Origin: a virus
Taxonomy: Duplodnaviria; Heunggongvirae; Uroviricota; Caudoviricetes
Direction: 5' to 3' (one strand)
Length of the DNA stretch: 64,000 nt
IMG/VR virus record: IMGVR_UViG_3300031992_000025
Span: 33,932 to 97,931 of that record
Shown: in pieces, positions 1 through 64,000 of the stretch
How the letters are laid out: every line of letters starts with the position of its first letter
How positions within the stretch are numbered: the stretch's first letter is position 1
Notes under the pieces: model-generated
Database searches by the model: none
What the model saw: the letters and a program-made list of their open reading frames with translations, nothing else
What the model was told of the DNA's origin: nothing
Translations under genes and position numbers: made by a program

Positions 1-2
1 AG

Positions 3-473
3 ATGAATAGAGCATTAATTCAATATTGGAATGATAAGGTTGGCTATAATGATGATGTTTATATCTTAGGTGATTTTTGTTTTGATAATAAAGGTTATAG
101 AACTAATGAATTCTTAAAGCAATTAAATGGCAGAAAGCATTTAATTAAAGGCAATCATGATAGTTTTCTAAACAGTCCGGGTTTTGACCCAGATTTATTT
201 GAAAGTATTAAAGTATATGATGAAGTAGATGACTATGTAAATGGCGAAAAAGTTCATGTCTGCTTATTTCATTATCCAATTGCAGTTTGGAATAAGAAAC
301 ATCATCATGCATATCATTTATTTGGGCATATTCATTCTAATAAGTCTGATGGCTCACACCATGCATTAGAAACTAACTTAGGTGGTCATGCTTTTAATGT
401 TGGCGTTGATGTTAGAGATTTAGAACCAAAGACTTTACAAGAATTAGTTGATAGTAGATGGAAAGGTTATTAA
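3..473 (+). CDS. calcineurin-like metallophosphoesterase (possibly 5'-truncated at window edge)
   Basis: GDFCFD...GNHD motifs, His-rich C-terminus typical of PPP-family metallophosphatases. Confidence 0.55.
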   Translation: MNRALIQYWNDKVGYNDDVYILGDFCFDNKGYRTNEFLKQLNGRKHLIKGNHDSFLNSPGFDPDLFESIKVYDEVDDYVNGEKVHVCLFHYPIAVWNKKHHHAYHLFGHIHSNKSDGSHHALETNLGGHAFNVGVDVRDLEPKTLQELVDSRWKGY

Positions 474-678
474 AATGGAAGAGCTTGAAGTTTTAATTAA
501 AGCTTTAAAGGCTGGTTTTGTTAACTATCCATTAGATTGTCCTGAAGATTGTTATAAATATAAAGTTGATTGTTTATATTATAATAAAGCGATGAAACGC
601 TTTTATATTTATGTTTCAGATGGCGTTGGTGAGCTATTTATAGAAGACTATGAAAAAACATGGAGTATAGCAGAATAA
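448..678 (+). CDS. hypothetical protein
   Basis: ORF overlapping upstream stop, Cys-containing small protein. Confidence 0.35.
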   Translation: MIVDGKVIKMEELEVLIKALKAGFVNYPLDCPEDCYKYKVDCLYYNKAMKRFYIYVSDGVGELFIEDYEKTWSIAE

Positions 679-1136
679 TGGAAAAAATTAAATTAAAATA
701 TAATCCACATGGTGATAGTAGGCATGCACCAAAAGATACAACTTTTGAGCAATTTCACGAAGCAAATTTAAGTCATATTGAAGATGTTAAAAATGTATTG
801 ACTAGATTATCAATTATATTAGACCAACAAGGTAAGCAACATGATTGGACTAAATTACAATATGAAGACGAATTTTGGAATGATTTTTGGAGCCAGGATT
901 TTATAAATTGTAAATGGTATCAAAGACATGTTCATACAGAAAGGCATCATCCAACTTCATATTGCCATGATGATATTGATTTATTAGATATTATTGAGAT
1001 GATAGTTGATTGCGTTTGTGCTGGTAAAGCAAGAAGTGGTGAAGTTAGACCATTAGAGATTAATGATGAAATTCTTAAAAAAGCATTTGAGAATACAGTT
1101 AAATTGGTTGATAATATTACTGAGGTTGATAAATAA
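660..1136 (+). CDS. hypothetical protein (His-rich, possible metal-dependent hydrolase)
   Basis: ORF with H..H..HP..CHDD motifs; translationally coupled to neighbours. Confidence 0.4.
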   Translation: MEYSRIMEKIKLKYNPHGDSRHAPKDTTFEQFHEANLSHIEDVKNVLTRLSIILDQQGKQHDWTKLQYEDEFWNDFWSQDFINCKWYQRHVHTERHHPTSYCHDDIDLLDIIEMIVDCVCAGKARSGEVRPLEINDEILKKAFENTVKLVDNITEVDK

Positions 1137-1399
1137 TGTGCGACACTACTACAAGACCAATTAATAAGACTGAGCTTGAACTACGTGGTATATTAGATAA
1201 AATTACTGAAGTTCAGCTGAATGATGACCCTGAAAGTACAGCAATGCTAACTCTTCCAACAGAATATGATAGCACTACAAGCTGTTATAGCAATAATCCA
1301 CCAATGGCGATAAAGTTTGGCTATAATAGAAGAGTTTCGAGATTTGCAAAGAAACATGGCATAACAGAAGAAGAAGCATTTAAAAGACTATATAAATAA
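1136..1399 (+). CDS. hypothetical protein
   Basis: ATG overlaps previous stop (ATAATG). Confidence 0.4.
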   Translation: MCDTTTRPINKTELELRGILDKITEVQLNDDPESTAMLTLPTEYDSTTSCYSNNPPMAIKFGYNRRVSRFAKKHGITEEEAFKRLYK

Positions 1400-1412
1400 T
1401 GCTTCTTTTTAT

Positions 1413-1427
1413 TTTGCTAAATTATAT
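1413..1427 (+). promoter_or_regulatory. conserved upstream motif TTTGCTAAATTATAT (candidate phage-specific promoter)
   Basis: same motif found >=15 times (e.g. 5018, 17706, 24768, 25194, 27284, 28418, 29033, 37805, 38861, 44693, 54613, 60415), 25-45 nt upstream of start codons including late genes lacking TGTATAAT promoters. Confidence 0.45.
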
Positions 1428-1457
1428 AACTGATAATAAAGTAAAGGAGAAATTAAC

Positions 1458-1856
1458 ATGTCTGTTAAACAAGAACACTGGGTAGAAAAGTTATATGATG
1501 AAACATTTCCAGTAAGCAATCAGAATCATTGGGGCGCTTTTGGCTGGACTAACGTTTGGGGATTTAGAGAAGGTTGTGAAGGCAACTGGACTTATTATGC
1601 CTGTGCAGATGGCCGTATTATTGGAATCCGTGTAGCTGATATGATTGTTAAGTGTAAAAGTAAAGAAATTTATGATGAATATATCAAAGCAGCAAGCTTT
1701 AGCACATCAGAATTTCTTCATAAAGCATTAGCTGATTCAAGATTAAATGTCAAACGCGGAAACGACGTCGAAATTAAATTCGTCTTTAGATGGGGCGATG
1801 ACGATAAATCATTTAATATTAGCGGTAAAGGTGATTTACTAGGCGAAGAAAAGTAA
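1458..1856 (+). CDS. hypothetical protein
   Basis: RBS AAAGGAGAAATTAAC-ATG; preceded by TTGCTAAATTATAT motif. Confidence 0.5.
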   Translation: MSVKQEHWVEKLYDETFPVSNQNHWGAFGWTNVWGFREGCEGNWTYYACADGRIIGIRVADMIVKCKSKEIYDEYIKAASFSTSEFLHKALADSRLNVKRGNDVEIKFVFRWGDDDKSFNISGKGDLLGEEK

Positions 1857-1869
1857 AGGAGACAATTAA

Positions 1870-2070
1870 ATGGCAAAGGGAAAAGGCGGCAAGAAAGTTA
1901 GTGCTAGCTCTGGACTTAGAAAAAAACATGGTCCAAAGAAAAAAATGTTCCATAAGTATTCAAAGTGCATTAGAATTGAAATGGCAAAACTTGGAATGCT
2001 CAAAAAGGATGTAGATCCAGAAGCAAGAGAACAGTCTGAAAGTGCTAAAAATCCAAAAGGAAAAAAATAA
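1870..2070 (+). CDS. small Lys-rich basic protein
   Basis: RBS AAGGAGACAATTAA-ATG; 66 aa, about 30% Lys; followed by terminator. Confidence 0.45.
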   Translation: MAKGKGGKKVSASSGLRKKHGPKKKMFHKYSKCIRIEMAKLGMLKKDVDPEAREQSESAKNPKGKK

Positions 2071-2097
2071 AAAGGCGTTTACGGACGTCTTTTTTTA

Positions 2098-2112
2098 TTG
2101 TATAATATAAAT
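2098..2112 (+). promoter_or_regulatory. extended -10 promoter TTGTATAATATAAAT
   Basis: TGn-TATAAT consensus; same 14-mer recurs >=20 times between 2 and 37 kb, often with TTTACA -35 at 17-18 nt spacing. Confidence 0.6.
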
Positions 2113-2120
2113 AGATATTA

Positions 2121-4406
2121 TTGAAAGGAAAGGTGATTATTATTCGTACCTTACTTATTTTACGCGGAGCCCCTGGATGTGGTAAGTCAACATGGGTTAA
2201 AAACAATGGTTTATCCGCCTATACTTTATGTCCAGATGATATTCGTGTTATGTGTGCTTCAAGAGAATTGAAGGCAGATGGTGCTTTTGCTATTGCAAGA
2301 AATCATGCAGTTGAACAAGAAACCTGGAAAATTATTTTAGACTTACTTGAATACAGAATGTCTCGTGGCGAATTAACAGTTTTAGATGCTACGGCTTCAA
2401 AGACAAAAGATATTAAGCAATATAAAGAATTAGCAGACCAATACAGATATAGAATGTATTGCGTTGATTTTACTGATGTTCCTTTAGAAGTTTGTAAGAA
2501 ACAAAACTTGCAACGTCCAGAAGATAAAATTGTTCCAGAACAAGGCATTGAAAATATTTATGCTCGTTTTGCAACACAACCAGTTCCAGCTGGTGTTGAA
2601 GTTATTAAGCCAGATGAATTAGATAAGATTTTAGAAAAACCAATTGATTTATCTTCTTATAGAAAAATCGTTTTTATTGGTGATATTCATGGTTGCTATG
2701 ATACTTTAATGCAATATTTCAAAGATGGCTTAGAAGATGATGTTGAATATATTTTCTTAGGTGATTATATTGACCGTGGAAACCAAAATGCTGAAGTTAT
2801 GAATTGGTTATATTCTATTAAAGATCGCCCAAATGTTTGTTTATTAGAAGGTAATCATGAAAGACACTTACAAGCTTATGGTATGGGCTATGAAGCCAAA
2901 TCCAAAGAGTTTGAAGAAAAAACAAAAGGTCAATTAATTTTAGGTGGCTTTGATGAGAAAAAAGCTAGAATTTTCTATCGAAAGCTTCGTCAAATGTCCC
3001 ATTTTACTTATAATGGTATTGAAGTTTTAGCAACTCATGGCGGTATTCCATGTATGCGTGCAAATCTTACTTATATTCCTACATGCGCTTTCATTAATGG
3101 CGTTGGTGAATATAATGACTATCAAGATGTCGCTGATACTTGGATGAAAGAAACTGCTGAAAATCAATATCAAGTTCATGGCCATCGTAATACTGCACAA
3201 GACCCAGTTCAATTAGCTGACAGAGTTTTTAACTTAGAAGGTGAAGTTGAATTTGGTGGTAAATTAAGAATTGTTGAATTAACTTCTGATACTTTTAATG
3301 GCTGGGCTTTTGGTCATCCAGAAGCTGGTTTAGTTACTGGAACAAGATGGAATGTTATTGAGTTATCTAACTGTCAACCAATTACAGAAGATTTTAATGT
3401 TGAAAAGGCTCCTGTTGAAACCGTTGAACAAGCAGTTGAATATTTAAGAAACAATCAATTTGTCAAAGAAAAGAAATTAGGTAATGGTATTTCATCTTTC
3501 AACTTTACTCGTGAAGCTTTCTATTCTGCTAACTGGACAAGACAAACAGTTTTAGCACGCGGTTTATTTATCGATACAGACAATAATAAGATTATGGCGC
3601 GTTCATATGAAAAATTCTTCCGTATCAATGAAGTTCGTGAGACTGAAATGGTTGCTTTAAAGAATAGATTGAAGTTTCCAGTCAAAGCCTATGTTAAAGA
3701 AAATGGTTTTTTAGGTATTGTCTCTTATAACTATAAGACTGATGATTTATTTGTTGCAACTAAGTCTTCTGATAAGGGTGACTGTGCAGATTATTTTAAC
3801 AAAATGCTTGAACCATATAGAGAAAAGCTATTACATCTATTAAGAGCTATTTATAACTCCGAAGATCCAGATACTTATTCATTCGTCTTTGAGTGCGTCG
3901 ACCAAGAAAACGACCCACACATCATTAAATATGATAAGAGTGATATTTATTTGTTAGATGTAGTTTACAATAGATTAGACTTTGAGACTCTTCCATATTG
4001 GAGATTGAAAGAATTAGCTGAAACTCTTGGCTGTAAAGTCAAGACAGAGGCTTATACAATCAAAGATTTTGATGAGTTCAGAGATTTAGTAAATAGAGCT
4101 GAAGATGAAGATTATAAGTATAATGGAAATTATATTGAAGGTTATGTCTTCGTTGACCAAAATGGCTTTATGACTAAATTAAAGACAGGTTATTACAATT
4201 TCTGGAAACATATGAGAAGTGTTGCTGATTCAACTTTAAGAAGTGGTTCATATAGAAGAATGGGCTCATTACTTACAGTCCAAGGTAATCAATTTGCAGC
4301 CTTCTGTAAAGAGTGTTTTAACAAAGATAGAATTAAAGAAACAAAGTCTTACCCTTACAAAACTGACATTATTTCGTTAAGAGAAAAGTTCCTATTTAAC
4401 AAATAA
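2121..4406 (+). CDS. pnkp: Pnkp-like RNA repair enzyme: polynucleotide kinase / calcineurin-type phosphatase / ATP-dependent RNA ligase fusion
   Basis: N-terminal P-loop (ILRGAPGCGKST, Walker B LTVLD). Central GDIHG / GDYIDRG / GNHE phosphatase motifs as in lambda-phosphatase and Clostridium thermocellum Pnkp. C-terminal nucleotidyltransferase-like segment with KENGFLG (KxNG lysine motif). Starts at TTG/GTG after AGGAAAG RBS. No TGA codons. Confidence 0.75.
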   Translation: MKGKVIIIRTLLILRGAPGCGKSTWVKNNGLSAYTLCPDDIRVMCASRELKADGAFAIARNHAVEQETWKIILDLLEYRMSRGELTVLDATASKTKDIKQYKELADQYRYRMYCVDFTDVPLEVCKKQNLQRPEDKIVPEQGIENIYARFATQPVPAGVEVIKPDELDKILEKPIDLSSYRKIVFIGDIHGCYDTLMQYFKDGLEDDVEYIFLGDYIDRGNQNAEVMNWLYSIKDRPNVCLLEGNHERHLQAYGMGYEAKSKEFEEKTKGQLILGGFDEKKARIFYRKLRQMSHFTYNGIEVLATHGGIPCMRANLTYIPTCAFINGVGEYNDYQDVADTWMKETAENQYQVHGHRNTAQDPVQLADRVFNLEGEVEFGGKLRIVELTSDTFNGWAFGHPEAGLVTGTRWNVIELSNCQPITEDFNVEKAPVETVEQAVEYLRNNQFVKEKKLGNGISSFNFTREAFYSANWTRQTVLARGLFIDTDNNKIMARSYEKFFRINEVRETEMVALKNRLKFPVKAYVKENGFLGIVSYNYKTDDLFVATKSSDKGDCADYFNKMLEPYREKLLHLLRAIYNSEDPDTYSFVFECVDQENDPHIIKYDKSDIYLLDVVYNRLDFETLPYWRLKELAETLGCKVKTEAYTIKDFDEFRDLVNRAEDEDYKYNGNYIEGYVFVDQNGFMTKLKTGYYNFWKHMRSVADSTLRSGSYRRMGSLLTVQGNQFAAFCKECFNKDRIKETKSYPYKTDIISLREKFLFNK

Positions 4407-4427
4407 TAAAAAAGTTTAAAAATATTT

Positions 4428-4459
4428 AAGGGCTGAGAATAAAACTTGGCCCTTTTATT
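4428..4459 (+). terminator. rho-independent terminator
   Basis: AAGGGC-TGAGAATAAAACTT-GGCCCTT-TTATT. Confidence 0.6.
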
Positions 4460-4491
4460 GTATAATATTATATATTTGGAGGTAATTTTTT

Positions 4492-4692
4492 ATGTTAGAG
4501 TTGCAAGAAATCATTAATCAGTTGGCAAAGAAAAATGAGGTCACAATTCAGGGAGGCTTATATAAAATAGCTAATGCTGTATATATTACAGATGGTGAAG
4601 TTTTAAAGACTAGACTCTTATTAAAGAGTGCTGATAGTGAAAATCAAATTGTCATCGATATTGGCATTTCTGCAAAAATTTACAAGTGCTAA
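4492..4692 (+). CDS. hypothetical protein
   Basis: RBS GGAGGTAATTTTTT-ATG after promoter TTGTATAATATTAT. Confidence 0.4.
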   Translation: MLELQEIINQLAKKNEVTIQGGLYKIANAVYITDGEVLKTRLLLKSADSENQIVIDIGISAKIYKC

Positions 4693-4720
4693 ATTAACGT
4701 AGATAGGAAAGGTTAATTTA

Positions 4721-4990
4721 ATGGAACTAGATTTAGAAAATGAAATGCAAACTCTTTTAGCTGAAGAGAGTTATGTTACTGGATTAATTGATCAGCTCTC
4801 TGAACTTAAATACAGAAAAGGTTATGGTCCACTCTTAAAAGATATTACTAAACTACTAGATAAATTAAACGATAAAAGAGAAACAATACAAGAAAATATA
4901 CAAGATCTTACAGATAATATAATTATGGCTGCTGAAGTGTATGCTGGAGAATACATTAGTGGAAATGATTCAGCAGAAAGTTATATTTGA
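4721..4990 (+). CDS. hypothetical protein (acidic, coiled-coil-like)
   Basis: RBS AGGAAAGG upstream. Confidence 0.4.
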   Translation: MELDLENEMQTLLAEESYVTGLIDQLSELKYRKGYGPLLKDITKLLDKLNDKRETIQENIQDLTDNIIMAAEVYAGEYISGNDSAESYI

Positions 4991-5050
4991 GATTATTAAA
5001 AATATATTCGCTAAATTATATAAAGATATCGCAGGATAAAGATTTCCTGT

Positions 5051-5118
5051 AGAAACTACGCTTATTTCTTACATCCGCCGAAGCGCACGGCTAATTGCGT
5101 TGCCATTCTATTTAGAGC
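5051..5118 (+). repeat. bipartite bulged-helix motif copy 11 (divergent)
   Basis: AGAAACTACGCTTATTTCT ... GAGCTAGTTCAGAT (AACTA-C-GC pairs GC-TAGTT). Confidence 0.5.
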
Positions 5119-5236
5119 TAGTTCAGATATTGCAGCAAACAGACTATAGATAATATTTAGCCAGAGCGGTACGACTTGTGGTCAAATCCCAGGAGGAGAA
5201 CAAGGAGACTGGGTGTCTGATGACTAGCTACGAGCA

Positions 5237-5348
5237 AAATGGTAGAAGCTGTACTTATTTCCAAGTCTCTAGTGATGTGCAACCAAAAGTTGTATAGCAC
5301 TATAATAACAGTTATGTTAATGGAAATAGGCCGCAACAGTCAGTTCAA
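5237..5348 (+). repeat. bipartite bulged-helix motif copy 12 (divergent)
   Basis: AGAAGCTGTACTTATTTCC ... ACAGTCAGTTCAAAT. Confidence 0.45.
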
Positions 5349-5385
5349 ATATTACTTATAGTCTGTTTTTATTTTTAAAAAATTA

Positions 5386-5397
5386 TTGTATAATAAT
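5386..5397 (+). promoter_or_regulatory. extended -10 promoter TTGTATAATAAT
   Basis: TGn-TATAAT; motif copy 1 starts at +1. Confidence 0.55.
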
Positions 5398-5399
5398 AT

Positions 5400-5462
5400 A
5401 GAGCTTGTGCTTATTTCTAAATTACGAATCTTGAAAATCCGCGACATTAGCCAAGCCAAAAT
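5400..5462 (+). repeat. bipartite bulged-helix motif copy 1
   Basis: AGAGCTTGTGCTTATTTCT ... TAGCCAAGCCAAAA (GCTTG/CAAGC double covariation); begins at promoter +1. Confidence 0.65.
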
Positions 5463-5482
5463 AAAAAAATTTATAAAACTAT

Positions 5483-5515
5483 TTACAAAAATAAAAAAAT
5501 AGTTGTATAATATAT
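5483..5515 (+). promoter_or_regulatory. sigma70-type promoter TTTACA-N18-TTGTATAATATAT
   Basis: -35 TTTACA plus extended -10. Confidence 0.6.
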
Positions 5516-5546
5516 ATGTAAGCAGTGTCAATAAGACTTACAGTTA

Positions 5547-5600
5547 GAGCCTATACTTATTTCTTTAGAAAATATGGTATTCAAGTTAGTTAGGCCAAAT
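5547..5600 (+). repeat. bipartite bulged-helix motif copy 2
   Basis: AGAGCCTATACTTATTTCT ... AGTTAGGCCAAAT. Confidence 0.7.
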
Positions 5601-5691
5601 CGTTAATATATTCAAGCAGTTTTTGGAATATTAGGCGAATTGGCAGTCTAATATCTCAAAGGCTGCTTTTTATGTAAAGGAGGTCACAACC

Positions 5692-7725
5692 GTGACAAGA
5701 AATCAATTCAATGCACTTAGTGCAACCACAATCCCATCCAACATCCACGTCAATGCACAAACTATTTTGATTGCAAGACACTATCTTTTAGCTGTTCCAC
5801 AAGAAGTGGATCCAGAATTAAAGGTTAGAACTGCTTATTTAAACGCATATCTTTTCTCTAATTTTGGTATCGTAGTTGATAGACCAGAACTTTTAACCGA
5901 AACTCATGTTGAGGAAATTTCTGATTTATTCAAACTCAATGTCCCAGCTTCTTTCTATAAGAACCCACAAGATACTAAGTATTACACTTCTGGTGAGCTT
6001 TTTGTTAACCAAGTTTTAGCTTACTTCTTGGCTTATGGTGAAGAAGATTCTTCTATTGATGTTTTTGATAAGAAATTACCAGAATATCCAGAAGGTAAAG
6101 AAATCAAGCTTCGTGAATTCAAAATTCTTTTTGCTGACGAAGCAGATGAAGTTTTAGCTAATATCACTAAATCTTATGCTGATTACAAACGTCCATGGTC
6201 TTTAGACGAAGAAAATGAATTTGTCTACTTATATGAACATGGCTATTACAGAGATTTTGATATTCTTTGTGCTGACAATGCCATTACCATGATTAAGAAA
6301 GATGCTAACTTTGCTCGTTTCTTATACAAGAAAGACTTAGTTAAGATTTCTGTCGCTGCTTGTGGCGAAAAGTCTAAGCTTGTTTTAGACAAAGATACCG
6401 CTGATTTAATTAGAAAGGCTATTCCTTTCGTTAAAGACTGCCCAATGTCTAAGAAACAAGCTAAATACTTTAATACTTTAATTAATAAGGTTGGCGCGCA
6501 AGGCAAAGTTAAACTTGCTACTAATGAACGTTCACCTTATGCTAGAGCTCAAGCTTTACTTGACAAAGGCGATGTTTTAGGCGCTGCTAAAGTTTATGCT
6601 GCTAACGGTTCTTTATTTGAAAGAAATATCAAAATGTTAATTTCTCGTGCGAACCCAGCAGAAGCTTTAGAAATCATCAAAATGATTCCAGCTAAGAACC
6701 CAATCGCTTTATATCAATTTGTTACCAATTTGATGGAAGATAATGGCGGAAACCGTACTTTCACTTTCACCAAAAACAGATTGGTCAAAAAGCACATTGA
6801 AACTGAATACGAAGCTAAGTGGAGAAAGTCTAGACTTAATGAAGGAACCCGCAAAATGGTTCATGATGCAGTCTTTACTCAAATTGAAGCTGGCTATCGT
6901 GCTCAACCTTCTTTAGGTAAGGTTTATGTTTCACCAGACTTCTTCAAGGTTGGTGTTCCTGTTAATACTTCTGCCTCTGGTAAAGGTATTGATGTCTTAC
7001 CAGCTGGCTCAAGAATTCCAGTTCGTGGTGAATATATTAGAACATTTGTTCACTGGGAACATGCTTTCGATATTGACTCTTCATTAATTATTGTTGACAA
7101 AGACGATAAAATGAGTGTTATGAGCTTCTGGAACTTCTACCAAAAAGAATTCGGTAATGATATCTTATTCTCAGGTGACGTTACTAGCCCAACAGGAACT
7201 GAATATTTTGATATTAATTTACCTGCTCTTAAAAAGAAAGGTATTAAATATATCATTCAATCATTCCATGGCTTCTGCTCTAGCTTAAACAGTGGAGAAA
7301 TCTACTGTGGCTACCAAGATAAGAAAAATATCAATACAAAGGCTTGGGATCCTAAGAACATTGAATTAAAGATTCATGTTAAAGGTGATACCCGTGCATT
7401 TATCTCATTTGGTATTGACTTAGAAACAAATGAAGTAGTTGTCTTAAATATGCTTATTGATTCAGAAAGCCGTATTGTTTCACCAGATATGCGTGCTCTT
7501 GTCGATAAGTATTTAGGTTCAAGCTGTTTAGAGCTTAACATGGGCCTTGTTGCTACATACAGAGCATCTGAAGTTGTTGCAACTCCGGAAGAAGCAGACG
7601 TGGTCTTTGACCCAGCCTATACTTCTGCTGTTGACCCAGAAACAGGCAAAGCAACTCAAAAGGTTGTTAGACCATATGAAGTCGAAAGACTCGTTGGCCT
7701 TGCTTCTGGTGCAGAGCTTAATTAG
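5692..7725 (+). CDS. hypothetical large protein (677 aa), possible partner of Pnkp
   Basis: GTG start after AAGGAGG RBS; long upstream leader containing four motif copies and two promoters; no recognisable motifs by eye. Confidence 0.55.
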   Translation: MTRNQFNALSATTIPSNIHVNAQTILIARHYLLAVPQEVDPELKVRTAYLNAYLFSNFGIVVDRPELLTETHVEEISDLFKLNVPASFYKNPQDTKYYTSGELFVNQVLAYFLAYGEEDSSIDVFDKKLPEYPEGKEIKLREFKILFADEADEVLANITKSYADYKRPWSLDEENEFVYLYEHGYYRDFDILCADNAITMIKKDANFARFLYKKDLVKISVAACGEKSKLVLDKDTADLIRKAIPFVKDCPMSKKQAKYFNTLINKVGAQGKVKLATNERSPYARAQALLDKGDVLGAAKVYAANGSLFERNIKMLISRANPAEALEIIKMIPAKNPIALYQFVTNLMEDNGGNRTFTFTKNRLVKKHIETEYEAKWRKSRLNEGTRKMVHDAVFTQIEAGYRAQPSLGKVYVSPDFFKVGVPVNTSASGKGIDVLPAGSRIPVRGEYIRTFVHWEHAFDIDSSLIIVDKDDKMSVMSFWNFYQKEFGNDILFSGDVTSPTGTEYFDINLPALKKKGIKYIIQSFHGFCSSLNSGEIYCGYQDKKNINTKAWDPKNIELKIHVKGDTRAFISFGIDLETNEVVVLNMLIDSESRIVSPDMRALVDKYLGSSCLELNMGLVATYRASEVVATPEEADVVFDPAYTSAVDPETGKATQKVVRPYEVERLVGLASGAELN

Positions 7726-7740
7726 TATGAATTAAAACAA

Positions 7741-7775
7741 AAAAGCCTACTTTTTGTAGGCTTTTCTTTTTTATA
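7741..7775 (+). terminator. rho-independent terminator
   Basis: AAAAGCCTAC-TTTTT-GTAGGCTTTTCTTTTTT. Confidence 0.7.
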
Positions 7776-7885
7776 TTGTATAATAAATATATGATTATAA
7801 GCTAAATTAAAATGATAACTTCGGTTGTTATTTAGGGTACGATGTACTAATCTAGCTAACTAAGTTAATCAGTTTAGGAGTTACT

Positions 7886-8797
7886 ATGGCTGATACAACT
7901 TATACTGGTTGGAAAAGATGAAATCCAACATCTGAGGAATGAATTGATTTATATACAAATAATACAGTTCCATTCCAACTTAAAGAAAATGAATATTTAA
8001 TTGTTATGGCAACTGACGGCAGCACAACATTTTATTGCTATGAAAATGGCCAATTAAGAAAGTTTACTGGCGGTTCCATTAAAACAATTAAAGATACTAC
8101 CCCGGTTTTATTAGAAGAGCCAAAACCAAAGCAAGAGAGTAAACAACGATCTTCTACTCCAAAATATTCTAAGGGTAAGAATGTTGTAATTACTCCTAGA
8201 AATGAAGAACAAGTTTGTGCTTTTGACTTAATGAAAGACCCAACAAAAACAGTTAAATTGTTAACTGGAACTTGGGGCACAGGTAAAACCTTAATCTTAG
8301 TGTCTGCTGCATTAGAAGCTTTAAAAGCTGGACGTTTTAAAAGAATTGTCTGAATTAGAAATAATGTTGATGTTAAAGATACCAAAGATTTAGGTGCTTT
8401 ACCAGGTGAAGTAATTGATAAATTACTTCCATTCTTAGGACCTTTTATTGATCATGCTGGTGAAAACAGTGTTCGAACTATGCTAAATAAAGGAACTCTT
8501 GTTGTAGAACCTTTGCAATCTTTGAGGGGAAGAAATTTTGATAACACATTAATTATGTGTTCAGAAGCTGAAAACTTAACTAAAGAGCATATACAACTTA
8601 TTATTGCTCGTGCTGCTGAGGGCAGCGAAGTTTGGTTTGATGCTGATAACAGACAACGTGATAAAGCTTCTTTTGAGAAATCAAAAGGAATTGAAACACT
8701 TATTGAAAGATTTGCAGGACAAAAATTATTTGGGTATGTTCATTTAATTAAGTCTGAGCGTTCAAAGACTGCTGCAATGGCAGATTTATTAAATTAG
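7886..8797 (+). CDS. phoH: PhoH-like ATPase (three in-frame TGA read as sense)
   Basis: GTWGTGKT Walker A, LVVEPLQSLRGRNF, DADNRQRD motifs of PhoH family; frame continuous across TGA at about 7918, 7948 and 8351; RBS TAGGAGTTACT-ATG. Confidence 0.75.
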
Positions 8798-8808
8798 GAG
8801 GACTTCTA

Positions 8809-9474
8809 ATGTCACTTGTTATAGCTATAAAAGATAAAAATAGAGTTGTACTTGGTGCAGATAAGCAGGGAAGTGTGAGTGATTTTAAAGATCATTCATG
8901 CACAAAAATTTGGCCTGTTGAGGAGCTTCCAGGTGCCATTATGGGCGGCGTTGGTTCAGCGCGTGCCTCTCAAATTATTCAGTATGCTAATATTATTGAC
9001 AAGAATCTTATTGGCAAAGAAATTTCAACTGATTTTATTATTTGTTCATTAGCTCCAACAATTGCAGCTGGCTTAAAAGCTAACGGATTTAATTTAGAGG
9101 TTAAGGAAAATGAACTTTGCGAACTCATGCCAAATTCATTTATTTTTGCTTATAAAGATAAGGCTTGGATGATCTGGAATGATTTAAGCGTTACTGAAAT
9201 TGATGATTATTTAGCTATTGGCTCAGGTAGTGATGTTGCACGTGGAGCATTATTTGCTACAAAGAAGCATAACCCATTTGAGCGTATTGTTACAGCAATT
9301 GATGCTGCAGCTGAATCAACATTATTTGTTGATGATGATATTGATTTATTAGCAACAGACATATGCGAAGGTGATGATGAAAAAATTGCAAAAGCTTTAG
9401 GTTTTGAGATTAAAGAAGTTAAAGAAGAAATTAAAAAATCTGAGGCTAAAGCAAAAAAAACAAAAAAGAAGTAA
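8809..9474 (+). CDS. HslV/proteasome-beta-like Ntn-hydrolase peptidase
   Basis: MSLVIAIKDKNRVVLGADKQ N-terminus and AIGSGSDVARGAL resemble HslV TTIV...GDGQ and GSG motifs; Ser instead of Thr after Met; Lys-rich tail. Confidence 0.5.
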   Translation: MSLVIAIKDKNRVVLGADKQGSVSDFKDHSCTKIWPVEELPGAIMGGVGSARASQIIQYANIIDKNLIGKEISTDFIICSLAPTIAAGLKANGFNLEVKENELCELMPNSFIFAYKDKAWMIWNDLSVTEIDDYLAIGSGSDVARGALFATKKHNPFERIVTAIDAAAESTLFVDDDIDLLATDICEGDDEKIAKALGFEIKEVKEEIKKSEAKAKKTKKK

Positions 9475-9493
9475 TTAATTAACTTCTTATAAA

Positions 9494-9527
9494 GCATCCT
9501 GAGCATATGTACTCAGGATTTTTTATT
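9494..9527 (+). terminator. rho-independent terminator
   Basis: ATCCTGAG-CATATGTA-CTCAGGAT-TTTTTATT. Confidence 0.7.
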
Positions 9528-9538
9528 GTATAATATAT
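9526..9538 (+). promoter_or_regulatory. extended -10 promoter TTGTATAATATAT
   Basis: immediately after terminator, 14 nt before ATG of 9552 gene. Confidence 0.55.
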
Positions 9539-9551
9539 AGAGGTATTATAT

Positions 9552-10106
9552 ATGCAAGAAGAAATTGAAGCTATTAGAGATGCTTATTATCCAAGTAATA
9601 AGACAGAGGAAGAAAACAAGAAACTTTGTGAAAAGTACCCATTTCTTGCCTGGTATGGAGATCCACTTTATATGGGATATAGTGAAGAGGGTGAACCGAA
9701 TTATAAGTTTACTTGGGAAGATGAAGTGCCAGAAGGCTGGAGAAAAGCTTTTTGTCCTCAAATGTGGGACGAATTAAAAGAAATCCTTGCAAAAGCTGAT
9801 TATATTGATAAATTTAGATTTGTTCAGATTAAAGAAAAATGGGGGCAGTTGAGACTTTATTATAATGGTGTTCCAGAAGAAATCTATGATGAAATAGAAG
9901 CTTGGGAAGCTAAATATGAAAAGCTATCAGAAAAAACTTGTATTCATTGTGGAAAACCTGCTGAGTATATGTCAATAGGCTGGATTTCTCCTTGGTGTGA
10001 AGACTGTGCTAAAGAAATTAATGATGCTGTTATTAAAATTGAAGATACTGATAATTTCTATAATGCACCAAGAGAAGAAAGAATAAAATTTATTATAAAA
10101 TTCTAA
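9552..10106 (+). CDS. hypothetical protein with C-terminal CxxC...CxxC zinc ribbon
   Basis: CIHCGKP...WCEDCAKE; RBS AGAGGTATTATAT-ATG after promoter. Confidence 0.5.
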   Translation: MQEEIEAIRDAYYPSNKTEEENKKLCEKYPFLAWYGDPLYMGYSEEGEPNYKFTWEDEVPEGWRKAFCPQMWDELKEILAKADYIDKFRFVQIKEKWGQLRLYYNGVPEEIYDEIEAWEAKYEKLSEKTCIHCGKPAEYMSIGWISPWCEDCAKEINDAVIKIEDTDNFYNAPREERIKFIIKF

Positions 10107-10157
10107 AAACTATTTACAATTACGGATATTTATAGTATAATATATAAGTATCTTAAT

Positions 10158-10234
10158 CGTCCTATGGAGAAGTAGACTAACTCGGTGCCCTCTCAAGGCA
10201 TTATTCATGGGTGCAAATCCCATTAGGATGACCA
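10158..10234 (+). tRNA. tRNA-Glu(CTC)-like, atypical T-loop TGCAAAT
   Basis: hand fold: acceptor CGTCCTA/TAGGATG, anticodon loop CTCTCAA, CCA encoded. Confidence 0.35.
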
Positions 10235-10351
10235 AAATTAAAAAAAATATTTACAAATTAGAAAAAAAGTTGTATAATATTTATGAGCGTTGAAAAAAGA
10301 TACGCTAAATTAATATGTCAGCAGTGAGCTGGCAAGAAAGACGGAGAAAGT

Positions 10352-10477
10352 ATGAAAAAGACAATGACAATCGTATTATGGAATTGTTCCAATGGATTAG
10401 GTCGCCTTAATTCATATTTTAGCCATGAACAAGATATTAATTTTGGCAAGGGCTCTCCGGTATATTTGACCAGGTAA
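10352..10477 (+). CDS. small ORF (41 aa)
   Basis: GGAGAAAGT-ATG RBS downstream of promoter TTGTATAATATTTAT. Confidence 0.25.
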   Translation: MKKTMTIVLWNCSNGLGRLNSYFSHEQDINFGKGSPVYLTR

Positions 10478-10504
10478 CGTTTAATTACTTTGATTAAATA
10501 AGAA

Positions 10505-10532
10505 CAGGCGAGCCCAAAAGGTTCGCCTTTTT
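10505..10532 (+). terminator. rho-independent terminator
   Basis: AGGCGAGCC-CAAAAG-GTTCGCCT + TTTTTAATT. Confidence 0.6.
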
Positions 10533-10536
10533 AATT

Positions 10537-10621
10537 GCCCAGATGATGGAATAGGTAGACATAGGGGTCTTAAAAACCCCTGGCGCAAGCCGTGCCGGTT
10601 CGAGTCCGGCTCTGGGCACCA
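10537..10621 (+). tRNA. tRNA-Leu(TAA)
   Basis: acceptor GCCCAGA/TCTGGGC, anticodon loop CTTAAAA, long variable arm, CCA encoded. Confidence 0.8.
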
Positions 10622-10626
10622 ATTAT

Positions 10627-10712
10627 GGGAGCGTATTCTTCTAAGGACGGAGGGCGGTCTGTAAAACCGTTGCCATTTGGCTGGCTGGGTTCGATACCCA
10701 GAGCTCCCACCA
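10627..10712 (+). tRNA. tRNA-Tyr(GTA)
   Basis: anticodon loop CTGTAAA, long variable arm, T-loop TTCGATA, CCA encoded. Confidence 0.7.
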
Positions 10713-10720
10713 GAAAACAT

Positions 10721-10797
10721 GTTGAAGCGAATCCGACGGTTTTGGATGACGGTCTGTGAAACCGTATCATAGGGTCCGACTCCCTAGCTTCAACCCA
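10721..10797 (+). tRNA. tRNA-His(GTG)
   Basis: anticodon loop CTGTGAA; 8-bp acceptor with extra 5' G (G-1). Confidence 0.7.
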
Positions 10798-10802
10798 AAT
10801 AC

Positions 10803-10878
10803 GGTCCGGTAGCTCAGTTGGTAGAGCACGTGCCTGAAGAGCATGGTGTCGGCAGTTCGATCCTGCCCTGGACCACCA
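10803..10878 (+). tRNA. tRNA-Phe(GAA)
   Basis: GGTCCGGTAGCTCAGTTGGTAGAGC..CTGAAGA..GGCAGTTCGATCCTGCC. Confidence 0.8.
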
Positions 10879-10897
10879 TTTAAAAGAAAGGAACAGT

Positions 10898-11314
10898 ATG
10901 AAAGTTGTATTCTTAGACATTGATGGAGTCCTAAATGATGCAATCACAACAATGGACTTACTGGACGATAAGCCAAAGAAAGAGCATTTAGAGTGTCTAA
11001 AAGCAATTATTGATGCTACAGATGCTAAAATTGTCTTATCTTCAACTTGGCGATTATTCCCAAGCGCAAGAAATGATGTAAAAAATGCTCTAAGAAATGT
11101 CGGTCTTGAATTTATAGACAAAACAAAAGAACTTAGAGATAGAGCATCTGAAATTAAAGAATGGCTAAGTAGACACCCAGAAGTTGAAAAATTTGTAATC
11201 TTAGATGATGAAGAAATTTCTGGAAAGTTCCCTGATAACTTAGTTCAAACGACTTTCTACAGAGGCTTATTGCCAGAACATGTTGAAAAGGCAATAAAAA
11301 TCTTAAATTCTTAA
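10898..11314 (+). CDS. HAD-superfamily phosphatase-like protein
   Basis: VFLDIDGVLND motif I (DxDG), small 138-aa HAD-like fold; RBS AAAGGAACAGT-ATG. Confidence 0.5.
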   Translation: MKVVFLDIDGVLNDAITTMDLLDDKPKKEHLECLKAIIDATDAKIVLSSTWRLFPSARNDVKNALRNVGLEFIDKTKELRDRASEIKEWLSRHPEVEKFVILDDEEISGKFPDNLVQTTFYRGLLPEHVEKAIKILNS

Positions 11315-11349
11315 AAATTATATTTACAATTAGAAATGGTTGTAGTATA

Positions 11350-11580
11350 ATATAAATGTTGAATATGATAGCTGAAAAGACCATCACTCAGTAAGCTTGA
11401 ATAGAGTAGGTATGACGACTCCTGACACCGCTTAGTCGTCACGTCTATGGGCAAAATCTCATAGCAGCAGGCTAATGCTGTAAAACTTAGTCTAGGGTAC
11501 AGCTAATACGAACGTGGTAAAGGCCGAGGCCGAAGAAGGGCATAACAGGAGCGGACACCCTCTAAAGAGTGGGGCCACCA
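11350..11580 (+). ncRNA. candidate structured ncRNA ending in GGGGCCACCA
   Basis: ORF-free about 230 nt between promoter TTGTAGTATAATATAAAT and tRNA-Ile; internal hairpin TGACGACT..AGTCGTCA. Confidence 0.3.
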
Positions 11581-11585
11581 GATAT

Positions 11586-11661
11586 TGGAGCGTAGCTTAG
11601 TTGGTAAAGCACTCGGCCGATAACCGAGAGACCGCCGGTTCAAGTCCGGCCGCTCCAACCA
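11586..11661 (+). tRNA. tRNA-Ile(GAT)
   Basis: anticodon loop CCGATAA, acceptor TGGAGCG/CGCTCCA, CCA encoded. Confidence 0.8.
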
Positions 11662-11665
11662 ACAT

Positions 11666-11741
11666 AGGGGAGTAGCCAAGCGGTAAGGCATCGCCCTTTG
11701 AAGGCGACAGTACGAAGGTTCGATCCCTTCCTCCCCTGCCA
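11666..11741 (+). tRNA. tRNA-Gln(TTG)
   Basis: anticodon stem TCGCC/GGCGA loop CTTTGAA. Confidence 0.75.
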
Positions 11742-11744
11742 ATA

Positions 11745-11833
11745 TGCTGTAATAATGTAACAGGTAGCAGGTCCTAGCGCCATAGACGTATGGCAAATGC
11801 AGAGGGGAATTGGTTCAAGTCCAATTTACAGCA
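11745..11833 (+). ncRNA. tRNA-like element lacking an anticodon (hairpin GCCATA-GACG-TATGGC in place of anticodon arm)
   Basis: acceptor TGCTGTA/TACAGCA, T-arm AATTGG-TTCAAGT-CCAATT. Confidence 0.35.
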
Positions 11834-11840
11834 ACTATCT

Positions 11841-11915
11841 TGAGATGTCGACAAGCGGTAAGTCATCTGGCTCTGAACCAGATATTCCTTGGTTCGAATC
11901 CAAGCATCTCAGCCA
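11841..11915 (+). tRNA. tRNA-Gln(CTG)
   Basis: anticodon stem TCTGG/CCAGA loop CTCTGAA, CCA encoded. Confidence 0.75.
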
Positions 11916-11917
11916 GT

Positions 11918-11982
11918 AGAGCCTATACTTATTTCTGTCTAGAGACAATTGCCTGCAACGCGATCATTATAGTTAGGCCAAT
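11918..11982 (+). repeat. bipartite bulged-helix motif copy 3 (AGAGCCTATACTTATTTCT ... AGTTAGGCCAA)
   Basis: GCCTA-T-AC pairs GT-TAGGC; 34-nt insert; immediately after tRNA-Gln CCA. Confidence 0.7.
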
Positions 11983-11986
11983 AAAT

Positions 11987-12060
11987 AGGAGTTTGGTATA
12001 GTGGCCGTGCCTTGGTCTCCAAAACCAATGAGGTGAGTTCGATTCTTACAACTCCTGCCA
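11987..12060 (+). tRNA. tRNA-Trp(CCA)
   Basis: anticodon stem TTGGT/ACCAA loop CTCCAAA. Confidence 0.75.
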
Positions 12061-12065
12061 AATAT

Positions 12066-12154
12066 AGAAGGTTGGGAGAGCTGGTCTATTCCGCTTGTCT
12101 AGAAAACAAGAATGTCGCAAGGCATCATCCGTTCGAATCGGATACCTTCTGCCA
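12066..12154 (+). tRNA. tRNA-Ser(AGA), type II, A34
   Basis: anticodon stem CTTGT/ACAAG loop CTAGAAA, long variable arm; anticodon assignment tentative. Confidence 0.5.
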
Positions 12155-12158
12155 GAAT

Positions 12159-12246
12159 GGAGAGTTGGCCGAGTGGTCGAAGGCGTCTGTCTTGAAAACA
12201 GAAGTGGGGCAACCCACCTGGGGTTCGAATCCCTAACTCTCCGCCA
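12159..12246 (+). tRNA. tRNA-Ser(TGA)
   Basis: anticodon stem TCTGT/ACAGA loop CTTGAAA, long variable arm. Confidence 0.8.
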
Positions 12247-12291
12247 TAAAAACTGTTTACAACTCAGTATAAATGTTGTATAATATAAAAT

Positions 12292-12366
12292 GCGGGTATA
12301 GACAAGTGGTTAAGTCATGCGCCTTTCACGCGTATATCGCCGGTTCGAATCCGACTACCCGTACCA
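12292..12366 (+). tRNA. tRNA-Glu(TTC)
   Basis: anticodon loop CTTTCAC, preceded by promoter TTGTATAATATAAAAT. Confidence 0.7.
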
Positions 12367-12477
12367 AATTAATTTAATATTAGTACCTACTTGCTTAATG
12401 CTAGCAACAAGCAGACAAAAAAGAATGCCAGGTGAAACCGCTTTTACAGGTTTAGGTTGGGAGTAGCCACTTATTAT

Positions 12478-12552
12478 GGGTCATTAGCTCAATGGTAGAG
12501 CGGCCGGCTGTTAACCGGTTGACGACTGTTCGATTTCAGTCATGGCCCGCCA
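12478..12552 (+). tRNA. tRNA-Asn(GTT)
   Basis: anticodon stem GCCGG/CCGGT loop CTGTTAA. Confidence 0.75.
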
Positions 12553-12556
12553 TACA

Positions 12557-12660
12557 TGCGGTTGTTCGAAATTGGTATACGGTAATAGTTAAGCTATTAC
12601 AAGGCACTGGCAAGCATGCTGAAGTCATGTGTTTAGAGGTTCAAGTCCTCTCATCCGCAA
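12557..12660 (+). ncRNA. atypical long tRNA-like element (about 104 nt)
   Basis: T-arm AGAGG-TTCAAGT-CCTCT, acceptor-like GCGGTTG/CATCCGC, extra hairpin GTAATAG-TTAAG-CTATTAC. Confidence 0.3.
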
Positions 12661-12665
12661 CAAAT

Positions 12666-12760
12666 ATGCCCTTGGTCGTCTAATATGGTTAAGACGCGGC
12701 GTTATAAAGATAGAAGTGTACAGCTATCAAGTTGAGATGTGGTTACAATCCACTAAGGGG
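12666..12760 (+). ncRNA. atypical long tRNA-like element (about 95 nt)
   Basis: closing helix GCCCTT/AAGGGGC, T-arm GTGG-TTACAAT-CCAC, no clean anticodon arm. Confidence 0.3.
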
Positions 12761-12770
12761 CAGCTAAAAT

Positions 12771-12845
12771 GGATCGCTCGTATATCAGCTAGTATACTTG
12801 GCTGTCTACCATGGGAGGAGGGTTCGATTCCCTCGCGGTCCGCCA
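12771..12845 (+). tRNA. tRNA-Asp(GTC)
   Basis: anticodon loop CTGTCTA (one stem mismatch), acceptor GGATCGC/GCGGTCC. Confidence 0.55.
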
Positions 12846-12847
12846 AA

Positions 12848-12931
12848 AGAGCCTATACTTATTTCTTAATGGTTTTTGAAGGTTCGATTCCTTCATTACC
12901 CGCTTTGGGTGATGATATTAGTTAGGCCAAA
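12848..12931 (+). repeat. bipartite bulged-helix motif copy 4 enclosing a permuted tRNA minihelix
   Basis: AGAGCCTATACTTATTTCT + T-arm GAAGG-TTCGATT-CCTTC + acceptor 3' ATTACCC-G + CTTT + complementary 5' strand GGGTGAT + AGTTAGGCCAA. Confidence 0.65.
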
Positions 12932-12982
12932 GTTTATTTAGAAAGGAGAAAGCTTATGTAATTGTTAAAGGAGGACATAACG

Positions 12983-13234
12983 ATGAGTTATAGTCGAAAA
13001 CAATTTGATAAGCAAAAGCTAAAAAAGCTTGCAAAAAATAGCTGTAATGGCTGGAAAGGTGGCGCATATTATAGTCGCTATTTAGGCCATTATGTTCGTT
13101 GGTGGAAAAGTAAAGGTAGGAATAGTAGATATGCTTACTATAAAAAATTCTATCGCAAACGAATGAGAAGATTTGCAAACAAAAATGGTTGGTATTCTAA
13201 AAAAGAGTTCGATTTAATTTGGACTTGTTGGTAA
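12983..13234 (+). CDS. small basic Arg/Lys/Tyr/Trp-rich protein
   Basis: RBS AAAGGAGGACATAACG-ATG; 83 aa, highly basic. Confidence 0.4.
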   Translation: MSYSRKQFDKQKLKKLAKNSCNGWKGGAYYSRYLGHYVRWWKSKGRNSRYAYYKKFYRKRMRRFANKNGWYSKKEFDLIWTCW

Positions 13235-13239
13235 AATTA

Positions 13240-13253
13240 TTGTATAATATAAT
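13240..13253 (+). promoter_or_regulatory. extended -10 promoter TTGTATAATATAAT
   Basis: drives ncRNA candidate plus tRNA-Met cluster. Confidence 0.55.
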
Positions 13254-13254
13254 A

Positions 13255-13537
13255 GAGCTTACTTAACTGTTGGCTTAGAAGCAGCCATCATATAATGAGT
13301 GACCAACAGAACGTAAGGTGGTGCATCACTGAAATGAAGCGTCCCTAAATTACTGGATGAGAAATGGGACGTAAAACTGTCGGGAGTCAATAAAAATCTA
13401 TAATTTGGTAAGGGTGGTCAGAGTACCATTCTTAACTAAGAGCGTGCTGTAGGCACAGTAAATGCAGTATAATCAATGTTATAGAGTGCCCTAAGAGTCT
13501 TTGGCGTAGTAGCACATAAGTAAGTTCTTTATAACAT
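13255..13537 (+). ncRNA. candidate structured ncRNA (about 280 nt) transcribed from TTGTATAATATAAT promoter
   Basis: ORF-free, GC-richer than surroundings, directly upstream of tRNA-Met. Confidence 0.35.
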
Positions 13538-13613
13538 TGCGGGGTGCTAGCAGCGGTAGCTAACTGGGCTCATAACCCAGAGGTCGTAGGTTCGATTCCT
13601 ACCCCCGCGACCA
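13538..13613 (+). tRNA. tRNA-Met(CAT), initiator-like
   Basis: anticodon stem CTGGG/CCCAG (three G-C pairs next to loop) loop CTCATAA. Confidence 0.7.
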
Positions 13614-13617
13614 ATAT

Positions 13618-13732
13618 TGCATGATAGTCGAGTGGAAGAGACGACCGCATACATAAGCGGTGGACACAGCTGAAAGTAAATTCTAGATAGGAGTAAGCTA
13701 GAGCGGAGGTTCGATTCCTTCTCATGCGACCA
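13618..13732 (+). ncRNA. atypical 115-nt tRNA-like with 8-nt anticodon-type loop and about 45-nt extra arm
   Basis: acceptor TGCATGA/TCATGCG-A-CCA, T-arm GGAGG-TTCGATT-CCTTC, stem ACCGC/GCGGT with loop ATACATAA. Confidence 0.35.
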
Positions 13733-13734
13733 GA

Positions 13735-14010
13735 GGCAGGTTTTCATCGATTTTAGAGCCTCGCACATAAGAAAATCGATAGATAGACGGACTATGTACA
13801 AGATATGTCTAATCTAAAAAAGGAAAGGTTGTACACCAGAAATTTGGTCGGCTAGTTGGCGTAAACCTAGCAATAGGAGCGTTTGCAACAGACCCTCAAT
13901 AACTGCAGTGAGAGGGCAAGCACGAGCTTACAAGAAGAGACTGCGACGGATGAAATATTCCTAGAGCTCTTGAGCTGAGAGCACAAGGTTCACTGGGCAA
14001 AGAACAAAAC
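13735..14010 (+). ncRNA. candidate structured ncRNA (about 275 nt)
   Basis: ORF-free, 9-bp hairpin ATCGATTTT/AAAATCGAT with loop AGAGCCTCGCACATAAG. Confidence 0.3.
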
Positions 14011-14012
14011 AC

Positions 14013-14089
14013 GGACCGTTGGTGTAGTGGCCTTGCATGCTTCTCTGTCACGGAAGAGATCACGAGTTCGAATCTCGTACGGTCCGCCA
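14013..14089 (+). tRNA. tRNA-Asp(GTC)
   Basis: anticodon stem CTTCT/GGAAG loop CTGTCAC, acceptor GGACCGT/ACGGTCC. Confidence 0.75.
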
Positions 14090-14094
14090 TAGTT

Positions 14095-14202
14095 AGAGCC
14101 AATACTTATTTCTTAGCGAGGTAGCTCAGAGGTTAGAGCAGCAGATATTAATCTGAAGGTCGTAGGTTCAAGTCCTTCCCTTGCCAGGCCTAGTTTGGCC
14201 GA
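14095..14202 (+). repeat. bipartite bulged-helix motif copy 5 enclosing an anticodon-less tRNA-like unit
   Basis: AGAGCCAATACTTATTTCT ... GTTTGGCC (GCCAA/TTGGC covariation); insert 14115-14186 has acceptor, D-arm, T-arm and hairpin CAGAT-ATTA-ATCTG instead of anticodon loop. Confidence 0.65.
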
Positions 14203-14205
14203 TCT

Positions 14206-14282
14206 GGCTGGGTGGCCAAGCTGGTTAAGGCACAAAGCTCATACCTTTGGGATCGTCAGTTCAAATCTGACCCCAGCTACCA
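14206..14282 (+). tRNA. tRNA-Met/Ile2(CAT), elongator-type
   Basis: anticodon stem CAAAG/CTTTG loop CTCATAC. Confidence 0.7.
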
Positions 14283-14285
14283 TTT

Positions 14286-14363
14286 AGAGCTTATACTTAT
14301 TTCTTGAATGCTGTGGTTCGAATCCACCTTGCCTGTGGGGAGCGGAAAGTAGTTAAGCCAAAT
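14286..14363 (+). repeat. bipartite bulged-helix motif copy 6 enclosing tRNA 3'-fragment
   Basis: AGAGCTTATACTTATTTCT ... AGTTAAGCCAAAT (GCTTA/TAAGC covariation); insert has T-arm GTGG-TTCGAAT-CCAC. Confidence 0.65.
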
Positions 14364-14365
14364 AC

Positions 14366-14441
14366 GCACTCTTAACTCAACTGGGAGAGTGCTACCCTTA
14401 CAAGGTAGAAGTTGTAGGTCCGAGTCCTACAGAGTGCACCA
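14366..14441 (+). tRNA. tRNA-Val(TAC)
   Basis: anticodon stem CTACC/GGTAG loop CTTACAA. Confidence 0.8.
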
Positions 14442-14581
14442 TGGCATGTATGCAATTAGAAAACGCAACCTGCCGGTAAAGTAGGCGCTCCGAGTAGTCT
14501 CGAAGTAGGAGCTTTGTGGAATATTGCTAAATCGAGACTTTAGTAACAATATTCTAGGTGTAATTCCCACCATGCCAACCA
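14442..14581 (+). ncRNA. 140-nt tRNA-like RNA (acceptor TGGCATG/CATGCCA-A-CCA) with large internal insertion
   Basis: 7-bp terminal helix plus ACCA; T-loop-like GGTG-TAATTCC-CACC. Confidence 0.3.
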
Positions 14582-14585
14582 ATTT

Positions 14586-14660
14586 GCAGACGTAGGACAA
14601 TGGTTAGTCCATCGCCTTGCCAAGGCGAATATACGGGTTCGATTCCCGCCGTCTGCTCCA
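14586..14660 (+). tRNA. tRNA-Gly(GCC)
   Basis: anticodon stem TCGCC/GGCGA loop TTGCCAA. Confidence 0.7.
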
Positions 14661-14731
14661 CCAGGACAGATAAAGATTAGTTTCTTTATTAGGTTCTAAG
14701 GCTGGACAAATCGATAAAACCAGCCAGTTAT

Positions 14732-14806
14732 GCGGGTGTCGTCCAACGGTCAGGGCCTCTGCCTTCCAAGCAGAAGATACCGGTTCGATTCCGGCCACCC
14801 GCTCCA
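14732..14806 (+). tRNA. tRNA-Gly(TCC)
   Basis: anticodon stem TCTGC/GCAGA loop CTTCCAA. Confidence 0.75.
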
Positions 14807-14834
14807 TTAGCAGTATTTAAAAGGAGAAAAAACA

Positions 14835-14930
14835 ATGAAAACAATGAAACTCAGTCGTCTAAGTTGTCGAAGCTGTAAAGCTTGTTTTCGTTGTCTCAGT
14901 ATAAATACCGCGTTAGCTCAGCTGGATTAG
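14835..14930 (+). CDS. Cys-rich micro-ORF (31 aa, C-x2-C-x2-C-x2-C) reading into tRNA-Arg
   Basis: strong RBS AAAAGGAGAAAAAACA-ATG. Confidence 0.25.
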   Translation: MKTMKLSRLSCRSCKACFRCLSINTALAQLD

Positions 14931-14984
14931 AGCATTTGGCTACGAACCAAAAGGTCGAGGGTCCGAATCCTTCACGCGGTGCCA
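14907..14984 (+). tRNA. tRNA-Arg(ACG)
   Basis: anticodon stem TTTGG/CCAAA loop CTACGAA. Confidence 0.75.
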
Positions 14985-14985
14985 A

Positions 14986-15060
14986 GCTTTGGTAGCCAAG
15001 TGGTTAAGGCTTCGGTCTGCAACACCGACATCGTGGGTTCGAATCCCACCCAAAGCTCCA
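14986..15060 (+). tRNA. tRNA-Cys(GCA)
   Basis: anticodon stem TCGGT/ACCGA loop CTGCAAC. Confidence 0.8.
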
Positions 15061-15095
15061 AAATCTAGCTTTTTATGTTGTATAATATAATAGTT

Positions 15096-15173
15096 CCTCC
15101 CGTAGCTTAGTCAGGTTAAAGCGAACGCCTTATAAGCGTTAGATCGGTGGTTCAAATCCACCCAGGAGGACCA
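15096..15173 (+). tRNA. tRNA-Ile(TAT)
   Basis: anticodon stem AACGC/GCGTT loop CTTATAA; preceded by promoter TTGTATAATATAAT. Confidence 0.6.
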
Positions 15174-15248
15174 TCAAGCTAGTTATTTGCCTGTCAGAAG
15201 CCCTGTTAGAGGAAGCTGGGCTTATAATTAGCTTATTTTAATAAAGAG

Positions 15249-15845
15249 GTGCTTATGGAAATTAGATTTGTTGATGAAAGCAAAGAAGCCACTGGTAAAG
15301 TAAAAGAGGCACAAGAAGCATTAGATGAGCTCATTGATAAAAAGTCTGGTGAAGCTAAGGAAAATCCAGATTATTTAGCATTAATGGCAAAATATAAAAA
15401 AAGCTTAACTAATATTAATAAAGATGCTTGCGGCAGTCCTTGGGAATGGAGTTGGGGCTTAGACTATTTTGTTGAATTTCTTCGTTTTATGCAAGAATAT
15501 TATAAATTAGGCATTAATGTTTGGGCAATGGAGAGACGAGATGAAGATCCTAAAAAATATAAAAATTATCCAACTAGATATGAGAGTATTTCTAAAGCTC
15601 TTAGCTACTATGATAAGTGGCAAAATTTAGAAGAAGAATATATTACAGTAATTGATCACCCAGAGACACGAAAAACACATGAAAATGATGATGGAACAAT
15701 TACTGTTGATGATCTTGGCTTTCATTGTGAATATAAATTTGGTTCTGCTAAGAAAACATATAGAAAACTTCATAAGGATCAAAAGAAATATAAAAAGTTA
15801 TTTTTTAAAACTGTAATGAACTATTTAGAAGAATGGTGGGATTAA
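15249..15845 (+). CDS. hypothetical protein
   Basis: RBS AAAGAGGTGCTT-ATG. Confidence 0.5.
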   Translation: MLMEIRFVDESKEATGKVKEAQEALDELIDKKSGEAKENPDYLALMAKYKKSLTNINKDACGSPWEWSWGLDYFVEFLRFMQEYYKLGINVWAMERRDEDPKKYKNYPTRYESISKALSYYDKWQNLEEEYITVIDHPETRKTHENDDGTITVDDLGFHCEYKFGSAKKTYRKLHKDQKKYKKLFFKTVMNYLEEWWD

Positions 15846-15883
15846 TTAAGTCTCATTGAAAATCTCACTGAAGAAAACTTGCT

Positions 15884-15971
15884 GGAGGCATGGAGTAATG
15901 GTATCTCATCACCCTGCTAAGGTGACCATCGGGCAACTGATGTCCGCGTTCGAGTCGCGGTGCCTCCGCCA
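15884..15971 (+). tRNA. tRNA-Ser(GCT)
   Basis: anticodon stem TCACC/GGTGA loop CTGCTAA, long variable arm. Confidence 0.8.
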
Positions 15972-15973
15972 TA

Positions 15974-16306
15974 TTGAAAGGAAATTTTATGAAAGCATAT
16001 TTTATAGCAACTGCAAATGATTGTAAAAAAGATGAGCTTGGTTGGTTAGACTGGGGTAAATCTTTACGTGTTGTTGGTTTCTTTGAAGACATGGAAACTG
16101 CAAAAAAAGCAGTAGAAGAAAATTGGGGAGATATATATGAAGATGGTTATTATAAATATGCTATTATAGAAGAAAGAGAAGATGGTCTATATTCTCATTG
16201 TGAAAGCCCATTATTCTATAAGTGGGAAGGCACAATAAAAGATGGTGGCTATAAACAAATAGAAAGGCCAGAAGCTACAAAAGGCTTTTGTAATTTCACA
16301 ATCTAG
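15974..16306 (+). CDS. hypothetical protein
   Basis: RBS GAAAGGAAATTTT-ATG. Confidence 0.5.
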   Translation: MKGNFMKAYFIATANDCKKDELGWLDWGKSLRVVGFFEDMETAKKAVEENWGDIYEDGYYKYAIIEEREDGLYSHCESPLFYKWEGTIKDGGYKQIERPEATKGFCNFTI

Positions 16307-16308
16307 TT

Positions 16309-16392
16309 GCCCAGATGGTGGAATGGTAGACACCCGTGGCTTAGAACCACGTGCCGAAAGGCGTGCAGGTTCAAATCCTGTTCTGGGCACCA
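16309..16392 (+). tRNA. tRNA-Leu(TAG)
   Basis: anticodon stem CGTGG/CCACG loop CTTAGAA, long variable arm. Confidence 0.8.
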
Positions 16393-16399
16393 TTATTCT

Positions 16400-16485
16400 G
16401 CGCGAGTGATGAAATGGTAGACATGTGAGTCTAAGAAGCTCATGCCAGCAATGGTGTGTGGGTTCAAGTCCCACCTTGCGCACCA
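16400..16485 (+). tRNA. tRNA-Leu(AAG), type II, A34
   Basis: anticodon stem TGAGT/GCTCA loop CTAAGAA, long variable arm; anticodon assignment tentative. Confidence 0.5.
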
Positions 16486-16528
16486 TATTTATTTAAATTA
16501 AATTGTATAATATATAGAGGATTATTAT

Positions 16529-16858
16529 ATGTATACTTTACAAGAATTAATTGAAAAAGGCTATATTGATAGCATTAAAACTGATGGGACTCATCTTGGT
16601 GATGGTTATACCATTGTTGTAAAATTAAGTAGATATTCTATTGGCAGAATTACTATTGATGTTGGTATTGATGAATATTTAGATGATGCAGTTAGACTTA
16701 TTAATGGTATTATCAATATTCAAGAAGAATTAAATAAGGAAGCTACATCAAAAGAAAGTCCAATAGTTAGAAAAGCACCTGCAGAAGAATTAAAAGAAGT
16801 ACTTACTGGAACAGAAATTAAAGAAACAAAAATTAGCCCAGAGGATTATGCTGAATAA
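16529..16858 (+). CDS. hypothetical protein
   Basis: RBS AGAGGATTATTAT-ATG after promoter TTGTATAATATAT. Confidence 0.5.
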   Translation: MYTLQELIEKGYIDSIKTDGTHLGDGYTIVVKLSRYSIGRITIDVGIDEYLDDAVRLINGIINIQEELNKEATSKESPIVRKAPAEELKEVLTGTEIKETKISPEDYAE

Positions 16859-17031
16859 TGAAACATATAATTAAAGATGGTATTTATTATTTATATTCAG
16901 ATACTGATGCTGAACTAATGTCAATTACACTTACCAGTGAACCAGAAAATCAAGTTATTATAAAAACAGAGAATGAAGTTTATGCTGGTCCCGTAAAATT
17001 TATTAAATTTTCTGAAGATATAACGACAAAA
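16858..17031 (+). CDS. small hypothetical protein (57 aa)
   Basis: ATG overlapping previous stop (TAATGA). Confidence 0.35.
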
Positions 17032-17039
17032 TAAGCCGT

Positions 17040-17345
17040 ATATTATATACAGGGGTGTAAGTTATGTAGTAGACCCGCGGTCTTCAACCTCGAAAGTTGC
17101 TATGAATGACTACGAAACTGGTGCCTTATATTGGAAACATTATAAGTGCAGGTGATGATATCGGTGAACCCTGTCAAATGGGAATACCGAGGGAACGAAA
17201 GGCCCGTAGAGAGTAGATAATCACCCAGCTAAACAGAAATGTATGCTGAAGATGTACTCCAGACCACAAACAGAAATGGTGGTGAAAACCATAGTGGTAA
17301 GCAAAACCGGGAAACTAGGTGCAAGCCCTAGCACCCCTGCCAATA
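17040..17345 (+). ncRNA. candidate structured ncRNA (about 300 nt)
   Basis: ORF-free, GC-richer; contains ACAGAAATGG...AAAACCGGGAAACTAGG segments; 3' end ...GCACCCCTGCCAA. Confidence 0.35.
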
Positions 17346-17355
17346 TTATTATTTT

Positions 17356-17574
17356 ATGGAAGAATCTTATAGTTTATTATTAGAAATGACTATTGTTGGA
17401 ATAATGTGTGGACTTGTAGTAGCATTCTGCATATTCTTCTGTATAAAATATCATAAAGATAAAAGTTATGAAAAAGCCAGAGCAATTATCTTAGGTGGAA
17501 CTATTGGATTATCTCTACTAACTACAATATTTGAGATAGTTTGGTTCTGTATGTATCTTGGCTTACCAGTTTAG
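17356..17574 (+). CDS. small membrane protein
   Basis: two predicted TM helices. Confidence 0.4.
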   Translation: MEESYSLLLEMTIVGIMCGLVVAFCIFFCIKYHKDKSYEKARAIILGGTIGLSLLTTIFEIVWFCMYLGLPV

Positions 17575-17724
17575 GAGAGAATTATGTTAGCTATTGAACT
17601 ATTTGCAATATATGGAATTGGATTAGGAATTTTAAACCTACTTACTCTTGGATTAATACTATTCCATAAAATTAAAAAAGATTAATATTAGCATATAATT
17701 ATTTGCTAAATTAAAATGAGTTTT

Positions 17725-17797
17725 GAGCCGCCTCGCTCAGAAAACGCCCCCTCTGATCAAGGAAATAGATCAGGTTAAAGGTGGCGGCCTTTTTTAT
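17725..17797 (+). promoter_or_regulatory. long-range hairpin plus U-tract (terminator or regulatory RNA) upstream of secreted-protein operon
   Basis: GAGCCGCC ... GGCGGCC-TTTTTTAT with internal hairpin CTGATC..GATCAG. Confidence 0.35.
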
Positions 17798-17835
17798 AAA
17801 GCCACTATGAATTTTATTGAAGGAGACTTAGAAAA

Positions 17836-18450
17836 ATGAAATTAAGAAACAAAATTGCTGCTATTACAGCAGCCGCCATGTTAGCATTCACAGGTGTTGG
17901 TTTTGCTGCATGGACATTTACACAAGAAAGAGCAGCTGAAGTTGCAGTTACTGATAGAGTTTCAGTAGGCATTGAATTAAATGATAACTTTAAACTTTAC
18001 AATGCTGATGACGATGCTGAGATTTCTAACCTTTATATTATTTGTGATGCACCAGCTTCAGAAAGCGGTATTCTCGCTGGCGAAGGAGTTTACTGGGCAA
18101 GTGATGCTGCAGGTGCAACAAAAGTAGATGATGTTTATCTTAAAGGTACTCTTAAAAAAGTTGAAGAAGACAATATTTTAGATAAAGCTTCTGTTACAGT
18201 TACATTTGGTGCAACACATTCAATGACATCTACATATATTACAATTGGTGCTTTTACAGCCCCAGCCAATGTTGATGTTACAGTTGCCAATAATGCAGAT
18301 GTTCAAAGTGCTGACTTTAATTTACCAACATTAGCATATGTTGCAGCTAAAATTCCACATTCTGTTGATGAATTAACTGCTATGAATACAGCTCTTGCAA
18401 CTGAATTATCTGGTGCAAAAGTTAGTTTTACTGCTCAAATTATTGCTTAG
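17836..18450 (+). CDS. secreted protein with SipW-cognate (TasA/camelysin-class) signal peptide
   Basis: MKLRNKIAAITAAAMLAFTGVGFAAWTFTQ: hydrophobic core followed by G-x-G-F-A-A-W-T-F motif; directly upstream of SipW-like peptidase. Confidence 0.5.
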   Translation: MKLRNKIAAITAAAMLAFTGVGFAAWTFTQERAAEVAVTDRVSVGIELNDNFKLYNADDDAEISNLYIICDAPASESGILAGEGVYWASDAAGATKVDDVYLKGTLKKVEEDNILDKASVTVTFGATHSMTSTYITIGAFTAPANVDVTVANNADVQSADFNLPTLAYVAAKIPHSVDELTAMNTALATELSGAKVSFTAQIIA

Positions 18451-18463
18451 TTAGGAGATTAAT

Positions 18464-19399
18464 ATGACATCAATTACGATTATAACAATAGTCGTAGTTG
18501 CACTCTTAACTGTTATAATCTTTGGTTTAGCTTGGTTAGGCTGGAGCTCTTGTATAAAGAGCTATAAAATGGAAGTCAGTCAAGGTAAATATGATGATGC
18601 TATTTTAAAAGAATATCATTCAAAGAAAAGTAAGTCAGGGCTAGTGGGAATTATATGTTCTTACCTAGCCCTCACTATTCTTGCTGGACTATTCATTACA
18701 GGAGTAGTCTACAAGGCACGAGGCGAAAACTTAGCAATCGGCAATCAAACAGCTCTTGTTATAAAAACAGGCTCGATGTCCGATTATTATGATAAAGACT
18801 TAGCTGATAAACATCCAGAATATAAAATATCACAGTTTGATATTGGAGATATTTGTATTTTTGAAACAAATTTTAATGACTTAGTTGAGGGTGAAGTCTA
18901 CGGCTATAAATATAAAGATATTATAATTACTCATAGATTGTGGAAATATAATCGAGAAACAGGTTGCTGTGAATTTAGAGGCGATAATAATTTTTATCCA
19001 GAAAATATTTCTGATGTAGCATATTATGGCACAGTCTATAGAGAAGATATTGTATATCATTATACAGGCAAAAAAATCCCATGTATTGGTGCATTTATTT
19101 TATATGCACAATCTATTTTTGGAATTTGGTCATTAGCCGGAATTATTGGTGTCGCAGTTAGTTCTGAAATTGTTTATTATCAAATAAATAAAATAAATAA
19201 GGCGAGAGATAACATAATCTATAAGCCAGAAGAAAAACCTATAGAAGAAGTAGAACAAGAGGAAAAACCAAAGAAAAAGCTTAAAGCAAAATTTAAGCGT
19301 AGAGATGGAACTCTTGTAGAAATATATGCTAAGGAACCAACAGCTGAGGCTCCTTCAAAGACTCACGAAGAAAAGGAGGGCGCTGAAGATGAGAAGTAA
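18464..19399 (+). CDS. sipW: ER/archaeal-type signal peptidase I (SipW/Sec11-like, S26B) with C-terminal Lys/Glu-rich extension
   Basis: N-terminal TM; VIKTGSMSDYY (Ser box), IITHRLW (HR box), RGDNNFYPENISD (GDNN box). Confidence 0.7.
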   Translation: MTSITIITIVVVALLTVIIFGLAWLGWSSCIKSYKMEVSQGKYDDAILKEYHSKKSKSGLVGIICSYLALTILAGLFITGVVYKARGENLAIGNQTALVIKTGSMSDYYDKDLADKHPEYKISQFDIGDICIFETNFNDLVEGEVYGYKYKDIIITHRLWKYNRETGCCEFRGDNNFYPENISDVAYYGTVYREDIVYHYTGKKIPCIGAFILYAQSIFGIWSLAGIIGVAVSSEIVYYQINKINKARDNIIYKPEEKPIEEVEQEEKPKKKLKAKFKRRDGTLVEIYAKEPTAEAPSKTHEEKEGAEDEK

Positions 19400-20327
19400 G
19401 TTATTGATTCCTATAATTACTCTTTTTGTTGGCGCTCTTCTTTTTGGGACTACTTATTCTGCTTGGGTATTCAATAATTCTAATAACGCAAATAATACTG
19501 TTCAGGTTGAAGTTCCAACTTGGACATTTGGTGATCAAGGCTTTGCTAAAATTGAGAATATTTCTGGTTTAAGCTATTTAACTGCTGAAAAAGAAGAAAC
19601 TATTACTCAAGGCAGTTCTGAGGCAGTTAGATTCACAAATACTGGTGGAACTCATGCAAGAGACCATATCTTCTATGTTGATTTAGATCAAGATTATAAC
19701 TTATATGATATAGCTACTTGCAAAATTGAATTTGATTATTATCATACTTATAAAAGGGAACAAAATACAAAAGGTTTTCCAAAACTTCAATTATTCCGTG
19801 ATGACATAGGCAGAGGAGCTGCCCAAGGTGGCGATGACACAATAACTGAAATTGCACCTTATGTTGTTACTAATATTGATGAAGACTGGTGGCATTTAGA
19901 ATATTATATTACTTCTATGTGTCCAACAGTTGCCGACCATCAAGATAAGCCACAATCAAATTATCAGATAAATAGAATTAAATTTACAGATAGAGGCATT
20001 TATGACTATGCTGATGTAACTGGCTGGTTCGTTATGGACAACTTAATGCTTACAAATGAACCAGGTGCTAGATTAGGTCTATTCAATAGAACTGCTGGTG
20101 ATACAGTTGGAAAATTCTTCTGGTTTAAAGTCGCTTGGTCAGGTGATTTACATTCTTGCATTCTTACAACAAGTGATACAAGTTTGGCTGTTTGGGATGA
20201 TGAATCTACAAAGAGTCCATTCTATGTTAAGCTTCTTGCGAGAGGACAAGTCACTATTACAGCAACTCTTGAAATTGGAAGTAATCACGAAATATTTACA
20301 ATTTCTAATACAATTACAATAAGTTAA
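19388..20327 (+). CDS. secreted protein with SipW-cognate signal peptide (second candidate substrate)
   Basis: MRSKLLIPIITLFVGALLFGTTYSAWVFNN: same G-T-T-Y-S-A-W-V-F motif; start overlaps sipW stop. Confidence 0.5.
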
Positions 20328-20477
20328 TCGTATAATATAATGTAACTGCCACACATTGCCGCCGTGGTCGGAAAAGAGAATTGATCATCTCTAAGTACTG
20401 GATAAGGGCGGGTCTAGCCAAACGGTGCACAAAATTCTGGAAATACAAAAGGCGATCCATAAAGCAACAGTTACAAT

Positions 20478-20503
20478 AAAAGAGCTTAAATAAGCTCTTT
20501 TTT
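20478..20503 (+). terminator. rho-independent terminator
   Basis: AAAAGAGCTTAAATAAGCTCTTTTTT. Confidence 0.6.
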
Positions 20504-20534
20504 AATTGTATAATATAAATGAGGTTTATTTTAT

Positions 20535-20807
20535 ATGAAAAAGAAAGACATTATTGATTTAATTACAGCTCATTATGAAGATGACCCAAGATTGTTTTTC
20601 CATAAAACTATTGAGGTTTTAAAGGAATTTCAAGAAAATGGTGATGATGCCTTAATTCAACATTTAGACTTCATTCTTAAGAGTAAAGTTAAAATTGCCC
20701 CTAAGAGAGAGGTTAGAAAATTAGAAGATTTGCACGAAGAAATTTCTTTCGACGAAGCCAAGAAGCTTGGTTGGATATTTGTTCCACAGGAGAGTAATAA
20801 TGAGTAA
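20535..20807 (+). CDS. hypothetical protein
   Basis: RBS AATGAGGTTTATTTTAT-ATG after promoter. Confidence 0.45.
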   Translation: MKKKDIIDLITAHYEDDPRLFFHKTIEVLKEFQENGDDALIQHLDFILKSKVKIAPKREVRKLEDLHEEISFDEAKKLGWIFVPQESNNE

Positions 20808-21105
20808 AAATTATTCACCAGAAATTATTAAAAGATTTCTTGAAGATGATAAGCCAAGTATTTTTGTTTTAAAAGATGATAGTGTTTATATCGGGATATT
20901 AAGGCCTGGATATGGTCGTGGGCATGTTCATTGTGTAGCACCTACTATCAATGATGGCGGCATGGGTTTTCCAAGAAGTTATATTAAACAAATTATTTTA
21001 TTTAATGGTTTAATTTACCCCAAAGAAGAAAATGGTCCGCACAAAATATTAAATATTTTAGAGCTAAATGAATTAGTAAATAAAGCCGGCTATGAGTTTA
21101 TTTAA
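20800..21105 (+). CDS. hypothetical protein
   Basis: ATG overlapping previous gene end. Confidence 0.45.
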   Translation: MSKNYSPEIIKRFLEDDKPSIFVLKDDSVYIGILRPGYGRGHVHCVAPTINDGGMGFPRSYIKQIILFNGLIYPKEENGPHKILNILELNELVNKAGYEFI

Positions 21106-21179
21106 AAATTTTTAAAATTTCTCAAAAAATATTCGCTAAAATAATACACAGCAAAAAAATTAAAAATTTGCTGTATAAT

Positions 21180-24130
21180 ATATAGTTAGTTACAGAGTAA
21201 TCTGTTTCTATAAGAGCTTAAAAAGCACCTGCACTATTAGGAACTCCCGAAAAGCCGAAAGTGAGGCTGTCGAAAGGCTAAGCGACTATAAATAAAATTT
21301 ACGTTAACATTAAGACCCGAAGAGTACTCACATCGACGGGCACTGCCGAAAGGCACTTAAAGGTGGGTTGGGGTTAAAGTTGTCTACCAATGTGAGAAAA
21401 ACAACTGCTTCCTTGGCTAATTTAGTCCGGTAGGAAGTTAATATAGTTTAGGTGGCCCAGGAGGTATTTAATTTCCCTCTCCCCAGAAAACTTGAGGTCA
21501 CCAGCCTATAATCAGGTATAGCTATGGCGCCTGGAATACTATCATTCTCGATAGTATAGTTTAAGAGGCTGCGTAATGCCGCCAACCCGTTGAGGTTATC
21601 TCTGGCGGGTTATGTAGAGCCGGAGTATTTACCGACTGGACCTGAGCAAATTGTCCACCTACTTAATTAAACTGCTCATTTTTCTTAAAAATCGATCGCA
21701 CTTCAGGGCACTTCCGCCTGTCCTAAGCATGACGTTAAACTGCAAATAATTTTTAGGAGGCGCTTATGAAGTATTACGTATTAGATGGCGAAATTAATAC
21801 TCGCCCTATTAAGGAAAAAATGTTCCGTTCAAGAGCTGCCGCTGAAAAAGCATTAGAAGTTATTCTCTATAGAGAGGACCTTCAAGTTCAAGACGACAGA
21901 TTTCCTTCAAAGCACACCGAAGAATTCGTGTGTGACAGATGCTCTAGATTCTTCATTCGTAGAATTGTCTACGGTGAGTAGAGCCTAGGTCAAGACACAA
22001 ACTAATTGGCCCAGTAATGGGAAAATGGAAAATCCGAAATCGTGGATTATACAGAGACTAGCGATCAAAGTTAGTTAGAAAGTCTTGATTTCTTAGTTAG
22101 TTACACGTTCGCGTGTTTCTATAAAACTTCCTGAAAATCTTTGGATAAAAACCAAAGCGAATGACTGCACAAGTTGTATTGAGTGCTTTCACGAGAAAAG
22201 GTACACTGGGATGCATGGGAAGTAAAATGTGATGCACCAGTAATTGTCGGTGGCGATATAAAACCGTTCAGCAGAGATACAACTCTTGACTGATAAAGGC
22301 CTTGTTGATGGGTGAGGTTAGTTACCTCTTCAGGTAGAAATGAATCAACTAATCTGCTCTCTTGCCGACTATTTTGGGTTAGACAGGCAAGTATAACAAA
22401 AGTTATAGTCTTAGCCCATGAGTTTATTAATTACATAGTAATATGTGATTATATATGAACGGCGCTTGCTTAGGCCTTAACAACTTAAGCTGGTGAGCAT
22501 TCAAGACAACTACGTTAAGTGAGTATTCTGAGGCATAATGAAATCTCACATATTCAGCGCTGATTGCCGACAAGTCATATGACTGGACATGAGCTTGTCC
22601 TTGAAAAGGCACAACGGGGTTTGGTGAGATGTCCACAACCAGTTATTAAAATCACTTGGGCAAAAATAAGCATAAGCCCATTAACAACGAGGGCACGTTG
22701 TAAAATAACGAGTTTAGCCGAGTCTTATAGACGGTATGGAGTCTGATATAAACCCATGCAACCCACATTCTTTATAGGAGGTATGGAACGCTAGAATAAA
22801 TACTTTGGGATCTAGCAATCTGGCCGACCTAATGGGTAGTTCAAGGTGTAACTCCTTGATTGGTCTCAAAAAGCCCACGTAGCAGTAACCAGGGCTAATA
22901 CTAAGACGTCAAAACGTGAAAGAGCCTGCTACACTGACATAGGATTCATTCCGAGTTGTGACCGCTTGAAAGCTGGCGGGAATGCACTGTGATGCACGTC
23001 AAAAATTCTCACAGACCTGCACAAGGCTAAGTGCTAAAAAATGTCCAGGCTTTTAGAAGGAAAACTATAAACCTCCAGGTGGCTCCTGGGTAAACTGTAA
23101 GAAACAAGCTGCCTTTAAACAGTATAAAGATTAGGGGTGCAGAACTATCGCTGAAGTTAGCCTGTAGGCAAAGCGTCAATATGATGTGTCAAAGTTGGTT
23201 GGTAAGAGCCTAATTCCGTTAATCGCAAGGAATGACTGCAATAATATACTTTGGTTTGGAATGACACAGTAATGAACCTAAAAACCCAACATGACAGTGC
23301 ATTATTTAATCGGATTTTGTCACCATGTAAATAATAATGCTTCGGGAAAGTGAACGAACTAGGAGCCCCCTCGCGCATTAAGTTGTATGCCAACGGCTGA
23401 GCATTAGAAATAATGTGAGGTGCATATTATTGCCGAGCATAGAGGAGATTGCCGATACCTCGACCAGGATATGGAAAGCAAAGTAGGGATGTGGATGTTC
23501 ACCAAGAAACTCTTTTAGATAAAATCGTGATTGTGGGTTTGGAGTTTCAAAGGTAATTATGCCTAATTAAGTAGATTAAAGAGTTTGGTCTCTGGGACGG
23601 CCATAGTGCTTAATTGAAAATAATAAATAGTTCCACCACCCAGTACTGAATGTTGTTTGATTAATTGTGATTGCCGCTGGACATGACGAAGGAGAGACAG
23701 CAATTAATTAAGTAAGTGGACTATCTCAGCCTATTAAACGCTAGTTTAGTTTAAAGCTATTAATTAATAGGTAATTAACAGAACTTAGTATTCTGTATAA
23801 AGAGATTAAAGCCGGGGAACTCCAGGACAGGTTTTATGAGTATCTTGCTAAGAAGAGAAAATAATGTAAAAAGGCCTGAGTAAGTTTAATCACCTGCAAT
23901 TTGGGGTTGAGCCCAGTTAGAAAACGTTAGTCAAAGTTAACGCTCTAACAATGCTTATTAATTTATTTGCCTGAGGCTATCTCACGCAGATTAATAAGAA
24001 GAGCCCAAGAAAATAGGGACCGAAAGGAAAAATATCCAACTTTGAACTCTTTTATATAAGAATAGTCTTAGCTAGTGAGTAGAGGGCTAAGATGAGGCAA
24101 AGCATGCGTGTGATAAGCCATTAAACTCTA
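21180..24130 (+). ncRNA. roughly 3-kb ORF-free, GC-enriched block: candidate giant structured ncRNA(s)
   Basis: promoter TGCTGTATAATATAT at 21170; stops in all six frames throughout; GC clearly above the about 30% genome background; only one short ORF (21766-21981) with RBS; ends at terminator near 24160. Confidence 0.45.
21766..21981 (+). CDS. small ORF (71 aa) embedded in the noncoding block
   Basis: RBS AGGAGGCGCTT-ATG; CDRCSRFF motif. Confidence 0.3.
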   Translation: MKYYVLDGEINTRPIKEKMFRSRAAAEKALEVILYREDLQVQDDRFPSKHTEEFVCDRCSRFFIRRIVYGE

Positions 24131-24157
24131 TTTTTTTATTTACTAGTAAAAATTTTA

Positions 24158-24188
24158 AAGGCCTATTTATATAGGTCTTTTTATTTTA
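24158..24188 (+). terminator. rho-independent terminator
   Basis: AAAGGCCTATTTATATAGGTCTTTTTATTTT. Confidence 0.55.
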
Positions 24189-24209
24189 TTTATTGTATAA
24201 TATTATAAT

Positions 24210-24395
24210 ATGGTTTTCAATTATAGAGTTATTTGGACAGATATAAATAAAAATAGGCAGGATTTTGTAGATATGGATTCACAAAATATTGCACTTTTTA
24301 TAGCAAAACAAAAAGTGAGACAAGGTATGCAAAATGTTATTATTCAACTTACACTAGTTGGAGACTATGATAAGCAAGAGGAGATAGAAGTATAA
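24210..24395 (+). CDS. hypothetical protein
   Basis: follows promoter TTGTATAATATTATAAT. Confidence 0.4.
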   Translation: MVFNYRVIWTDINKNRQDFVDMDSQNIALFIAKQKVRQGMQNVIIQLTLVGDYDKQEEIEV

Positions 24396-24396
24396 T

Positions 24397-24708
24397 ATGA
24401 AATTTATTAAAAAACCAATTCCAATTGATGCAGTTAAATGCATTAAAGAAAATGAAGATGAAATTATTAGTCTTTTAGAGTCAGGAACTACAGAATGGGA
24501 AAAAGTATTAGATGATGATTATAATGTTATTGGATTTAATATTCATTCTTGGGAAGGTGTAGATCCAGTCTATTATGATTTTAGTAAAAATAAAAATAGT
24601 GGCGGAAAAGCTTACTGGGTTATTAAAGGGTTAAAAGGTGAGTGCTACCCTTGTGTAGCAGATGATGCTGAAGATGCTCCTCTTGGGTACGAGCTCTTTA
24701 AAGAATAA
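24397..24708 (+). CDS. hypothetical protein
   Basis: translationally coupled (TAATATG). Confidence 0.4.
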   Translation: MKFIKKPIPIDAVKCIKENEDEIISLLESGTTEWEKVLDDDYNVIGFNIHSWEGVDPVYYDFSKNKNSGGKAYWVIKGLKGECYPCVADDAEDAPLGYELFKE

Positions 24709-24822
24709 TTAAAAAAATATTTACAAAAAATAAAAAATATCGTATAATATTAATGTGAATGAAAAAACATTCGCTAAATTAAATAAGTGAATTGCAAACT
24801 AATATATAACAAAGCAATTCAC

Positions 24823-24895
24823 AAGAGCCTATACTTATTTCTACAAATAAAAATGAAGATCTAAGAACAAAGCTAGTTAGGCCAAAGTAAAAATT
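24823..24895 (+). repeat. bipartite bulged-helix motif copy 7
   Basis: AGAGCCTATACTTATTTCT ... AGTTAGGCCAAAG; preceded by 9-bp hairpin GTGAATTGC..GCAATTCAC. Confidence 0.65.
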
Positions 24896-25035
24896 TTAAG
24901 AAAAAGGAGAAAAGAAGCATGTTAAATTTAGTTGCTAAGACAGTTAAACCTACAGCAACAGCCAGACCAGCAGTCTTGGTAAATTTTGATATGCTTACAA
25001 ACTTCTAAAATCTTAAAAACCGAAATTAAAAGATT

Positions 25036-25066
25036 CCGCAGGCGTTTGTAAGCGTCTGCGGTTTTT
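25036..25066 (+). terminator. rho-independent terminator
   Basis: CCGCAGGCG-TTTGTAA-GCGTCTGCGG-TTTTT. Confidence 0.65.
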
Positions 25067-25072
25067 ATTTCT

Positions 25073-25150
25073 GGGGGCGCATGTTCTAAGGGCAAGCGAG
25101 ACTGCTTTGCAAGCAGACTGTTGTGGGTTCGATTCCCTTCGTTTCCACCA
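25073..25150 (+). tRNA. tRNA-Ala(TGC)-like
   Basis: acceptor GGGGGCG/CGTTTCC with G3-U70 wobble, anticodon loop TTTGCAA, enlarged D region. Confidence 0.5.
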
Positions 25151-25203
25151 ATATGTAATAATATTTGCAGCGCAAGTTGTGTCCCAAATATTTGCTAAAT
25201 TAA

Positions 25204-25217
25204 TTGTATAATATAAT
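25204..25217 (+). promoter_or_regulatory. extended -10 promoter TTGTATAATATAAT
   Basis: upstream of HNH endonuclease gene. Confidence 0.55.
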
Positions 25218-25229
25218 GAGGCATTTATT

Positions 25230-25835
25230 ATGAGAAAAACAATTGATGATATTAAAAAACAAATTTGGGAGAATTCATTGCATACCTGTGAATATTTAAG
25301 TGGTGAAGCAAAACCAGGTAAAAAAATTCATGTAAGATGCATAATTCATAATGAAGAGTTTGATGTAAGTTATGATACTATTCGTAAATCTACTAGAAAA
25401 CATCATATTTGTCCTAAATGTAAAGCTGAAGATGATGCAAAAGATAAGGTAAAACTTATTTGCGATTATTGTGGTAAAGAGTATTATGTTGCAAAAAGTA
25501 AGTCTACTAAATCAGATTATCATTTCTGTTGTAGAGCTTGTAAAGATTCTGCACAAAAGATTAATTCTGGAGAAAAATTTAATGAATTAAGACCAGATCA
25601 TTATGGAACTGGAACAACAACTTACAGAGATGCAGCATTTATAGCTTATCCACATAAATGTGCAATTTGTGGTTGGGCTGAGGATGAAGATGTGCTTGAA
25701 GTTCATCATATTGATGAAAATAGAGCAAATGCAAGTTTAGACAATTTAATTATATTATGTCCAACTTGTCATAGAAAATTATCTATTCATAAATATTATC
25801 TTACTGATGATAGAAAAAGCATTATTAAAAAATAA
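25230..25835 (+). CDS. HNH homing endonuclease with Cys-rich zinc-binding N-terminal region
   Basis: EVHHIDENRANASLDNLIILCPTCH (HNH motif); multiple CxxC pairs. Confidence 0.65.
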   Translation: MRKTIDDIKKQIWENSLHTCEYLSGEAKPGKKIHVRCIIHNEEFDVSYDTIRKSTRKHHICPKCKAEDDAKDKVKLICDYCGKEYYVAKSKSTKSDYHFCCRACKDSAQKINSGEKFNELRPDHYGTGTTTYRDAAFIAYPHKCAICGWAEDEDVLEVHHIDENRANASLDNLIILCPTCHRKLSIHKYYLTDDRKSIIKK

Positions 25836-25846
25836 TGTAAATTTAT

Positions 25847-25923
25847 GGGCTATTAGTTCAGTCTAGGAGAACGCCCGCCCTGCAAGCGGGAGGTCATCGG
25901 AGCGGAGCCGATATGGTCCACCA
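25847..25923 (+). tRNA. tRNA-Ala(TGC)-like with atypical T-loop
   Basis: acceptor GGGCTAT/ATGGTCC incl. G3-U70, anticodon stem CCCGC/GCGGG loop CCTGCAA, T-loop AGCGGAG. Confidence 0.4.
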
Positions 25924-25927
25924 AATT

Positions 25928-26001
25928 GCCCCTGTAGTACAATGGTAGTACAGTTGACTTGTAATCATCCGATGGCCGTTCGATTCGACCCTGGGGCACC
26001 A
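25928..26001 (+). tRNA. tRNA-Thr(TGT)
   Basis: acceptor GCCCCTG/CTGGGGC, anticodon loop CTTGTAA. Confidence 0.7.
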
Positions 26002-26005
26002 AAAT

Positions 26006-26081
26006 GGGGCTGTAGCTCAATTGGGAGAGCGCCGCGTTAGCATCGCGGAGGTTGCGGGATCGTTCCCCGTTAGTTCCACCA
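26006..26081 (+). tRNA. tRNA-Ala(AGC), A34
   Basis: anticodon stem CCGCG/CGCGG loop TTAGCAT; acceptor GGGGCTG/TAGTTCC with G3-U70. Confidence 0.5.
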
Positions 26082-26166
26082 ATTCATGCCATGGAAGGAA
26101 AACCATATAAACCCTTACAGCTTCGTTAATATCAGACGTAGGTATTAAAGAGTTAAGCTGAATTAT

Positions 26167-26243
26167 CCGGAGTTAGTTCAGCTTGGTAGAACACCTGATT
26201 TGGGATCAGGGGGTCGTGGGTTCGAATCCCGCATTCCGGACCA
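26167..26243 (+). tRNA. tRNA-Pro(TGG)
   Basis: anticodon stem CCTGA/TCAGG loop TTTGGGA, acceptor CCGGAGT/ATTCCGG. Confidence 0.75.
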
Positions 26244-26247
26244 TTAT

Positions 26248-26370
26248 AGAACCTGTGCTTATTTCTAATAGGGCAAGCAGGTTGTCGCTGGTTCGAATCC
26301 AGCCTTCTCCACCATTAATTGGGGAAGTAGCTCAGTTGGTAGAGCACCCGCAAAATATTAGCCAGGTCAT
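26248..26370 (+). repeat. bipartite bulged-helix motif copy 8 enclosing permuted tRNA halves (3' half, linker, 5' half)
   Basis: AGAACCTGTGCTTATTTCT + T-arm GCTGG-TTCGAAT-CCAGC + CTTCTCC-A-CCA (ends 26314) + TTAATT + GGGGAAG-TA-GCTC-AGTTGGTA-GAGC-A-CCCGC (26321-26351) + partner GCCAGGT (26361-26367); acceptor strands GGGGAAG/CTTCTCC fully complementary (G3-U70). Confidence 0.65.
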
Positions 26371-26373
26371 ATT

Positions 26374-26449
26374 GCACCTTTAGCTCAGTTGGGAGAGCAT
26401 ATCCTTGACGTGGATAGGGTCGTAGGTTCGAGCCCTGCAAGGTGCACCA
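26374..26449 (+). tRNA. tRNA-Val(GAC)
   Basis: anticodon stem TATCC/GGATA loop TTGACGT. Confidence 0.75.
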
Positions 26450-26453
26450 TTAT

Positions 26454-26531
26454 GCTCCTCTAGCCCAACTGGCAGAGGCGGTAAGCTCAAACCTTACTTA
26501 TGTCTCGGTTCGAATCCGAGGGGGAGTACCA
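26454..26531 (+). tRNA. tRNA with anticodon CAA but short (type I) variable arm
   Basis: anticodon stem GTAAG/CTTAC loop CTCAAAC; acceptor GCTCCTC/GGGGAGT with G-U pairs. Confidence 0.45.
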
Positions 26532-26576
26532 AAAATGCAAAATTTGCAAAAATGTTATACTAAAGGAGAAAAAGTT

Positions 26577-26657
26577 ATGATGCAAATGAACAGAAAAAAT
26601 ATCAAGAGCAGAAAAACCAAAAGATTTGGTTCATTTAGTCATGGCTTAATTCATTAA
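26577..26657 (+). CDS. micro-ORF (26 aa, basic)
   Basis: RBS AAAGGAGAAAAAGTT-ATG; followed by terminator. Confidence 0.25.
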   Translation: MMQMNRKNIKSRKTKRFGSFSHGLIH

Positions 26658-26690
26658 GATTATAAAGGACGTTAGTTAACGTAATATAAT

Positions 26691-26720
26691 GCCGAGTGGT
26701 TAAGCCGCCCGGCATTTTTT
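26691..26720 (+). terminator. rho-independent terminator
   Basis: GCCGAGTGG-TTAAG-CCGCCCGGC-ATTTTTT. Confidence 0.55.
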
Positions 26721-26863
26721 CTAGGATTACGTTAGCGCGACGGACAAGAATTACTTATGCGAATTCCTTCTTAGAAAAAAATCTCCTTGTCTTCTAATTG
26801 AATAAGATATAGACCTCCTAAGTCTATGATCAGAGTTTAAATCTCTGCAAGGAGTCCATATAT

Positions 26864-26938
26864 ACCGCCATAGTACAACGGATAGTACAGTAGCCTTCTA
26901 AGCTTCTGATCCGGGTTCGATTCCTGGTGGCGGTGCCA
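26864..26938 (+). tRNA. tRNA-Arg(TCT)
   Basis: anticodon loop CTTCTAA, acceptor ACCGCCA/TGGCGGT. Confidence 0.7.
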
Positions 26939-26940
26939 TT

Positions 26941-27010
26941 AGAGCCTATGCTTATTTCTAGCTCAACGAGAGCGTCAAACATTTAATTTGAAGGTATAGC
27001 TAGGCCAAAA
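26941..27010 (+). repeat. bipartite bulged-helix motif copy 9
   Basis: AGAGCCTATGCTTATTTCT ... TAGCTAGGCCAAAA (AC to GC paired by GT to GC change). Confidence 0.65.
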
Positions 27011-27014
27011 TTAT

Positions 27015-27092
27015 GCACCGTCGGTCGCAAGGTGTGACACTCGACTTTTAATCGAGGTATCAGGATGGGTTCGATTCCCTCACGGTGCACCA
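27015..27092 (+). tRNA. tRNA-Lys(TTT)
   Basis: anticodon stem CTCGA/TCGAG loop CTTTTAA. Confidence 0.75.
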
Positions 27093-27096
27093 ATAT

Positions 27097-27171
27097 GCAC
27101 CCTTAGCCAAGCGGTATGGCCTACGACTTTTAATCGTATTATCAGGTGTTCGACTCACCTAGGGTGTACCA
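27097..27171 (+). tRNA. tRNA-Lys(TTT), second copy
   Basis: anticodon stem TACGA/TCGTA loop CTTTTAA. Confidence 0.75.
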
Positions 27172-27174
27172 GTA

Positions 27175-27252
27175 TGCTCCGTTGGCGCAATTAGGTAGCG
27201 CAAGATACTCTTAATATCTGGGTTACAGGTTCGATTCCTGTACGGAGCACCA
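27175..27252 (+). tRNA. tRNA-Lys(CTT)
   Basis: anticodon stem AGATA/TATCT loop CTCTTAA. Confidence 0.8.
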
Positions 27253-27310
27253 ATAAAATATTTTGCATTTGACTTAAAATTATTTGCTAAATTAATTGAG
27301 GTTCAAAATT

Positions 27311-28123
27311 ATGGCAAATTATATAAGTCACACTGCTTGAAATAAAGGCTTAACCAAAGAAACCGATAGTCGTTTAGCAAAAACAGCTTTATTACAAAGT
27401 AAAGTTAAAAAAGGTAAACCAAATCATCCACAAACTGCTGAAACAAGAGCAAAAATATCAGCTGCTAGAAAAAAATACATAGCAGAGCATCCAGATCAAG
27501 TTCCATTTAAAATGCACCATTCATCTAAAGAAAGTTTTCCAGAAAGATATTTTAGACTTTGACTTAAAAAAGAAAAATTATTAGAAGCACAAGAACTACA
27601 GATTGATAGATATACATTAGATTTTGCTTGGCCAGATAAAAAGATTTATTTAGAAATTGATGGAAATCAGCATAAGTTAGATTGAATGCAAGAGCATGAT
27701 AAAATTAGAACTGATTATTTAAATACTTTAGGTTGAACATGTATTGGTAGAATAGATTGATCTTGATATAAAGCTTTGTGCACAAAAGAAAAGCATAAAT
27801 ATTTACAAAACATAAAAGCAGCAATTGAGCAAGCTAGTTTTATAGAAAAATTTATATCAAAAAAAGACTTAGCTTTACAAAAACGTCAAAAGCTTATTGA
27901 AGCTGGATTTGTTATGAAAGATGGCAGAACAGCTCCATGAATGTTATCTAATAATGAATGGCAAAGACGTTTACAGCTAATACTAGATAGTAATATAGAC
28001 TTAACAAAATTTGGCTGGAAAGAACAAGTACAAAAAATAACGAATTTAACTCGTAGCCAATTAAACGATACAATAGAGCATTTTCCAGAACATTTTACAA
28101 AAATCTATATTAGAGGCAAATAA
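27311..28123 (+). CDS. homing endonuclease-like protein: NUMOD3-type DNA-binding motifs plus DUF559/Vsr-like PD-(D/E)XK nuclease domain (about 10 in-frame TGA)
   Basis: HTAWNKGLTKETDSRLAKTA and KPNHPQTAETRAKISAARKK (NUMOD3-like); DFAWPDKKIYLEIDGNQH...LGWTCIGRIDW; TGA codons fall at conserved Trp-like positions (GW motif). Confidence 0.65.
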
Positions 28124-28205
28124 ATTATTGTATAATATATTGTGGTTGAGATATGAGTTTTGGTAGTTTTGTGCCACGCATGCGGAAATAAAAACTACTA
28201 TATAT

Positions 28206-28281
28206 GCCGACTTAGCTCAGCTGTTAGAGCAATTCACTAGTAATGAATAGGTCGGGGGTTAGAATCCCTCAGTCGGCACCA
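28206..28281 (+). tRNA. tRNA-Thr(AGT), A34
   Basis: anticodon stem ATTCA/TGAAT loop CTAGTAA, acceptor GCCGACT/AGTCGGC, T-loop TTAGAAT. Confidence 0.6.
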
Positions 28282-28283
28282 TC

Positions 28284-28400
28284 AGAGCCCATGCTTATTT
28301 CTTTCGGCTTGTAACCGGGTGGTCGTTGGTTCGAATCCAACTCGGCGCTGTATAGTGTCGATAGCTCAGCGGTAGAGCACCTTATTTAGCTGGGCCTTTT
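28284..28400 (+). repeat. bipartite bulged-helix motif copy 10 enclosing a permuted tRNA-Thr(TGT)-like gene
   Basis: AGAGCCCATGCTTATTTCT + anticodon arm TTCGG-CTTGTAA-CCGGG + T-arm GTTGG-TTCGAAT-CCAAC + acceptor 3' TCGGCGC-T + TGTATA + acceptor 5' GTGTCGA-TA-GCTC-AGCGGTA-GAGC + partner GCTGGGCC-TTTTT; acceptor strands pair 7/7 (two G-U). Confidence 0.65.
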
Positions 28401-28461
28401 TATTTTTTTGCTAAATTATTATGAATATTATAAAATAATTTACTATAAAGGAGAGTAGTTT

Positions 28462-28974
28462 ATGGCAAAAGATTTAGAAGAAGCTTTAACTAATATTGAA
28501 AAGAAATTAGGTGGCACTAAAAAACCTCATATGGATTTAGGCGAACACTTAGAATATATTGAATCACTTATCGGTGGTGGTAGTTCGTCTCTCCCAGATA
28601 TTGAAGAAGGAGATGCTGGAAAAACTGTTAAAGTTAAAGAAGATGAAACAGGCTATGAATTAGGCACCATTAGTAGTGGGACTAAATTATATAAACATGT
28701 TTTTAGGGCTTTATATATGTCAGTGAGCGGCAATTATGGAACAGGCTATTTTATTTGTGACTATCCTGGGGATTTAAGCCAAGCACCAAACGGAACAGTT
28801 GTTTCAGTTGTATCAACCACATATTTTAATGTTAGCGGTAGTAAATATATATATGCAAGTGATAACCCAACTCTTACAATTACAAATGGTAAAGTTAGTA
28901 TTGGTTTATTAGATATTAAAGAACTAACTTATAGCCAGCTATTTTTTATTAGTGATACAGTTATACCACTTTAA
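28462..28974 (+). CDS. hypothetical protein
   Basis: RBS AAAGGAGAGTAGTTT-ATG. Confidence 0.5.
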   Translation: MAKDLEEALTNIEKKLGGTKKPHMDLGEHLEYIESLIGGGSSSLPDIEEGDAGKTVKVKEDETGYELGTISSGTKLYKHVFRALYMSVSGNYGTGYFICDYPGDLSQAPNGTVVSVVSTTYFNVSGSKYIYASDNPTLTITNGKVSIGLLDIKELTYSQLFFISDTVIPL

Positions 28975-29042
28975 TCTAATTTAATAATAAATAAAAGGGC
29001 AGATAAAAACTGCTTTTTTAGTATACTTAGAAATTTAATCTT

Positions 29043-29852
29043 TTGCTAAATTATATGATTATGAAGAATTTAGTTAAAACTGATTTTGATAAGACATATG
29101 ATGAATTAAGCAACTTATCTTTTATTATAAATGAAAAAGAAGATAGCTCAATAGACATTTTAGATGATATTACCTTAGAACAGTTTGGTCAGCCATATGA
29201 AAAATCAAGTATTCAATCCCTTAAAATAAAAAATACTTGTGGAATTTATTTAATTTTTAGAAAAGCAGAAGATGGTAGACTTCATAAATATATTGGGCAA
29301 GCAACTTCTCTACGTGACCGTTTATTGAAGCATCTTTCTAGGGCTGCATATATTATGGAGCATCCTAAGACAGATGAAAACAAAAATTTAGGCATTTATA
29401 AAGATTCGCCAGCTTTACATAGTGCTTTAATTAGACACAATTTTAAGGGGTTTTTCTTTGTTATATTAAAAATTTGTAAGCAAGAACAACTAAATGCATT
29501 AGAACAATTTGCTATTGCACAGTATGGCACTTTTGAAAATAAGTGAGATTATAATTTAACCCCTGGTGGCCAAGAAGGTGTAATTACTCATACAACTGCT
29601 GTTGAGCAATGAATTATAGAATATAAAAAAAGCACCAAAGGGCATGCTGCAGAAGTTAGATGAATTAATTGTAAAAATGTTTATCCAAGTGAAGCTGCTG
29701 CTTCTATTGCTGTTTGTGGTGAAAATAAGCATCAGCAAATAGCAAATGCATTAGCAACACCTGATGGTGAATTTTGACAAAATAAATCTGGTAAGAATAA
29801 ACAATGAGCTGGCTATGGTTGGAGACTACTAGACGAAGTTGCTAGCGAGTAG
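29043..29852 (+). CDS. GIY-YIG homing endonuclease (TGA-recoded C-terminal half)
   Basis: CGIYLIF...KYIGQATSLRDR (GIY-YIG), catalytic E in ALEQFAIAQYG; frame continues through about 6 TGA to TAG at 29850. Confidence 0.7.
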
Positions 29853-29875
29853 TATAAGTAAAGGAAATTTAATTT

Positions 29876-30295
29876 ATGGATATACTAGCGTTATTGTCAT
29901 TAATATTTTCAGGTATTTCAATAGTTGGAACAATTATTATAGGTATTTTTACAGTAAAGGCAAATATTAAAATAAGTAAAATTAATAATCTTGAAGCTGT
30001 CCATAAATTTGAGAAAAATATTACTAAATTTGAATTACAGTTTAAAGATGAACTATGACTTGCTGAAATATTAGATAATGGAGAATTTGATACTTATAAT
30101 AAAAAATCTCAAAAACTTATTTTAAAATGATGACTTAATTATAAAAAAGAAAACCCAGTGATTTTATTAAATAAGCCAACAGTTAAGTATACAGACAAAG
30201 AAATCCTTAGATTAAGAGTTGGACCAGATGAGTTTAAAAATATAAAAACAAAAACTCTACCTGAAGATCTGCCTGACCCAAAAGATTTATTTTAA
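29876..30295 (+). CDS. membrane protein (TGA-recoded)
   Basis: N-terminal TM helix; RBS AAAGGAAATTTAATTT-ATG. Confidence 0.45.
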
Positions 30296-30325
30296 AAAAG
30301 AGACTTGAAAAAGTTTCTTTTTTTA
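30295..30325 (+). terminator. rho-independent terminator
   Basis: AAAAAGAGACTTGAAAAAGTTTCTTTTTTT. Confidence 0.6.
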
Positions 30326-30362
30326 TGCTTTTTTAAATGTATAATATAATAAGAGGTTTATT

Positions 30363-31157
30363 ATGGACAAAGCTATTATTGAATTTGGAAAACGAATGAA
30401 CCAAGCAGAAGATAAAGTTTTGCTTGTTGAGTATGCAGAGGGTGCTAAGCAAGTTTTAGACCTTGGTGCTGGTACTGGTAAAATTAGTAGAGATATTGCT
30501 GAAAAGTGGGGAGCACATTGTGATGCAGTAGATCTACAGTTTAAAGAGGAGCTCCAAAACTCTGATAAAGTTACTTATTATAGCATGGACATTAATACTT
30601 TTTTAGCTACAACTGAAAAGAAGTATGATTGTGTCATTTTAAGTGCCATTTTACATGAATTATCTAATGAATATTTAGAGCAAATGTTTGTTCATTTACA
30701 AAAAGTATTAGCAACTAATGCTAGAATTCTTATTAGAGAGCCATTTTATGATTATACTTTAGGTCCAGTTAAAGATTTAAATAAATTTGTAGAATTAGTT
30801 CAAAATAAATTACCAGCAGGTAAGACTATTGAATTTGCTCAAACTAGTAAATTACATTCTGGTAAACCATTAGATATTACTGATATGATTGGAATTGATT
30901 GGGTTAATCTATGCTTTACTATTTCTTATGGTGAAGCTAGCTGGGAAAGAGAAAAACATGAGCTAAGATATGCTCGCGATTTAAATTGGTGTAAAGGAAT
31001 TTTTAATTTTTCTCAAAGACCATTTACAGGGTTCCAAGTTTATCCAGTTTTAGATAAAACATATAGACAACATTTTATAAATGTTGGTATTCCTGGTGAA
31101 GCATTTGATTTAATTCAATACACAGGAATGATTGTTATTATTGACTATTCAAAGTAG
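30363..31157 (+). CDS. class I SAM-dependent methyltransferase
   Basis: VLDLGAGTGKIS motif I, acidic motif II CDAVDL, motif IV DCVILSAILHE. Confidence 0.7.
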   Translation: MDKAIIEFGKRMNQAEDKVLLVEYAEGAKQVLDLGAGTGKISRDIAEKWGAHCDAVDLQFKEELQNSDKVTYYSMDINTFLATTEKKYDCVILSAILHELSNEYLEQMFVHLQKVLATNARILIREPFYDYTLGPVKDLNKFVELVQNKLPAGKTIEFAQTSKLHSGKPLDITDMIGIDWVNLCFTISYGEASWEREKHELRYARDLNWCKGIFNFSQRPFTGFQVYPVLDKTYRQHFINVGIPGEAFDLIQYTGMIVIIDYSK

Positions 31158-31228
31158 GATAATAATGGTGAAAATCACTTAAAATTCACTGTATTATATA
31201 TTAAGATAATTCGAAAGGAGCATTTAAC

Positions 31229-32800
31229 ATGGATGTAGGACAAATTATCGGAATAGTTGTTGGCGGAGTAGCATTACTTCTCTTAATCATCTTTTTTGCT
31301 TGTGCATATACAAAAGCAGGACCAGATGAAGCCATCATGATCTCTGGCGCAGGCAAGAGAAAAATTTTAAGAGGAAAAGCTGGCTGGAGATTGCCATTCT
31401 TACAAAGAAAAGATAAATTATCTCTAAAAGTGTTCCAAGTTGACATTAAGACTCGTGAATCAATTCCAACTAATGAATTTATTAATATTAATGTTGATGG
31501 TGTTGCGAACTTAAAAGTATCTAGTGATCCAGAATTACTTGAAAGAGCCTTTGAAGCTACACTTGGTATGGGCCAAGAGGACTTAATTGAACAAGTCAAG
31601 CAAGTTCTTGAGGGTAATATGCGTGAAATTATCGGTACTGTCGGTATTAGACAACTTGTTCAAGACCGTAAAGGTGTTGCTGAGGCTGTTAAGGAAAATG
31701 TTATTCCAGATATGAGTAAATTAGGCCTCGAATTAGTTAATTTTAATATTCAAAACTTCTCAGACAATAATCATGTCATTGAAAACTTAGGTATTGATAA
31801 TATTTCTCAAATCAGCAAAGAAGCTGCTATTGCTAAAGCAAATGCTGAAAGAGATGTTACTATTGCTCGTGCTGAAGCAGCAAAACAAGCTAATGAAGCT
31901 GAAGTTTTATCAAAAACTGCTATTGTTCAAAAGAACACAGAATATAGTCTTAAAGAGTCTGAATTAAAGATTAAAACAGATACAGCTAAAGCTGATGCTG
32001 ATGCTGCTTATAAAATTCAAGCTCAAAAGAGACAAGAAGAAATTAATACTGCTACAGTTAATGCTGAAATTTCTAAGAGAGAACGTGAAGTTGAACTTGG
32101 AAATAAAGAAGTTGAATTAGCAGAAAAGAAACTTGCTGCTACTGTTAATAAGAAAGCTGATGCAGATAAATATGCTGCAGAAAAAGAAGCTGAAGCAGAA
32201 TTATACAGACGTCAAAAGAAAGCTGAAGCTGAACTTATTGAAGCTCAAAGACAAGCTGAAAAACTTAAAGTTGCCGCTGAAGCTGAAAAACTTGCTCGTA
32301 AAGAAAAAGCTGATGCTGTTGCTATCGAAGCTGAAGCTCAAAGAGTTTCTCGTGCTAAAGCTGCTGAAGCTATTAAGTTAGAAGCTGAAGCTAATAAACA
32401 AGCCGCTCTTGCTGAAGCTGAAGGTATTAAAGCAAAAGGTGAAGCTGAAGCTACTGCAACTAAAGAAAAAGCAGAAGCTATGAAGGCATTCAATGATGCT
32501 GCTACATTAAAACTTGTTTTAGACAGCGGTGTCTTACCAGAGACTGTCAGAGCTTACTCTGAACCAATTGCTGCTGCATTAGGTCAAATTGATGGAATCA
32601 CTATGTATGGTTCTGGCAACGAAGCTAAACTTGTTGAGAACATTCAAAAGTCTGGTGATCAAATCTTTGAGGGCTTAAACAAAACATTAGGCATTGACCT
32701 TAAATCTGTTCTTCTTGGCTATCTTGGACCAAAAGTCTTAGGTGCTGTTGCTGAAACTCCAACTAAGAAAACAAAAGGCAAAACAGATTTAACTGAATAG
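31229..32800 (+). CDS. flotillin/SPFH (band 7) domain protein with long Ala/Glu/Lys coiled-coil
   Basis: N-terminal TM, SPFH core (KTRESIPTNEFININVDGVANLKV...), about 200-aa EA/KA-repeat coiled coil, flotillin-like C-terminus. Confidence 0.7.
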   Translation: MDVGQIIGIVVGGVALLLLIIFFACAYTKAGPDEAIMISGAGKRKILRGKAGWRLPFLQRKDKLSLKVFQVDIKTRESIPTNEFININVDGVANLKVSSDPELLERAFEATLGMGQEDLIEQVKQVLEGNMREIIGTVGIRQLVQDRKGVAEAVKENVIPDMSKLGLELVNFNIQNFSDNNHVIENLGIDNISQISKEAAIAKANAERDVTIARAEAAKQANEAEVLSKTAIVQKNTEYSLKESELKIKTDTAKADADAAYKIQAQKRQEEINTATVNAEISKREREVELGNKEVELAEKKLAATVNKKADADKYAAEKEAEAELYRRQKKAEAELIEAQRQAEKLKVAAEAEKLARKEKADAVAIEAEAQRVSRAKAAEAIKLEAEANKQAALAEAEGIKAKGEAEATATKEKAEAMKAFNDAATLKLVLDSGVLPETVRAYSEPIAAALGQIDGITMYGSGNEAKLVENIQKSGDQIFEGLNKTLGIDLKSVLLGYLGPKVLGAVAETPTKKTKGKTDLTE

Positions 32801-32822
32801 CTTAAAATTTAAAAACCACATT

Positions 32823-32850
32823 AAAACCCAGCTATTTTGCTGGGTTTTTA
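32823..32850 (+). terminator. rho-independent terminator
   Basis: AAAACCCAGC-TATTTT-GCTGGGTTTTTA. Confidence 0.7.
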
Positions 32851-32864
32851 TTGTATAATATAAT
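32851..32864 (+). promoter_or_regulatory. extended -10 promoter TTGTATAATATAAT
   Basis: after terminator, upstream of Thg1-like gene. Confidence 0.55.
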
Positions 32865-32877
32865 GAGGTATTTTAAT

Positions 32878-33789
32878 ATGATTAGAGATGCATTAGGCGA
32901 TAGAATGAAAACTTATTATGAGGAAGTTACTAAGACTAGACTTACTCGTAGAACTCCAGTTGTTATTAGGCTAGATGGCTGTCATTTTCATACATTTACG
33001 AGAGGATTTAAAAAGCCATTCGATGAAGTTTTAGTTAAGTCTATGCAAGCAACCATGAAATATCTTTGTGAAAATATTCAAGGTTGTGTTTTAGGTTATA
33101 CTCAGTCTGATGAAATTACTCTTGTTTTAGTTGATTATAAAGAATTGAATACAAGCGCTTGGTTTGATTATGAAGTTCAAAAGATGGTTTCAGTTTCAGC
33201 CGCTCTTGCAACTTATGCTTTTAATAAATATTTTAATGAGTACTATTTAGAAAGTATTGCAGAAAAAGGCGAAGTTGATAAATATGATTTAGCTCATGAT
33301 ACCGCAAGAAGAAAAGGTGCATATTTTGATAGTAGAGTATTCAATATTCCAAAAGAAGAAGTTACTAATTGTGTTCTTTGGAGACAACTTGATGCAGAGA
33401 GAAATTCAATTAATTCATTAGCTCAATCTTTATTTAGCCACAAATCACTTCAAGGTTTAAATCTTAAAGATACGAAAGCTAAAATTGAAACTGAAGCTGG
33501 AATTATTTGGGGAAATTTACCAACAACTCAAAAACGTGGATGTTGCTGTATTAAAAACTATTATTTCTTAGACAAAGAAGGCAATAGATATGAAACAGCT
33601 AATATCTGTACATCAGAAGAAGATGGTACACATTATGTTGATGCCGGATTTAATGAAGAAAAGAATGTCTATGAACTTTATCCTATTGAAGTTACTCTTC
33701 ATAGTGAGTGGGTAGTAGATGAAGATATACCACAATTTAAAGATAGTGGTAGGAATTATATTGAAAACTTAGTTTTTGTTGGTGAATAA
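32878..33789 (+). CDS. Thg1-like protein (tRNA-His guanylyltransferase family 3'-5' nucleotidyltransferase)
   Basis: TPVVIRLDGCHFHTFTRGFKKPFDEVLVKSMQATMKYLCENIQGCVLGYTQSDEITLVL matches Thg1/TLP N-terminal catalytic core (RLDG.NFH.F....KP.D, GQSDE). Confidence 0.75.
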   Translation: MIRDALGDRMKTYYEEVTKTRLTRRTPVVIRLDGCHFHTFTRGFKKPFDEVLVKSMQATMKYLCENIQGCVLGYTQSDEITLVLVDYKELNTSAWFDYEVQKMVSVSAALATYAFNKYFNEYYLESIAEKGEVDKYDLAHDTARRKGAYFDSRVFNIPKEEVTNCVLWRQLDAERNSINSLAQSLFSHKSLQGLNLKDTKAKIETEAGIIWGNLPTTQKRGCCCIKNYYFLDKEGNRYETANICTSEEDGTHYVDAGFNEEKNVYELYPIEVTLHSEWVVDEDIPQFKDSGRNYIENLVFVGE

Positions 33790-33790
33790 T

Positions 33791-34090
33791 ATGACTAAGC
33801 TAGAAAAACTTAATGCTTTAAATGAATTATTAAAAGCTGTTTATGAACAAGGCTGGCGTATTGGTGCTAGCTGGAATAATGATAAATTTAATGAATTGTT
33901 TGACATAAATGGTTATTTAAAAGATGACTTAAAAATTGAGAAGGATCTAAGAGCTAAAATAGATAAACTTCTTATTATGCTTGGCTTTGAAATTAATGAC
34001 TTAATTGTATATACAAAAGAAGATTTGTCTATGCATGAAAATGATTGGGAATATATTGCACCAGTTTTAGAGTTCAAGGAGAAAGAATAA
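33791..34090 (+). CDS. hypothetical protein
   Basis: ATG overlapping previous stop. Confidence 0.4.
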   Translation: MTKLEKLNALNELLKAVYEQGWRIGASWNNDKFNELFDINGYLKDDLKIEKDLRAKIDKLLIMLGFEINDLIVYTKEDLSMHENDWEYIAPVLEFKEKE

Positions 34091-34425
34091 TGGGAAAGAA
34101 ATTAAAATTAATAGCTGGAGAATCAGTTAATTATATTGATTTAGATTTAACTTGGTGGATTGATGCTTATGATGAAGACAATGGAAAGTTTCCTTATAAA
34201 ATAAGATTTAGGGGTGCTGACGGAGGCAATTCTCAGACAATAGGTTGGAAAAAGGAAAAGGATAGAGATAACTATCTTGAAAAATTAGAAAAGCTTCTTC
34301 ATCTAGTTACTTTAGAGGATGGTGAGGAAGAGGAAGAAGTAGTTGTTCCTGAACCAAAACTTCCAAAGCAGCCTAATGAGGACGTGTTAGCATCAGACTA
34401 TGACCCAATGGATGCAATTAAATAA
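34090..34425 (+). CDS. hypothetical protein
   Basis: RBS AAGGAGAAAGAATA-ATG. Confidence 0.45.
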   Translation: MGKKLKLIAGESVNYIDLDLTWWIDAYDEDNGKFPYKIRFRGADGGNSQTIGWKKEKDRDNYLEKLEKLLHLVTLEDGEEEEEVVVPEPKLPKQPNEDVLASDYDPMDAIK

Positions 34426-34504
34426 GTTGTATAATATATAAAAATAACATTCAAAAGTCCCAAAAGGACGATTTGTAGCTTAAAAGGCGAAGGAGAATTA
34501 GAAA

Positions 34505-35377
34505 ATGTCAATGTTTAGTGGTAAATGTGATTTATATGATCACATAATGGGAACTGCTGGTTGGTATGACCGAAATGGAAATCCAGTTAAAATGGGAGAT
34601 TCAGGTGTTGGTGCATACTATTCAGACGAGTATAGAGATTTTTTAGAATTTAAGAAAAGAACAGGTGGAGTTTTACATCAACATAAGGTTTTAACAGTTA
34701 CACCTTGGAATCATGATGATGCTGTAAAGCTTTGTCCAGAATTAGAAGTAATTGAACATAAGAGAATTGTTCCAGATAAACGTCAAAAATCTGGGCAAAG
34801 AGAAGATGTTTATTATACTTATAAATATTGGGGAAAAGAATATACCTTAAAAGAATTAAATAAGCATAAAGTTTATATTACTATTGACATTCATTTTGAT
34901 ACTTTACTTGATTTAATTCCTTATTACCCATATATTGTTACAATGTCTTGTAGTAATAACGGCAAACAAACTGTATTTATTTCAAGTCAAAGTTTTGTTG
35001 ATGAAGAAGTAGATGACCATTTAAAGCATGGTTATTATTCAGAGTTTTGGCAATATTATAAAAAACAATTACAAGAGCATTATCAAGAAATTGTTTTAAG
35101 ATATTATAACCCAGCTGGAAGAGAAATAAAAGAAAACATTACTTTTATGAAAGAAACAGCTGAAGATGGAACTGAAAAGTATATTGGTAGAACTTTATAC
35201 CCAATAGATGAAAACTTTGAGCCAAAGTGGACAACTAATAAATCAAGATGGACTTCACCAAAAAGAATTGATGAGCATCGAATTGAAATGAGTAAACAAG
35301 ATTTTGAAGGTTACTTAGGCGCCACTCAAGAAGTTTATTATGTTCAAAAGAAAGACTATGAATTATATTTGGGGTAA
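34505..35377 (+). CDS. hypothetical protein
   Basis: RBS AAGGAGAATTAGAAA-ATG after promoter. Confidence 0.5.
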   Translation: MSMFSGKCDLYDHIMGTAGWYDRNGNPVKMGDSGVGAYYSDEYRDFLEFKKRTGGVLHQHKVLTVTPWNHDDAVKLCPELEVIEHKRIVPDKRQKSGQREDVYYTYKYWGKEYTLKELNKHKVYITIDIHFDTLLDLIPYYPYIVTMSCSNNGKQTVFISSQSFVDEEVDDHLKHGYYSEFWQYYKKQLQEHYQEIVLRYYNPAGREIKENITFMKETAEDGTEKYIGRTLYPIDENFEPKWTTNKSRWTSPKRIDEHRIEMSKQDFEGYLGATQEVYYVQKKDYELYLG

Positions 35378-35382
35378 TAACT

Positions 35383-35625
35383 ATGGATTATAATAGACAA
35401 TATTTTAGTAAAGATGATGTAAAAGCAGGTTTACATATTAAATTTATGCAATTTTTATTAGACAATTTTGAGTCTAAAGAATATCATCTTGATATGCATG
35501 TTTATCATGAAGACTGTGGTGCAATTATAGTTGAATGGATCAGACAGCTTTGGGATTATATTGATGATATGGGCAAATTTGTATTTCTTGCAGGCGATGA
35601 AGAAATTGTAAAAGAGGAATATTAA
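35383..35625 (+). CDS. hypothetical protein
   Basis: closely follows previous gene. Confidence 0.4.
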   Translation: MDYNRQYFSKDDVKAGLHIKFMQFLLDNFESKEYHLDMHVYHEDCGAIIVEWIRQLWDYIDDMGKFVFLAGDEEIVKEEY

Positions 35626-35628
35626 TGT

Positions 35629-35826
35629 ATGAAAAAATTTGTAAAAGTTTTATTAAATATTTTTTATACCATTATAGCTGTTATATTTGGGGTTGCAGGA
35701 GCAATTTGTCTAATACCACTTGCAGCTATTGGTTTAGTAATAAGCTTGCCAGCTTCAATTATAGCTGATATTTGGTTTCCACCAGATATTTATGAAATAG
35801 AAGAAAATAAAGAAAGTGAAGAATAA
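35629..35826 (+). CDS. small membrane protein
   Basis: hydrophobic core FYTIIAVIFGVAGAICLIPLAAIGLVISLPASI. Confidence 0.45.
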   Translation: MKKFVKVLLNIFYTIIAVIFGVAGAICLIPLAAIGLVISLPASIIADIWFPPDIYEIEENKESEE

Positions 35827-36752
35827 TGAAATATTTTATAGTAAGTGATATTCATAGTTTTTATTTAGAGCTAAGAAATGCTTTAAAGCTTGCTGGTTTT
35901 GAAAAAAACAATAAAAATCATACACTGATTGTTTGTGGCGATGTTTTTGATCGTGGACCAGATACAATGGGAGTATATAAATTTTTAACTTCAATTCCAA
36001 AGAAGAGATGTATTCTTGTACAGGGAAACCATGAGCTTTTATATAAAGAGCTTTTAAAAAAGAAATTTCCTGATAGCTATGATTTTAGTAATCATACTGT
36101 TGACACTTTCTGCCAGATAGCTGGTTATAGTGCAGAAATTATGACACCTGAATATTGGTACAAACTTGGGGAAGACCCATATGATAGAATTCAACAAGTC
36201 TGGCAAGAAATATTACGAGAAGTTAATCATAGCCAGGTTACAGACTGGCTATATAGTGACCAATGGAAACCTTGGTATGAAGTAGGAAATTTTATTTTTG
36301 TTCATAGCTTTATTCCACTTAGAAATGCAGACGGTTTACCAAGCTATTATATAAATAATCGTAGGTTTGAATATTTTAAAGACTGGCGTGAAACTGCAAC
36401 AAAGTTTGAATTAGAAGATGCAACCTGGGGGTGCCCATATCAGCAGTATCTTGATGGTTATTTTAAAGAAGAAGCCACTAACGGAAAGGTCCTTGTTTGT
36501 GGACACTGGGTAGTCACAGATTTTCGTAAATATATAAATAATAAAAAATATACTGATGATACAAGTATCTACTATTGGGACAATTTAATTGCTCTTGATT
36601 GTGGTGTTTGGCAATATAAAGGTTCAAAAGAATTTTATCACCCACAAAATGTCCTTGTTATCGATGATAAAGATTTTAAATGTTATGATCAATATAGCAC
36701 AGAGCTTGAGGAAGAGTCATCAGTTCCAAGAATAGAAACAGTTACAGAGTAA
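35826..36752 (+). CDS. calcineurin-like metallophosphoesterase
   Basis: SDIHS...CGDVFDRG...QGNHE motifs. Confidence 0.65.
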   Translation: MKYFIVSDIHSFYLELRNALKLAGFEKNNKNHTLIVCGDVFDRGPDTMGVYKFLTSIPKKRCILVQGNHELLYKELLKKKFPDSYDFSNHTVDTFCQIAGYSAEIMTPEYWYKLGEDPYDRIQQVWQEILREVNHSQVTDWLYSDQWKPWYEVGNFIFVHSFIPLRNADGLPSYYINNRRFEYFKDWRETATKFELEDATWGCPYQQYLDGYFKEEATNGKVLVCGHWVVTDFRKYINNKKYTDDTSIYYWDNLIALDCGVWQYKGSKEFYHPQNVLVIDDKDFKCYDQYSTELEEESSVPRIETVTE

Positions 36753-36753
36753 T

Positions 36754-36782
36754 AAAAAGGGGTTTACAAAACCTCTTTTTTG
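36754..36782 (+). terminator. rho-independent terminator
   Basis: AAAAAGGGGTTTACAAAACCTCTTTTTTG. Confidence 0.55.
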
Positions 36783-36810
36783 TTGTATAATATATGTAGG
36801 AGAAAGAAAA

Positions 36811-37536
36811 ATGATTAGTGTTTTATATGACATTTTCAAAAAATGGAGTGCCAATGGGTCAGTTTATATTATAAGTGATCCACATTTTTCTGATGCCGAA
36901 AGCTTTGAATTTAGAAAAGCAAGTGGAAAATTACCAGAAGGTATTGAAACTATTGAAGACTTAGATAATTATATTATTAAGAATATTAATGCTGTTGCAA
37001 GTAAAAATGATACATTAATATGTTTGGGCGACGTCGGCAATAAAGAATGCATTACTAAGCTAAAAGCAGGTTATAAAGTTTTATTACTCGGTAACCATGA
37101 CCGTGGTGCAGACCACTATAAAAGAGCAATTGTTGATATTACAGATTTAAAAGCTAACTTAGCTAAATCAGTTAAAATACCAAAAGAGCTTTTTATGGGT
37201 GAACATGAATTAGATAAGCATGTAGTGTTTGATAATAAGCTATTTGATGAAGTTTATTCTGGACCACTAATGATTAGTGATAAGATTATTTTGTCTCATG
37301 AACCAATTATTCCTTGCCCAGACTATTTAGTTAACTTGTGTGGGCATGTTCATGCTAAAAATCATAAATTCAGAGTTGATAAACACCAGTATTATAACTT
37401 CTGTGCAGAAGCAATTGATTATAAGCCTGTCTCTCTTGGAGAGCTTATCAAAGAAGGAATTCTTAGTAAGGTAAAAGATATTCATAGAGTGACAGTTGAC
37501 GGTGCAATAGTCAGAAAAAAGAAAGCTAGCCATTAA
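36811..37536 (+). CDS. calcineurin-like metallophosphoesterase
   Basis: ISDPHFSD...LGDVGNKE...LLGNHDRG motifs. Confidence 0.6.
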   Translation: MISVLYDIFKKWSANGSVYIISDPHFSDAESFEFRKASGKLPEGIETIEDLDNYIIKNINAVASKNDTLICLGDVGNKECITKLKAGYKVLLLGNHDRGADHYKRAIVDITDLKANLAKSVKIPKELFMGEHELDKHVVFDNKLFDEVYSGPLMISDKIILSHEPIIPCPDYLVNLCGHVHAKNHKFRVDKHQYYNFCAEAIDYKPVSLGELIKEGILSKVKDIHRVTVDGAIVRKKKASH

Positions 37537-37622
37537 TTGGTTAGCTTTTTTAATAAGCTAAATTATTATATATGATACTTAATAAATTTAAAGACTGATA
37601 TATTAGGCATTGTGAGCTTATT

Positions 37623-37784
37623 ATGAGTATTGACTCAATGATATTTTTTATTGCTCTATTTGCAAGTTTTCTATATTTATTTCTAGCATTTCCTATCTAT
37701 TTTCATATAATAGCTGCTAGTATTTCAGTTGTGTCATACTTATTTTTAGTATTTAATACTAAAATATTCGCTAAGTATTACTAA
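37623..37784 (+). CDS. small membrane protein (53 aa)
   Basis: two hydrophobic segments; low confidence short ORF. Confidence 0.25.
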   Translation: MSIDSMIFFIALFASFLYLFLAFPIYFHIIAASISVVSYLFLVFNTKIFAKYY

Positions 37785-37867
37785 GTTATAAATTTTTTTA
37801 ACCAATTTTTTCGCTAAATTAATGTGAGATTGATAGAAATCTTACCAAAAGTAAGGAGGAAGCCTCT

Positions 37868-38404
37868 ATGGAGACCAGCTGATTAGAGATCACTATTGCT
37901 ATTGTTGGCTTACTTGGTACAGTTCTTGGTGTCCTAGGCATTTCAGGTTACCTTGGAGAGCGTGCAAAGCATAAAGCAGAACTTAAAAACAGACAAGAAG
38001 ATAAAGAAGTAGAAGATAAACAAGAAGTAGCAGATCAAAGATTAAAGAATACAGTTAGAGATGTCTTTAAAGAAGAAGTTCACCCAATTAATATTAAGCT
38101 AGATAATATCACAAAAGAAATTGAAGCAATTAAAAGTGATTTAGCTGATAACACAATTGGAACGGTCACAATGCTTCGTGATAGAATGAAAGCTATTAAA
38201 GATGAATGTAAACATGAGGGTTTTGCATCTACAAGTACAAAAGCAAACTGACATGAATTATATAATACCTACAAGAGTTTGGGTGGAAATCATTTTAAAG
38301 AATATGTTGATGCTTGGAAAGAGGAACTTGAAGAGCTTCCATCTACAGCTCCTTTAAAAGGTCGTAAGGGAAAATCTACTAAAGTAGCCCCTGAAAATAA
38401 ATAA
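37868..38404 (+). CDS. membrane-anchored coiled-coil protein (TGA-recoded)
   Basis: RBS AAGGAGGAAGCCTCT-ATG; TM helix then charged coiled coil; 3 in-frame TGA. Confidence 0.5.
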
Positions 38405-38429
38405 TAAAGATTAGAAAGGAAATAAAACT

Positions 38430-38795
38430 ATGTTAGAATGGATCGAATCTGCAAATCAAATCGTTGTATTAGTTACTAGTTTAGTTGGTTTAATTGGTAC
38501 AGGTGTTGGAGCATTTTTTGCTATTAAAGGTTGGGTTAAAGCCTTTAAAGAAAAAGATGCAAAACAAAAATGGGCAACTATTATGGAAATTGCTGATGCT
38601 GCAATTAAAGAGGCTGAAAAGTCTGGCAAGTCAGGAGCAGATAAAAAAGAAATGGTTGTCAATTCAGTCAAAGCAAGCTGTAAAGCAGCGGGTATTGATG
38701 TAGATACATTTATTGACCAATTATTAGAATATATTGATCAAACAATTGCATTTGTCAATGACATGTCTAAAAAGACAAAAGTAGCTAAAAAATAA
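38430..38795 (+). CDS. membrane protein, holin-like
   Basis: N-terminal TM helix, Lys-rich tail; followed by terminator. Confidence 0.4.
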   Translation: MLEWIESANQIVVLVTSLVGLIGTGVGAFFAIKGWVKAFKEKDAKQKWATIMEIADAAIKEAEKSGKSGADKKEMVVNSVKASCKAAGIDVDTFIDQLLEYIDQTIAFVNDMSKKTKVAKK

Positions 38796-38814
38796 AGAAA
38801 AATATTAGTAAATA

Positions 38815-38847
38815 AAAAAGACTTGTATTATTACAGGTCTTTTTATT
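38815..38847 (+). terminator. rho-independent terminator
   Basis: AAAAAAGACTTGTATTATTACAGGTCTTTTTATTT. Confidence 0.6.
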
Positions 38848-38860
38848 TATTACAATTAAA

Positions 38861-38875
38861 TCTGCTAAATTATTT
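38861..38875 (+). promoter_or_regulatory. TCTGCTAAATTATTT motif upstream of first structural-module gene
   Basis: as above. Confidence 0.4.
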
Positions 38876-38912
38876 GATAAATGCTGAATAGAAATAGAGG
38901 AGATATTAAATA

Positions 38913-39377
38913 ATGCGAGATATGTTTGTTAAATATGACAATGATGTTGAAAAAAAGCCTCTTCCACCATTTATTTCATGCGAAGATAGACCAAAGATTT
39001 TAGAGAGTCTTGATAATATTGCTATTGTAAGAGACGTTTTTGGTAATGAAATTGGCATTAAAGTCAAACATAACACAGCTTTTAATATTTATTTATATTT
39101 AGATGGTTATGTTGATGGTGAAAGCTTAGATACAGTTGTTTTAAATAGCCAATTAAATTTCCAAGTATTTTCTTTTAGACATAAATTAGTCTTTGAAAAG
39201 ACATTTAATGCAGCAGATTATTATGATGCAGAGTCTAATTGGCTTGTTATACCAATTTCACAAGCAGAGTCAGAAATTTTTGATATAGATTCATATACCA
39301 TTAAGGCTACTTTAGGTTGGCCAGGCGGAAAATATGAACTTTATAGTGAAAATGATGGCCTATTAATTTTTAGATAG
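38913..39377 (+). CDS. hypothetical virion-module protein
   Basis: RBS AGAGGAGATATTAAATA-ATG, TTGCTAAATTATTT motif upstream. Confidence 0.45.
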   Translation: MRDMFVKYDNDVEKKPLPPFISCEDRPKILESLDNIAIVRDVFGNEIGIKVKHNTAFNIYLYLDGYVDGESLDTVVLNSQLNFQVFSFRHKLVFEKTFNAADYYDAESNWLVIPISQAESEIFDIDSYTIKATLGWPGGKYELYSENDGLLIFR

Positions 39378-39390
39378 GAGGAGCTATACT

Positions 39391-40077
39391 GTGGAAGATT
39401 TAAAGATTAAAACAGTGCTAGGAATAGTCCCAAGAAAAAAGCCACATGAACTAACTAAAATTATTCGTGGTGCAAGTGCTAAACTTGACTATGTTTTATC
39501 AGACAAATGGTATACTTTTGATACATTAGAGCAGGTAACATATACATTTAAACAAAAAAGAAGAATTATTTGGTTTAATATGTTTATTTACTTAAAAAAG
39601 ACTGAAGATACTACCGTTGATATTTATAAAACTTATTATGAAAATGTTAGACAAATATCTCCAGATAGTTTGCAATGTCTTGGTGATTTAGTTACTGAGC
39701 CAGTTGAAAACCCAAAAGAAGCAAATTATTATGAGGTTGTTGAAATTACTGATGGTGAGAATAACTTATGTTATTTACTTGATAGCCATTTCTACTATAC
39801 AGTTGATGGTGAAAATGAATATATCTCATTTATATTTACACCAGAAGAAACTGCCTCATTTTATCCGACTCAGCCAGGTGCAAATGTAGGATTTGAAATT
39901 GCACTTAGATTTAATACAGATAACAGAGTAGATTTAACAAATAAAGATTCTGTTGTCATAGACCCACAATCGCCTTTAATTGTTATTGATAGTTTATATA
40001 GCCAAATTAATGCAGATGGTGAAACTTGCAATGATGATACAGGTATGGTTGTATCAACAGATCGTAATGTATGATAA
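39391..40077 (+). CDS. hypothetical virion-module protein
   Basis: GTG start after AGGAGGAGC; terminal TGA then TAA. Confidence 0.45.
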
Positions 40078-40091
40078 TAAGGAGATAATAT

Positions 40092-43000
40092 ATGTCAGAG
40101 CTTTACACAAAAACCGTATGGATAAACAATAGAACAAAGCTTAGTGCCAAAAACATGAACCATATTGAAGATGGTCTTGAAAGAGTGGCAGAAGCAGTAG
40201 AAGAAATAGAAGAAAGTGGAGTTTCACATACTCACAGAAATAAAGCTATTTTAGACCAAATAACTGCACCATTTACTACTGTATTAGAAAATAAATACGA
40301 TAGTTATGCAAATAAATCAACTGTCACTGTAAGTAAATCAGGTGAGTCTGAAGTTAGTGTTCAATATATTACAATTGATGGTGTTGAATACAAACTTGCT
40401 GGTGATATTGCAGAAAATTACGAAGAAAAATATGATGTTTCTTTAAATACAATTACTGAAACAGGCGTTTATAAAATTATTGATGCTAGAGATGTTCCAG
40501 AAGGAACTTCTACATCTGGTATTTTAAATGCAACAAAGTTATCAAATGGACAAACAGCTCAAGATTGGTTATCAACAACTAATCGTGCTGTTAGAATTTT
40601 TGATGAAAGTGCTATTGGTTTAAAATTCTATGTTAATGATGAATTAGTTTCACAAGGTGAAGTATTATTACCAGCTGGCGGGACTTATGAATTACAAGGT
40701 GATTTATTAGGTCATATTATAATTGGTGAAAGTGAAGCAGCTGTTAATAATCGTACAAAAATTATTCTTAATGGTGTTAATATTCAATCTTATGATTATG
40801 ATTCATGTATTGAATACACTCCAATTGATAGTAAGGTTGTCATTGAAGTTGCTGATAATTCTAAAAACTATATTGTTGTTGGAACAGATGGTGAAAAAGA
40901 CGATGATGATTTAGGCGCTATTCATTCTGAGAATAATTTAGTTTTAACAGGTGTTGGTTATTTAACAGTTATTAATACTAAAGGCCATGGCATTAAAGCT
41001 TCTGAATTAGTTATTACTGGTAACCCATATGTTTACTTACGTACAAATCATGATGCTGTTCATGGCGGTAAATTATTAAAGATTGCTGGTGGTTATTTTG
41101 AAGTTGATGGAGCTAATGATGCATTTAGTGGTTCAGCTGGTTCATCTGATAATGGCAGAGTATTAATTCTTGGTGGTACTTATGTAATTAATGCTTGTAA
41201 TGAAGCAGCATTTGAAGGCAAGTCTGCCAATGGTATTAAGAGAGTTTTAAATGCTAACATTACATTTGGCGCTGGTGTTAATAAATTATTTAATGCAAGC
41301 AATGCAAATGAAGGTTTTGAATTTAAAGTATTTGAAGGTTTAAATACAATTGTTAATAATTCTGGTAAAGCAGATCCTACAACTGTAAGTCTAAAGACAC
41401 TTGTTGGTCCAGCTAGATTAACTATTGGAACTGGCGTAGAAGCTACTGTTATTCCAACAGACGAAGCTGAAGTTGTAATTGCACCAGTTGAAGATACTGA
41501 ATATGTTGCAAGCGGTGACTGGACAGGCAAAAAACTTATTTCAAATCCAGCTGCAGGTATTAAAGTTGATATTGTTTTAGAAGATTTCTATCATGAGCCT
41601 ACTGAATTACAAGATGGTTTTGAACCAGCACCATTTATTCAACATAATGGCGATAAACGTATTAAATTCTCAGTTGATGAATTTAAATTAGCTTATATTG
41701 CACATGAAGGAGCAGCTGCCATTTTAACTTCAAAAAATATTCAAGTTAAAGGCAAAGGCGACTTATTTATTAAATGTACTAATGGTGAGGCTATTACTGC
41801 CCCAAATGGCTACACTGTTTTAGGTGGAGACGGTATTAGAAATATTACAAATTGTGCTTCTGGTATTACAACAGCTAGTTTACGTTTAGGGGAAGACCCA
41901 GATGATGTTGATGAAAAATTTGATTCAACTCCAAGCAAACGTGGGGTAAGTGAAACAGCTATTTATATTATTAATAATGCTAGTAATGAACAAAATAAAG
42001 ATATTACGCTTACTACTACTGAACAATTAATTACATATGAAAATCAAGTTATTGCTACTCAATATATGACAGGTGCAGCAATTTTAGGTAATATTGTAAG
42101 AGCTGATTATGAAAGTTTATTAGTTGTTCAATCTGGTGAAGTTTTGCAAAAAACAGGAAATTCATATACTAATACTGCATTAGTCTATGTACAAACTGCT
42201 TTAATTGACATTGAAGGCGATGCCCATGTTTATGAAGAGCCATCTATTGAAGAATTAGATACAGAAGCTCCTGATATTGAAAGTTCAGCTAGCGCTTCTT
42301 GGGTTGTATACCACGGTGATGGCTACTCTAAAGAAGATGCAGATGAGAAATTTGTTGCTAAATCAACATATAATGCATTAGTTAATGATTTAGATGCTCG
42401 TGCACCAAGAAAAATTGATATTATCAATTTCTTAGCTGATGACGACGGAATTCCATTAAAGCCAAAGACAAAAGATCCTCATCCTGGCACATATGCTGAT
42501 GGTAAAATTGATGCAATTGAAATTTTTAGATATGCATGTCCAGAACAAATTGATATTGATAGCACTATTGACCAAAATGGTGATCCAGTACTAGAGCCAG
42601 AAACACATAGCAGCTACATGAAAGATGGCCGTCAAATTTATGCTAGAGACGGTGATTCTGGTTATCCAGAAATTGATGGAACAGGCCAATTTAATTTTAG
42701 GCCAGTTTGAAATACAGAGGGTTATGTTTTAACTCCAATTGTCACAGATTTTTCTGGTAAACCACATGATGGTAATGAAAAACTTCCAGATAAATCTCCA
42801 AATCCAAATTATAATAAATGTTATAATAAATTTAAAACACCTTGGTTAACAGGTATTCCAGGAGTTCATAGATTCACAAAAGTTTGTAAAGACATTAAAA
42901 TTGATTTTGAAGCTGTTGAGGAAGCAAGTTTACCAAGAAATACAATTACTTGGAATATAGTTGCGCCAGATGGTTATTTAGAAACTAATATTCCGTCAGT

Positions 43001-43811
43001 TAGAATTTTTAGATGTGAAGATCAAGCTGAAAAATATTTTAAATATTATTTAGGTGAAGATACATATCTTGGTACATTATCTGAAGACCTTATTTCTGGT
43101 GAAGCTTTATCATTTATAAAACAAGAAACTGAAGCTGGCGAAGACCAAGTTTGGGAAACAACTGGTATTACTTATAATAATGATACTGGTTATCCAGAGA
43201 AAAATGGTGGTAGTATTGTTTTCTTGCTTGGAAATCTTGATAAATTACCAGAAGGCTATACTGTTACAGCTTTTACTGATGGGCCAGCTATAAGTGATGG
43301 TAGTTATGGTCATACAAAGTTTGTTGAAAAAATTAATGATAATATTACAATTACTATTAAAGTTGCCCCACCAGTTAATATTAGTTATGATGATCAAGGC
43401 AATACATTAACATATATTGATAAAGGTAAGACAAAAGTAGCTTATGGCTTCTCAGACGGGGATAATCAGGAATCAGCAGCTCAAGGGTCAAATATTGTAT
43501 TTACAATATTCCATAGTGAAACTGATACTGCACATGGCGGCTATGGTTGGACCGAGGGTACAAAAGATCCAATTACACAAATTAAGCCAATTTATAAACT
43601 CGATGGAACTCAACCAACTGTAGAAGATGTATATCCATATATTGCTTCAGTTACAGTCGGTGAAGTAGTCTATACTCCAGCAGATGCTATTATAGCAACT
43701 AATTGAAAAGCTAAGAAGGTTGAAATTACACTTAATGCTGCTATTGTAACAGATGATATTATAATTAAGCTTGCTGCAAGACCTGGTGAAAGAAATTGGC
43801 CAGCTGAATAG
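40092..43811 (+). CDS. giant structural protein (1239 aa, tail fibre/tailspike-like), TGA-recoded
   Basis: frame continuous 40092-43811 across TGA at 42708 and 43704; RBS AAGGAGATAATAT-ATG; Gly/Asn/Thr-rich beta-rich composition. Confidence 0.55.
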
Positions 43812-43829
43812 ACATAGGAGAAATTTATT

Positions 43830-44606
43830 ATGAGAATTAGAAATGTAATTGATCACATTAATACAAAGCAAGATATAATTAGTGATTTAGCTACAATTAG
43901 AGCTGGTGCAGAAGCAGGAGCTTCTGCAGTTCAGCCAGCAGCTATTTCTGATATGGCTACTCAAACTTGGGTTGGCCAGCAAGGATTTGCAGCAGAAACA
44001 GACTTAGGTAGTAATTTATTTACAGTCGCTGATGGATTTACCGTAGATATGCAACATTGCTATCAAATTGGACCATTAGTTTTTATCCATATAGTATTTC
44101 ATAAGAATGCTGCACCATCAGCTGCTTCTATTCTTAAAATTGGCACATTCTCAATTCACCCACAACATGACCATGCTTTCCCAGCGACTGCATATAATGC
44201 AAGCGCTTCAACTACATCTAAAAAATTATTAGATAGTCGTGGTGTTTTAGAAACAAATGGCGATATTTGGTGTTATTTTATTTCAGATTCAACAAGTAAT
44301 GCAATTTATGATATTGAATTCTTCTTCTGTGCAAATGATAATGATCAAGATGGTAGTAATATCTTTGATATTGGTCAAGCAGTTGATATTACTATTAATT
44401 ATAATGCAAATGGTGGCGAAGGAACAATGGAATCAACTATTGCAATATCTCCAACTGCAGCTGCATGTACATTCACAGCACCTAGCGGTATGCAATTTGT
44501 AGAGTGGAATACTGCAGCAGATGGCTCTGGTGATACATATGCTGTTGGCGATTCTATTGAAGCAGACTTAACACTTTATGCAATTTGGGAAGAAGCTAGC
44601 GTCTAA
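43830..44606 (+). CDS. structural protein with C-terminal Listeria-Bacteroides repeat (Flg_new-like) domain
   Basis: ITINYNANGGEGTMESTIAISPTAAACTFTAPSGMQFVEWNTAADGSGDTYAVGDSIEADLTLYAIW. Confidence 0.5.
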   Translation: MRIRNVIDHINTKQDIISDLATIRAGAEAGASAVQPAAISDMATQTWVGQQGFAAETDLGSNLFTVADGFTVDMQHCYQIGPLVFIHIVFHKNAAPSAASILKIGTFSIHPQHDHAFPATAYNASASTTSKKLLDSRGVLETNGDIWCYFISDSTSNAIYDIEFFFCANDNDQDGSNIFDIGQAVDITINYNANGGEGTMESTIAISPTAAACTFTAPSGMQFVEWNTAADGSGDTYAVGDSIEADLTLYAIWEEASV

Positions 44607-44644
44607 ACTATAAAATATAATATAAAATTAATATAATCAATATA

Positions 44645-44677
44645 AAAAAGGCATCTTTAATAAGATGTCTTTTTATT
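44645..44677 (+). terminator. rho-independent terminator
   Basis: AAAAAGGCATCTTTAATAAGATGTCTTTTTATT. Confidence 0.65.
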
Positions 44678-44692
44678 ATTTAAAGCTTATTA

Positions 44693-44707
44693 ATTGCTAA
44701 ATTATAT
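44693..44707 (+). promoter_or_regulatory. ATTGCTAAATTATAT motif
   Basis: follows terminator, 27 nt before ATG 44734. Confidence 0.4.
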
Positions 44708-44733
44708 GAAACTTTGAGCAAAGGAGATTCATT

Positions 44734-45096
44734 ATGGCATTAAATAATATTGTAGTAATTAATCGTGGTGATACATTTTCATTTGATTTGACAATCGATG
44801 ACTGTGCGTCTCCAAATGGAAGATATATTTTAAAAGACGATGATGTGTTATATTTTGGTATTATGGATCCACATCAACTTTTTGAGAATGCTCTAGTTAA
44901 AAAAAGATATACAAAAGAAGACTGCGATGATGAAGGTAATTTACTTATTGTAATTAGACCAGAAGATACTCTAGATTTATATCCTGGAGTATATTATTAT
45001 GCTGTAAAACTTCATAAATTAACTGATAATGAGACTGAATATGTAGATGAAGTTGTTACTGTAATAAATAAAACAAAATTTATTATTAATGACTAG
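44734..45096 (+). CDS. hypothetical virion-module protein
   Basis: RBS AAAGGAGATTCATT-ATG. Confidence 0.45.
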   Translation: MALNNIVVINRGDTFSFDLTIDDCASPNGRYILKDDDVLYFGIMDPHQLFENALVKKRYTKEDCDDEGNLLIVIRPEDTLDLYPGVYYYAVKLHKLTDNETEYVDEVVTVINKTKFIIND

Positions 45097-45110
45097 GAGG
45101 AGACTGATTA

Positions 45111-48100
45111 ATGGTTGGTAAAATAAATAAAAATTCAACATCTATTAGTGGCTCAATAAATGCTCCAACTCCTAGTACTGGCACTGTTTCAAGGCTTGGT
45201 GGCGGAACTGCAGACCATACAAAGTTATTAAATAGAAATGCTCCAAATCAGCATAATATTGCTGCAATTACTGGTTTACAAGATCTATTAGACAGTAAAC
45301 TTGATTCTGAAACTGCTTTACCTTTAATTGAGGATGCTACTAATAATAAAGCACGTGGCTTATTTTATGACATACACTGTGAAATTGCTGAAAAACCATA
45401 CTGATATTTAACCTCTGAAATTGATGAGGAAACTGGACAAGGGACTCTTGATTCAATTATTTCTGGACCATATGACCTCGGCCAAGGCGGAGGCGGTGGC
45501 GGAGGCGGTGGTGGTGTCACTGACGTCACGCTTAATATCGCAATTGATCCAGAGACTGGTGAACGTATGTGGCCAACATACGTAGCTATTGGTAGCGCAT
45601 GTACTATTGGTGTTACTTGGTCATCTACAAGAGATGGCGAGTCTACTGGCCGTGGCACATTATATGTATATGTTAATGATAAATTAGTTGAAACAAAAGC
45701 AACTCAACAAGGTATTGTTACATTTGAAATTGGTGATTACTTAACTTCAGGTGAAAATAAGATTGAAATTAGAGCAATAGATGCTTATTCTACAAGTAAG
45801 AATTTTATTAGCTCTATTTCAGGTATTACATTAAAGTTACAGTCTAACTTTGAAGATGATATCAGTTATACTGGTGATGTTACTTTCACATATATCCCAA
45901 CAGGTAATATTAGAAAACTTGTATATTTTATTGTTGACGGCGTTCAATTTGGTGCTCCTGAAGTTGTTACTACTTCTGGTGAACAATGAACAAAAATTAT
46001 TCCACAGTCACTTTTAACTCATGGTTCACATACATTAGAAGTTTACTTTACTTGCGAACTAGATGGTGAAACAGTTAGATCTAATGAATTATACTATGAT
46101 TTAATTTGTTATGAACCTGGAAACACTACCCCAATTATTGCTTCTACCTTTAAAGATAGTGCCCCGCAAGAGCAATATGTTTCATTTACAGTTAGATACA
46201 GAGTTTTTACTCCAAATAAAAATGACTCAATTGTTTATTTAATTTCAGACGGAACTTCTTCAAGCCCATTAACTATTGACCAAAGATATCATTTGTGGGA
46301 ATGCCGCTTTGATATTCCAGGTAACCATACTTTAATTATTAGAACTGGTCGTGTTTCTAAGATTTTTAATGTTAAAGTTGTCGAGAGCACCGTTCATGTT
46401 GAACCAGTTACACAATCATTAGCACTTGAATTAAGTTCATATGGCCGCTCAAATTCAGTTCCATTAGAAGAGCGTTCCCAATGGAATTATAATGATATTA
46501 CAAGTACTTTAACTGGCTTTAACTGAGTTTCAAATGGTTGGGTACTTGATGATGATGGTAATACTGCTTTACGTCTTTCTGGTGATGCTCGTGTTACTAT
46601 TAACTATAAGCCATTTGAGACTGACTTTACTTCAACAGGTAAAACTTTTGAATTTGAAATTGCTACATCAGATGTTAAAGATTATGAAACTAAAATCTTT
46701 GAATGTCTTGATGGTGCTGATACAATTACTTATTCAACAAGATATGCTGGTGAAGATACTCGTACTAAAAAGTTTGCAGTTGAGTCTATTGACTTAGAGA
46801 TGTTTACTACTAAGGTTTTAGGCTCTAAAGGAACATATGTCTTTATTTATGATGGGCATAACTGAGATTTAGACGGACTTTTAGTTACACAAGAAGCTCT
46901 TAGAGATGAATATGGTATTACATTAGAAGAAGTTGATTTAGACCCAACAGTAATTGAACCAAGCCATTATGTGATTGAAGATAAAATTACTGTTTATTAT
47001 ACCGTTGCTGGTCACGGCTTCTATATTACTCCTCAATTAGCAAAACTTCAGTCTAATCAATCGTCACTTTCAACACAATATAAAGAAGGTGAAAAAGTTA
47101 GACTTGCTTTCGTTGTTGAAAATCGTAATGATGGCTCAGAAACATTTAAGACAAGATTACTTTATATGTATATTAATGGTATTTTGTCAGGTGTTTCTAG
47201 ATATCCAGAAGGCGATAGTTTCCAACAAACTCCAGCAAGTAAAGTTGCTAATATTACAATTGGTAGTAATGATGCTACTGTTGATGTTTATACAATTCGT
47301 ATTTATAATAGTAATTTAACAAGAAAGCAAATTGTTCAAAACTGAATTGCTGATACTAGAAACCCAGTATTAAAAGCACAAAGATATAAACATAATGATA
47401 ATTACAACGATGAAAATAAAATTTCATTAGATAAAGTTAAACTTCTTGGTAATCTTCCATATATGATTTTACGTGGAGAAAAATTACCAGCATATAAAAA
47501 AGATAGAAAATATATTGAAGTTGAGTATAGAAATCCATCTGATCCAGATAGAGACTTTACTGCTACACAAGCAAGAGCTGACGTTCAAGGTACTTCTTCT
47601 CAATACTACTATAGAAAGAATTTTAAAATTAAGTTTGAAGGTGGTTTTGAAGATAATAATGGAAACTGGACAGAGCATTATAAAATGCGTGGCGATGATT
47701 CAAAGAAAGAAAAAACTTATACATTCAAAGCTGACGTTGCTTCTTCAGAAGGTGCAAATAACGTTGAATTAGTAAGATATTTTGAAGACACCAAAAACTG
47801 GTACTCACCAGCTGAGCAGGAACCAGATACTGACTTAAACACTGCTGATAGTAAATTACGTATTCGTGTTGGTATTGATGGTTTCCCAATTGTTATGTTC
47901 CATGATGCTGGAGATAATAAGCCAGTTTTCTATGGTAAAATGAACTTTAACAATGATAAAGGAAATGAAAGAACTTTTGGTTTTAAAGAAGGCGACGAAT
48001 GTTGGGAATTTGTTAACAACTCATCTCCACTTGTCTTATTTAAAACTGATGATTTAACTGATTGGCAAAGTTCTTGGGAGTCTAGATATCCAGAAGAATA

Positions 48101-51100
48101 TGGCGATGATGCACATGCTTATGGAACAGGACCGGGAGAATTAACTAAATTACAACAAGTTGTATCCTGGATTGTCTCTACTAGACGTGATACTGCAACT
48201 GGAAACCCATTACCAACTCGTAAATCATTTGATGGCGGTGTAACATATTATACTCATGATACTGAAGAATATCGTTTAGCTAAGTTTAAAGGTGAATTAT
48301 CTCAATACTTTGATAAAACATCATCATTATTCTATTACTTATACACAGAGTTATTCTTAATGGTTGACTCTCGTGCAAAAAACGCAATGCTTGCTTACTT
48401 AAAGAGCAGACAACCTGGTGATGGTGGTAATAAATGATTCTGAATGCCATACGATATGGACACTGCGTTAGGTATTAACAACGAAGGTCTATTAGTTTTC
48501 AGCTACGATAAAGAAGATACAGATTTACAAGAAGGCGCTAATATTTATAATGGACAAGCATCTATTTTCTGGAACAATCTAAGAGATGCATTTGGTCCAG
48601 AATTAAAACAAATGTATGCTGACCTTCGTACTGATAAGGGACAAGGTAAACCTTATTGGAGCTACGATAATATTGAAAAATACTTTGAAGACCATCAAGC
48701 TGTTTGGTCTGAAGCAATTTTTAATGAAGATGCTTATACAAAATATTTAGAGCCTTATATAAATGATAAAGATGCTACTTACTTAGGTATGGCACAAGGT
48801 TCAAAAGAGCAACAAAGAAAATGGTGAATGTATAATAGATTTAAATATCTAGATTCTAAATATCTAACTGGTGATGCATTAAAAGATACTATTATGTTCC
48901 GTGCATATGTTCCAGTAGGCCCAAAACCAAATATTACTGTTACTCCATACCAAAATATGTATGCTGCAGCACTATTTAGAAATGGTGATACTGTTACGCC
49001 AGTCAGAGCTTCAAAAGGCACACCAGTTACATTAGTAAATACAGTTGAATATGAAGCAACAGAAACAGACCAAGAAACAATTATTTATTCTGCTTCTCAA
49101 TTAAAAGATATTGGTGATCTTTCCGTATTTAAGCCAGGATATGCAGACTTTTCAAAAGCAACTAAACTACAAAGATTACAAATTGGTAGTTCAAATCCTT
49201 CATATGAAAATCCAAACCTTAAAGGAATTAACGTTGGTGCTAACCACTTATTAACTTACTTAGATGCTAGACACTGTAAAAACTTAGGTGTTGGTGAGGG
49301 TGCTGATGTTACCCCAACCATTGACTTATCTCAATGTTATAGTATTGAAGAAGCTTATTTTGATGATACTCAAATTAAAGCAGTCAGCTTCCCTGTTGGT
49401 GGAAACTTAAAGAGAGTTCACTTACCAGAAACAATTACAAGCTTAACAATTAGAAACCATCCTAACTTAGAAGAGCTTGTTTTAGGCGGTACAGCTAATC
49501 TTTCATCTATTTGGTTAGAAGATATCCCATCAACAACAATTAATGCTGTTGATATTATTTCACAAATGCCTGATGGCTCAACTGTTAGATTAATGAATAT
49601 TAATAATACAATTAATACTGTTGGTGAAGTTGAAGCTTTCTATGCAAAGCTTGCTAGAATGCAAGGTAGAGATGGTAAAGGCGACCCAACTCCAAAAGCA
49701 CAAATTACTGGTGTTATTCATGTTCCTCAAACAGTTAACTTCCCATATGCTATTTGGAAACGCTTATCTGAACAATTTGATGAAGTTACAATTGATGCAA
49801 AGGTTGTTTGTACAGTTAACTTCTGGAATGAGGGTGTTTTACATGAATCAAAACTCGCTGTTTTAGGTGGTCCTGCACAAACTCCATCAATTCCAGTAAA
49901 AGCATCTACACAACAATACTATTATACATTTGCAGCATGGGATCAAGCATATGACGAAGTATTTGAAGATTTAGATATTAATGCTACTTTTGACCCACAT
50001 ATTCAACATTATACAATTAAATTTAGAACCGGTTCAAATCTTATTCATGCTATTCCTGCTGAAGTCGATTTAGAGTATGGTGCATTAATTCCAGAGCCAA
50101 CACTTGATTATGGAACTGTTGACGAGACCACTATTAGATTCTTAGGTTGGTATACAGCGAATAATGACCAAGTAGACTTCACTACAAAAACTGTTTCAGG
50201 AAATATTATTAGGTTCCCAGAAACAATGGAAATTGTTATTTCTGCAAGATGGCAAGATATGAATGCACCATTAGTAGAAAGAATAACAGTACTTGCTTAT
50301 AATAAATTTAGATTCGAACTATCAGATAACTTAGGTGTTACAGGATATGCTATTACTAACTCTGCAGAAGCTCCAGCTTTTGAGGACTCTGCTTGGGTTA
50401 ATTTGCCTGAACCACTTACCTACTACTCAAACGAATATACTGTTCGTCATGCTGGTGAATACTATGTCCATGTTAAAGATGACACAAGCAGTTCATTTGA
50501 AAAAGTTACTGCTTATGCAATTTCATTAACACAAAATATTAATAATGAGGAATATGACACCTCAGAAAATATTGTTCAATTAGCTCTTACTGAAAATGAT
50601 GAGCCGGTTAATGCTAGCTTTGCTTTACAGACTACTACATTAGTAGTTGCTACAGATTTAGATGAACACTATGAGTCATTATCATTATATTGTAATGATG
50701 TATTTGTTGATACTGGTACATCACTTTATGTAGCAGAAGACCTCAACTTTGTAGCAACATGCTATCCAAAACATTATATGGTAACATTTGATGTTGGAGA
50801 CCATGGTTCAAATGTAGATAGCCAAGAAATTATATATAAGCATTTTGCAATTGAGCCTACCCCACAAGTTGATGGTAGTATGATTCTTGATAACTGGTCT
50901 TATGAAGATAATATTTGGGTCTTTAATTCATATGCTGTTTTAGGCGATATGGAATTAGTTGCTAACTGGGTTAACTATACAGGTTCAACTGATATTCAAC
51001 TAGACTTACCAGTAGGAAATTTATTCCCATCAGAAGGCATTGAAGTGTCTATTCATATTTATCAGTCAGTTGGTAGAGCTGTTCAGATTCGTTGAGAGGG

Positions 51101-52484
51101 TGATAGTACTGACCCGAGCAATATAAGCAGACTTAATGTTGAAGGTGATACTACATTTACTCATAGATATATGACTGGTGGCGGCCACGCAGTTAAGATT
51201 TCAAGATTAGCTGGTGATTTTATTCTTGGAAAGAGCTATGACTATCCTTTAGTTGAACCAATTGAGTATGTTTCTGATATTACTTTTGGTTATGATATTG
51301 CTGCAACTAAAGAAGGACTTTTAAGAGGTGCTATAAATTTATATGATATTAAATTAAATAGATTTATGGTAACATTGGCCTCTAGTATGTTTGAGGGCTG
51401 CACTAATATTAGACATGTTATTATTGCAGGTGAAAATAGCTTAGGTGAGTTAGACCTTTCTCAAACAGACATGATACCAGAATCAGTTAGATTTATTGGC
51501 GATAATGTATTTAAAGGTTGTACTGCACTTGTGAATATTAGAATGCCTGAAAGATTAGCCTCTTTGGGTACTAACGTATTTGCTGATTGTACTGGTCTTC
51601 AAACAGTTACTTTCTCAGATAATTCTACTCTTAGTACATTACCTAATAATACATTCTCTGGTTGCTCAGATTTAATTAGTGTTCATATTCCAAATAGTAT
51701 TACTACAGTTGGTGAATATGCTTTTAATGGTTGTTCGTCATTAGCTAATATTGTCCTTGGTCCAAATGTTGTAAGAATTGGTGCTTCTGCATTTGCTGAT
51801 TGTACAATATTAAATGACGTAGCAATAAGAGCAACATCAATGGAATCAATGGGCTTAAATATTTTCTACAACTGTCCAAATCTTCAAGATGCTGGACCAA
51901 TTGGTGGTGATTATGATATTAAATTTGGTTGACAAACAGCTATCCCAGCAAATGCATTTGGTGTATCATATACTGGTGCTTCTGCATTATTAGCAATTGA
52001 CCTACCAAATACTATTACTTCAATCGGAGACAGAGCTTTCTACAGATGTACTAGATTACAGGCAGTTAATTCAAATAATATCTTACCAAGAAGTTTAATA
52101 TATATTGGTGATGAAAGTTTTAGATATTGTTTTGAACTATTAGGTATTGATATTCCAGCTTCAACAACTTATATCGGTGCAAGTGCATTTGACTCTTGCC
52201 GTGGTTTAAGGACTATTTATATTAGATGTCCAAATAGTACATATAAAGTTACAGCAACTACTGGAGCATGGTTTGCTCAAGTAAGTTTAAGTATATTTGA
52301 TCCATCAGCTGAAGAATGAGGTGGAGAATTAATTCACATTCCATCAGCTCTCTCTGATACTGACCCAGAAAAACAGACACCAAGTGAAGCTTATGGTGAA
52401 TTCTGGAATTGGCACAGCCAAGAAATAGACTCAGAAACTGGAACAATTACAACATATACACTTGGCTATGAATGTAATCTTTAA
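45111..52484 (+). CDS. giant ORF (2458 aa if all about 10 TGA are sense): tail fibre/adhesin-like with poly-Gly linker, BspA-type leucine-rich repeats and Flg_new-like repeats
   Basis: single frame free of TAA/TAG for 7.37 kb in an AT-rich genome; RBS AGGAGGAGACTGATTA-ATG; GGGGGGGGGG at about 45480; LRR_5-like repeats 51.3-52.3 kb; HYMVTFDVGDHGS...LVANW repeat. Confidence 0.5.
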
Positions 52485-52502
52485 TTATAAGGAGTAAAAA
52501 TT

Positions 52503-52712
52503 ATGACAATTAATATTATTCAAACAATTTCAAATCTTTTAGATGAAAAGCGTAGAGTTATTAAATCTTCTACTGTTGAGTCTACTGTTTTAACTCCTGC
52601 ACAAGGAAAAGTTTTAAAACACATTCCAACAGGCAAAATTTTTACTCAAGCAATTAATATTGGAACAGCTGGAAAAATAAAAGATTATATTGAAATAGAC
52701 TCAGTAAAATAA
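52503..52712 (+). CDS. hypothetical protein
   Basis: RBS AAGGAGTAAAAATT-ATG. Confidence 0.45.
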   Translation: MTINIIQTISNLLDEKRRVIKSSTVESTVLTPAQGKVLKHIPTGKIFTQAINIGTAGKIKDYIEIDSVK

Positions 52713-52726
52713 TGAGGTAACTGTTT

Positions 52727-53389
52727 ATGCCTAGAATGAAAAATGAGCCAGTAGTTCAAGATAAATCACTTGACAGACAGCCTCATAAATTGCCACTAGC
52801 TGCTACTAGTCAGGCAGAAGAGCAACGCCAAAAAGCTTTAAAATATAAAGTAGAAAATAATGGTAATGCTAAAAGAGGCCCTTTGCCTATCTATGTACAA
52901 AACGCAGACATAGATGTTAAACTAACTGTTTTAGATGAAAAAATTTCTAAGAATTATTTACCTTTAGATTTTGATAAAAATACAGAAATTGAAGGTATAG
53001 ATTTTAATGATCTATCAAATAAAGCATATGTATATGTAGATGACAATGGCACACCAAAAAAGATATTAATTTTATCTGCTTTAATGCATGAAATTAACTG
53101 GACTGACCTATCTGGTGATGCTAAAATTCAAATTCAAAATTTAATTACTAGAAATATTGAAAATAGCTCACTTATTGCTGGTAATAATATTTCTATTGAA
53201 GGCCGAACAATAAGTGCTAATATTGGTGTTTCTAAAGTTAATGGTGAAGAAGGCGAAATAACTATAACACCAGAAACTTTAAATGTTTATACAAAAGATG
53301 TATTATATACTAAAGATGAGTCTTATTCAAAAACAGAAGTAGAGGATGCATTAGAAGAATTAATAGTTGATGGAGGAGCTTATAGATAA
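52727..53389 (+). CDS. hypothetical virion protein
   Basis: RBS TGAGGTAACTGTTT-ATG. Confidence 0.45.
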   Translation: MPRMKNEPVVQDKSLDRQPHKLPLAATSQAEEQRQKALKYKVENNGNAKRGPLPIYVQNADIDVKLTVLDEKISKNYLPLDFDKNTEIEGIDFNDLSNKAYVYVDDNGTPKKILILSALMHEINWTDLSGDAKIQIQNLITRNIENSSLIAGNNISIEGRTISANIGVSKVNGEEGEITITPETLNVYTKDVLYTKDESYSKTEVEDALEELIVDGGAYR

Positions 53390-53390
53390 T

Positions 53391-54032
53391 ATGAGAAAAA
53401 TAGAAGTACTCCAATTAAAACGTGGAACAAAAGCTAAGCTAACTGAACGCCTTTGTGGTGATTTTAGACCAAAAGATGGCGAACCAATTTGAGAAGAAGA
53501 TACTGGTAAGCTTAAATTTGGTGATGGTATTCATGACTATGGCGAGTTAGAATATTTTAATACTACTGATTTCGTTGTTGAAGGTGCTCTTGATGGCCAT
53601 ACACTTATTTATAATGAATCAGTTGGTCGTTGGGAATCTAGAAAATTTGTTGATGGAAAAAGTATTGATTTTGATGAAAATGGTTTGAAAATTGCAGGTT
53701 TTTCTGGTGAACAGGGCACAACACCAGTTGTTAATAATGGTGGATTAAACTGGCAACAAGCAGTTACTCAACAAACATTAAATGCTGCTGTTAGCCAAGC
53801 TCAAAATTATGCTTATGATTCAAGTCAATCAGCAACTCAAGCTGGAGCATCAGCTAACCAAGCTGGTAATGCTGCAGCACAAGCAGAGCAATTTAGAGAT
53901 GCAACTGCTGCTTTAATTAATAGTAAATTCTGGTTTGGCACTCGTGAAGAGTATGAAACACAGATTTTAAGTCAAGGAAAATTAACAGAAGGAACAATCT
54001 ATTTCATTAGAGATTATGATTGAACATTATAG
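53391..54032 (+). CDS. tail-fibre-like protein with Gln/Ala-rich segment (TGA-recoded)
   Basis: ATG overlapping previous stop; frame continuous through TGA at about 53490 and 54021. Confidence 0.45.
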
Positions 54033-54035
54033 AAT

Positions 54036-54569
54036 ATGCCAGTAAGGACTGAAAGTAATTTATTAACTAGCACTGATATTTATGGGCACAAAGATAATTA
54101 TACAGGTGAAAAAACCGATATGTATAATATTTTTGGTACTACCCAAATAATTATTGGTGATAAAGATTTAAGTCAATTACCACATGAACAAATTGAAAGA
54201 TTAGTATATGATTTACAACAAAAAGTATATCATAAATGTTTATTTCCACTTGATTTAGAAACAGGCGGTTCAGAAGATACTGACTTACCTGGCGGCAAGA
54301 AAAATTGGTTTCCAGGTTGCGATACTTATGGTATATTACTTTCAAGAGATGGTGCAGTCTTTGATAATGATAAAGGTATTGGTGCACCACTTGAAATTAT
54401 TTATAGAAAAGATGCTCGTCATACTGCAACTGAAGCATCTGTTAAAATTTTAGATGTATTAGATGCTATTAATACATCTACAGAATGAAAAACAAGAATG
54501 AATATTTATTATCATGTAGAGACTAGAAATGGTGTACGTGGTTATATAAATGCTTCTTTAGTTGATAAA
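54036..54569 (+). CDS. hypothetical virion protein (TGA-recoded)
   Basis: frame continuous through TGA at 54486 to TAA at 54567. Confidence 0.4.
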
Positions 54570-54612
54570 GTAGTTTATATTGCACACATATAAAGTTAGT
54601 TTTTAATAAATA

Positions 54613-54627
54613 TTTGCTAAATTAATT
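54613..54627 (+). promoter_or_regulatory. TTTGCTAAATTAATT motif
   Basis: 48 nt before ATG 54675. Confidence 0.4.
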
Positions 54628-54674
54628 GATTATTAAGTAAGATCACTCTTAGAATTGTAAAAAGGAGATAATAT

Positions 54675-57600
54675 ATGTCAGCTAATAACTTCTTATTAAC
54701 TTTAGATACTATAGCACCTCGTGGCGGAATTATTGATCCAGCGGCTCAAGTTGAAGTCAAAGGTAGCATTCAGTTAACTATAAGTTATAACTCAAATGCC
54801 GATGCAAAATATAATGGCGCTGCCTATATGAAGGTATGGTATGATACTACTTCATCACCATCTTCAGTTCCAGCAGATAATGTAGTTCCTTGGACTACTC
54901 TTAATACAACACCAACACTTTCTTTCGCAAGTAATGGCTATTACTATGCTCACCTTGTCCTTTTAGATAATGTTGGAAATCAATCTCAAATTTACAATTC
55001 ACCAATGATCGTTTCTGATACTCAAGCTCCAGTTATTAGAGAGCTTTGGGCATATGATAAAACAGTTCCAACTGGATATGAAGATTTACCTGGCACAGCT
55101 ACATCATATACTGCAGCTTCAACATATACAGCTGGCACAGATTACTTCTATATAAATGAAAGTAGCCAATATGTTCCAGATTATAGTATTACAAGTCAAG
55201 CAACATTTAATGCTTCTAAAACTGAGCATGGAACATTATATACAAGGTCTGGTGTTGAATACCCAGAATATCAAAATAGCCATGTATATACTAATGAAAG
55301 CACATTTGGAATTCATATTAAGGCTTATGATACAGGCACAACTCAATCAGGCCTAAAAGAAGTCAGAATTACTGGTAATTTAGTTTATCCAAGCAGCCAA
55401 ACATGTGTTACTATTGCAGGCAGTAGTTTTAATAATACAACAAATGTTTATGAAGGTGATTTAACCTTTGCTGGTGGTGCAACTCCAGGAACACAAACAA
55501 TTACAGTTACTGCTGAAGACTATTCTGGCAATACTACAACATCTACTTGTACAATTATCTATGACCCAAATCCATCAACTGGTAATTTTGCTTTATATAG
55601 TGTAGGCACAAATGATTCTTTACCAGCTTATTTAAATTATAATTCATGCCATATGACATTTAAGATGGTTATTAATGCTACTGATGCTACAACTGCTGTT
55701 AAATACTATCAATTAGTCGGTGATATTGTAGATGCTGGCTCACCAGTAGCTTGGCCTACAAGCGGTGGTACACCAGCTAGTTCCGTCACACTATCTGCTT
55801 TACATATTAGTAGTGGCGATGGCACAAAGAGCTTTGGGGTTAAGTTAATTGATGCTGCAGGCAATATTACAACTCTTCCAACACAAACAAGAGTTTATGA
55901 TGATACTCAGCCAACAGGTACTTTAGTTGCGTCAGGCGTTGAAGATTCAAATCATAATATTTGGATTTCAGCTGGTACTGGCATGTCATTAGCTGCAAGT
56001 GCTGTTACACAATCAACTATTACCTATACTGCAGCTGATGCTACATCTGGTTTATATAGTGGTTGGCCAAAATTCTATATTAGAGATGGCGGAACTGACT
56101 ATGAAATTCCAGGTGTTATTACAAGTGGTACAAATACTGCAGCTGCTGGTTCATTTACCTTTGATATGACCCATCCATCAGATGTTGCAGCACATATTCA
56201 TACTGGTGCAAATATTATTGTTATGAAGCTTAAAGATAACTCAGGCAATACAAGAGAAGCTACATGTACAGTTAATATTGAAGCAACATGGACACTTGGA
56301 ACTCCAACATTACATGGATACTTACTTTGTGCTAATGAATTTAATCATACAACAAAAGATTTAATTTCTGCTACAGTTGTTGATAATATTAGTGGTGCTT
56401 TCTCTGAGCGCGACTCATTGCAAGTTTGGACAAATACAACACAAAATTCTACTACAACTTCTGCTTCACAGATTACATGGACAGGAAATAATCAATTAGT
56501 TGAAAGTGAGTCAATTAGTAAGACATTTGCTGAAGATTCTGCTTCTAACTATCTCCATGTTAAGGCTGTAAGTATTGTTGGAAACGTTGCTTATGCACAC
56601 ATTCAATTTAATGTTGATAAAACTGGCCCAACATACAGTGAAACTTATTCAGCACATGTTAATAATGCTACAACAAATATTACACTTTCAAATGGTAATG
56701 ATAATTTAAGTGGTATTTATCAAATTAAGATTGAACCAGGCACTAATACTCCAATTGAGTCTGGTACATGCTCATGGACAGCTTATGAAGATAAATCATA
56801 TGCTATTACATTAGGACCACGAACACAAGGTGGAAATCCTGAAGATGGTAATTATTCAGTTATTATTACCGTTAGAGATAGAGCTGGAAATGAAACTCAA
56901 AAAATAATTAATTGGGAATATGATAATACTATTCCAGGTGGTGCTCTTGTCTTAAAGAAAGCATCACAAGATGTTAATAAAGATGACCCATCTCCAGAGT
57001 CTTCATTCAGAGCTCAAATTACATTCTATGATTCAGCTGATTCAAGTGATCCACACTATGACCCAACAGATGATTATGGAACAATTCAATATAAATTATA
57101 TGGTGATTTTGGTACATCTATTCCAACAGGTCAGTCTGCTGCAGCAAGTGCAACAGCTGAAAATGATGCTCAATGGGTTACAATGACTGCTAATACAATG
57201 ACAATTGGTCCATTATATTGTACTAAAAATGCTAATGATGCTCCTGCTGATGGTGTTGAAAAGAAAATTTATCTTAAACTTAAAGATGATGCTGGAAACG
57301 TTACGCAACCAATCATGGTTTCATTCGTTTATAACCCAGTTACAGCAGAGCTTACAATTGACCATTTAAGTCATAATAGAATTAGCTGTGTCCATGCTAG
57401 AAGAAAAACAGGTACATCAACTATTTCTGATGCAACATTACCAAGTGAATATGCTTCAGAGACAGGCTCAGAAGACTATGCAGATAAGATTTGGTTCAGA
57501 GTAACATGTCCACAAACAATTCAAGAATGGAAAGTTGCAGCATTTGTTACTTATCCAAGTAGCCAAACAACTGGTGCAGCAATTACACCAATGTCAACAC

Positions 57601-57848
57601 ATGGTTCAGGAGCTAACATTTCAAGCTCATCTGGATATCATCAAACAGGCACAAGTGTTACTGAGTGGTGAGTTGAAGTTGATGGCAAAGACTATCGACA
57701 AGCAATTCGTGCAGCCAAGAATTTAACAGGTAATATCGATTCTGACTCACCTGAAGTTGATGGTGTGTACTACATTGTTGTATTTGGTAAGAACTTAGCT
57801 GGTGCTTGGTCAATGGCCGGCACTGCAGCTGAAGTTCCATCTGCCTAA
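54675..57848 (+). CDS. large structural protein (1057 aa), Thr/Ser/Gly-rich, Ig-like repeats (TGA-recoded near C-terminus)
   Basis: RBS AAAGGAGATAATAT-ATG after TTTGCTAAATTAATT motif; continues through TGA at 57669. Confidence 0.5.
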
Positions 57849-57873
57849 TACTAGTTATTAAAAATTAATATAT

Positions 57874-57908
57874 AGCCGGGGCAGATATATAAAAATCCCC
57901 GGCTATTT
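57874..57908 (+). terminator. rho-independent terminator
   Basis: AGCCGGGGCAGATATATAAAAATCCCCGGCTATTT. Confidence 0.7.
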
Positions 57909-57959
57909 AATTAAAATATATAGAAATTGTAAACAAAAATAAAGGAAAGGGTGTAATAA

Positions 57960-60359
57960 ATGGCAAGTTATCCATTAGTAACATATACAAACTTAAAGCA
58001 TAAAGTTATTACTGGGCTAAGTAATGGTAGTCTTGTTATTGGTGATGAAAGTATTACACCTGTTTTTTCTAAAACAACAGAAAATATTTTACCTTTCAAA
58101 GTTTCATTTGTTAGCCCATATAATCAAATAACTGGAACATTTACTGCAAACAGAGCTTTAAATGCTTTTGAGGTTAGAATTTCTCCAGCTGAAGAAACAA
58201 GTTACGGTCCTGGTGAAGGTATCTGTGCTTTTTCAATAGTTGGTATAGCTGGAAATACTTCAAATAATTTTATTATTCCTATTAATTCGGCCACTTGTTT
58301 ATGTAGCCCATCAAATACTTATAGAATTTGTTTATTAGCTCAAAGTGAATTAGACTATTCTTGGGACTGCACTCAATTATATATGGTAATTGATACAAAT
58401 ACTTCATTTACTAATACTTATACTGAGGTGGAATTTCTTAAGTCTACTGGCACACAATATATAGATACAGGTCTTGGTGTTTCATCCTCTATTAAAGTAG
58501 AAATTACTTTATTACCAACAGTTCAAGGAGTTGATGAGCGCTTTTTTGGTGCTTATGATAATGGTATTTTCTTAGGTCAATTGGCTAGCAAATGGCGTTA
58601 TGGTAGCACTTGTGAAAAAAATGACATTGCAATTGATTATGCAACTAAAACTACTGTAACAGCGAATGGCGCAGCTTGAACATTTAATGGAGTAGAAAAA
58701 ACTGCTAGTACTATTGGAAATCGTGGTAATAGAATGCTTATTTTTGGAGCATCTTATAGAAGTGATGCTCTGTATGGAGCGGGTCGTTGTCAAATTTATA
58801 CTTGCAAGATTTGGGATGGGGCTAATTTAGTTAGAAATTTTGTTCCTTGTATTAGAAATTCTGATAATAAACCAGGAATGTATGATAGAGTAAATAATGT
58901 ATTTTACACAAATCAAGGTTCGGGTGAATTTTTATATGGCCCATTAAAGTCAGTCCCACAAAAATATCAACAAGTAAACTATATTGAGTCTAGTGGTAAA
59001 CAATATATTGATACTAATTTTGTGCCATTAATTTCTAATACTTGAAAAATTGAAGCTGATGTATCATTTCATACTTCTGATGTAAGGCAAGCAATTTTTG
59101 GAAGCTATGGCAGAAATAATTCAACTAATAATTATCTATGCTGTGAAATAACTGCAGGAAATAAATTTAGATTAGTTAGCTATAATGAAGATAGAAATTC
59201 ATCGGCTACTATGGCAGTAAATAAACTATATAAATTAATAGTATATAATGATGCCAATAAAGCATATTTGAGAATTATGGGTGAAAATACTGATGAAACA
59301 ACTGATTATGTCACATTAATAGATAATAATAACTCAGAGCTACTATTTAAAGATTATAGAGATAATATTTTTACGCTTGAATCAATTAGGCTTTATTCAT
59401 TTAAAATAAGTAATAATACCGGTCCAGTGCGTCACTTAGTTCCATGTTATAGAAAAGCCGATAATATAGCTGGAATGTTTGATTTAGTAGGTAATCAATT
59501 TTATCGTGACCCAGAATCAACAATTAACTTAGGTGATATTTCGGCTACTTATACAAACTTTAATTATAATACAAGTTATAATTTAGATAGCTGGGGCGGA
59601 AATGTTGGCACTGCTAAATTTTTTGGTTCAGGTGGGTATGAGAATGCTCCATATTATGCTTATTATAAAACGACTAATGGCACTTCTGGTGGTTCGTATA
59701 AAGATACGGCAGATAATATGACTATTGAAGCTGGTAAGAAATATACAATGTCAATTTATGTAAAAGCAAGTAGAGAAGTAGCCAGTAATAGTGAGTATCT
59801 TTTTACATTAAATAGACACAGTGATAATTATTACATTACATATAATTCTCAGGTTAACCTTACAACAGATTGACAAAGACTTACTAAAACATTTACTGCT
59901 TCTGCTGCCCAAGCTGGTAATTATTGTGTGAGAAATATTATTTATACAACTGTACCAGCCGATACAACAGTTTATTTTTCAGGATTTCAATTAGAGCTAA
60001 ATGATCATGCTACCCCATTTGCTTTAGGAACAAGAGATTTTAGTAAAGGTAGTAACGAAAATAATTGCAACTATCTAAAATATACTCCAACTGATTATGA
60101 TAGTTATGAAGTTCATTGTGGCGGGTCAGCACAATTTAGTGAATTGTGATTAATTAGTTGCCCGAGTAGTGCTAGAATACAGACAATAAAATTAATAAGG
60201 AGTATGACAGGCTTAGCCTTAAAAGAGGCCAAAGATTTAGTAGAAATTTGTCCATGTTGTATATATGATTCTACAAATAATCAAGAGTTCTTATTAGATA
60301 AATATGATGAATATGCAAGTCAATTTGAAGCTTGCGGAGCAGCTATTGAGCTAAGATAA
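57960..60359 (+). CDS. structural protein (799 aa, TGA-recoded) with C-terminal ribosomal protein bL12 (L7/L12) C-terminal-domain-like module
   Basis: frame continuous through 4 TGA; last 60 aa [60 protein letters not shown] aligns with bL12 CTD [23 protein letters not shown]...LEEAGAEVE. Confidence 0.5.
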
Positions 60360-60376
60360 TATATAAGAATTAATAT

Positions 60377-60411
60377 GAAAGTTCTGATAATTAAAGTCAG
60401 AACTTTTATTT
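60377..60411 (+). terminator. rho-independent terminator
   Basis: GAAAGTTCTGATAATTAAAGTCAGAACTTTTATTT. Confidence 0.65.
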
Positions 60412-60414
60412 ATA

Positions 60415-60429
60415 TTTGCTAAATTATAT
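60415..60429 (+). promoter_or_regulatory. TTTGCTAAATTATAT motif
   Basis: follows terminator, 28 nt before ATG 60457. Confidence 0.4.
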
Positions 60430-60456
60430 GAGTTTCAAGCTAAAAGGAGTAAAAGT

Positions 60457-61179
60457 ATGGCAGATTTCCAAAGTAAATTCTCTGGTATTGAAGTAGATAC
60501 AACTATACGTAGATTATTAAACTGGGCCAATGCTGGCTTCCCAAGTGCTTTTAATAACCTATCTAGCGGTGATTGGTCAACATATGATAATATTACTGTT
60601 GATAGTATTGATTATGCTGTTATATGGCGAATTGCTCCAACAAGCTCAAATCAAGTTTATGGCCTAGGCATAGATAAAAATACTGGTCGTTTGTATCAAA
60701 TTTATAATAATAAAGGCACATATAGTGTTTCAAATGTTGGTATTGATACAAGAAATACAGCTGGTTCAACTAACTTAAACTCAAAATTATACTTAGTTGG
60801 TGCTCAACAACAGGCCACTGATGCTCAAACTTATTCTCAAGCCCTTGTTTATACAGAAGGTGGAAAGTTATATTCAAATAGCTCTGAAGTTGTTAACAAT
60901 GCTGATAATCAAGACATTGATGGAAAAAAATGATTCGAAAAAAATACCGGAACATCAGAATATTTAAGAATTAATGATGACGGTGACCCAGATGAAGATG
61001 CTGATCGTCCAGAAAATATGATGGGTGAAAATATGCAAAGTGATCCAGACTTATTTATTTATTCAACTGGCTTTAATATTAAAGATGGCGGTACAGAGGC
61101 TAGTATACAGCTAAGCTTTCCAGATAGAAGCGGTAAAATGGGTCTTGAAGTTGAAATTGTTGACTTAACGGAGCTATAG
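60457..61179 (+). CDS. hypothetical virion protein (TGA-recoded)
   Basis: RBS AAAAGGAGTAAAAGT-ATG; continues through TGA at 60931. Confidence 0.45.
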
Positions 61180-61180
61180 T

Positions 61181-62311
61181 ATGAGATATAAAGTAGTTGT
61201 TAATGGCGTATCCCATACTATCTGGGACATTCATCAACAATATGAAGTCTATTGTGGCTCAGTTGATTCAAGCACAAAAGATAGAGTAATATTAACATTT
61301 AATGAAGATACTCAATCATTTATTGCTAAAATTGAAAATCCAAGCCCAAAAACATTAGATTTATTCAATAGAGGCAAACTTGGATTCGGTATCTCTAGAT
61401 GTAATTTTGGTAAAAAAGACCATTGGCATCGTGGTGGAGATAATATGAGCTCAGTTAATGCAACTATGAATGGAACATGAAGCGCTTCATATAATGACCC
61501 AATTAAAAATGCAAAGAAAGCTAAATATCATCCAAGATGAAGTCGTGTTGTTAATAATTTAACTAAAGTGACAGATTTAGAATATATTGAAATTCCAGCT
61601 AGCAGAATTCCAGGCCCTGGGCATCATGAATATACGCGTAAAACTATTGTATGAAACTATTATAGAGGATTATTAGTTTCAATTGTTGGAAACCCTGATA
61701 GTATTAATACTATGGAAAGGACCCGTAGCTTAAATTATAAAACTAATTGTAAATCTATTAAATTAAATTATAGTAAGTCTACTGGACGATATTCAATTCC
61801 AACACCAGGCGAAAGTATTCTTGATGTTAATGCTACATTAATCGGAAATAATACCTATCAAATATTTATTAATAATATTACAGGCAGTTTCTTAAATATG
61901 TATCAAAATAATTATTTAATGATTGGTGTTAAATATTATGGGCCTCTCTGAAGTTCTAGCGGTCATGGGAGTAGCTGACATCGTGGTTCAAACTCTTCAA
62001 ATCAGCACAGAATAAGTATGGGGATGGAAAAAGATAATTTAAGTAAAAGGCACTATGGTCATCGAGTTCAATCTCAAACAGTACAAAACTTAATGTTTAA
62101 TTTCTCGCCCGATTTAAATTTAGCACCATACCAGCATCTTACTAGATTAAGTGGCCAAGATGGTCATAGAACATATGATGTAAAAATTGATGGCACTTGT
62201 GAAATTTATTTATATTATCACTGCACAGGGCATAAAATTTGCTCTTTAGTTACAGGAATTCCATATAATACTTGGTATGAAGATCAATATTGAGATTATA
62301 ATGATGAGTAA
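61181..62311 (+). CDS. hypothetical virion protein (TGA-recoded, about 7 TGA)
   Basis: single frame continuous 61181-62311 across TGA codons. Confidence 0.45.
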
Positions 62312-62317
62312 TTAATT

Positions 62318-62400
62318 TACCGCGGATACCGGTGGTAGACGCGTGATTCACATTTTCGGTTAGGCCACGTTGGTTCGCGGCCGTATTGGTGGGGCAGGGG
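62318..62400 (+). ncRNA. GC-rich (about 60%) structured island in AT-rich context
   Basis: CCGCGGATACCGGTGG...CGGTTAGGCCACGTTGGTTCGCGGCCG...GGGGCAGGGG. Confidence 0.3.
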
Positions 62401-62525
62401 TACTTCTTTAAATAAAATTAAGAAGGAAAATGTGAACTTGCAGATATACATCGGATTCATATAGATTATAGGTTGTCTATAAACCTTAAAATAGACAAAA
62501 AAAGAAAATTTACGGAGGTCAATTA

Positions 62526-64000
62526 ATGGCTAATTTACAAAAGATTATCAAAGTAACTCAGGCACAGTATAATACATTGGCCTCTGGAGGTACTGTTGGT
62601 GATTATACAGGATTAGATGAAAATTATCTTTACCTTGTTAAAGATGAAGGTATTGAATCTTTAATTACCAGAGTTACTTACTCACAATTGAAAAGTCTTC
62701 GTGATAATAAGCAATTATTACCAGGAATGAGATATCAAATAACAAATTATAAAACGACAACAAAAGCATATAATACATCAGCCGCTGGCCATGATTTTGA
62801 TGTTATTGTTTTAGCCTTGTCAGAAGACACTCTTGCAGAAGATGCAAAAGCTATTTGGCATAATGGCGACAGTTATTTTATGCGTCAATATTTAAATAGA
62901 GCGCAGTGAATGACACCATTACCAGATTTAGCTACTATTGATACTAAATTTAAATATTTTATTCAATCCGGCAATGATCCACGAGAAAACTATGACCGTG
63001 GAAATAATTTTACTCAATTAACAACTGTAGTAAATCAAGATGATGTTGAAGTACCTGCAGTGTTAGATACAGCACCAGATGGTGATGATTTTTATGATTG
63101 CTATTATGTTTATGACGGTACATATCAATTAATTAGGGGCCAAAATGAGTTAGTTTCTGTTCAGTATGTAATGAATATTTGGAATAATGATATAGAGTAT
63201 ACTAATGTTGGTAATAGTAGATATAAAAGTAGTGATATTTTTACTGTTATTGATACCGAGACTAGAAATAAGCCAGTTTCAGCATCTTGGTATGATGGCG
63301 CAGATCCAGTTGGTAATAAAGAATGCATTTTATATTCTGTTTATGAAGAAAATGGTGAAACACGCTATTCAACAGATGACCATGGTAACGTTGCTCAAAT
63401 TCGTAAAATGACAACTGCAATTCACCCTCGTTGAAATATAAGCGTACCTGCTTTTTATGGCAATAAGCATATTTGGTCAAATGAGCAAGACCCAGAATAT
63501 GATGATCCAGATGAAGAAACAGTCGATTATGAGCATATATATGTATTTGATGGCCAAAATATTATTGATGGTGATGTTTATGATCGTTGAATTAAATTTA
63601 GTAATAGTCCAGACCCAGAAGAATTATATTTAGAGGATATGAATTTCTGTACATACTATTTAACATGAAATTTTGTTGATGCAGAGTTAGAGGAAATCAA
63701 TATTCCACTTTTATATAAATCTGATGGATTATATAAAGGCTTTACTTTAGAAACTGGTGTAGACTACGATGATGTCTTTAAGTATTGAGATAATTATGAA
63801 TTAGATGGCGTTGAATATAGCAGATGACTTAAATACTCAGGTAATTCTGGCAGTAGCGGGCAAACGAATGATATTTATTATTCATTTATTTTAACACAAA
63901 AAATTGTGGAAGATAATGAATTTACTATTACACAAGATCAATTAACAAATGCAGCTGGCGCTGCTGTAACAGTTTATGATAAATGGGTTGAATATTATCC
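62526..64000 (+). CDS. virion protein, partial (continues beyond window), TGA-recoded
   Basis: RBS TTACGGAGGTCAATTA-ATG; frame continuous through >=7 TGA to window end. Confidence 0.45.

What the first reader, a model, noticed from the sequence alone, without database searches (positions are those of the whole stretch)
60150..60359. Ribosomal protein bL12 C-terminal-domain-like module at the C-terminus of a recoded structural protein
The last 60 residues of the 57960-60359 ORF are reached only by reading through a TGA at about 60145. The sequence [23 protein letters not shown]...FEACGAAIE matches the conserved helix and loop of the L7/L12 CTD ([21 protein letters not shown]...LEEAGAEVE) that binds translational GTPases.

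A bL12-CTD mimic on a virion protein could recruit or titrate EF-G/EF-Tu/IF2, act as a chaperone-like module, or be produced conditionally depending on TGA decoding.
Basis: partly seen in the sequence, partly recalled or inferred. Interest (0 to 1): 0.65.

Follow-up and report, generated by a model that had tools for sequence, protein, structure and literature searches.

The report
Ribosomal-stalk domain on a phage fibre
A large rumen phage that reads TGA as tryptophan has a lectin-rich, tail-fibre-like protein ending in a real copy of the C-terminal domain of ribosomal protein bL12; the domain is a fixed part of the protein rather than a read-through extra, and what it does there is unknown.

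Summary
Window 57960-60359 (+) is one 799-aa gene if TGA = Trp. Its last ~70 residues are a significant match to the bL12 (L7/L12) C-terminal domain: Pfam PF00542 scores 40-46 bits against a cut-off of 25.9, PDB bL12 chains match at E about 1e-6, and the AlphaFold model superposes on 1CTF and 8PHJ_W.

The "conditional read-through" idea is not supported. The gene has four in-frame TGAs, and 17 of 50 ORFs in the window carry them. A 46%-identical syntenic orthologue from sheep rumen has the same module and uses TGG at the position of the 60147 TGA.

The host protein has an N-terminal beta domain, two LamG-like jelly rolls, a CBM_4_9 domain, a ~45-residue low-confidence linker, and then the bL12 domain. 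Other orthologues end at the same junction motif or carry a different C-terminal domain there.

bL12 domains inside larger phage proteins are already published (Mizuno 2019), but the cultured-phage cases I checked lie in a gene annotated rIIB or in small proteins, none annotated as tail or fibre. bL12-CTD-like domains also occur in tandem in many non-ribosomal, apparently secreted bacterial proteins.

My best reading is an exapted, tethered distal binding module. The function is inferred, not shown. I class it as a new variant of a known kind, of moderate interest.

The parts
57960..60359 (+). Complete gene for a 799-aa tail-fibre-like protein (TGA = Trp; stop TAA at 60357-60359). It is identical to database protein P0001.
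   Evidence: The exact protein is found on 5 contigs from JGI, ENA and Logan.
58677..58679 (+). In-frame TGA (Trp240). The orthologue also has TGA at this position.
59043..59045 (+). In-frame TGA (Trp362).
59871..59873 (+). In-frame TGA (Trp638), inside the CBM_4_9 domain.
60147..60149 (+). In-frame TGA (Trp730), in the first beta strand of the bL12-like domain (E25-30 of the 96-aa model). The orthologue P0002 has TGG at the aligned Trp780.
57960..58409 (+). Conserved N-terminal beta domain (about residues 1-150), shared by the close orthologues. Presumed attachment end.
   Evidence: Sequences; model; 55% identity to P0002.
58422..59519 (+). Two LamG / concanavalin-like jelly-roll modules (about residues 155-335 and 345-520). 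Each starts with E-Y-I-E-S-x-G-x-Q-Y-I-D-T and ends with F-I-P-C-x-R-x-S-D-N...F-Y-T-N-x-G-S-G.
   Evidence: Consensus of alignment A2. pLDDT is above 90 for residues 160-330. Foldseek top hits are laminin LG domain pairs.
59559..59903 (+). CBM_4_9 carbohydrate-binding domain (residues 534-648).
   Evidence: Pfam PF02018, 31 bits against a cut-off of 25.9. Xylanase CBMs appear in the PDB search. tblastn hit to a 'carbohydrate binding domain protein' of Exiguobacterium phage vB_EalM-132.
60003..60137 (+). Low-confidence linker (residues 682-726). It contains the junction motif N-Y-L-K-Y-T-P-T-D-Y-D-S-Y-E-V-H (nt 60069-60116), at or just after which orthologues end or switch to a different C-terminal domain.
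   Evidence: pLDDT below 50 for residues 682-721 and for residues 1-19 of the 96-aa model. Motif tabulation.
60138..60356 (+). bL12 (L7/L12) C-terminal-domain homologue (residues 727-799; Pfam envelope nt 60159-60353).
60375..60409 (+). Terminator-like hairpin with a T-run directly after the gene. The module therefore lies inside the transcription unit.
57874..57904 (+). Inverted repeat AGCCGGGG...CCCCGGCT followed by ATTTA, upstream of the gene. Probably the terminator of the preceding gene.
   Evidence: Read directly. It was not flagged by the scan because the loop is longer than 8 nt.

Best explanation
The segment encodes a genuine homologue of the C-terminal domain of ribosomal stalk protein bL12. 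It has been captured and fixed as the last domain of a modular, lectin-rich, tail-fibre-like (receptor-binding type) protein of a large, AT-rich rumen phage that decodes TGA as Trp.

The domain is translated as a normal part of the 799-aa protein. The TGA at 60147 is an ordinary Trp codon. The domain hangs on a ~45-residue linker, predicted with low confidence, beyond two LamG-like domains and a CBM_4_9 domain.

It lacks the bL12 N-terminal domain that binds uL10, so it cannot be a stalk subunit. The most likely role is an exapted, flexibly tethered distal module of the fibre. It would sit at the same junction where orthologues carry nothing or a different terminal domain, and it would act in binding or adhesion at the host surface rather than in translation.

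Shown: the homology, the fold, constitutive coding, the domain architecture, and the variability of the C-terminus among orthologues. Inferred: presence in the virion, the distal position, flexibility of the linker, and the binding role. The ligand is unknown.
For: Homology and fold.

TGA is a sense codon:
- Four in-frame TGAs in the gene.
- 57 TGA against 196 TGG in the window's ORFs.
- TGG at the aligned position in P0002, and TGA/TGG swaps at other Trp positions.
- Orthologues L005-L007 also carry in-frame TGA and end in TAA.

Not a chimera or a recent insert:
- The same architecture occurs in two proteins 46% identical, in syntenic loci from different samples.
- The module's GC (0.32) and GC3 (0.19) match the rest of the gene.
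- A terminator-like hairpin follows the module.

Fibre / receptor-binding character:
- LamG-like jelly rolls and CBM_4_9.
- Conserved gene order with an LRR_5 giant protein, an Mtd_N protein, Cthe_2159 and Flg_new proteins, and Peptidase_S74 proteins downstream in relatives.

Variable tip: close orthologues stop 3 residues after the ...D-G-Y-[DE]-V-H motif, or continue into an unrelated 281-aa domain.

Precedent for the fold working outside the ribosome and outside the cell:
- An HMM scan of 1.84 billion representatives finds tandem (2-8x) bL12-CTD-like domains in many non-ribosomal proteins.
- 28 of the 148 newly listed top hits have signal-peptide-like N-termini by a crude test.
- Read by eye in the sequences: a lipobox-like N-terminus (P0125), a PEP-CTERM-like tail (P0128) and a dockerin-like C-terminus (P0140).
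Against: - No experiment or proteomic datum shows the protein is in virions. PHROGs gave no annotated structural hit for it or its neighbours.
- The helix 4/5 residues that I recall bL12 using to bind translational GTPases are conserved. This would also fit an intracellular role.
- The phage invests heavily in translation: 38 tRNAs, a Pnkp-like RNA repair enzyme and Thg1.
- Published phage bL12-domain proteins have been discussed as ribosome-associated (PMC6375957).
- No ligand for any extracellular bL12-like domain is known to me.
- The second half of the module shows pN about equal to pS between the two orthologues (36 codons, saturated). This could mean relaxed constraint rather than a specific binding surface.
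Confidence: 0.5

Rival explanations
1. Intracellular translation mimic. While the fibre protein accumulates late in infection, its tethered bL12 CTD binds translational GTPases (EF-Tu, EF-G, IF2, RF3) or uL11. It thereby titrates or recruits them, for example to favour phage mRNAs or TGA suppression.
For: - The residues at E. coli positions K65, V66, I69, K70, R73, L80, E82 and K84 are identical or conservatively replaced in both phage modules.
- The CTD is the factor-binding part of bL12 (PMC3299993 and PMC3505967).
- The first half of the module is more conserved than the second.
- The window shows a strong investment in tRNA supply and repair.
- Mizuno 2019 found peptides of a phage bL12-domain protein in purified ribosomes.
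Against: - The module has no uL10-binding N-terminal domain.
- It is fused to an all-beta, lectin-type protein whose orthologues do without it.
- The same motif is equally conserved in apparently secreted tandem-repeat proteins, so it may be a structural signature of the fold.
- From my own knowledge, single CTD-factor contacts are weak and transient.
- Titrating factors would also hurt the phage's own late translation.
Confidence: 0.15
2. Passive cap. The small, fast-folding alpha/beta domain serves only as a solubility, folding or assembly aid, or as a neutral passenger at the end of the fibre. It has no specific ligand.
For: - Close orthologues function with only 3 residues after the junction motif.
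- pN is about equal to pS over the last 36 codons.
- The architecture is rare: only two protein clusters carry it, and a metagenome and IMG/VR pattern scan found only the known P0002 contig.
Against: - The module is retained with its fold intact across a divergence of about 46% identity, at roughly the same rate as the rest of the protein.
- Its composition is fully ameliorated to that of the gene.
- The helix 4/5 segment is 56% identical, against 28% for the remainder.
Confidence: 0.2
3. Stalk decoy in the arms race with host defence. The abundant late protein displays a bL12 CTD that soaks up defence effectors or sensors that dock on the ribosomal stalk.
For: - bL12 CTD is chain W of the Cami1-ribosome complex 8phj, which is among the best structural matches. 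Cami1 is a CARF-RelE effector acting at the ribosomal A-site (PMC11229360).
- Bacterial proteins exist that combine TIR_2 or PNP_UDP_1 domains with 3-4 bL12-CTD repeats (P0136, P0168). To my knowledge, TIR and PNP_UDP-type domains are common effector domains in defence systems.
Against: This is purely circumstantial. No defence system is linked to this phage's unknown host, and fusion to a fibre protein is not needed for a decoy.
Confidence: 0.07
4. The TGA at 60147 acts as a leaky stop, so that fibres with and without the bL12 module are made in a ratio set by TGA suppression.
For: - The TGA lies at the very start of the module.
- If suppression is incomplete, some chains would end there.
- No tRNA with anticodon UCA is found in this 64-kb window.
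Against: - The orthologue has TGG at that codon.
- Three earlier TGAs in the same gene would truncate the protein inside essential domains.
- TGA is used as Trp in 17 of 50 ORFs and in all orthologues.
- The Trp is conserved in the first beta strand (W-L-I-S-C-P).
Confidence: 0.05
5. Artefact. The module is a separate small gene, an internal-start product, or an assembly chimera.
For: An ATG at 60204 is preceded by AAGGAG.
Against: - The spacing between AAGGAG and the ATG is 1 nt. The product would lack strand 1 and helix 4, and P0002 has no Met there.
- The protein is identical on 5 independent contigs.
- The orthologue has the same fusion.
- There is no stop other than TGA between the domains.
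Confidence: 0.02

Closest known systems
Bacterial ribosomal protein bL12 (L7/L12), C-terminal domain (Pfam PF00542; PDB 1CTF)
   Same: - A significant sequence match and the same beta-alpha-alpha-beta-alpha-beta fold.
- The [13 protein letters not shown] helix 4/5 motif is almost unchanged.
- The domain sits at the end of a flexible tether, as in bL12 itself.
   Different: - No N-terminal dimerisation / uL10-binding domain, and not in an rplJL context.
- It is preceded by about 725 residues of beta-rich lectin-type domains.
- The second half of the domain is strongly diverged, with five Cys residues and a 5-residue insertion before helix 6.
Phage-encoded bL12-domain proteins (Mizuno et al. 2019, Nat Commun 10:752; PMC6375957)
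   Same: - A bL12 CTD captured by a phage and embedded in a much larger polypeptide.
- Homologues lacking the domain exist.
- Acquisition appears independent and sporadic.
   Different: - Of the cultured-phage matches I inspected, one N4-like hit lies in a ~700-aa gene annotated 'RIIB lysis inhibitor', between rIIA and DNA polymerase. A second lies in a similarly sized 'hypothetical protein'.
- The other hits are small proteins of about 90-310 aa.
- None is annotated as tail or fibre.
- Here the carrier is a lectin-type, fibre-like protein in a block of adhesin-like genes, and the phage is TGA-recoded.
Modular phage receptor-binding / tail-fibre proteins with exchangeable C-terminal tips
   Same: - A conserved N-terminal part, repeated lectin-like modules, a CBM, and a C-terminus that differs between syntenic orthologues.
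- Neighbours carry Mtd_N, Peptidase_S74, LRR and Cthe_2159 domains.
   Different: - I found no report of a tip domain derived from a ribosomal protein.
- There are no PHROG or PDB sequence matches for the body of the protein apart from the CBM.
- Virion location is unproven.
Non-ribosomal tandem bL12-CTD-repeat proteins of bacteria (uncharacterised; seen)
   Same: The same domain used outside the ribosome, often behind signal peptides or with surface-anchor-like tails.
   Different: - Those carry 2-8 tandem copies and are cellular. The phage protein has a single terminal copy.
- None of the newly listed top hits shares the junction motif. Their best matched stretches begin at profile position 9 or later, whereas only P0001 and P0002 are matched from the start of the profile.
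ClpS adaptor (same fold class)
   Same: A similar small alpha/beta fold. ClpS chains appear from rank 14 of the Foldseek list.
   Different: - Sequence identity is only about 4-13%.
- Pfam and phmmer assign the module to bL12, not to ClpS.
Stop-codon-recoded (TGA to Trp, code 4) gut phages
   Same: In-frame TGA is concentrated in a subset of genes, including the fibre block, while other genes use only TGG. Recoding of this kind is described for gut phages (PMC11210395).
   Different: No suppressor tRNA (UCA) is seen within this window among its 38 tRNAs. The rest of the genome was not examined.

Membership tests
bL12 (L7/L12) ribosomal stalk protein | C-terminal domain: PF00542 sequence signature. 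| tested here: met
   40.2 and 46.3 bits against a gathering score of 25.9. bL12 chains are the top PDB sequence hits.
bL12 (L7/L12) ribosomal stalk protein | CTD three-dimensional fold (three strands and three helices). | tested here: met
   AF2 model. Foldseek hits 1ctf with TM 0.77 and 8phj_W with TM 0.86 and rmsd 1.3 A. This is a prediction, not an experimental structure.
bL12 (L7/L12) ribosomal stalk protein | N-terminal dimerisation / uL10-binding domain plus hinge. | tested here: not met
   - Pfam lists no family for the protein other than PF00542, CBM_4_9 and weak sub-threshold hits.
- The 725 residues upstream are predicted all-beta lectin-type domains.
- A low-confidence linker is present, but it is not homologous to the bL12 hinge.
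bL12 (L7/L12) ribosomal stalk protein | Conserved helix 4/5 residues used for binding translational GTPases (E. coli K65, V66, I69, K70, R73, L80, E82, K84; this residue list is from my own knowledge of Kothe 2004 and Helgstrand 2007). | tested here: met
   In the alignment the window has R, I, I, K, R, L, E, K and P0002 has R, T, I, K, K, F, E, K. Conservation does not prove binding.
bL12 (L7/L12) ribosomal stalk protein | Binds the ribosome and stimulates factor GTPase activity. | not testable with these tools
   Needs biochemistry.
Phage-encoded bL12-domain proteins (Mizuno 2019) | A PF00542 domain encoded in a phage genome, alone or inside a larger polypeptide. | tested here: met
   Phage context is supported by 38 tRNAs, PhoH, Pnkp-like and Thg1 genes, the fibre-type gene block, recoding, and relatives on contigs up to 168 kb.
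Phage-encoded bL12-domain proteins (Mizuno 2019) | Association with ribosomes when expressed. | not testable with these tools
   In the paper, only mass-spectrometry evidence exists for one N4-like phage protein, and affinity purification failed.
Phage tail fibre / receptor-binding protein | Encoded in a block of structural or adhesin-type late genes with conserved synteny. | tested here: met
   The same gene order occurs in five related phage loci: LRR_5 giant protein, 69 aa, ~200 aa, Mtd_N protein, ~180 aa, ~1000 aa, this gene. Peptidase_S74 proteins lie downstream in L001 and L005. Cthe_2159 and Flg_new proteins lie upstream.
Phage tail fibre / receptor-binding protein | Conserved N-terminal part with variable, exchangeable ligand-binding C-terminal modules. 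| tested here: met
   LamG-like and CBM_4_9 domains.
Phage tail fibre / receptor-binding protein | Sequence or profile similarity to annotated tail-fibre families. | tested here: not met
   - PHROGs gave only a sub-threshold hit of unknown function, on the bL12 segment.
- blastn against the phage collection found nothing.
- tblastn found only a CBM hit.
Phage tail fibre / receptor-binding protein | Physical presence in the virion, and oligomeric fibre structure. | not testable with these tools
   Needs virion proteomics or cryo-EM. The monomer model shows beads-on-a-string beta domains.
TGA-to-Trp recoded phage (code 4) | Long ORFs are interrupted only by TGA, and TGA aligns with TGG/Trp in homologues. 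| tested here: met
TGA-to-Trp recoded phage (code 4) | A phage-encoded suppressor tRNA (anticodon UCA). | tested here: inconclusive
   None is found among the 38 tRNAs of the window. The genome extends beyond the window (contigs of at least 146 kb).
ClpS adaptor | ClpS sequence family and N-degron pocket. | tested here: not met
   There is only fold-level similarity at 4-13% identity, ranked below the bL12 hits. No ClpS family appears in Pfam.

The most novel reading that the evidence does not exclude
The fibre displays a bL12 CTD that can still bind translation factors, on a flexible tether, and uses it on purpose. One version: it grips EF-Tu exposed on the host surface as a receptor or co-receptor. 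From my own knowledge, surface-exposed EF-Tu is a well-known moonlighting protein of Firmicutes and Mollicutes. The other version: the module acts inside the cell as a stalk decoy, sequestering translation factors or stalk-docking defence effectors late in infection. Either would be the first case of a virion fibre protein exploiting the ribosomal stalk-factor interface.
Probability: 0.1. Interest if true: 0.85.

Novelty: new variant of a known kind. Interest (0 to 1): 0.5.

Why it matters
Phage-borne bL12 domains are known, but their function is unresolved. The cultured-phage cases I inspected lie in a gene annotated rIIB or in small proteins, not in genes annotated as tail or fibre.

Finding the same domain fixed at the free end of a lectin-type fibre protein is informative, especially alongside many apparently secreted bacterial proteins built from tandem bL12-CTD repeats. 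Together they suggest that this ribosomal fold has a second, non-ribosomal and probably extracellular life as a binding module. That is a concrete, testable alternative to the assumption that viral bL12 domains manipulate translation.

If the module does bind translation factors, it would link virion proteins to the translation apparatus in a new way.

The case is also a clean worked example that in-frame TGA in such phages is ordinary Trp coding, which matters for annotation.

Tried and rejected
- **Nucleotide and protein searches of the cultured-phage collection.** blastn of the gene found no match. tblastn found only a CBM hit. tblastn with the module found only host-like rplL fragments.
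- **PHROGs.** The fibre protein and nine neighbours gave nothing usable.
- **Word-index homologue searches with partial queries.** The 96-aa and 277-aa C-terminal pieces returned no scored hit, although the full protein is in the database. I treat this as a limitation of the tool, not as evidence of absence.
- **Separate-ORF hypothesis.** Six-frame HMM scans of the window and of loci L001-L007 found exactly one bL12-like module per module-bearing locus, and none in the three related loci whose orthologue lacks it.
- **Internal start at 60204.** Rejected: the SD spacing is 1 nt, the product would be truncated, and the Met is not conserved.
- **dN/dS between the two orthologues.** Synonymous sites are saturated (pS 0.6-0.76), so the result is only qualitative.
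- **Search for more fibre-type modules.** A degenerate DNA pattern for W-L-I-S-C-P-S...I-K...T-G-L found only the known P0002 contig in metagenome contigs and nothing in IMG/VR. 26 IMG/VR loci with bL12-like genes all encode proteins of about 250 aa or fewer, and two of those ORFs are cut by contig ends.
- **Literature searches** for non-ribosomal bL12-like repeat proteins found nothing relevant.
- **ClpS membership.** Considered and rejected.
Full report
**1. What is in the sequence**

Between 57960 and 60359 on the + strand there is a single reading frame interrupted only by four TGA codons, at 58677, 59043, 59871 and 60147. It ends in TAA at 60357. Read with TGA = Trp, it gives a 799-aa protein. 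That exact protein exists in the public protein collection (P0001), called on five contigs from JGI, ENA and Logan assemblies, the longest 146 kb.

A GC-rich inverted repeat (57874-57904) precedes the gene, and a terminator-like hairpin (60375-60409) follows it. The bL12-like segment therefore lies inside the transcription unit.

**2. The bL12-like module is real**

- Residues 734-798 match Pfam PF00542 (Ribosomal protein L7/L12 C-terminal domain). The score is 40.2 bits in the whole protein and 46.3 bits for the isolated C-terminus, against a cut-off of 25.9.
- The top 15 phmmer hits in the PDB are bL12 chains from several bacteria, best E 1.3e-6.
- An AlphaFold2 model of the last 96 residues gives the strand-helix-helix-strand-helix-strand order of the bL12 CTD, with pLDDT of about 83-96 over residues 21-96.
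- Its best Foldseek PDB matches are bL12 CTDs: 1ctf with TM 0.77, and 8phj_W with TM 0.86 and rmsd 1.3 A. ClpS, the other member of this fold class, appears only lower in the list and at 4-13% identity.
- In an alignment with E. coli bL12, the helix 4 / helix 5 segment is nearly unchanged ([20 protein letters not shown] against [20 protein letters not shown]). The residues I recall as the factor-binding surface (K65, V66, I69, K70, R73, L80, E82, K84) are identical or conservatively replaced. That the CTD is the factor-binding part of bL12 is stated in PMC3299993 and PMC3505967.
- The second half of the domain is much more diverged. It has a 5-residue insertion and several cysteines.

**3. The TGA is an ordinary Trp codon**

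- The window is 34% GC and carries 38 tRNA genes.
- Of 50 ORFs defined with TAA/TAG as the only stops, 17 contain in-frame TGA: 57 TGA against 196 TGG.
- The distribution is patchy. TGA is rare in the first 27 kb, but present in 9 of 13 ORFs of the 39.6-62.3 kb block.
- The closest relative, P0002 (847 aa, 46% identity), comes from the sheep rumen metagenome AUXO01 (PMC4158751). It lies in a syntenic locus and ends in the same module.
- In P0002's DNA, the Trp aligned with the window's TGA at 60147 is TGG. Trp212 is TGG in the window and TGA in the relative, and Trp240 is TGA in both.
- This Trp lies in the first beta strand, within a conserved W-L-I-S-C-P-S stretch.
- Three further orthologues also contain in-frame TGAs and stop at TAA.
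- TGA-to-Trp recoding is a described property of some gut phages (PMC11210395).
- So dependence on TGA decoding applies to the whole protein and to most of this gene block. It is not specific to the module.
- No tRNA with anticodon UCA lies in the window. The rest of the genome was not available.

**4. The carrier protein**

A full-length AlphaFold2 model built on 51 homologues (mean pLDDT 72) shows the following:

| Residues | Feature |
|---|---|
| ~50-150 | N-terminal beta domain |
| ~155-335 and ~345-520 | Two jelly-roll domains (the first with pLDDT above 90) |
| ~585-680 | A further beta domain |
| 682-721 | Low-confidence stretch |
| 727-799 | bL12-like domain |

- Foldseek matches the jelly rolls to laminin LG (LamG) domain pairs.
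- Pfam calls residues 534-648 CBM_4_9.
- The family is large, with 757 database hits. Its members consist of a varying number of these LamG-like modules, each framed by the motifs E-Y-I-E-S-T-G-T-Q-Y-I-D-T and F-I-P-C-x-R-x-S-D-N...F-Y-T-N-x-G-T-G.
- In five related phage loci the gene sits at the same place: after an LRR_5 giant protein, small ORFs, an Mtd_N protein and a ~1000-aa protein. It is followed by other large proteins, some with Peptidase_S74 or Laminin_G_3 domains.
- Upstream in the window are a Cthe_2159 beta-helix protein and a Flg_new repeat protein.
- All of this is what a block of receptor-binding or tail-fibre genes looks like. However, no PHROG family and no cultured phage matches it, so virion membership is inferred.

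**5. The module occupies a variable tip**

The closest orthologues share a junction motif, (N)-Y-x-K-Y-x-P-x-D-x-D-x-Y-[DE]-V-H.

- Six of them end three residues after it.
- One (P0006) continues into an unrelated 281-aa domain.
- Only P0001 and P0002 continue through a short Gly/acidic linker into the bL12 module.
- Related loci whose orthologue lacks the module do not encode it anywhere else. The window has only this one copy.
- The module's base composition equals that of the gene (GC 0.32, GC3 0.19).
- Between the two orthologues, pN/pS is 0.40/0.64 for the module, with synonymous sites saturated. The helix 4/5 part is 56% identical and the remainder 28%, and pN is about equal to pS over the last 36 codons.
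- So the fusion is old and is kept as a folded domain, but its distal half evolves fast.

**6. How common is this**

- An HMM of the two junction-plus-module sequences, run against 1.84 billion representative proteins, gave 4,256 hits. Only P0001 and P0002 were matched from the start of the profile, that is, including the junction.
- A degenerate DNA pattern specific for the W-L-I-S-C-P-S...I-K...T-G-L version found only the P0002 contig in the JGI metagenome collection, and nothing in IMG/VR.
- 26 IMG/VR loci with bL12-like genes all encode proteins of about 250 aa or fewer; two of those ORFs are cut by contig ends.
- BFVD structural neighbours are small phage bL12-like proteins and two longer ones of 308 and 430 aa.

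**7. Relation to published work**

Mizuno et al. [quoted passage not shown] They found it often embedded in larger polypeptides of up to 724 aa, with homologues lacking it, which they took to mean repeated acquisition. They also detected peptides of one such protein in purified ribosomes.

I checked two current N4-like matches. One lies in a ~700-aa gene annotated 'RIIB lysis inhibitor', between rIIA and DNA polymerase. The other lies in a similarly sized hypothetical protein. None of the cultured-phage hits is annotated as tail or fibre, and the paper does not mention tail or virion proteins in this context.

The present case is therefore a new carrier and position for a known kind of capture.

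**8. A wider pattern seen on the way**

- The top HMM hits are not ribosomal proteins. They are proteins with 2-8 tandem bL12-CTD-like domains.
- 28 of the 148 newly listed hits have signal-peptide-like N-termini by a crude hydrophobicity test.
- By eye, individual examples show a lipobox-like N-terminus with Ser-rich linkers (P0125), a PEP-CTERM-like tail (P0128) or a dockerin-like C-terminus (P0140).
- Others combine the repeats with TIR_2 (P0136), PNP_UDP_1 plus pentapeptide repeats (P0168), or LRV/HEAT repeats (P0121).
- These proteins keep the same [15 protein letters not shown] motif. Its conservation in the phage module therefore cannot be taken as proof of GTPase binding.
- I found no literature on these proteins.

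**9. Interpretation**

What is shown:
- A true bL12-CTD homologue, constitutively encoded.
- It sits at the tethered C-terminal end of a lectin-type, fibre-like protein, at a junction where orthologues vary.

What is inferred: that the protein is a virion fibre, and that the module works as a distal binding or adhesion element. The grounds are its position, the exchangeable tips, and the many apparently secreted proteins built from the same fold.

Probabilities I assign:

| Explanation | Probability |
|---|---|
| Distal binding / adhesion module | ~0.5 |
| Passive folding or solubility cap, or neutral passenger | ~0.2 |
| Intracellular translation-factor mimic | ~0.15 |
| Stalk decoy against defence effectors | ~0.07 |
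| Leaky-stop isoform idea | ~0.05 |
| Artefact | ~0.02 |

The translation-mimic rival rests on the conserved helix 4/5 residues and on the phage's investment in tRNAs, a Pnkp-like repair enzyme and Thg1. The decoy rival rests on 8phj/Cami1 and the TIR-bL12 repeat proteins.

**10. Verdict**

This is a new variant of a known kind, a phage-captured bL12 domain, and is of moderate interest (0.5). What makes it worth a follow-up is the unusual carrier, together with the link to an uncharacterised class of non-ribosomal bL12-CTD repeat proteins. The decisive experiments are simple: proteomics across codon 730, and binding assays with the isolated module.

Noticed in passing
window 60415-60428, 29042-29055, 1413-1426 and nine further + strand sites (5007, 17702, 24770, 25191, 27283, 28407, 38861, 44693, 54613): The motif TTTGCTAAATTATA occurs 12 times with up to 2 mismatches, always on the + strand; none of 100 shuffles reaches 12. 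Most copies lie within about 65 nt upstream of an ORF start, for example 60415 before the ATG at 60457. The motif is conserved in the same intergenic position in related phages L005-L007. It is probably a phage-specific promoter.
   Followed up: partly
window 14114-14187 (+): A tRNA-like gene that ARAGORN cannot assign. It has a palindromic anticodon arm (CAGAT ATTA ATCTG) that leaves a 4-6 nt loop. It sits in the middle of the tRNA array.
   Followed up: partly
window 10158-28281 (+): 38 tRNA genes in two arrays cover nearly all amino acids, but none has anticodon UCA, although the phage uses TGA as Trp. The suppressor tRNA, if phage-encoded, must lie outside the window.
   Followed up: partly
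window 2250-4406, 7886-8797, 31229-32800, 32863-33789 (+): These genes encode a Pnkp-like kinase / phosphoesterase / T4-type RNA ligase fusion, PhoH, an SPFH/flotillin protein and a Thg1-like tRNA-His guanylyltransferase. Together with the tRNAs they point to a strong investment in tRNA supply and repair.
   Followed up: partly
window 27311-28123 and 29055-29852 (+): Two ORFs are unusually rich in in-frame TGA (7 and 5). The first has a DUF559 endonuclease-type domain; the second was not identified. They are embedded among genes that have no TGA.
   Followed up: no
proteins P0121-P0268 (database hits, not in the window): A large, apparently undescribed set of non-ribosomal proteins has 2-8 tandem bL12-CTD-like domains. 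About one fifth of the top hits have signal-peptide-like N-termini. Some carry PEP-CTERM-like or dockerin-like tails. Others are fused to TIR_2, to PNP_UDP_1 plus pentapeptide repeats, or to LRV/HEAT repeats.
   Followed up: partly
L008 (Escherichia phage EK8, PQ805430.1 10061-12145) and L009 (Enterobacter phage vB_Ecl_SABI): In EK8 the bL12-like segment lies inside a ~700-aa gene annotated 'RIIB lysis inhibitor', between rIIA and DNA polymerase. In vB_Ecl_SABI it lies in a similarly sized hypothetical protein.
   Followed up: partly
window 45111-52484 (+): A 2,457-aa ORF with 11 in-frame TGAs encodes an LRR_5-containing giant protein. It is conserved at the head of the fibre gene block in all five related loci.
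   Followed up: no
window 60069-60116 (+) and orthologues P0005, P0006, P0008, P0010, P0012-P0014: The motif Y-x-K-Y-K-P-T-D-x-D-G-Y-[DE]-V-H marks the end of the conserved fibre body. A related E-G-Y-E-V-H occurs after the N-terminal domain of P0003. It may be a domain-boundary or recombination junction.
   Followed up: partly
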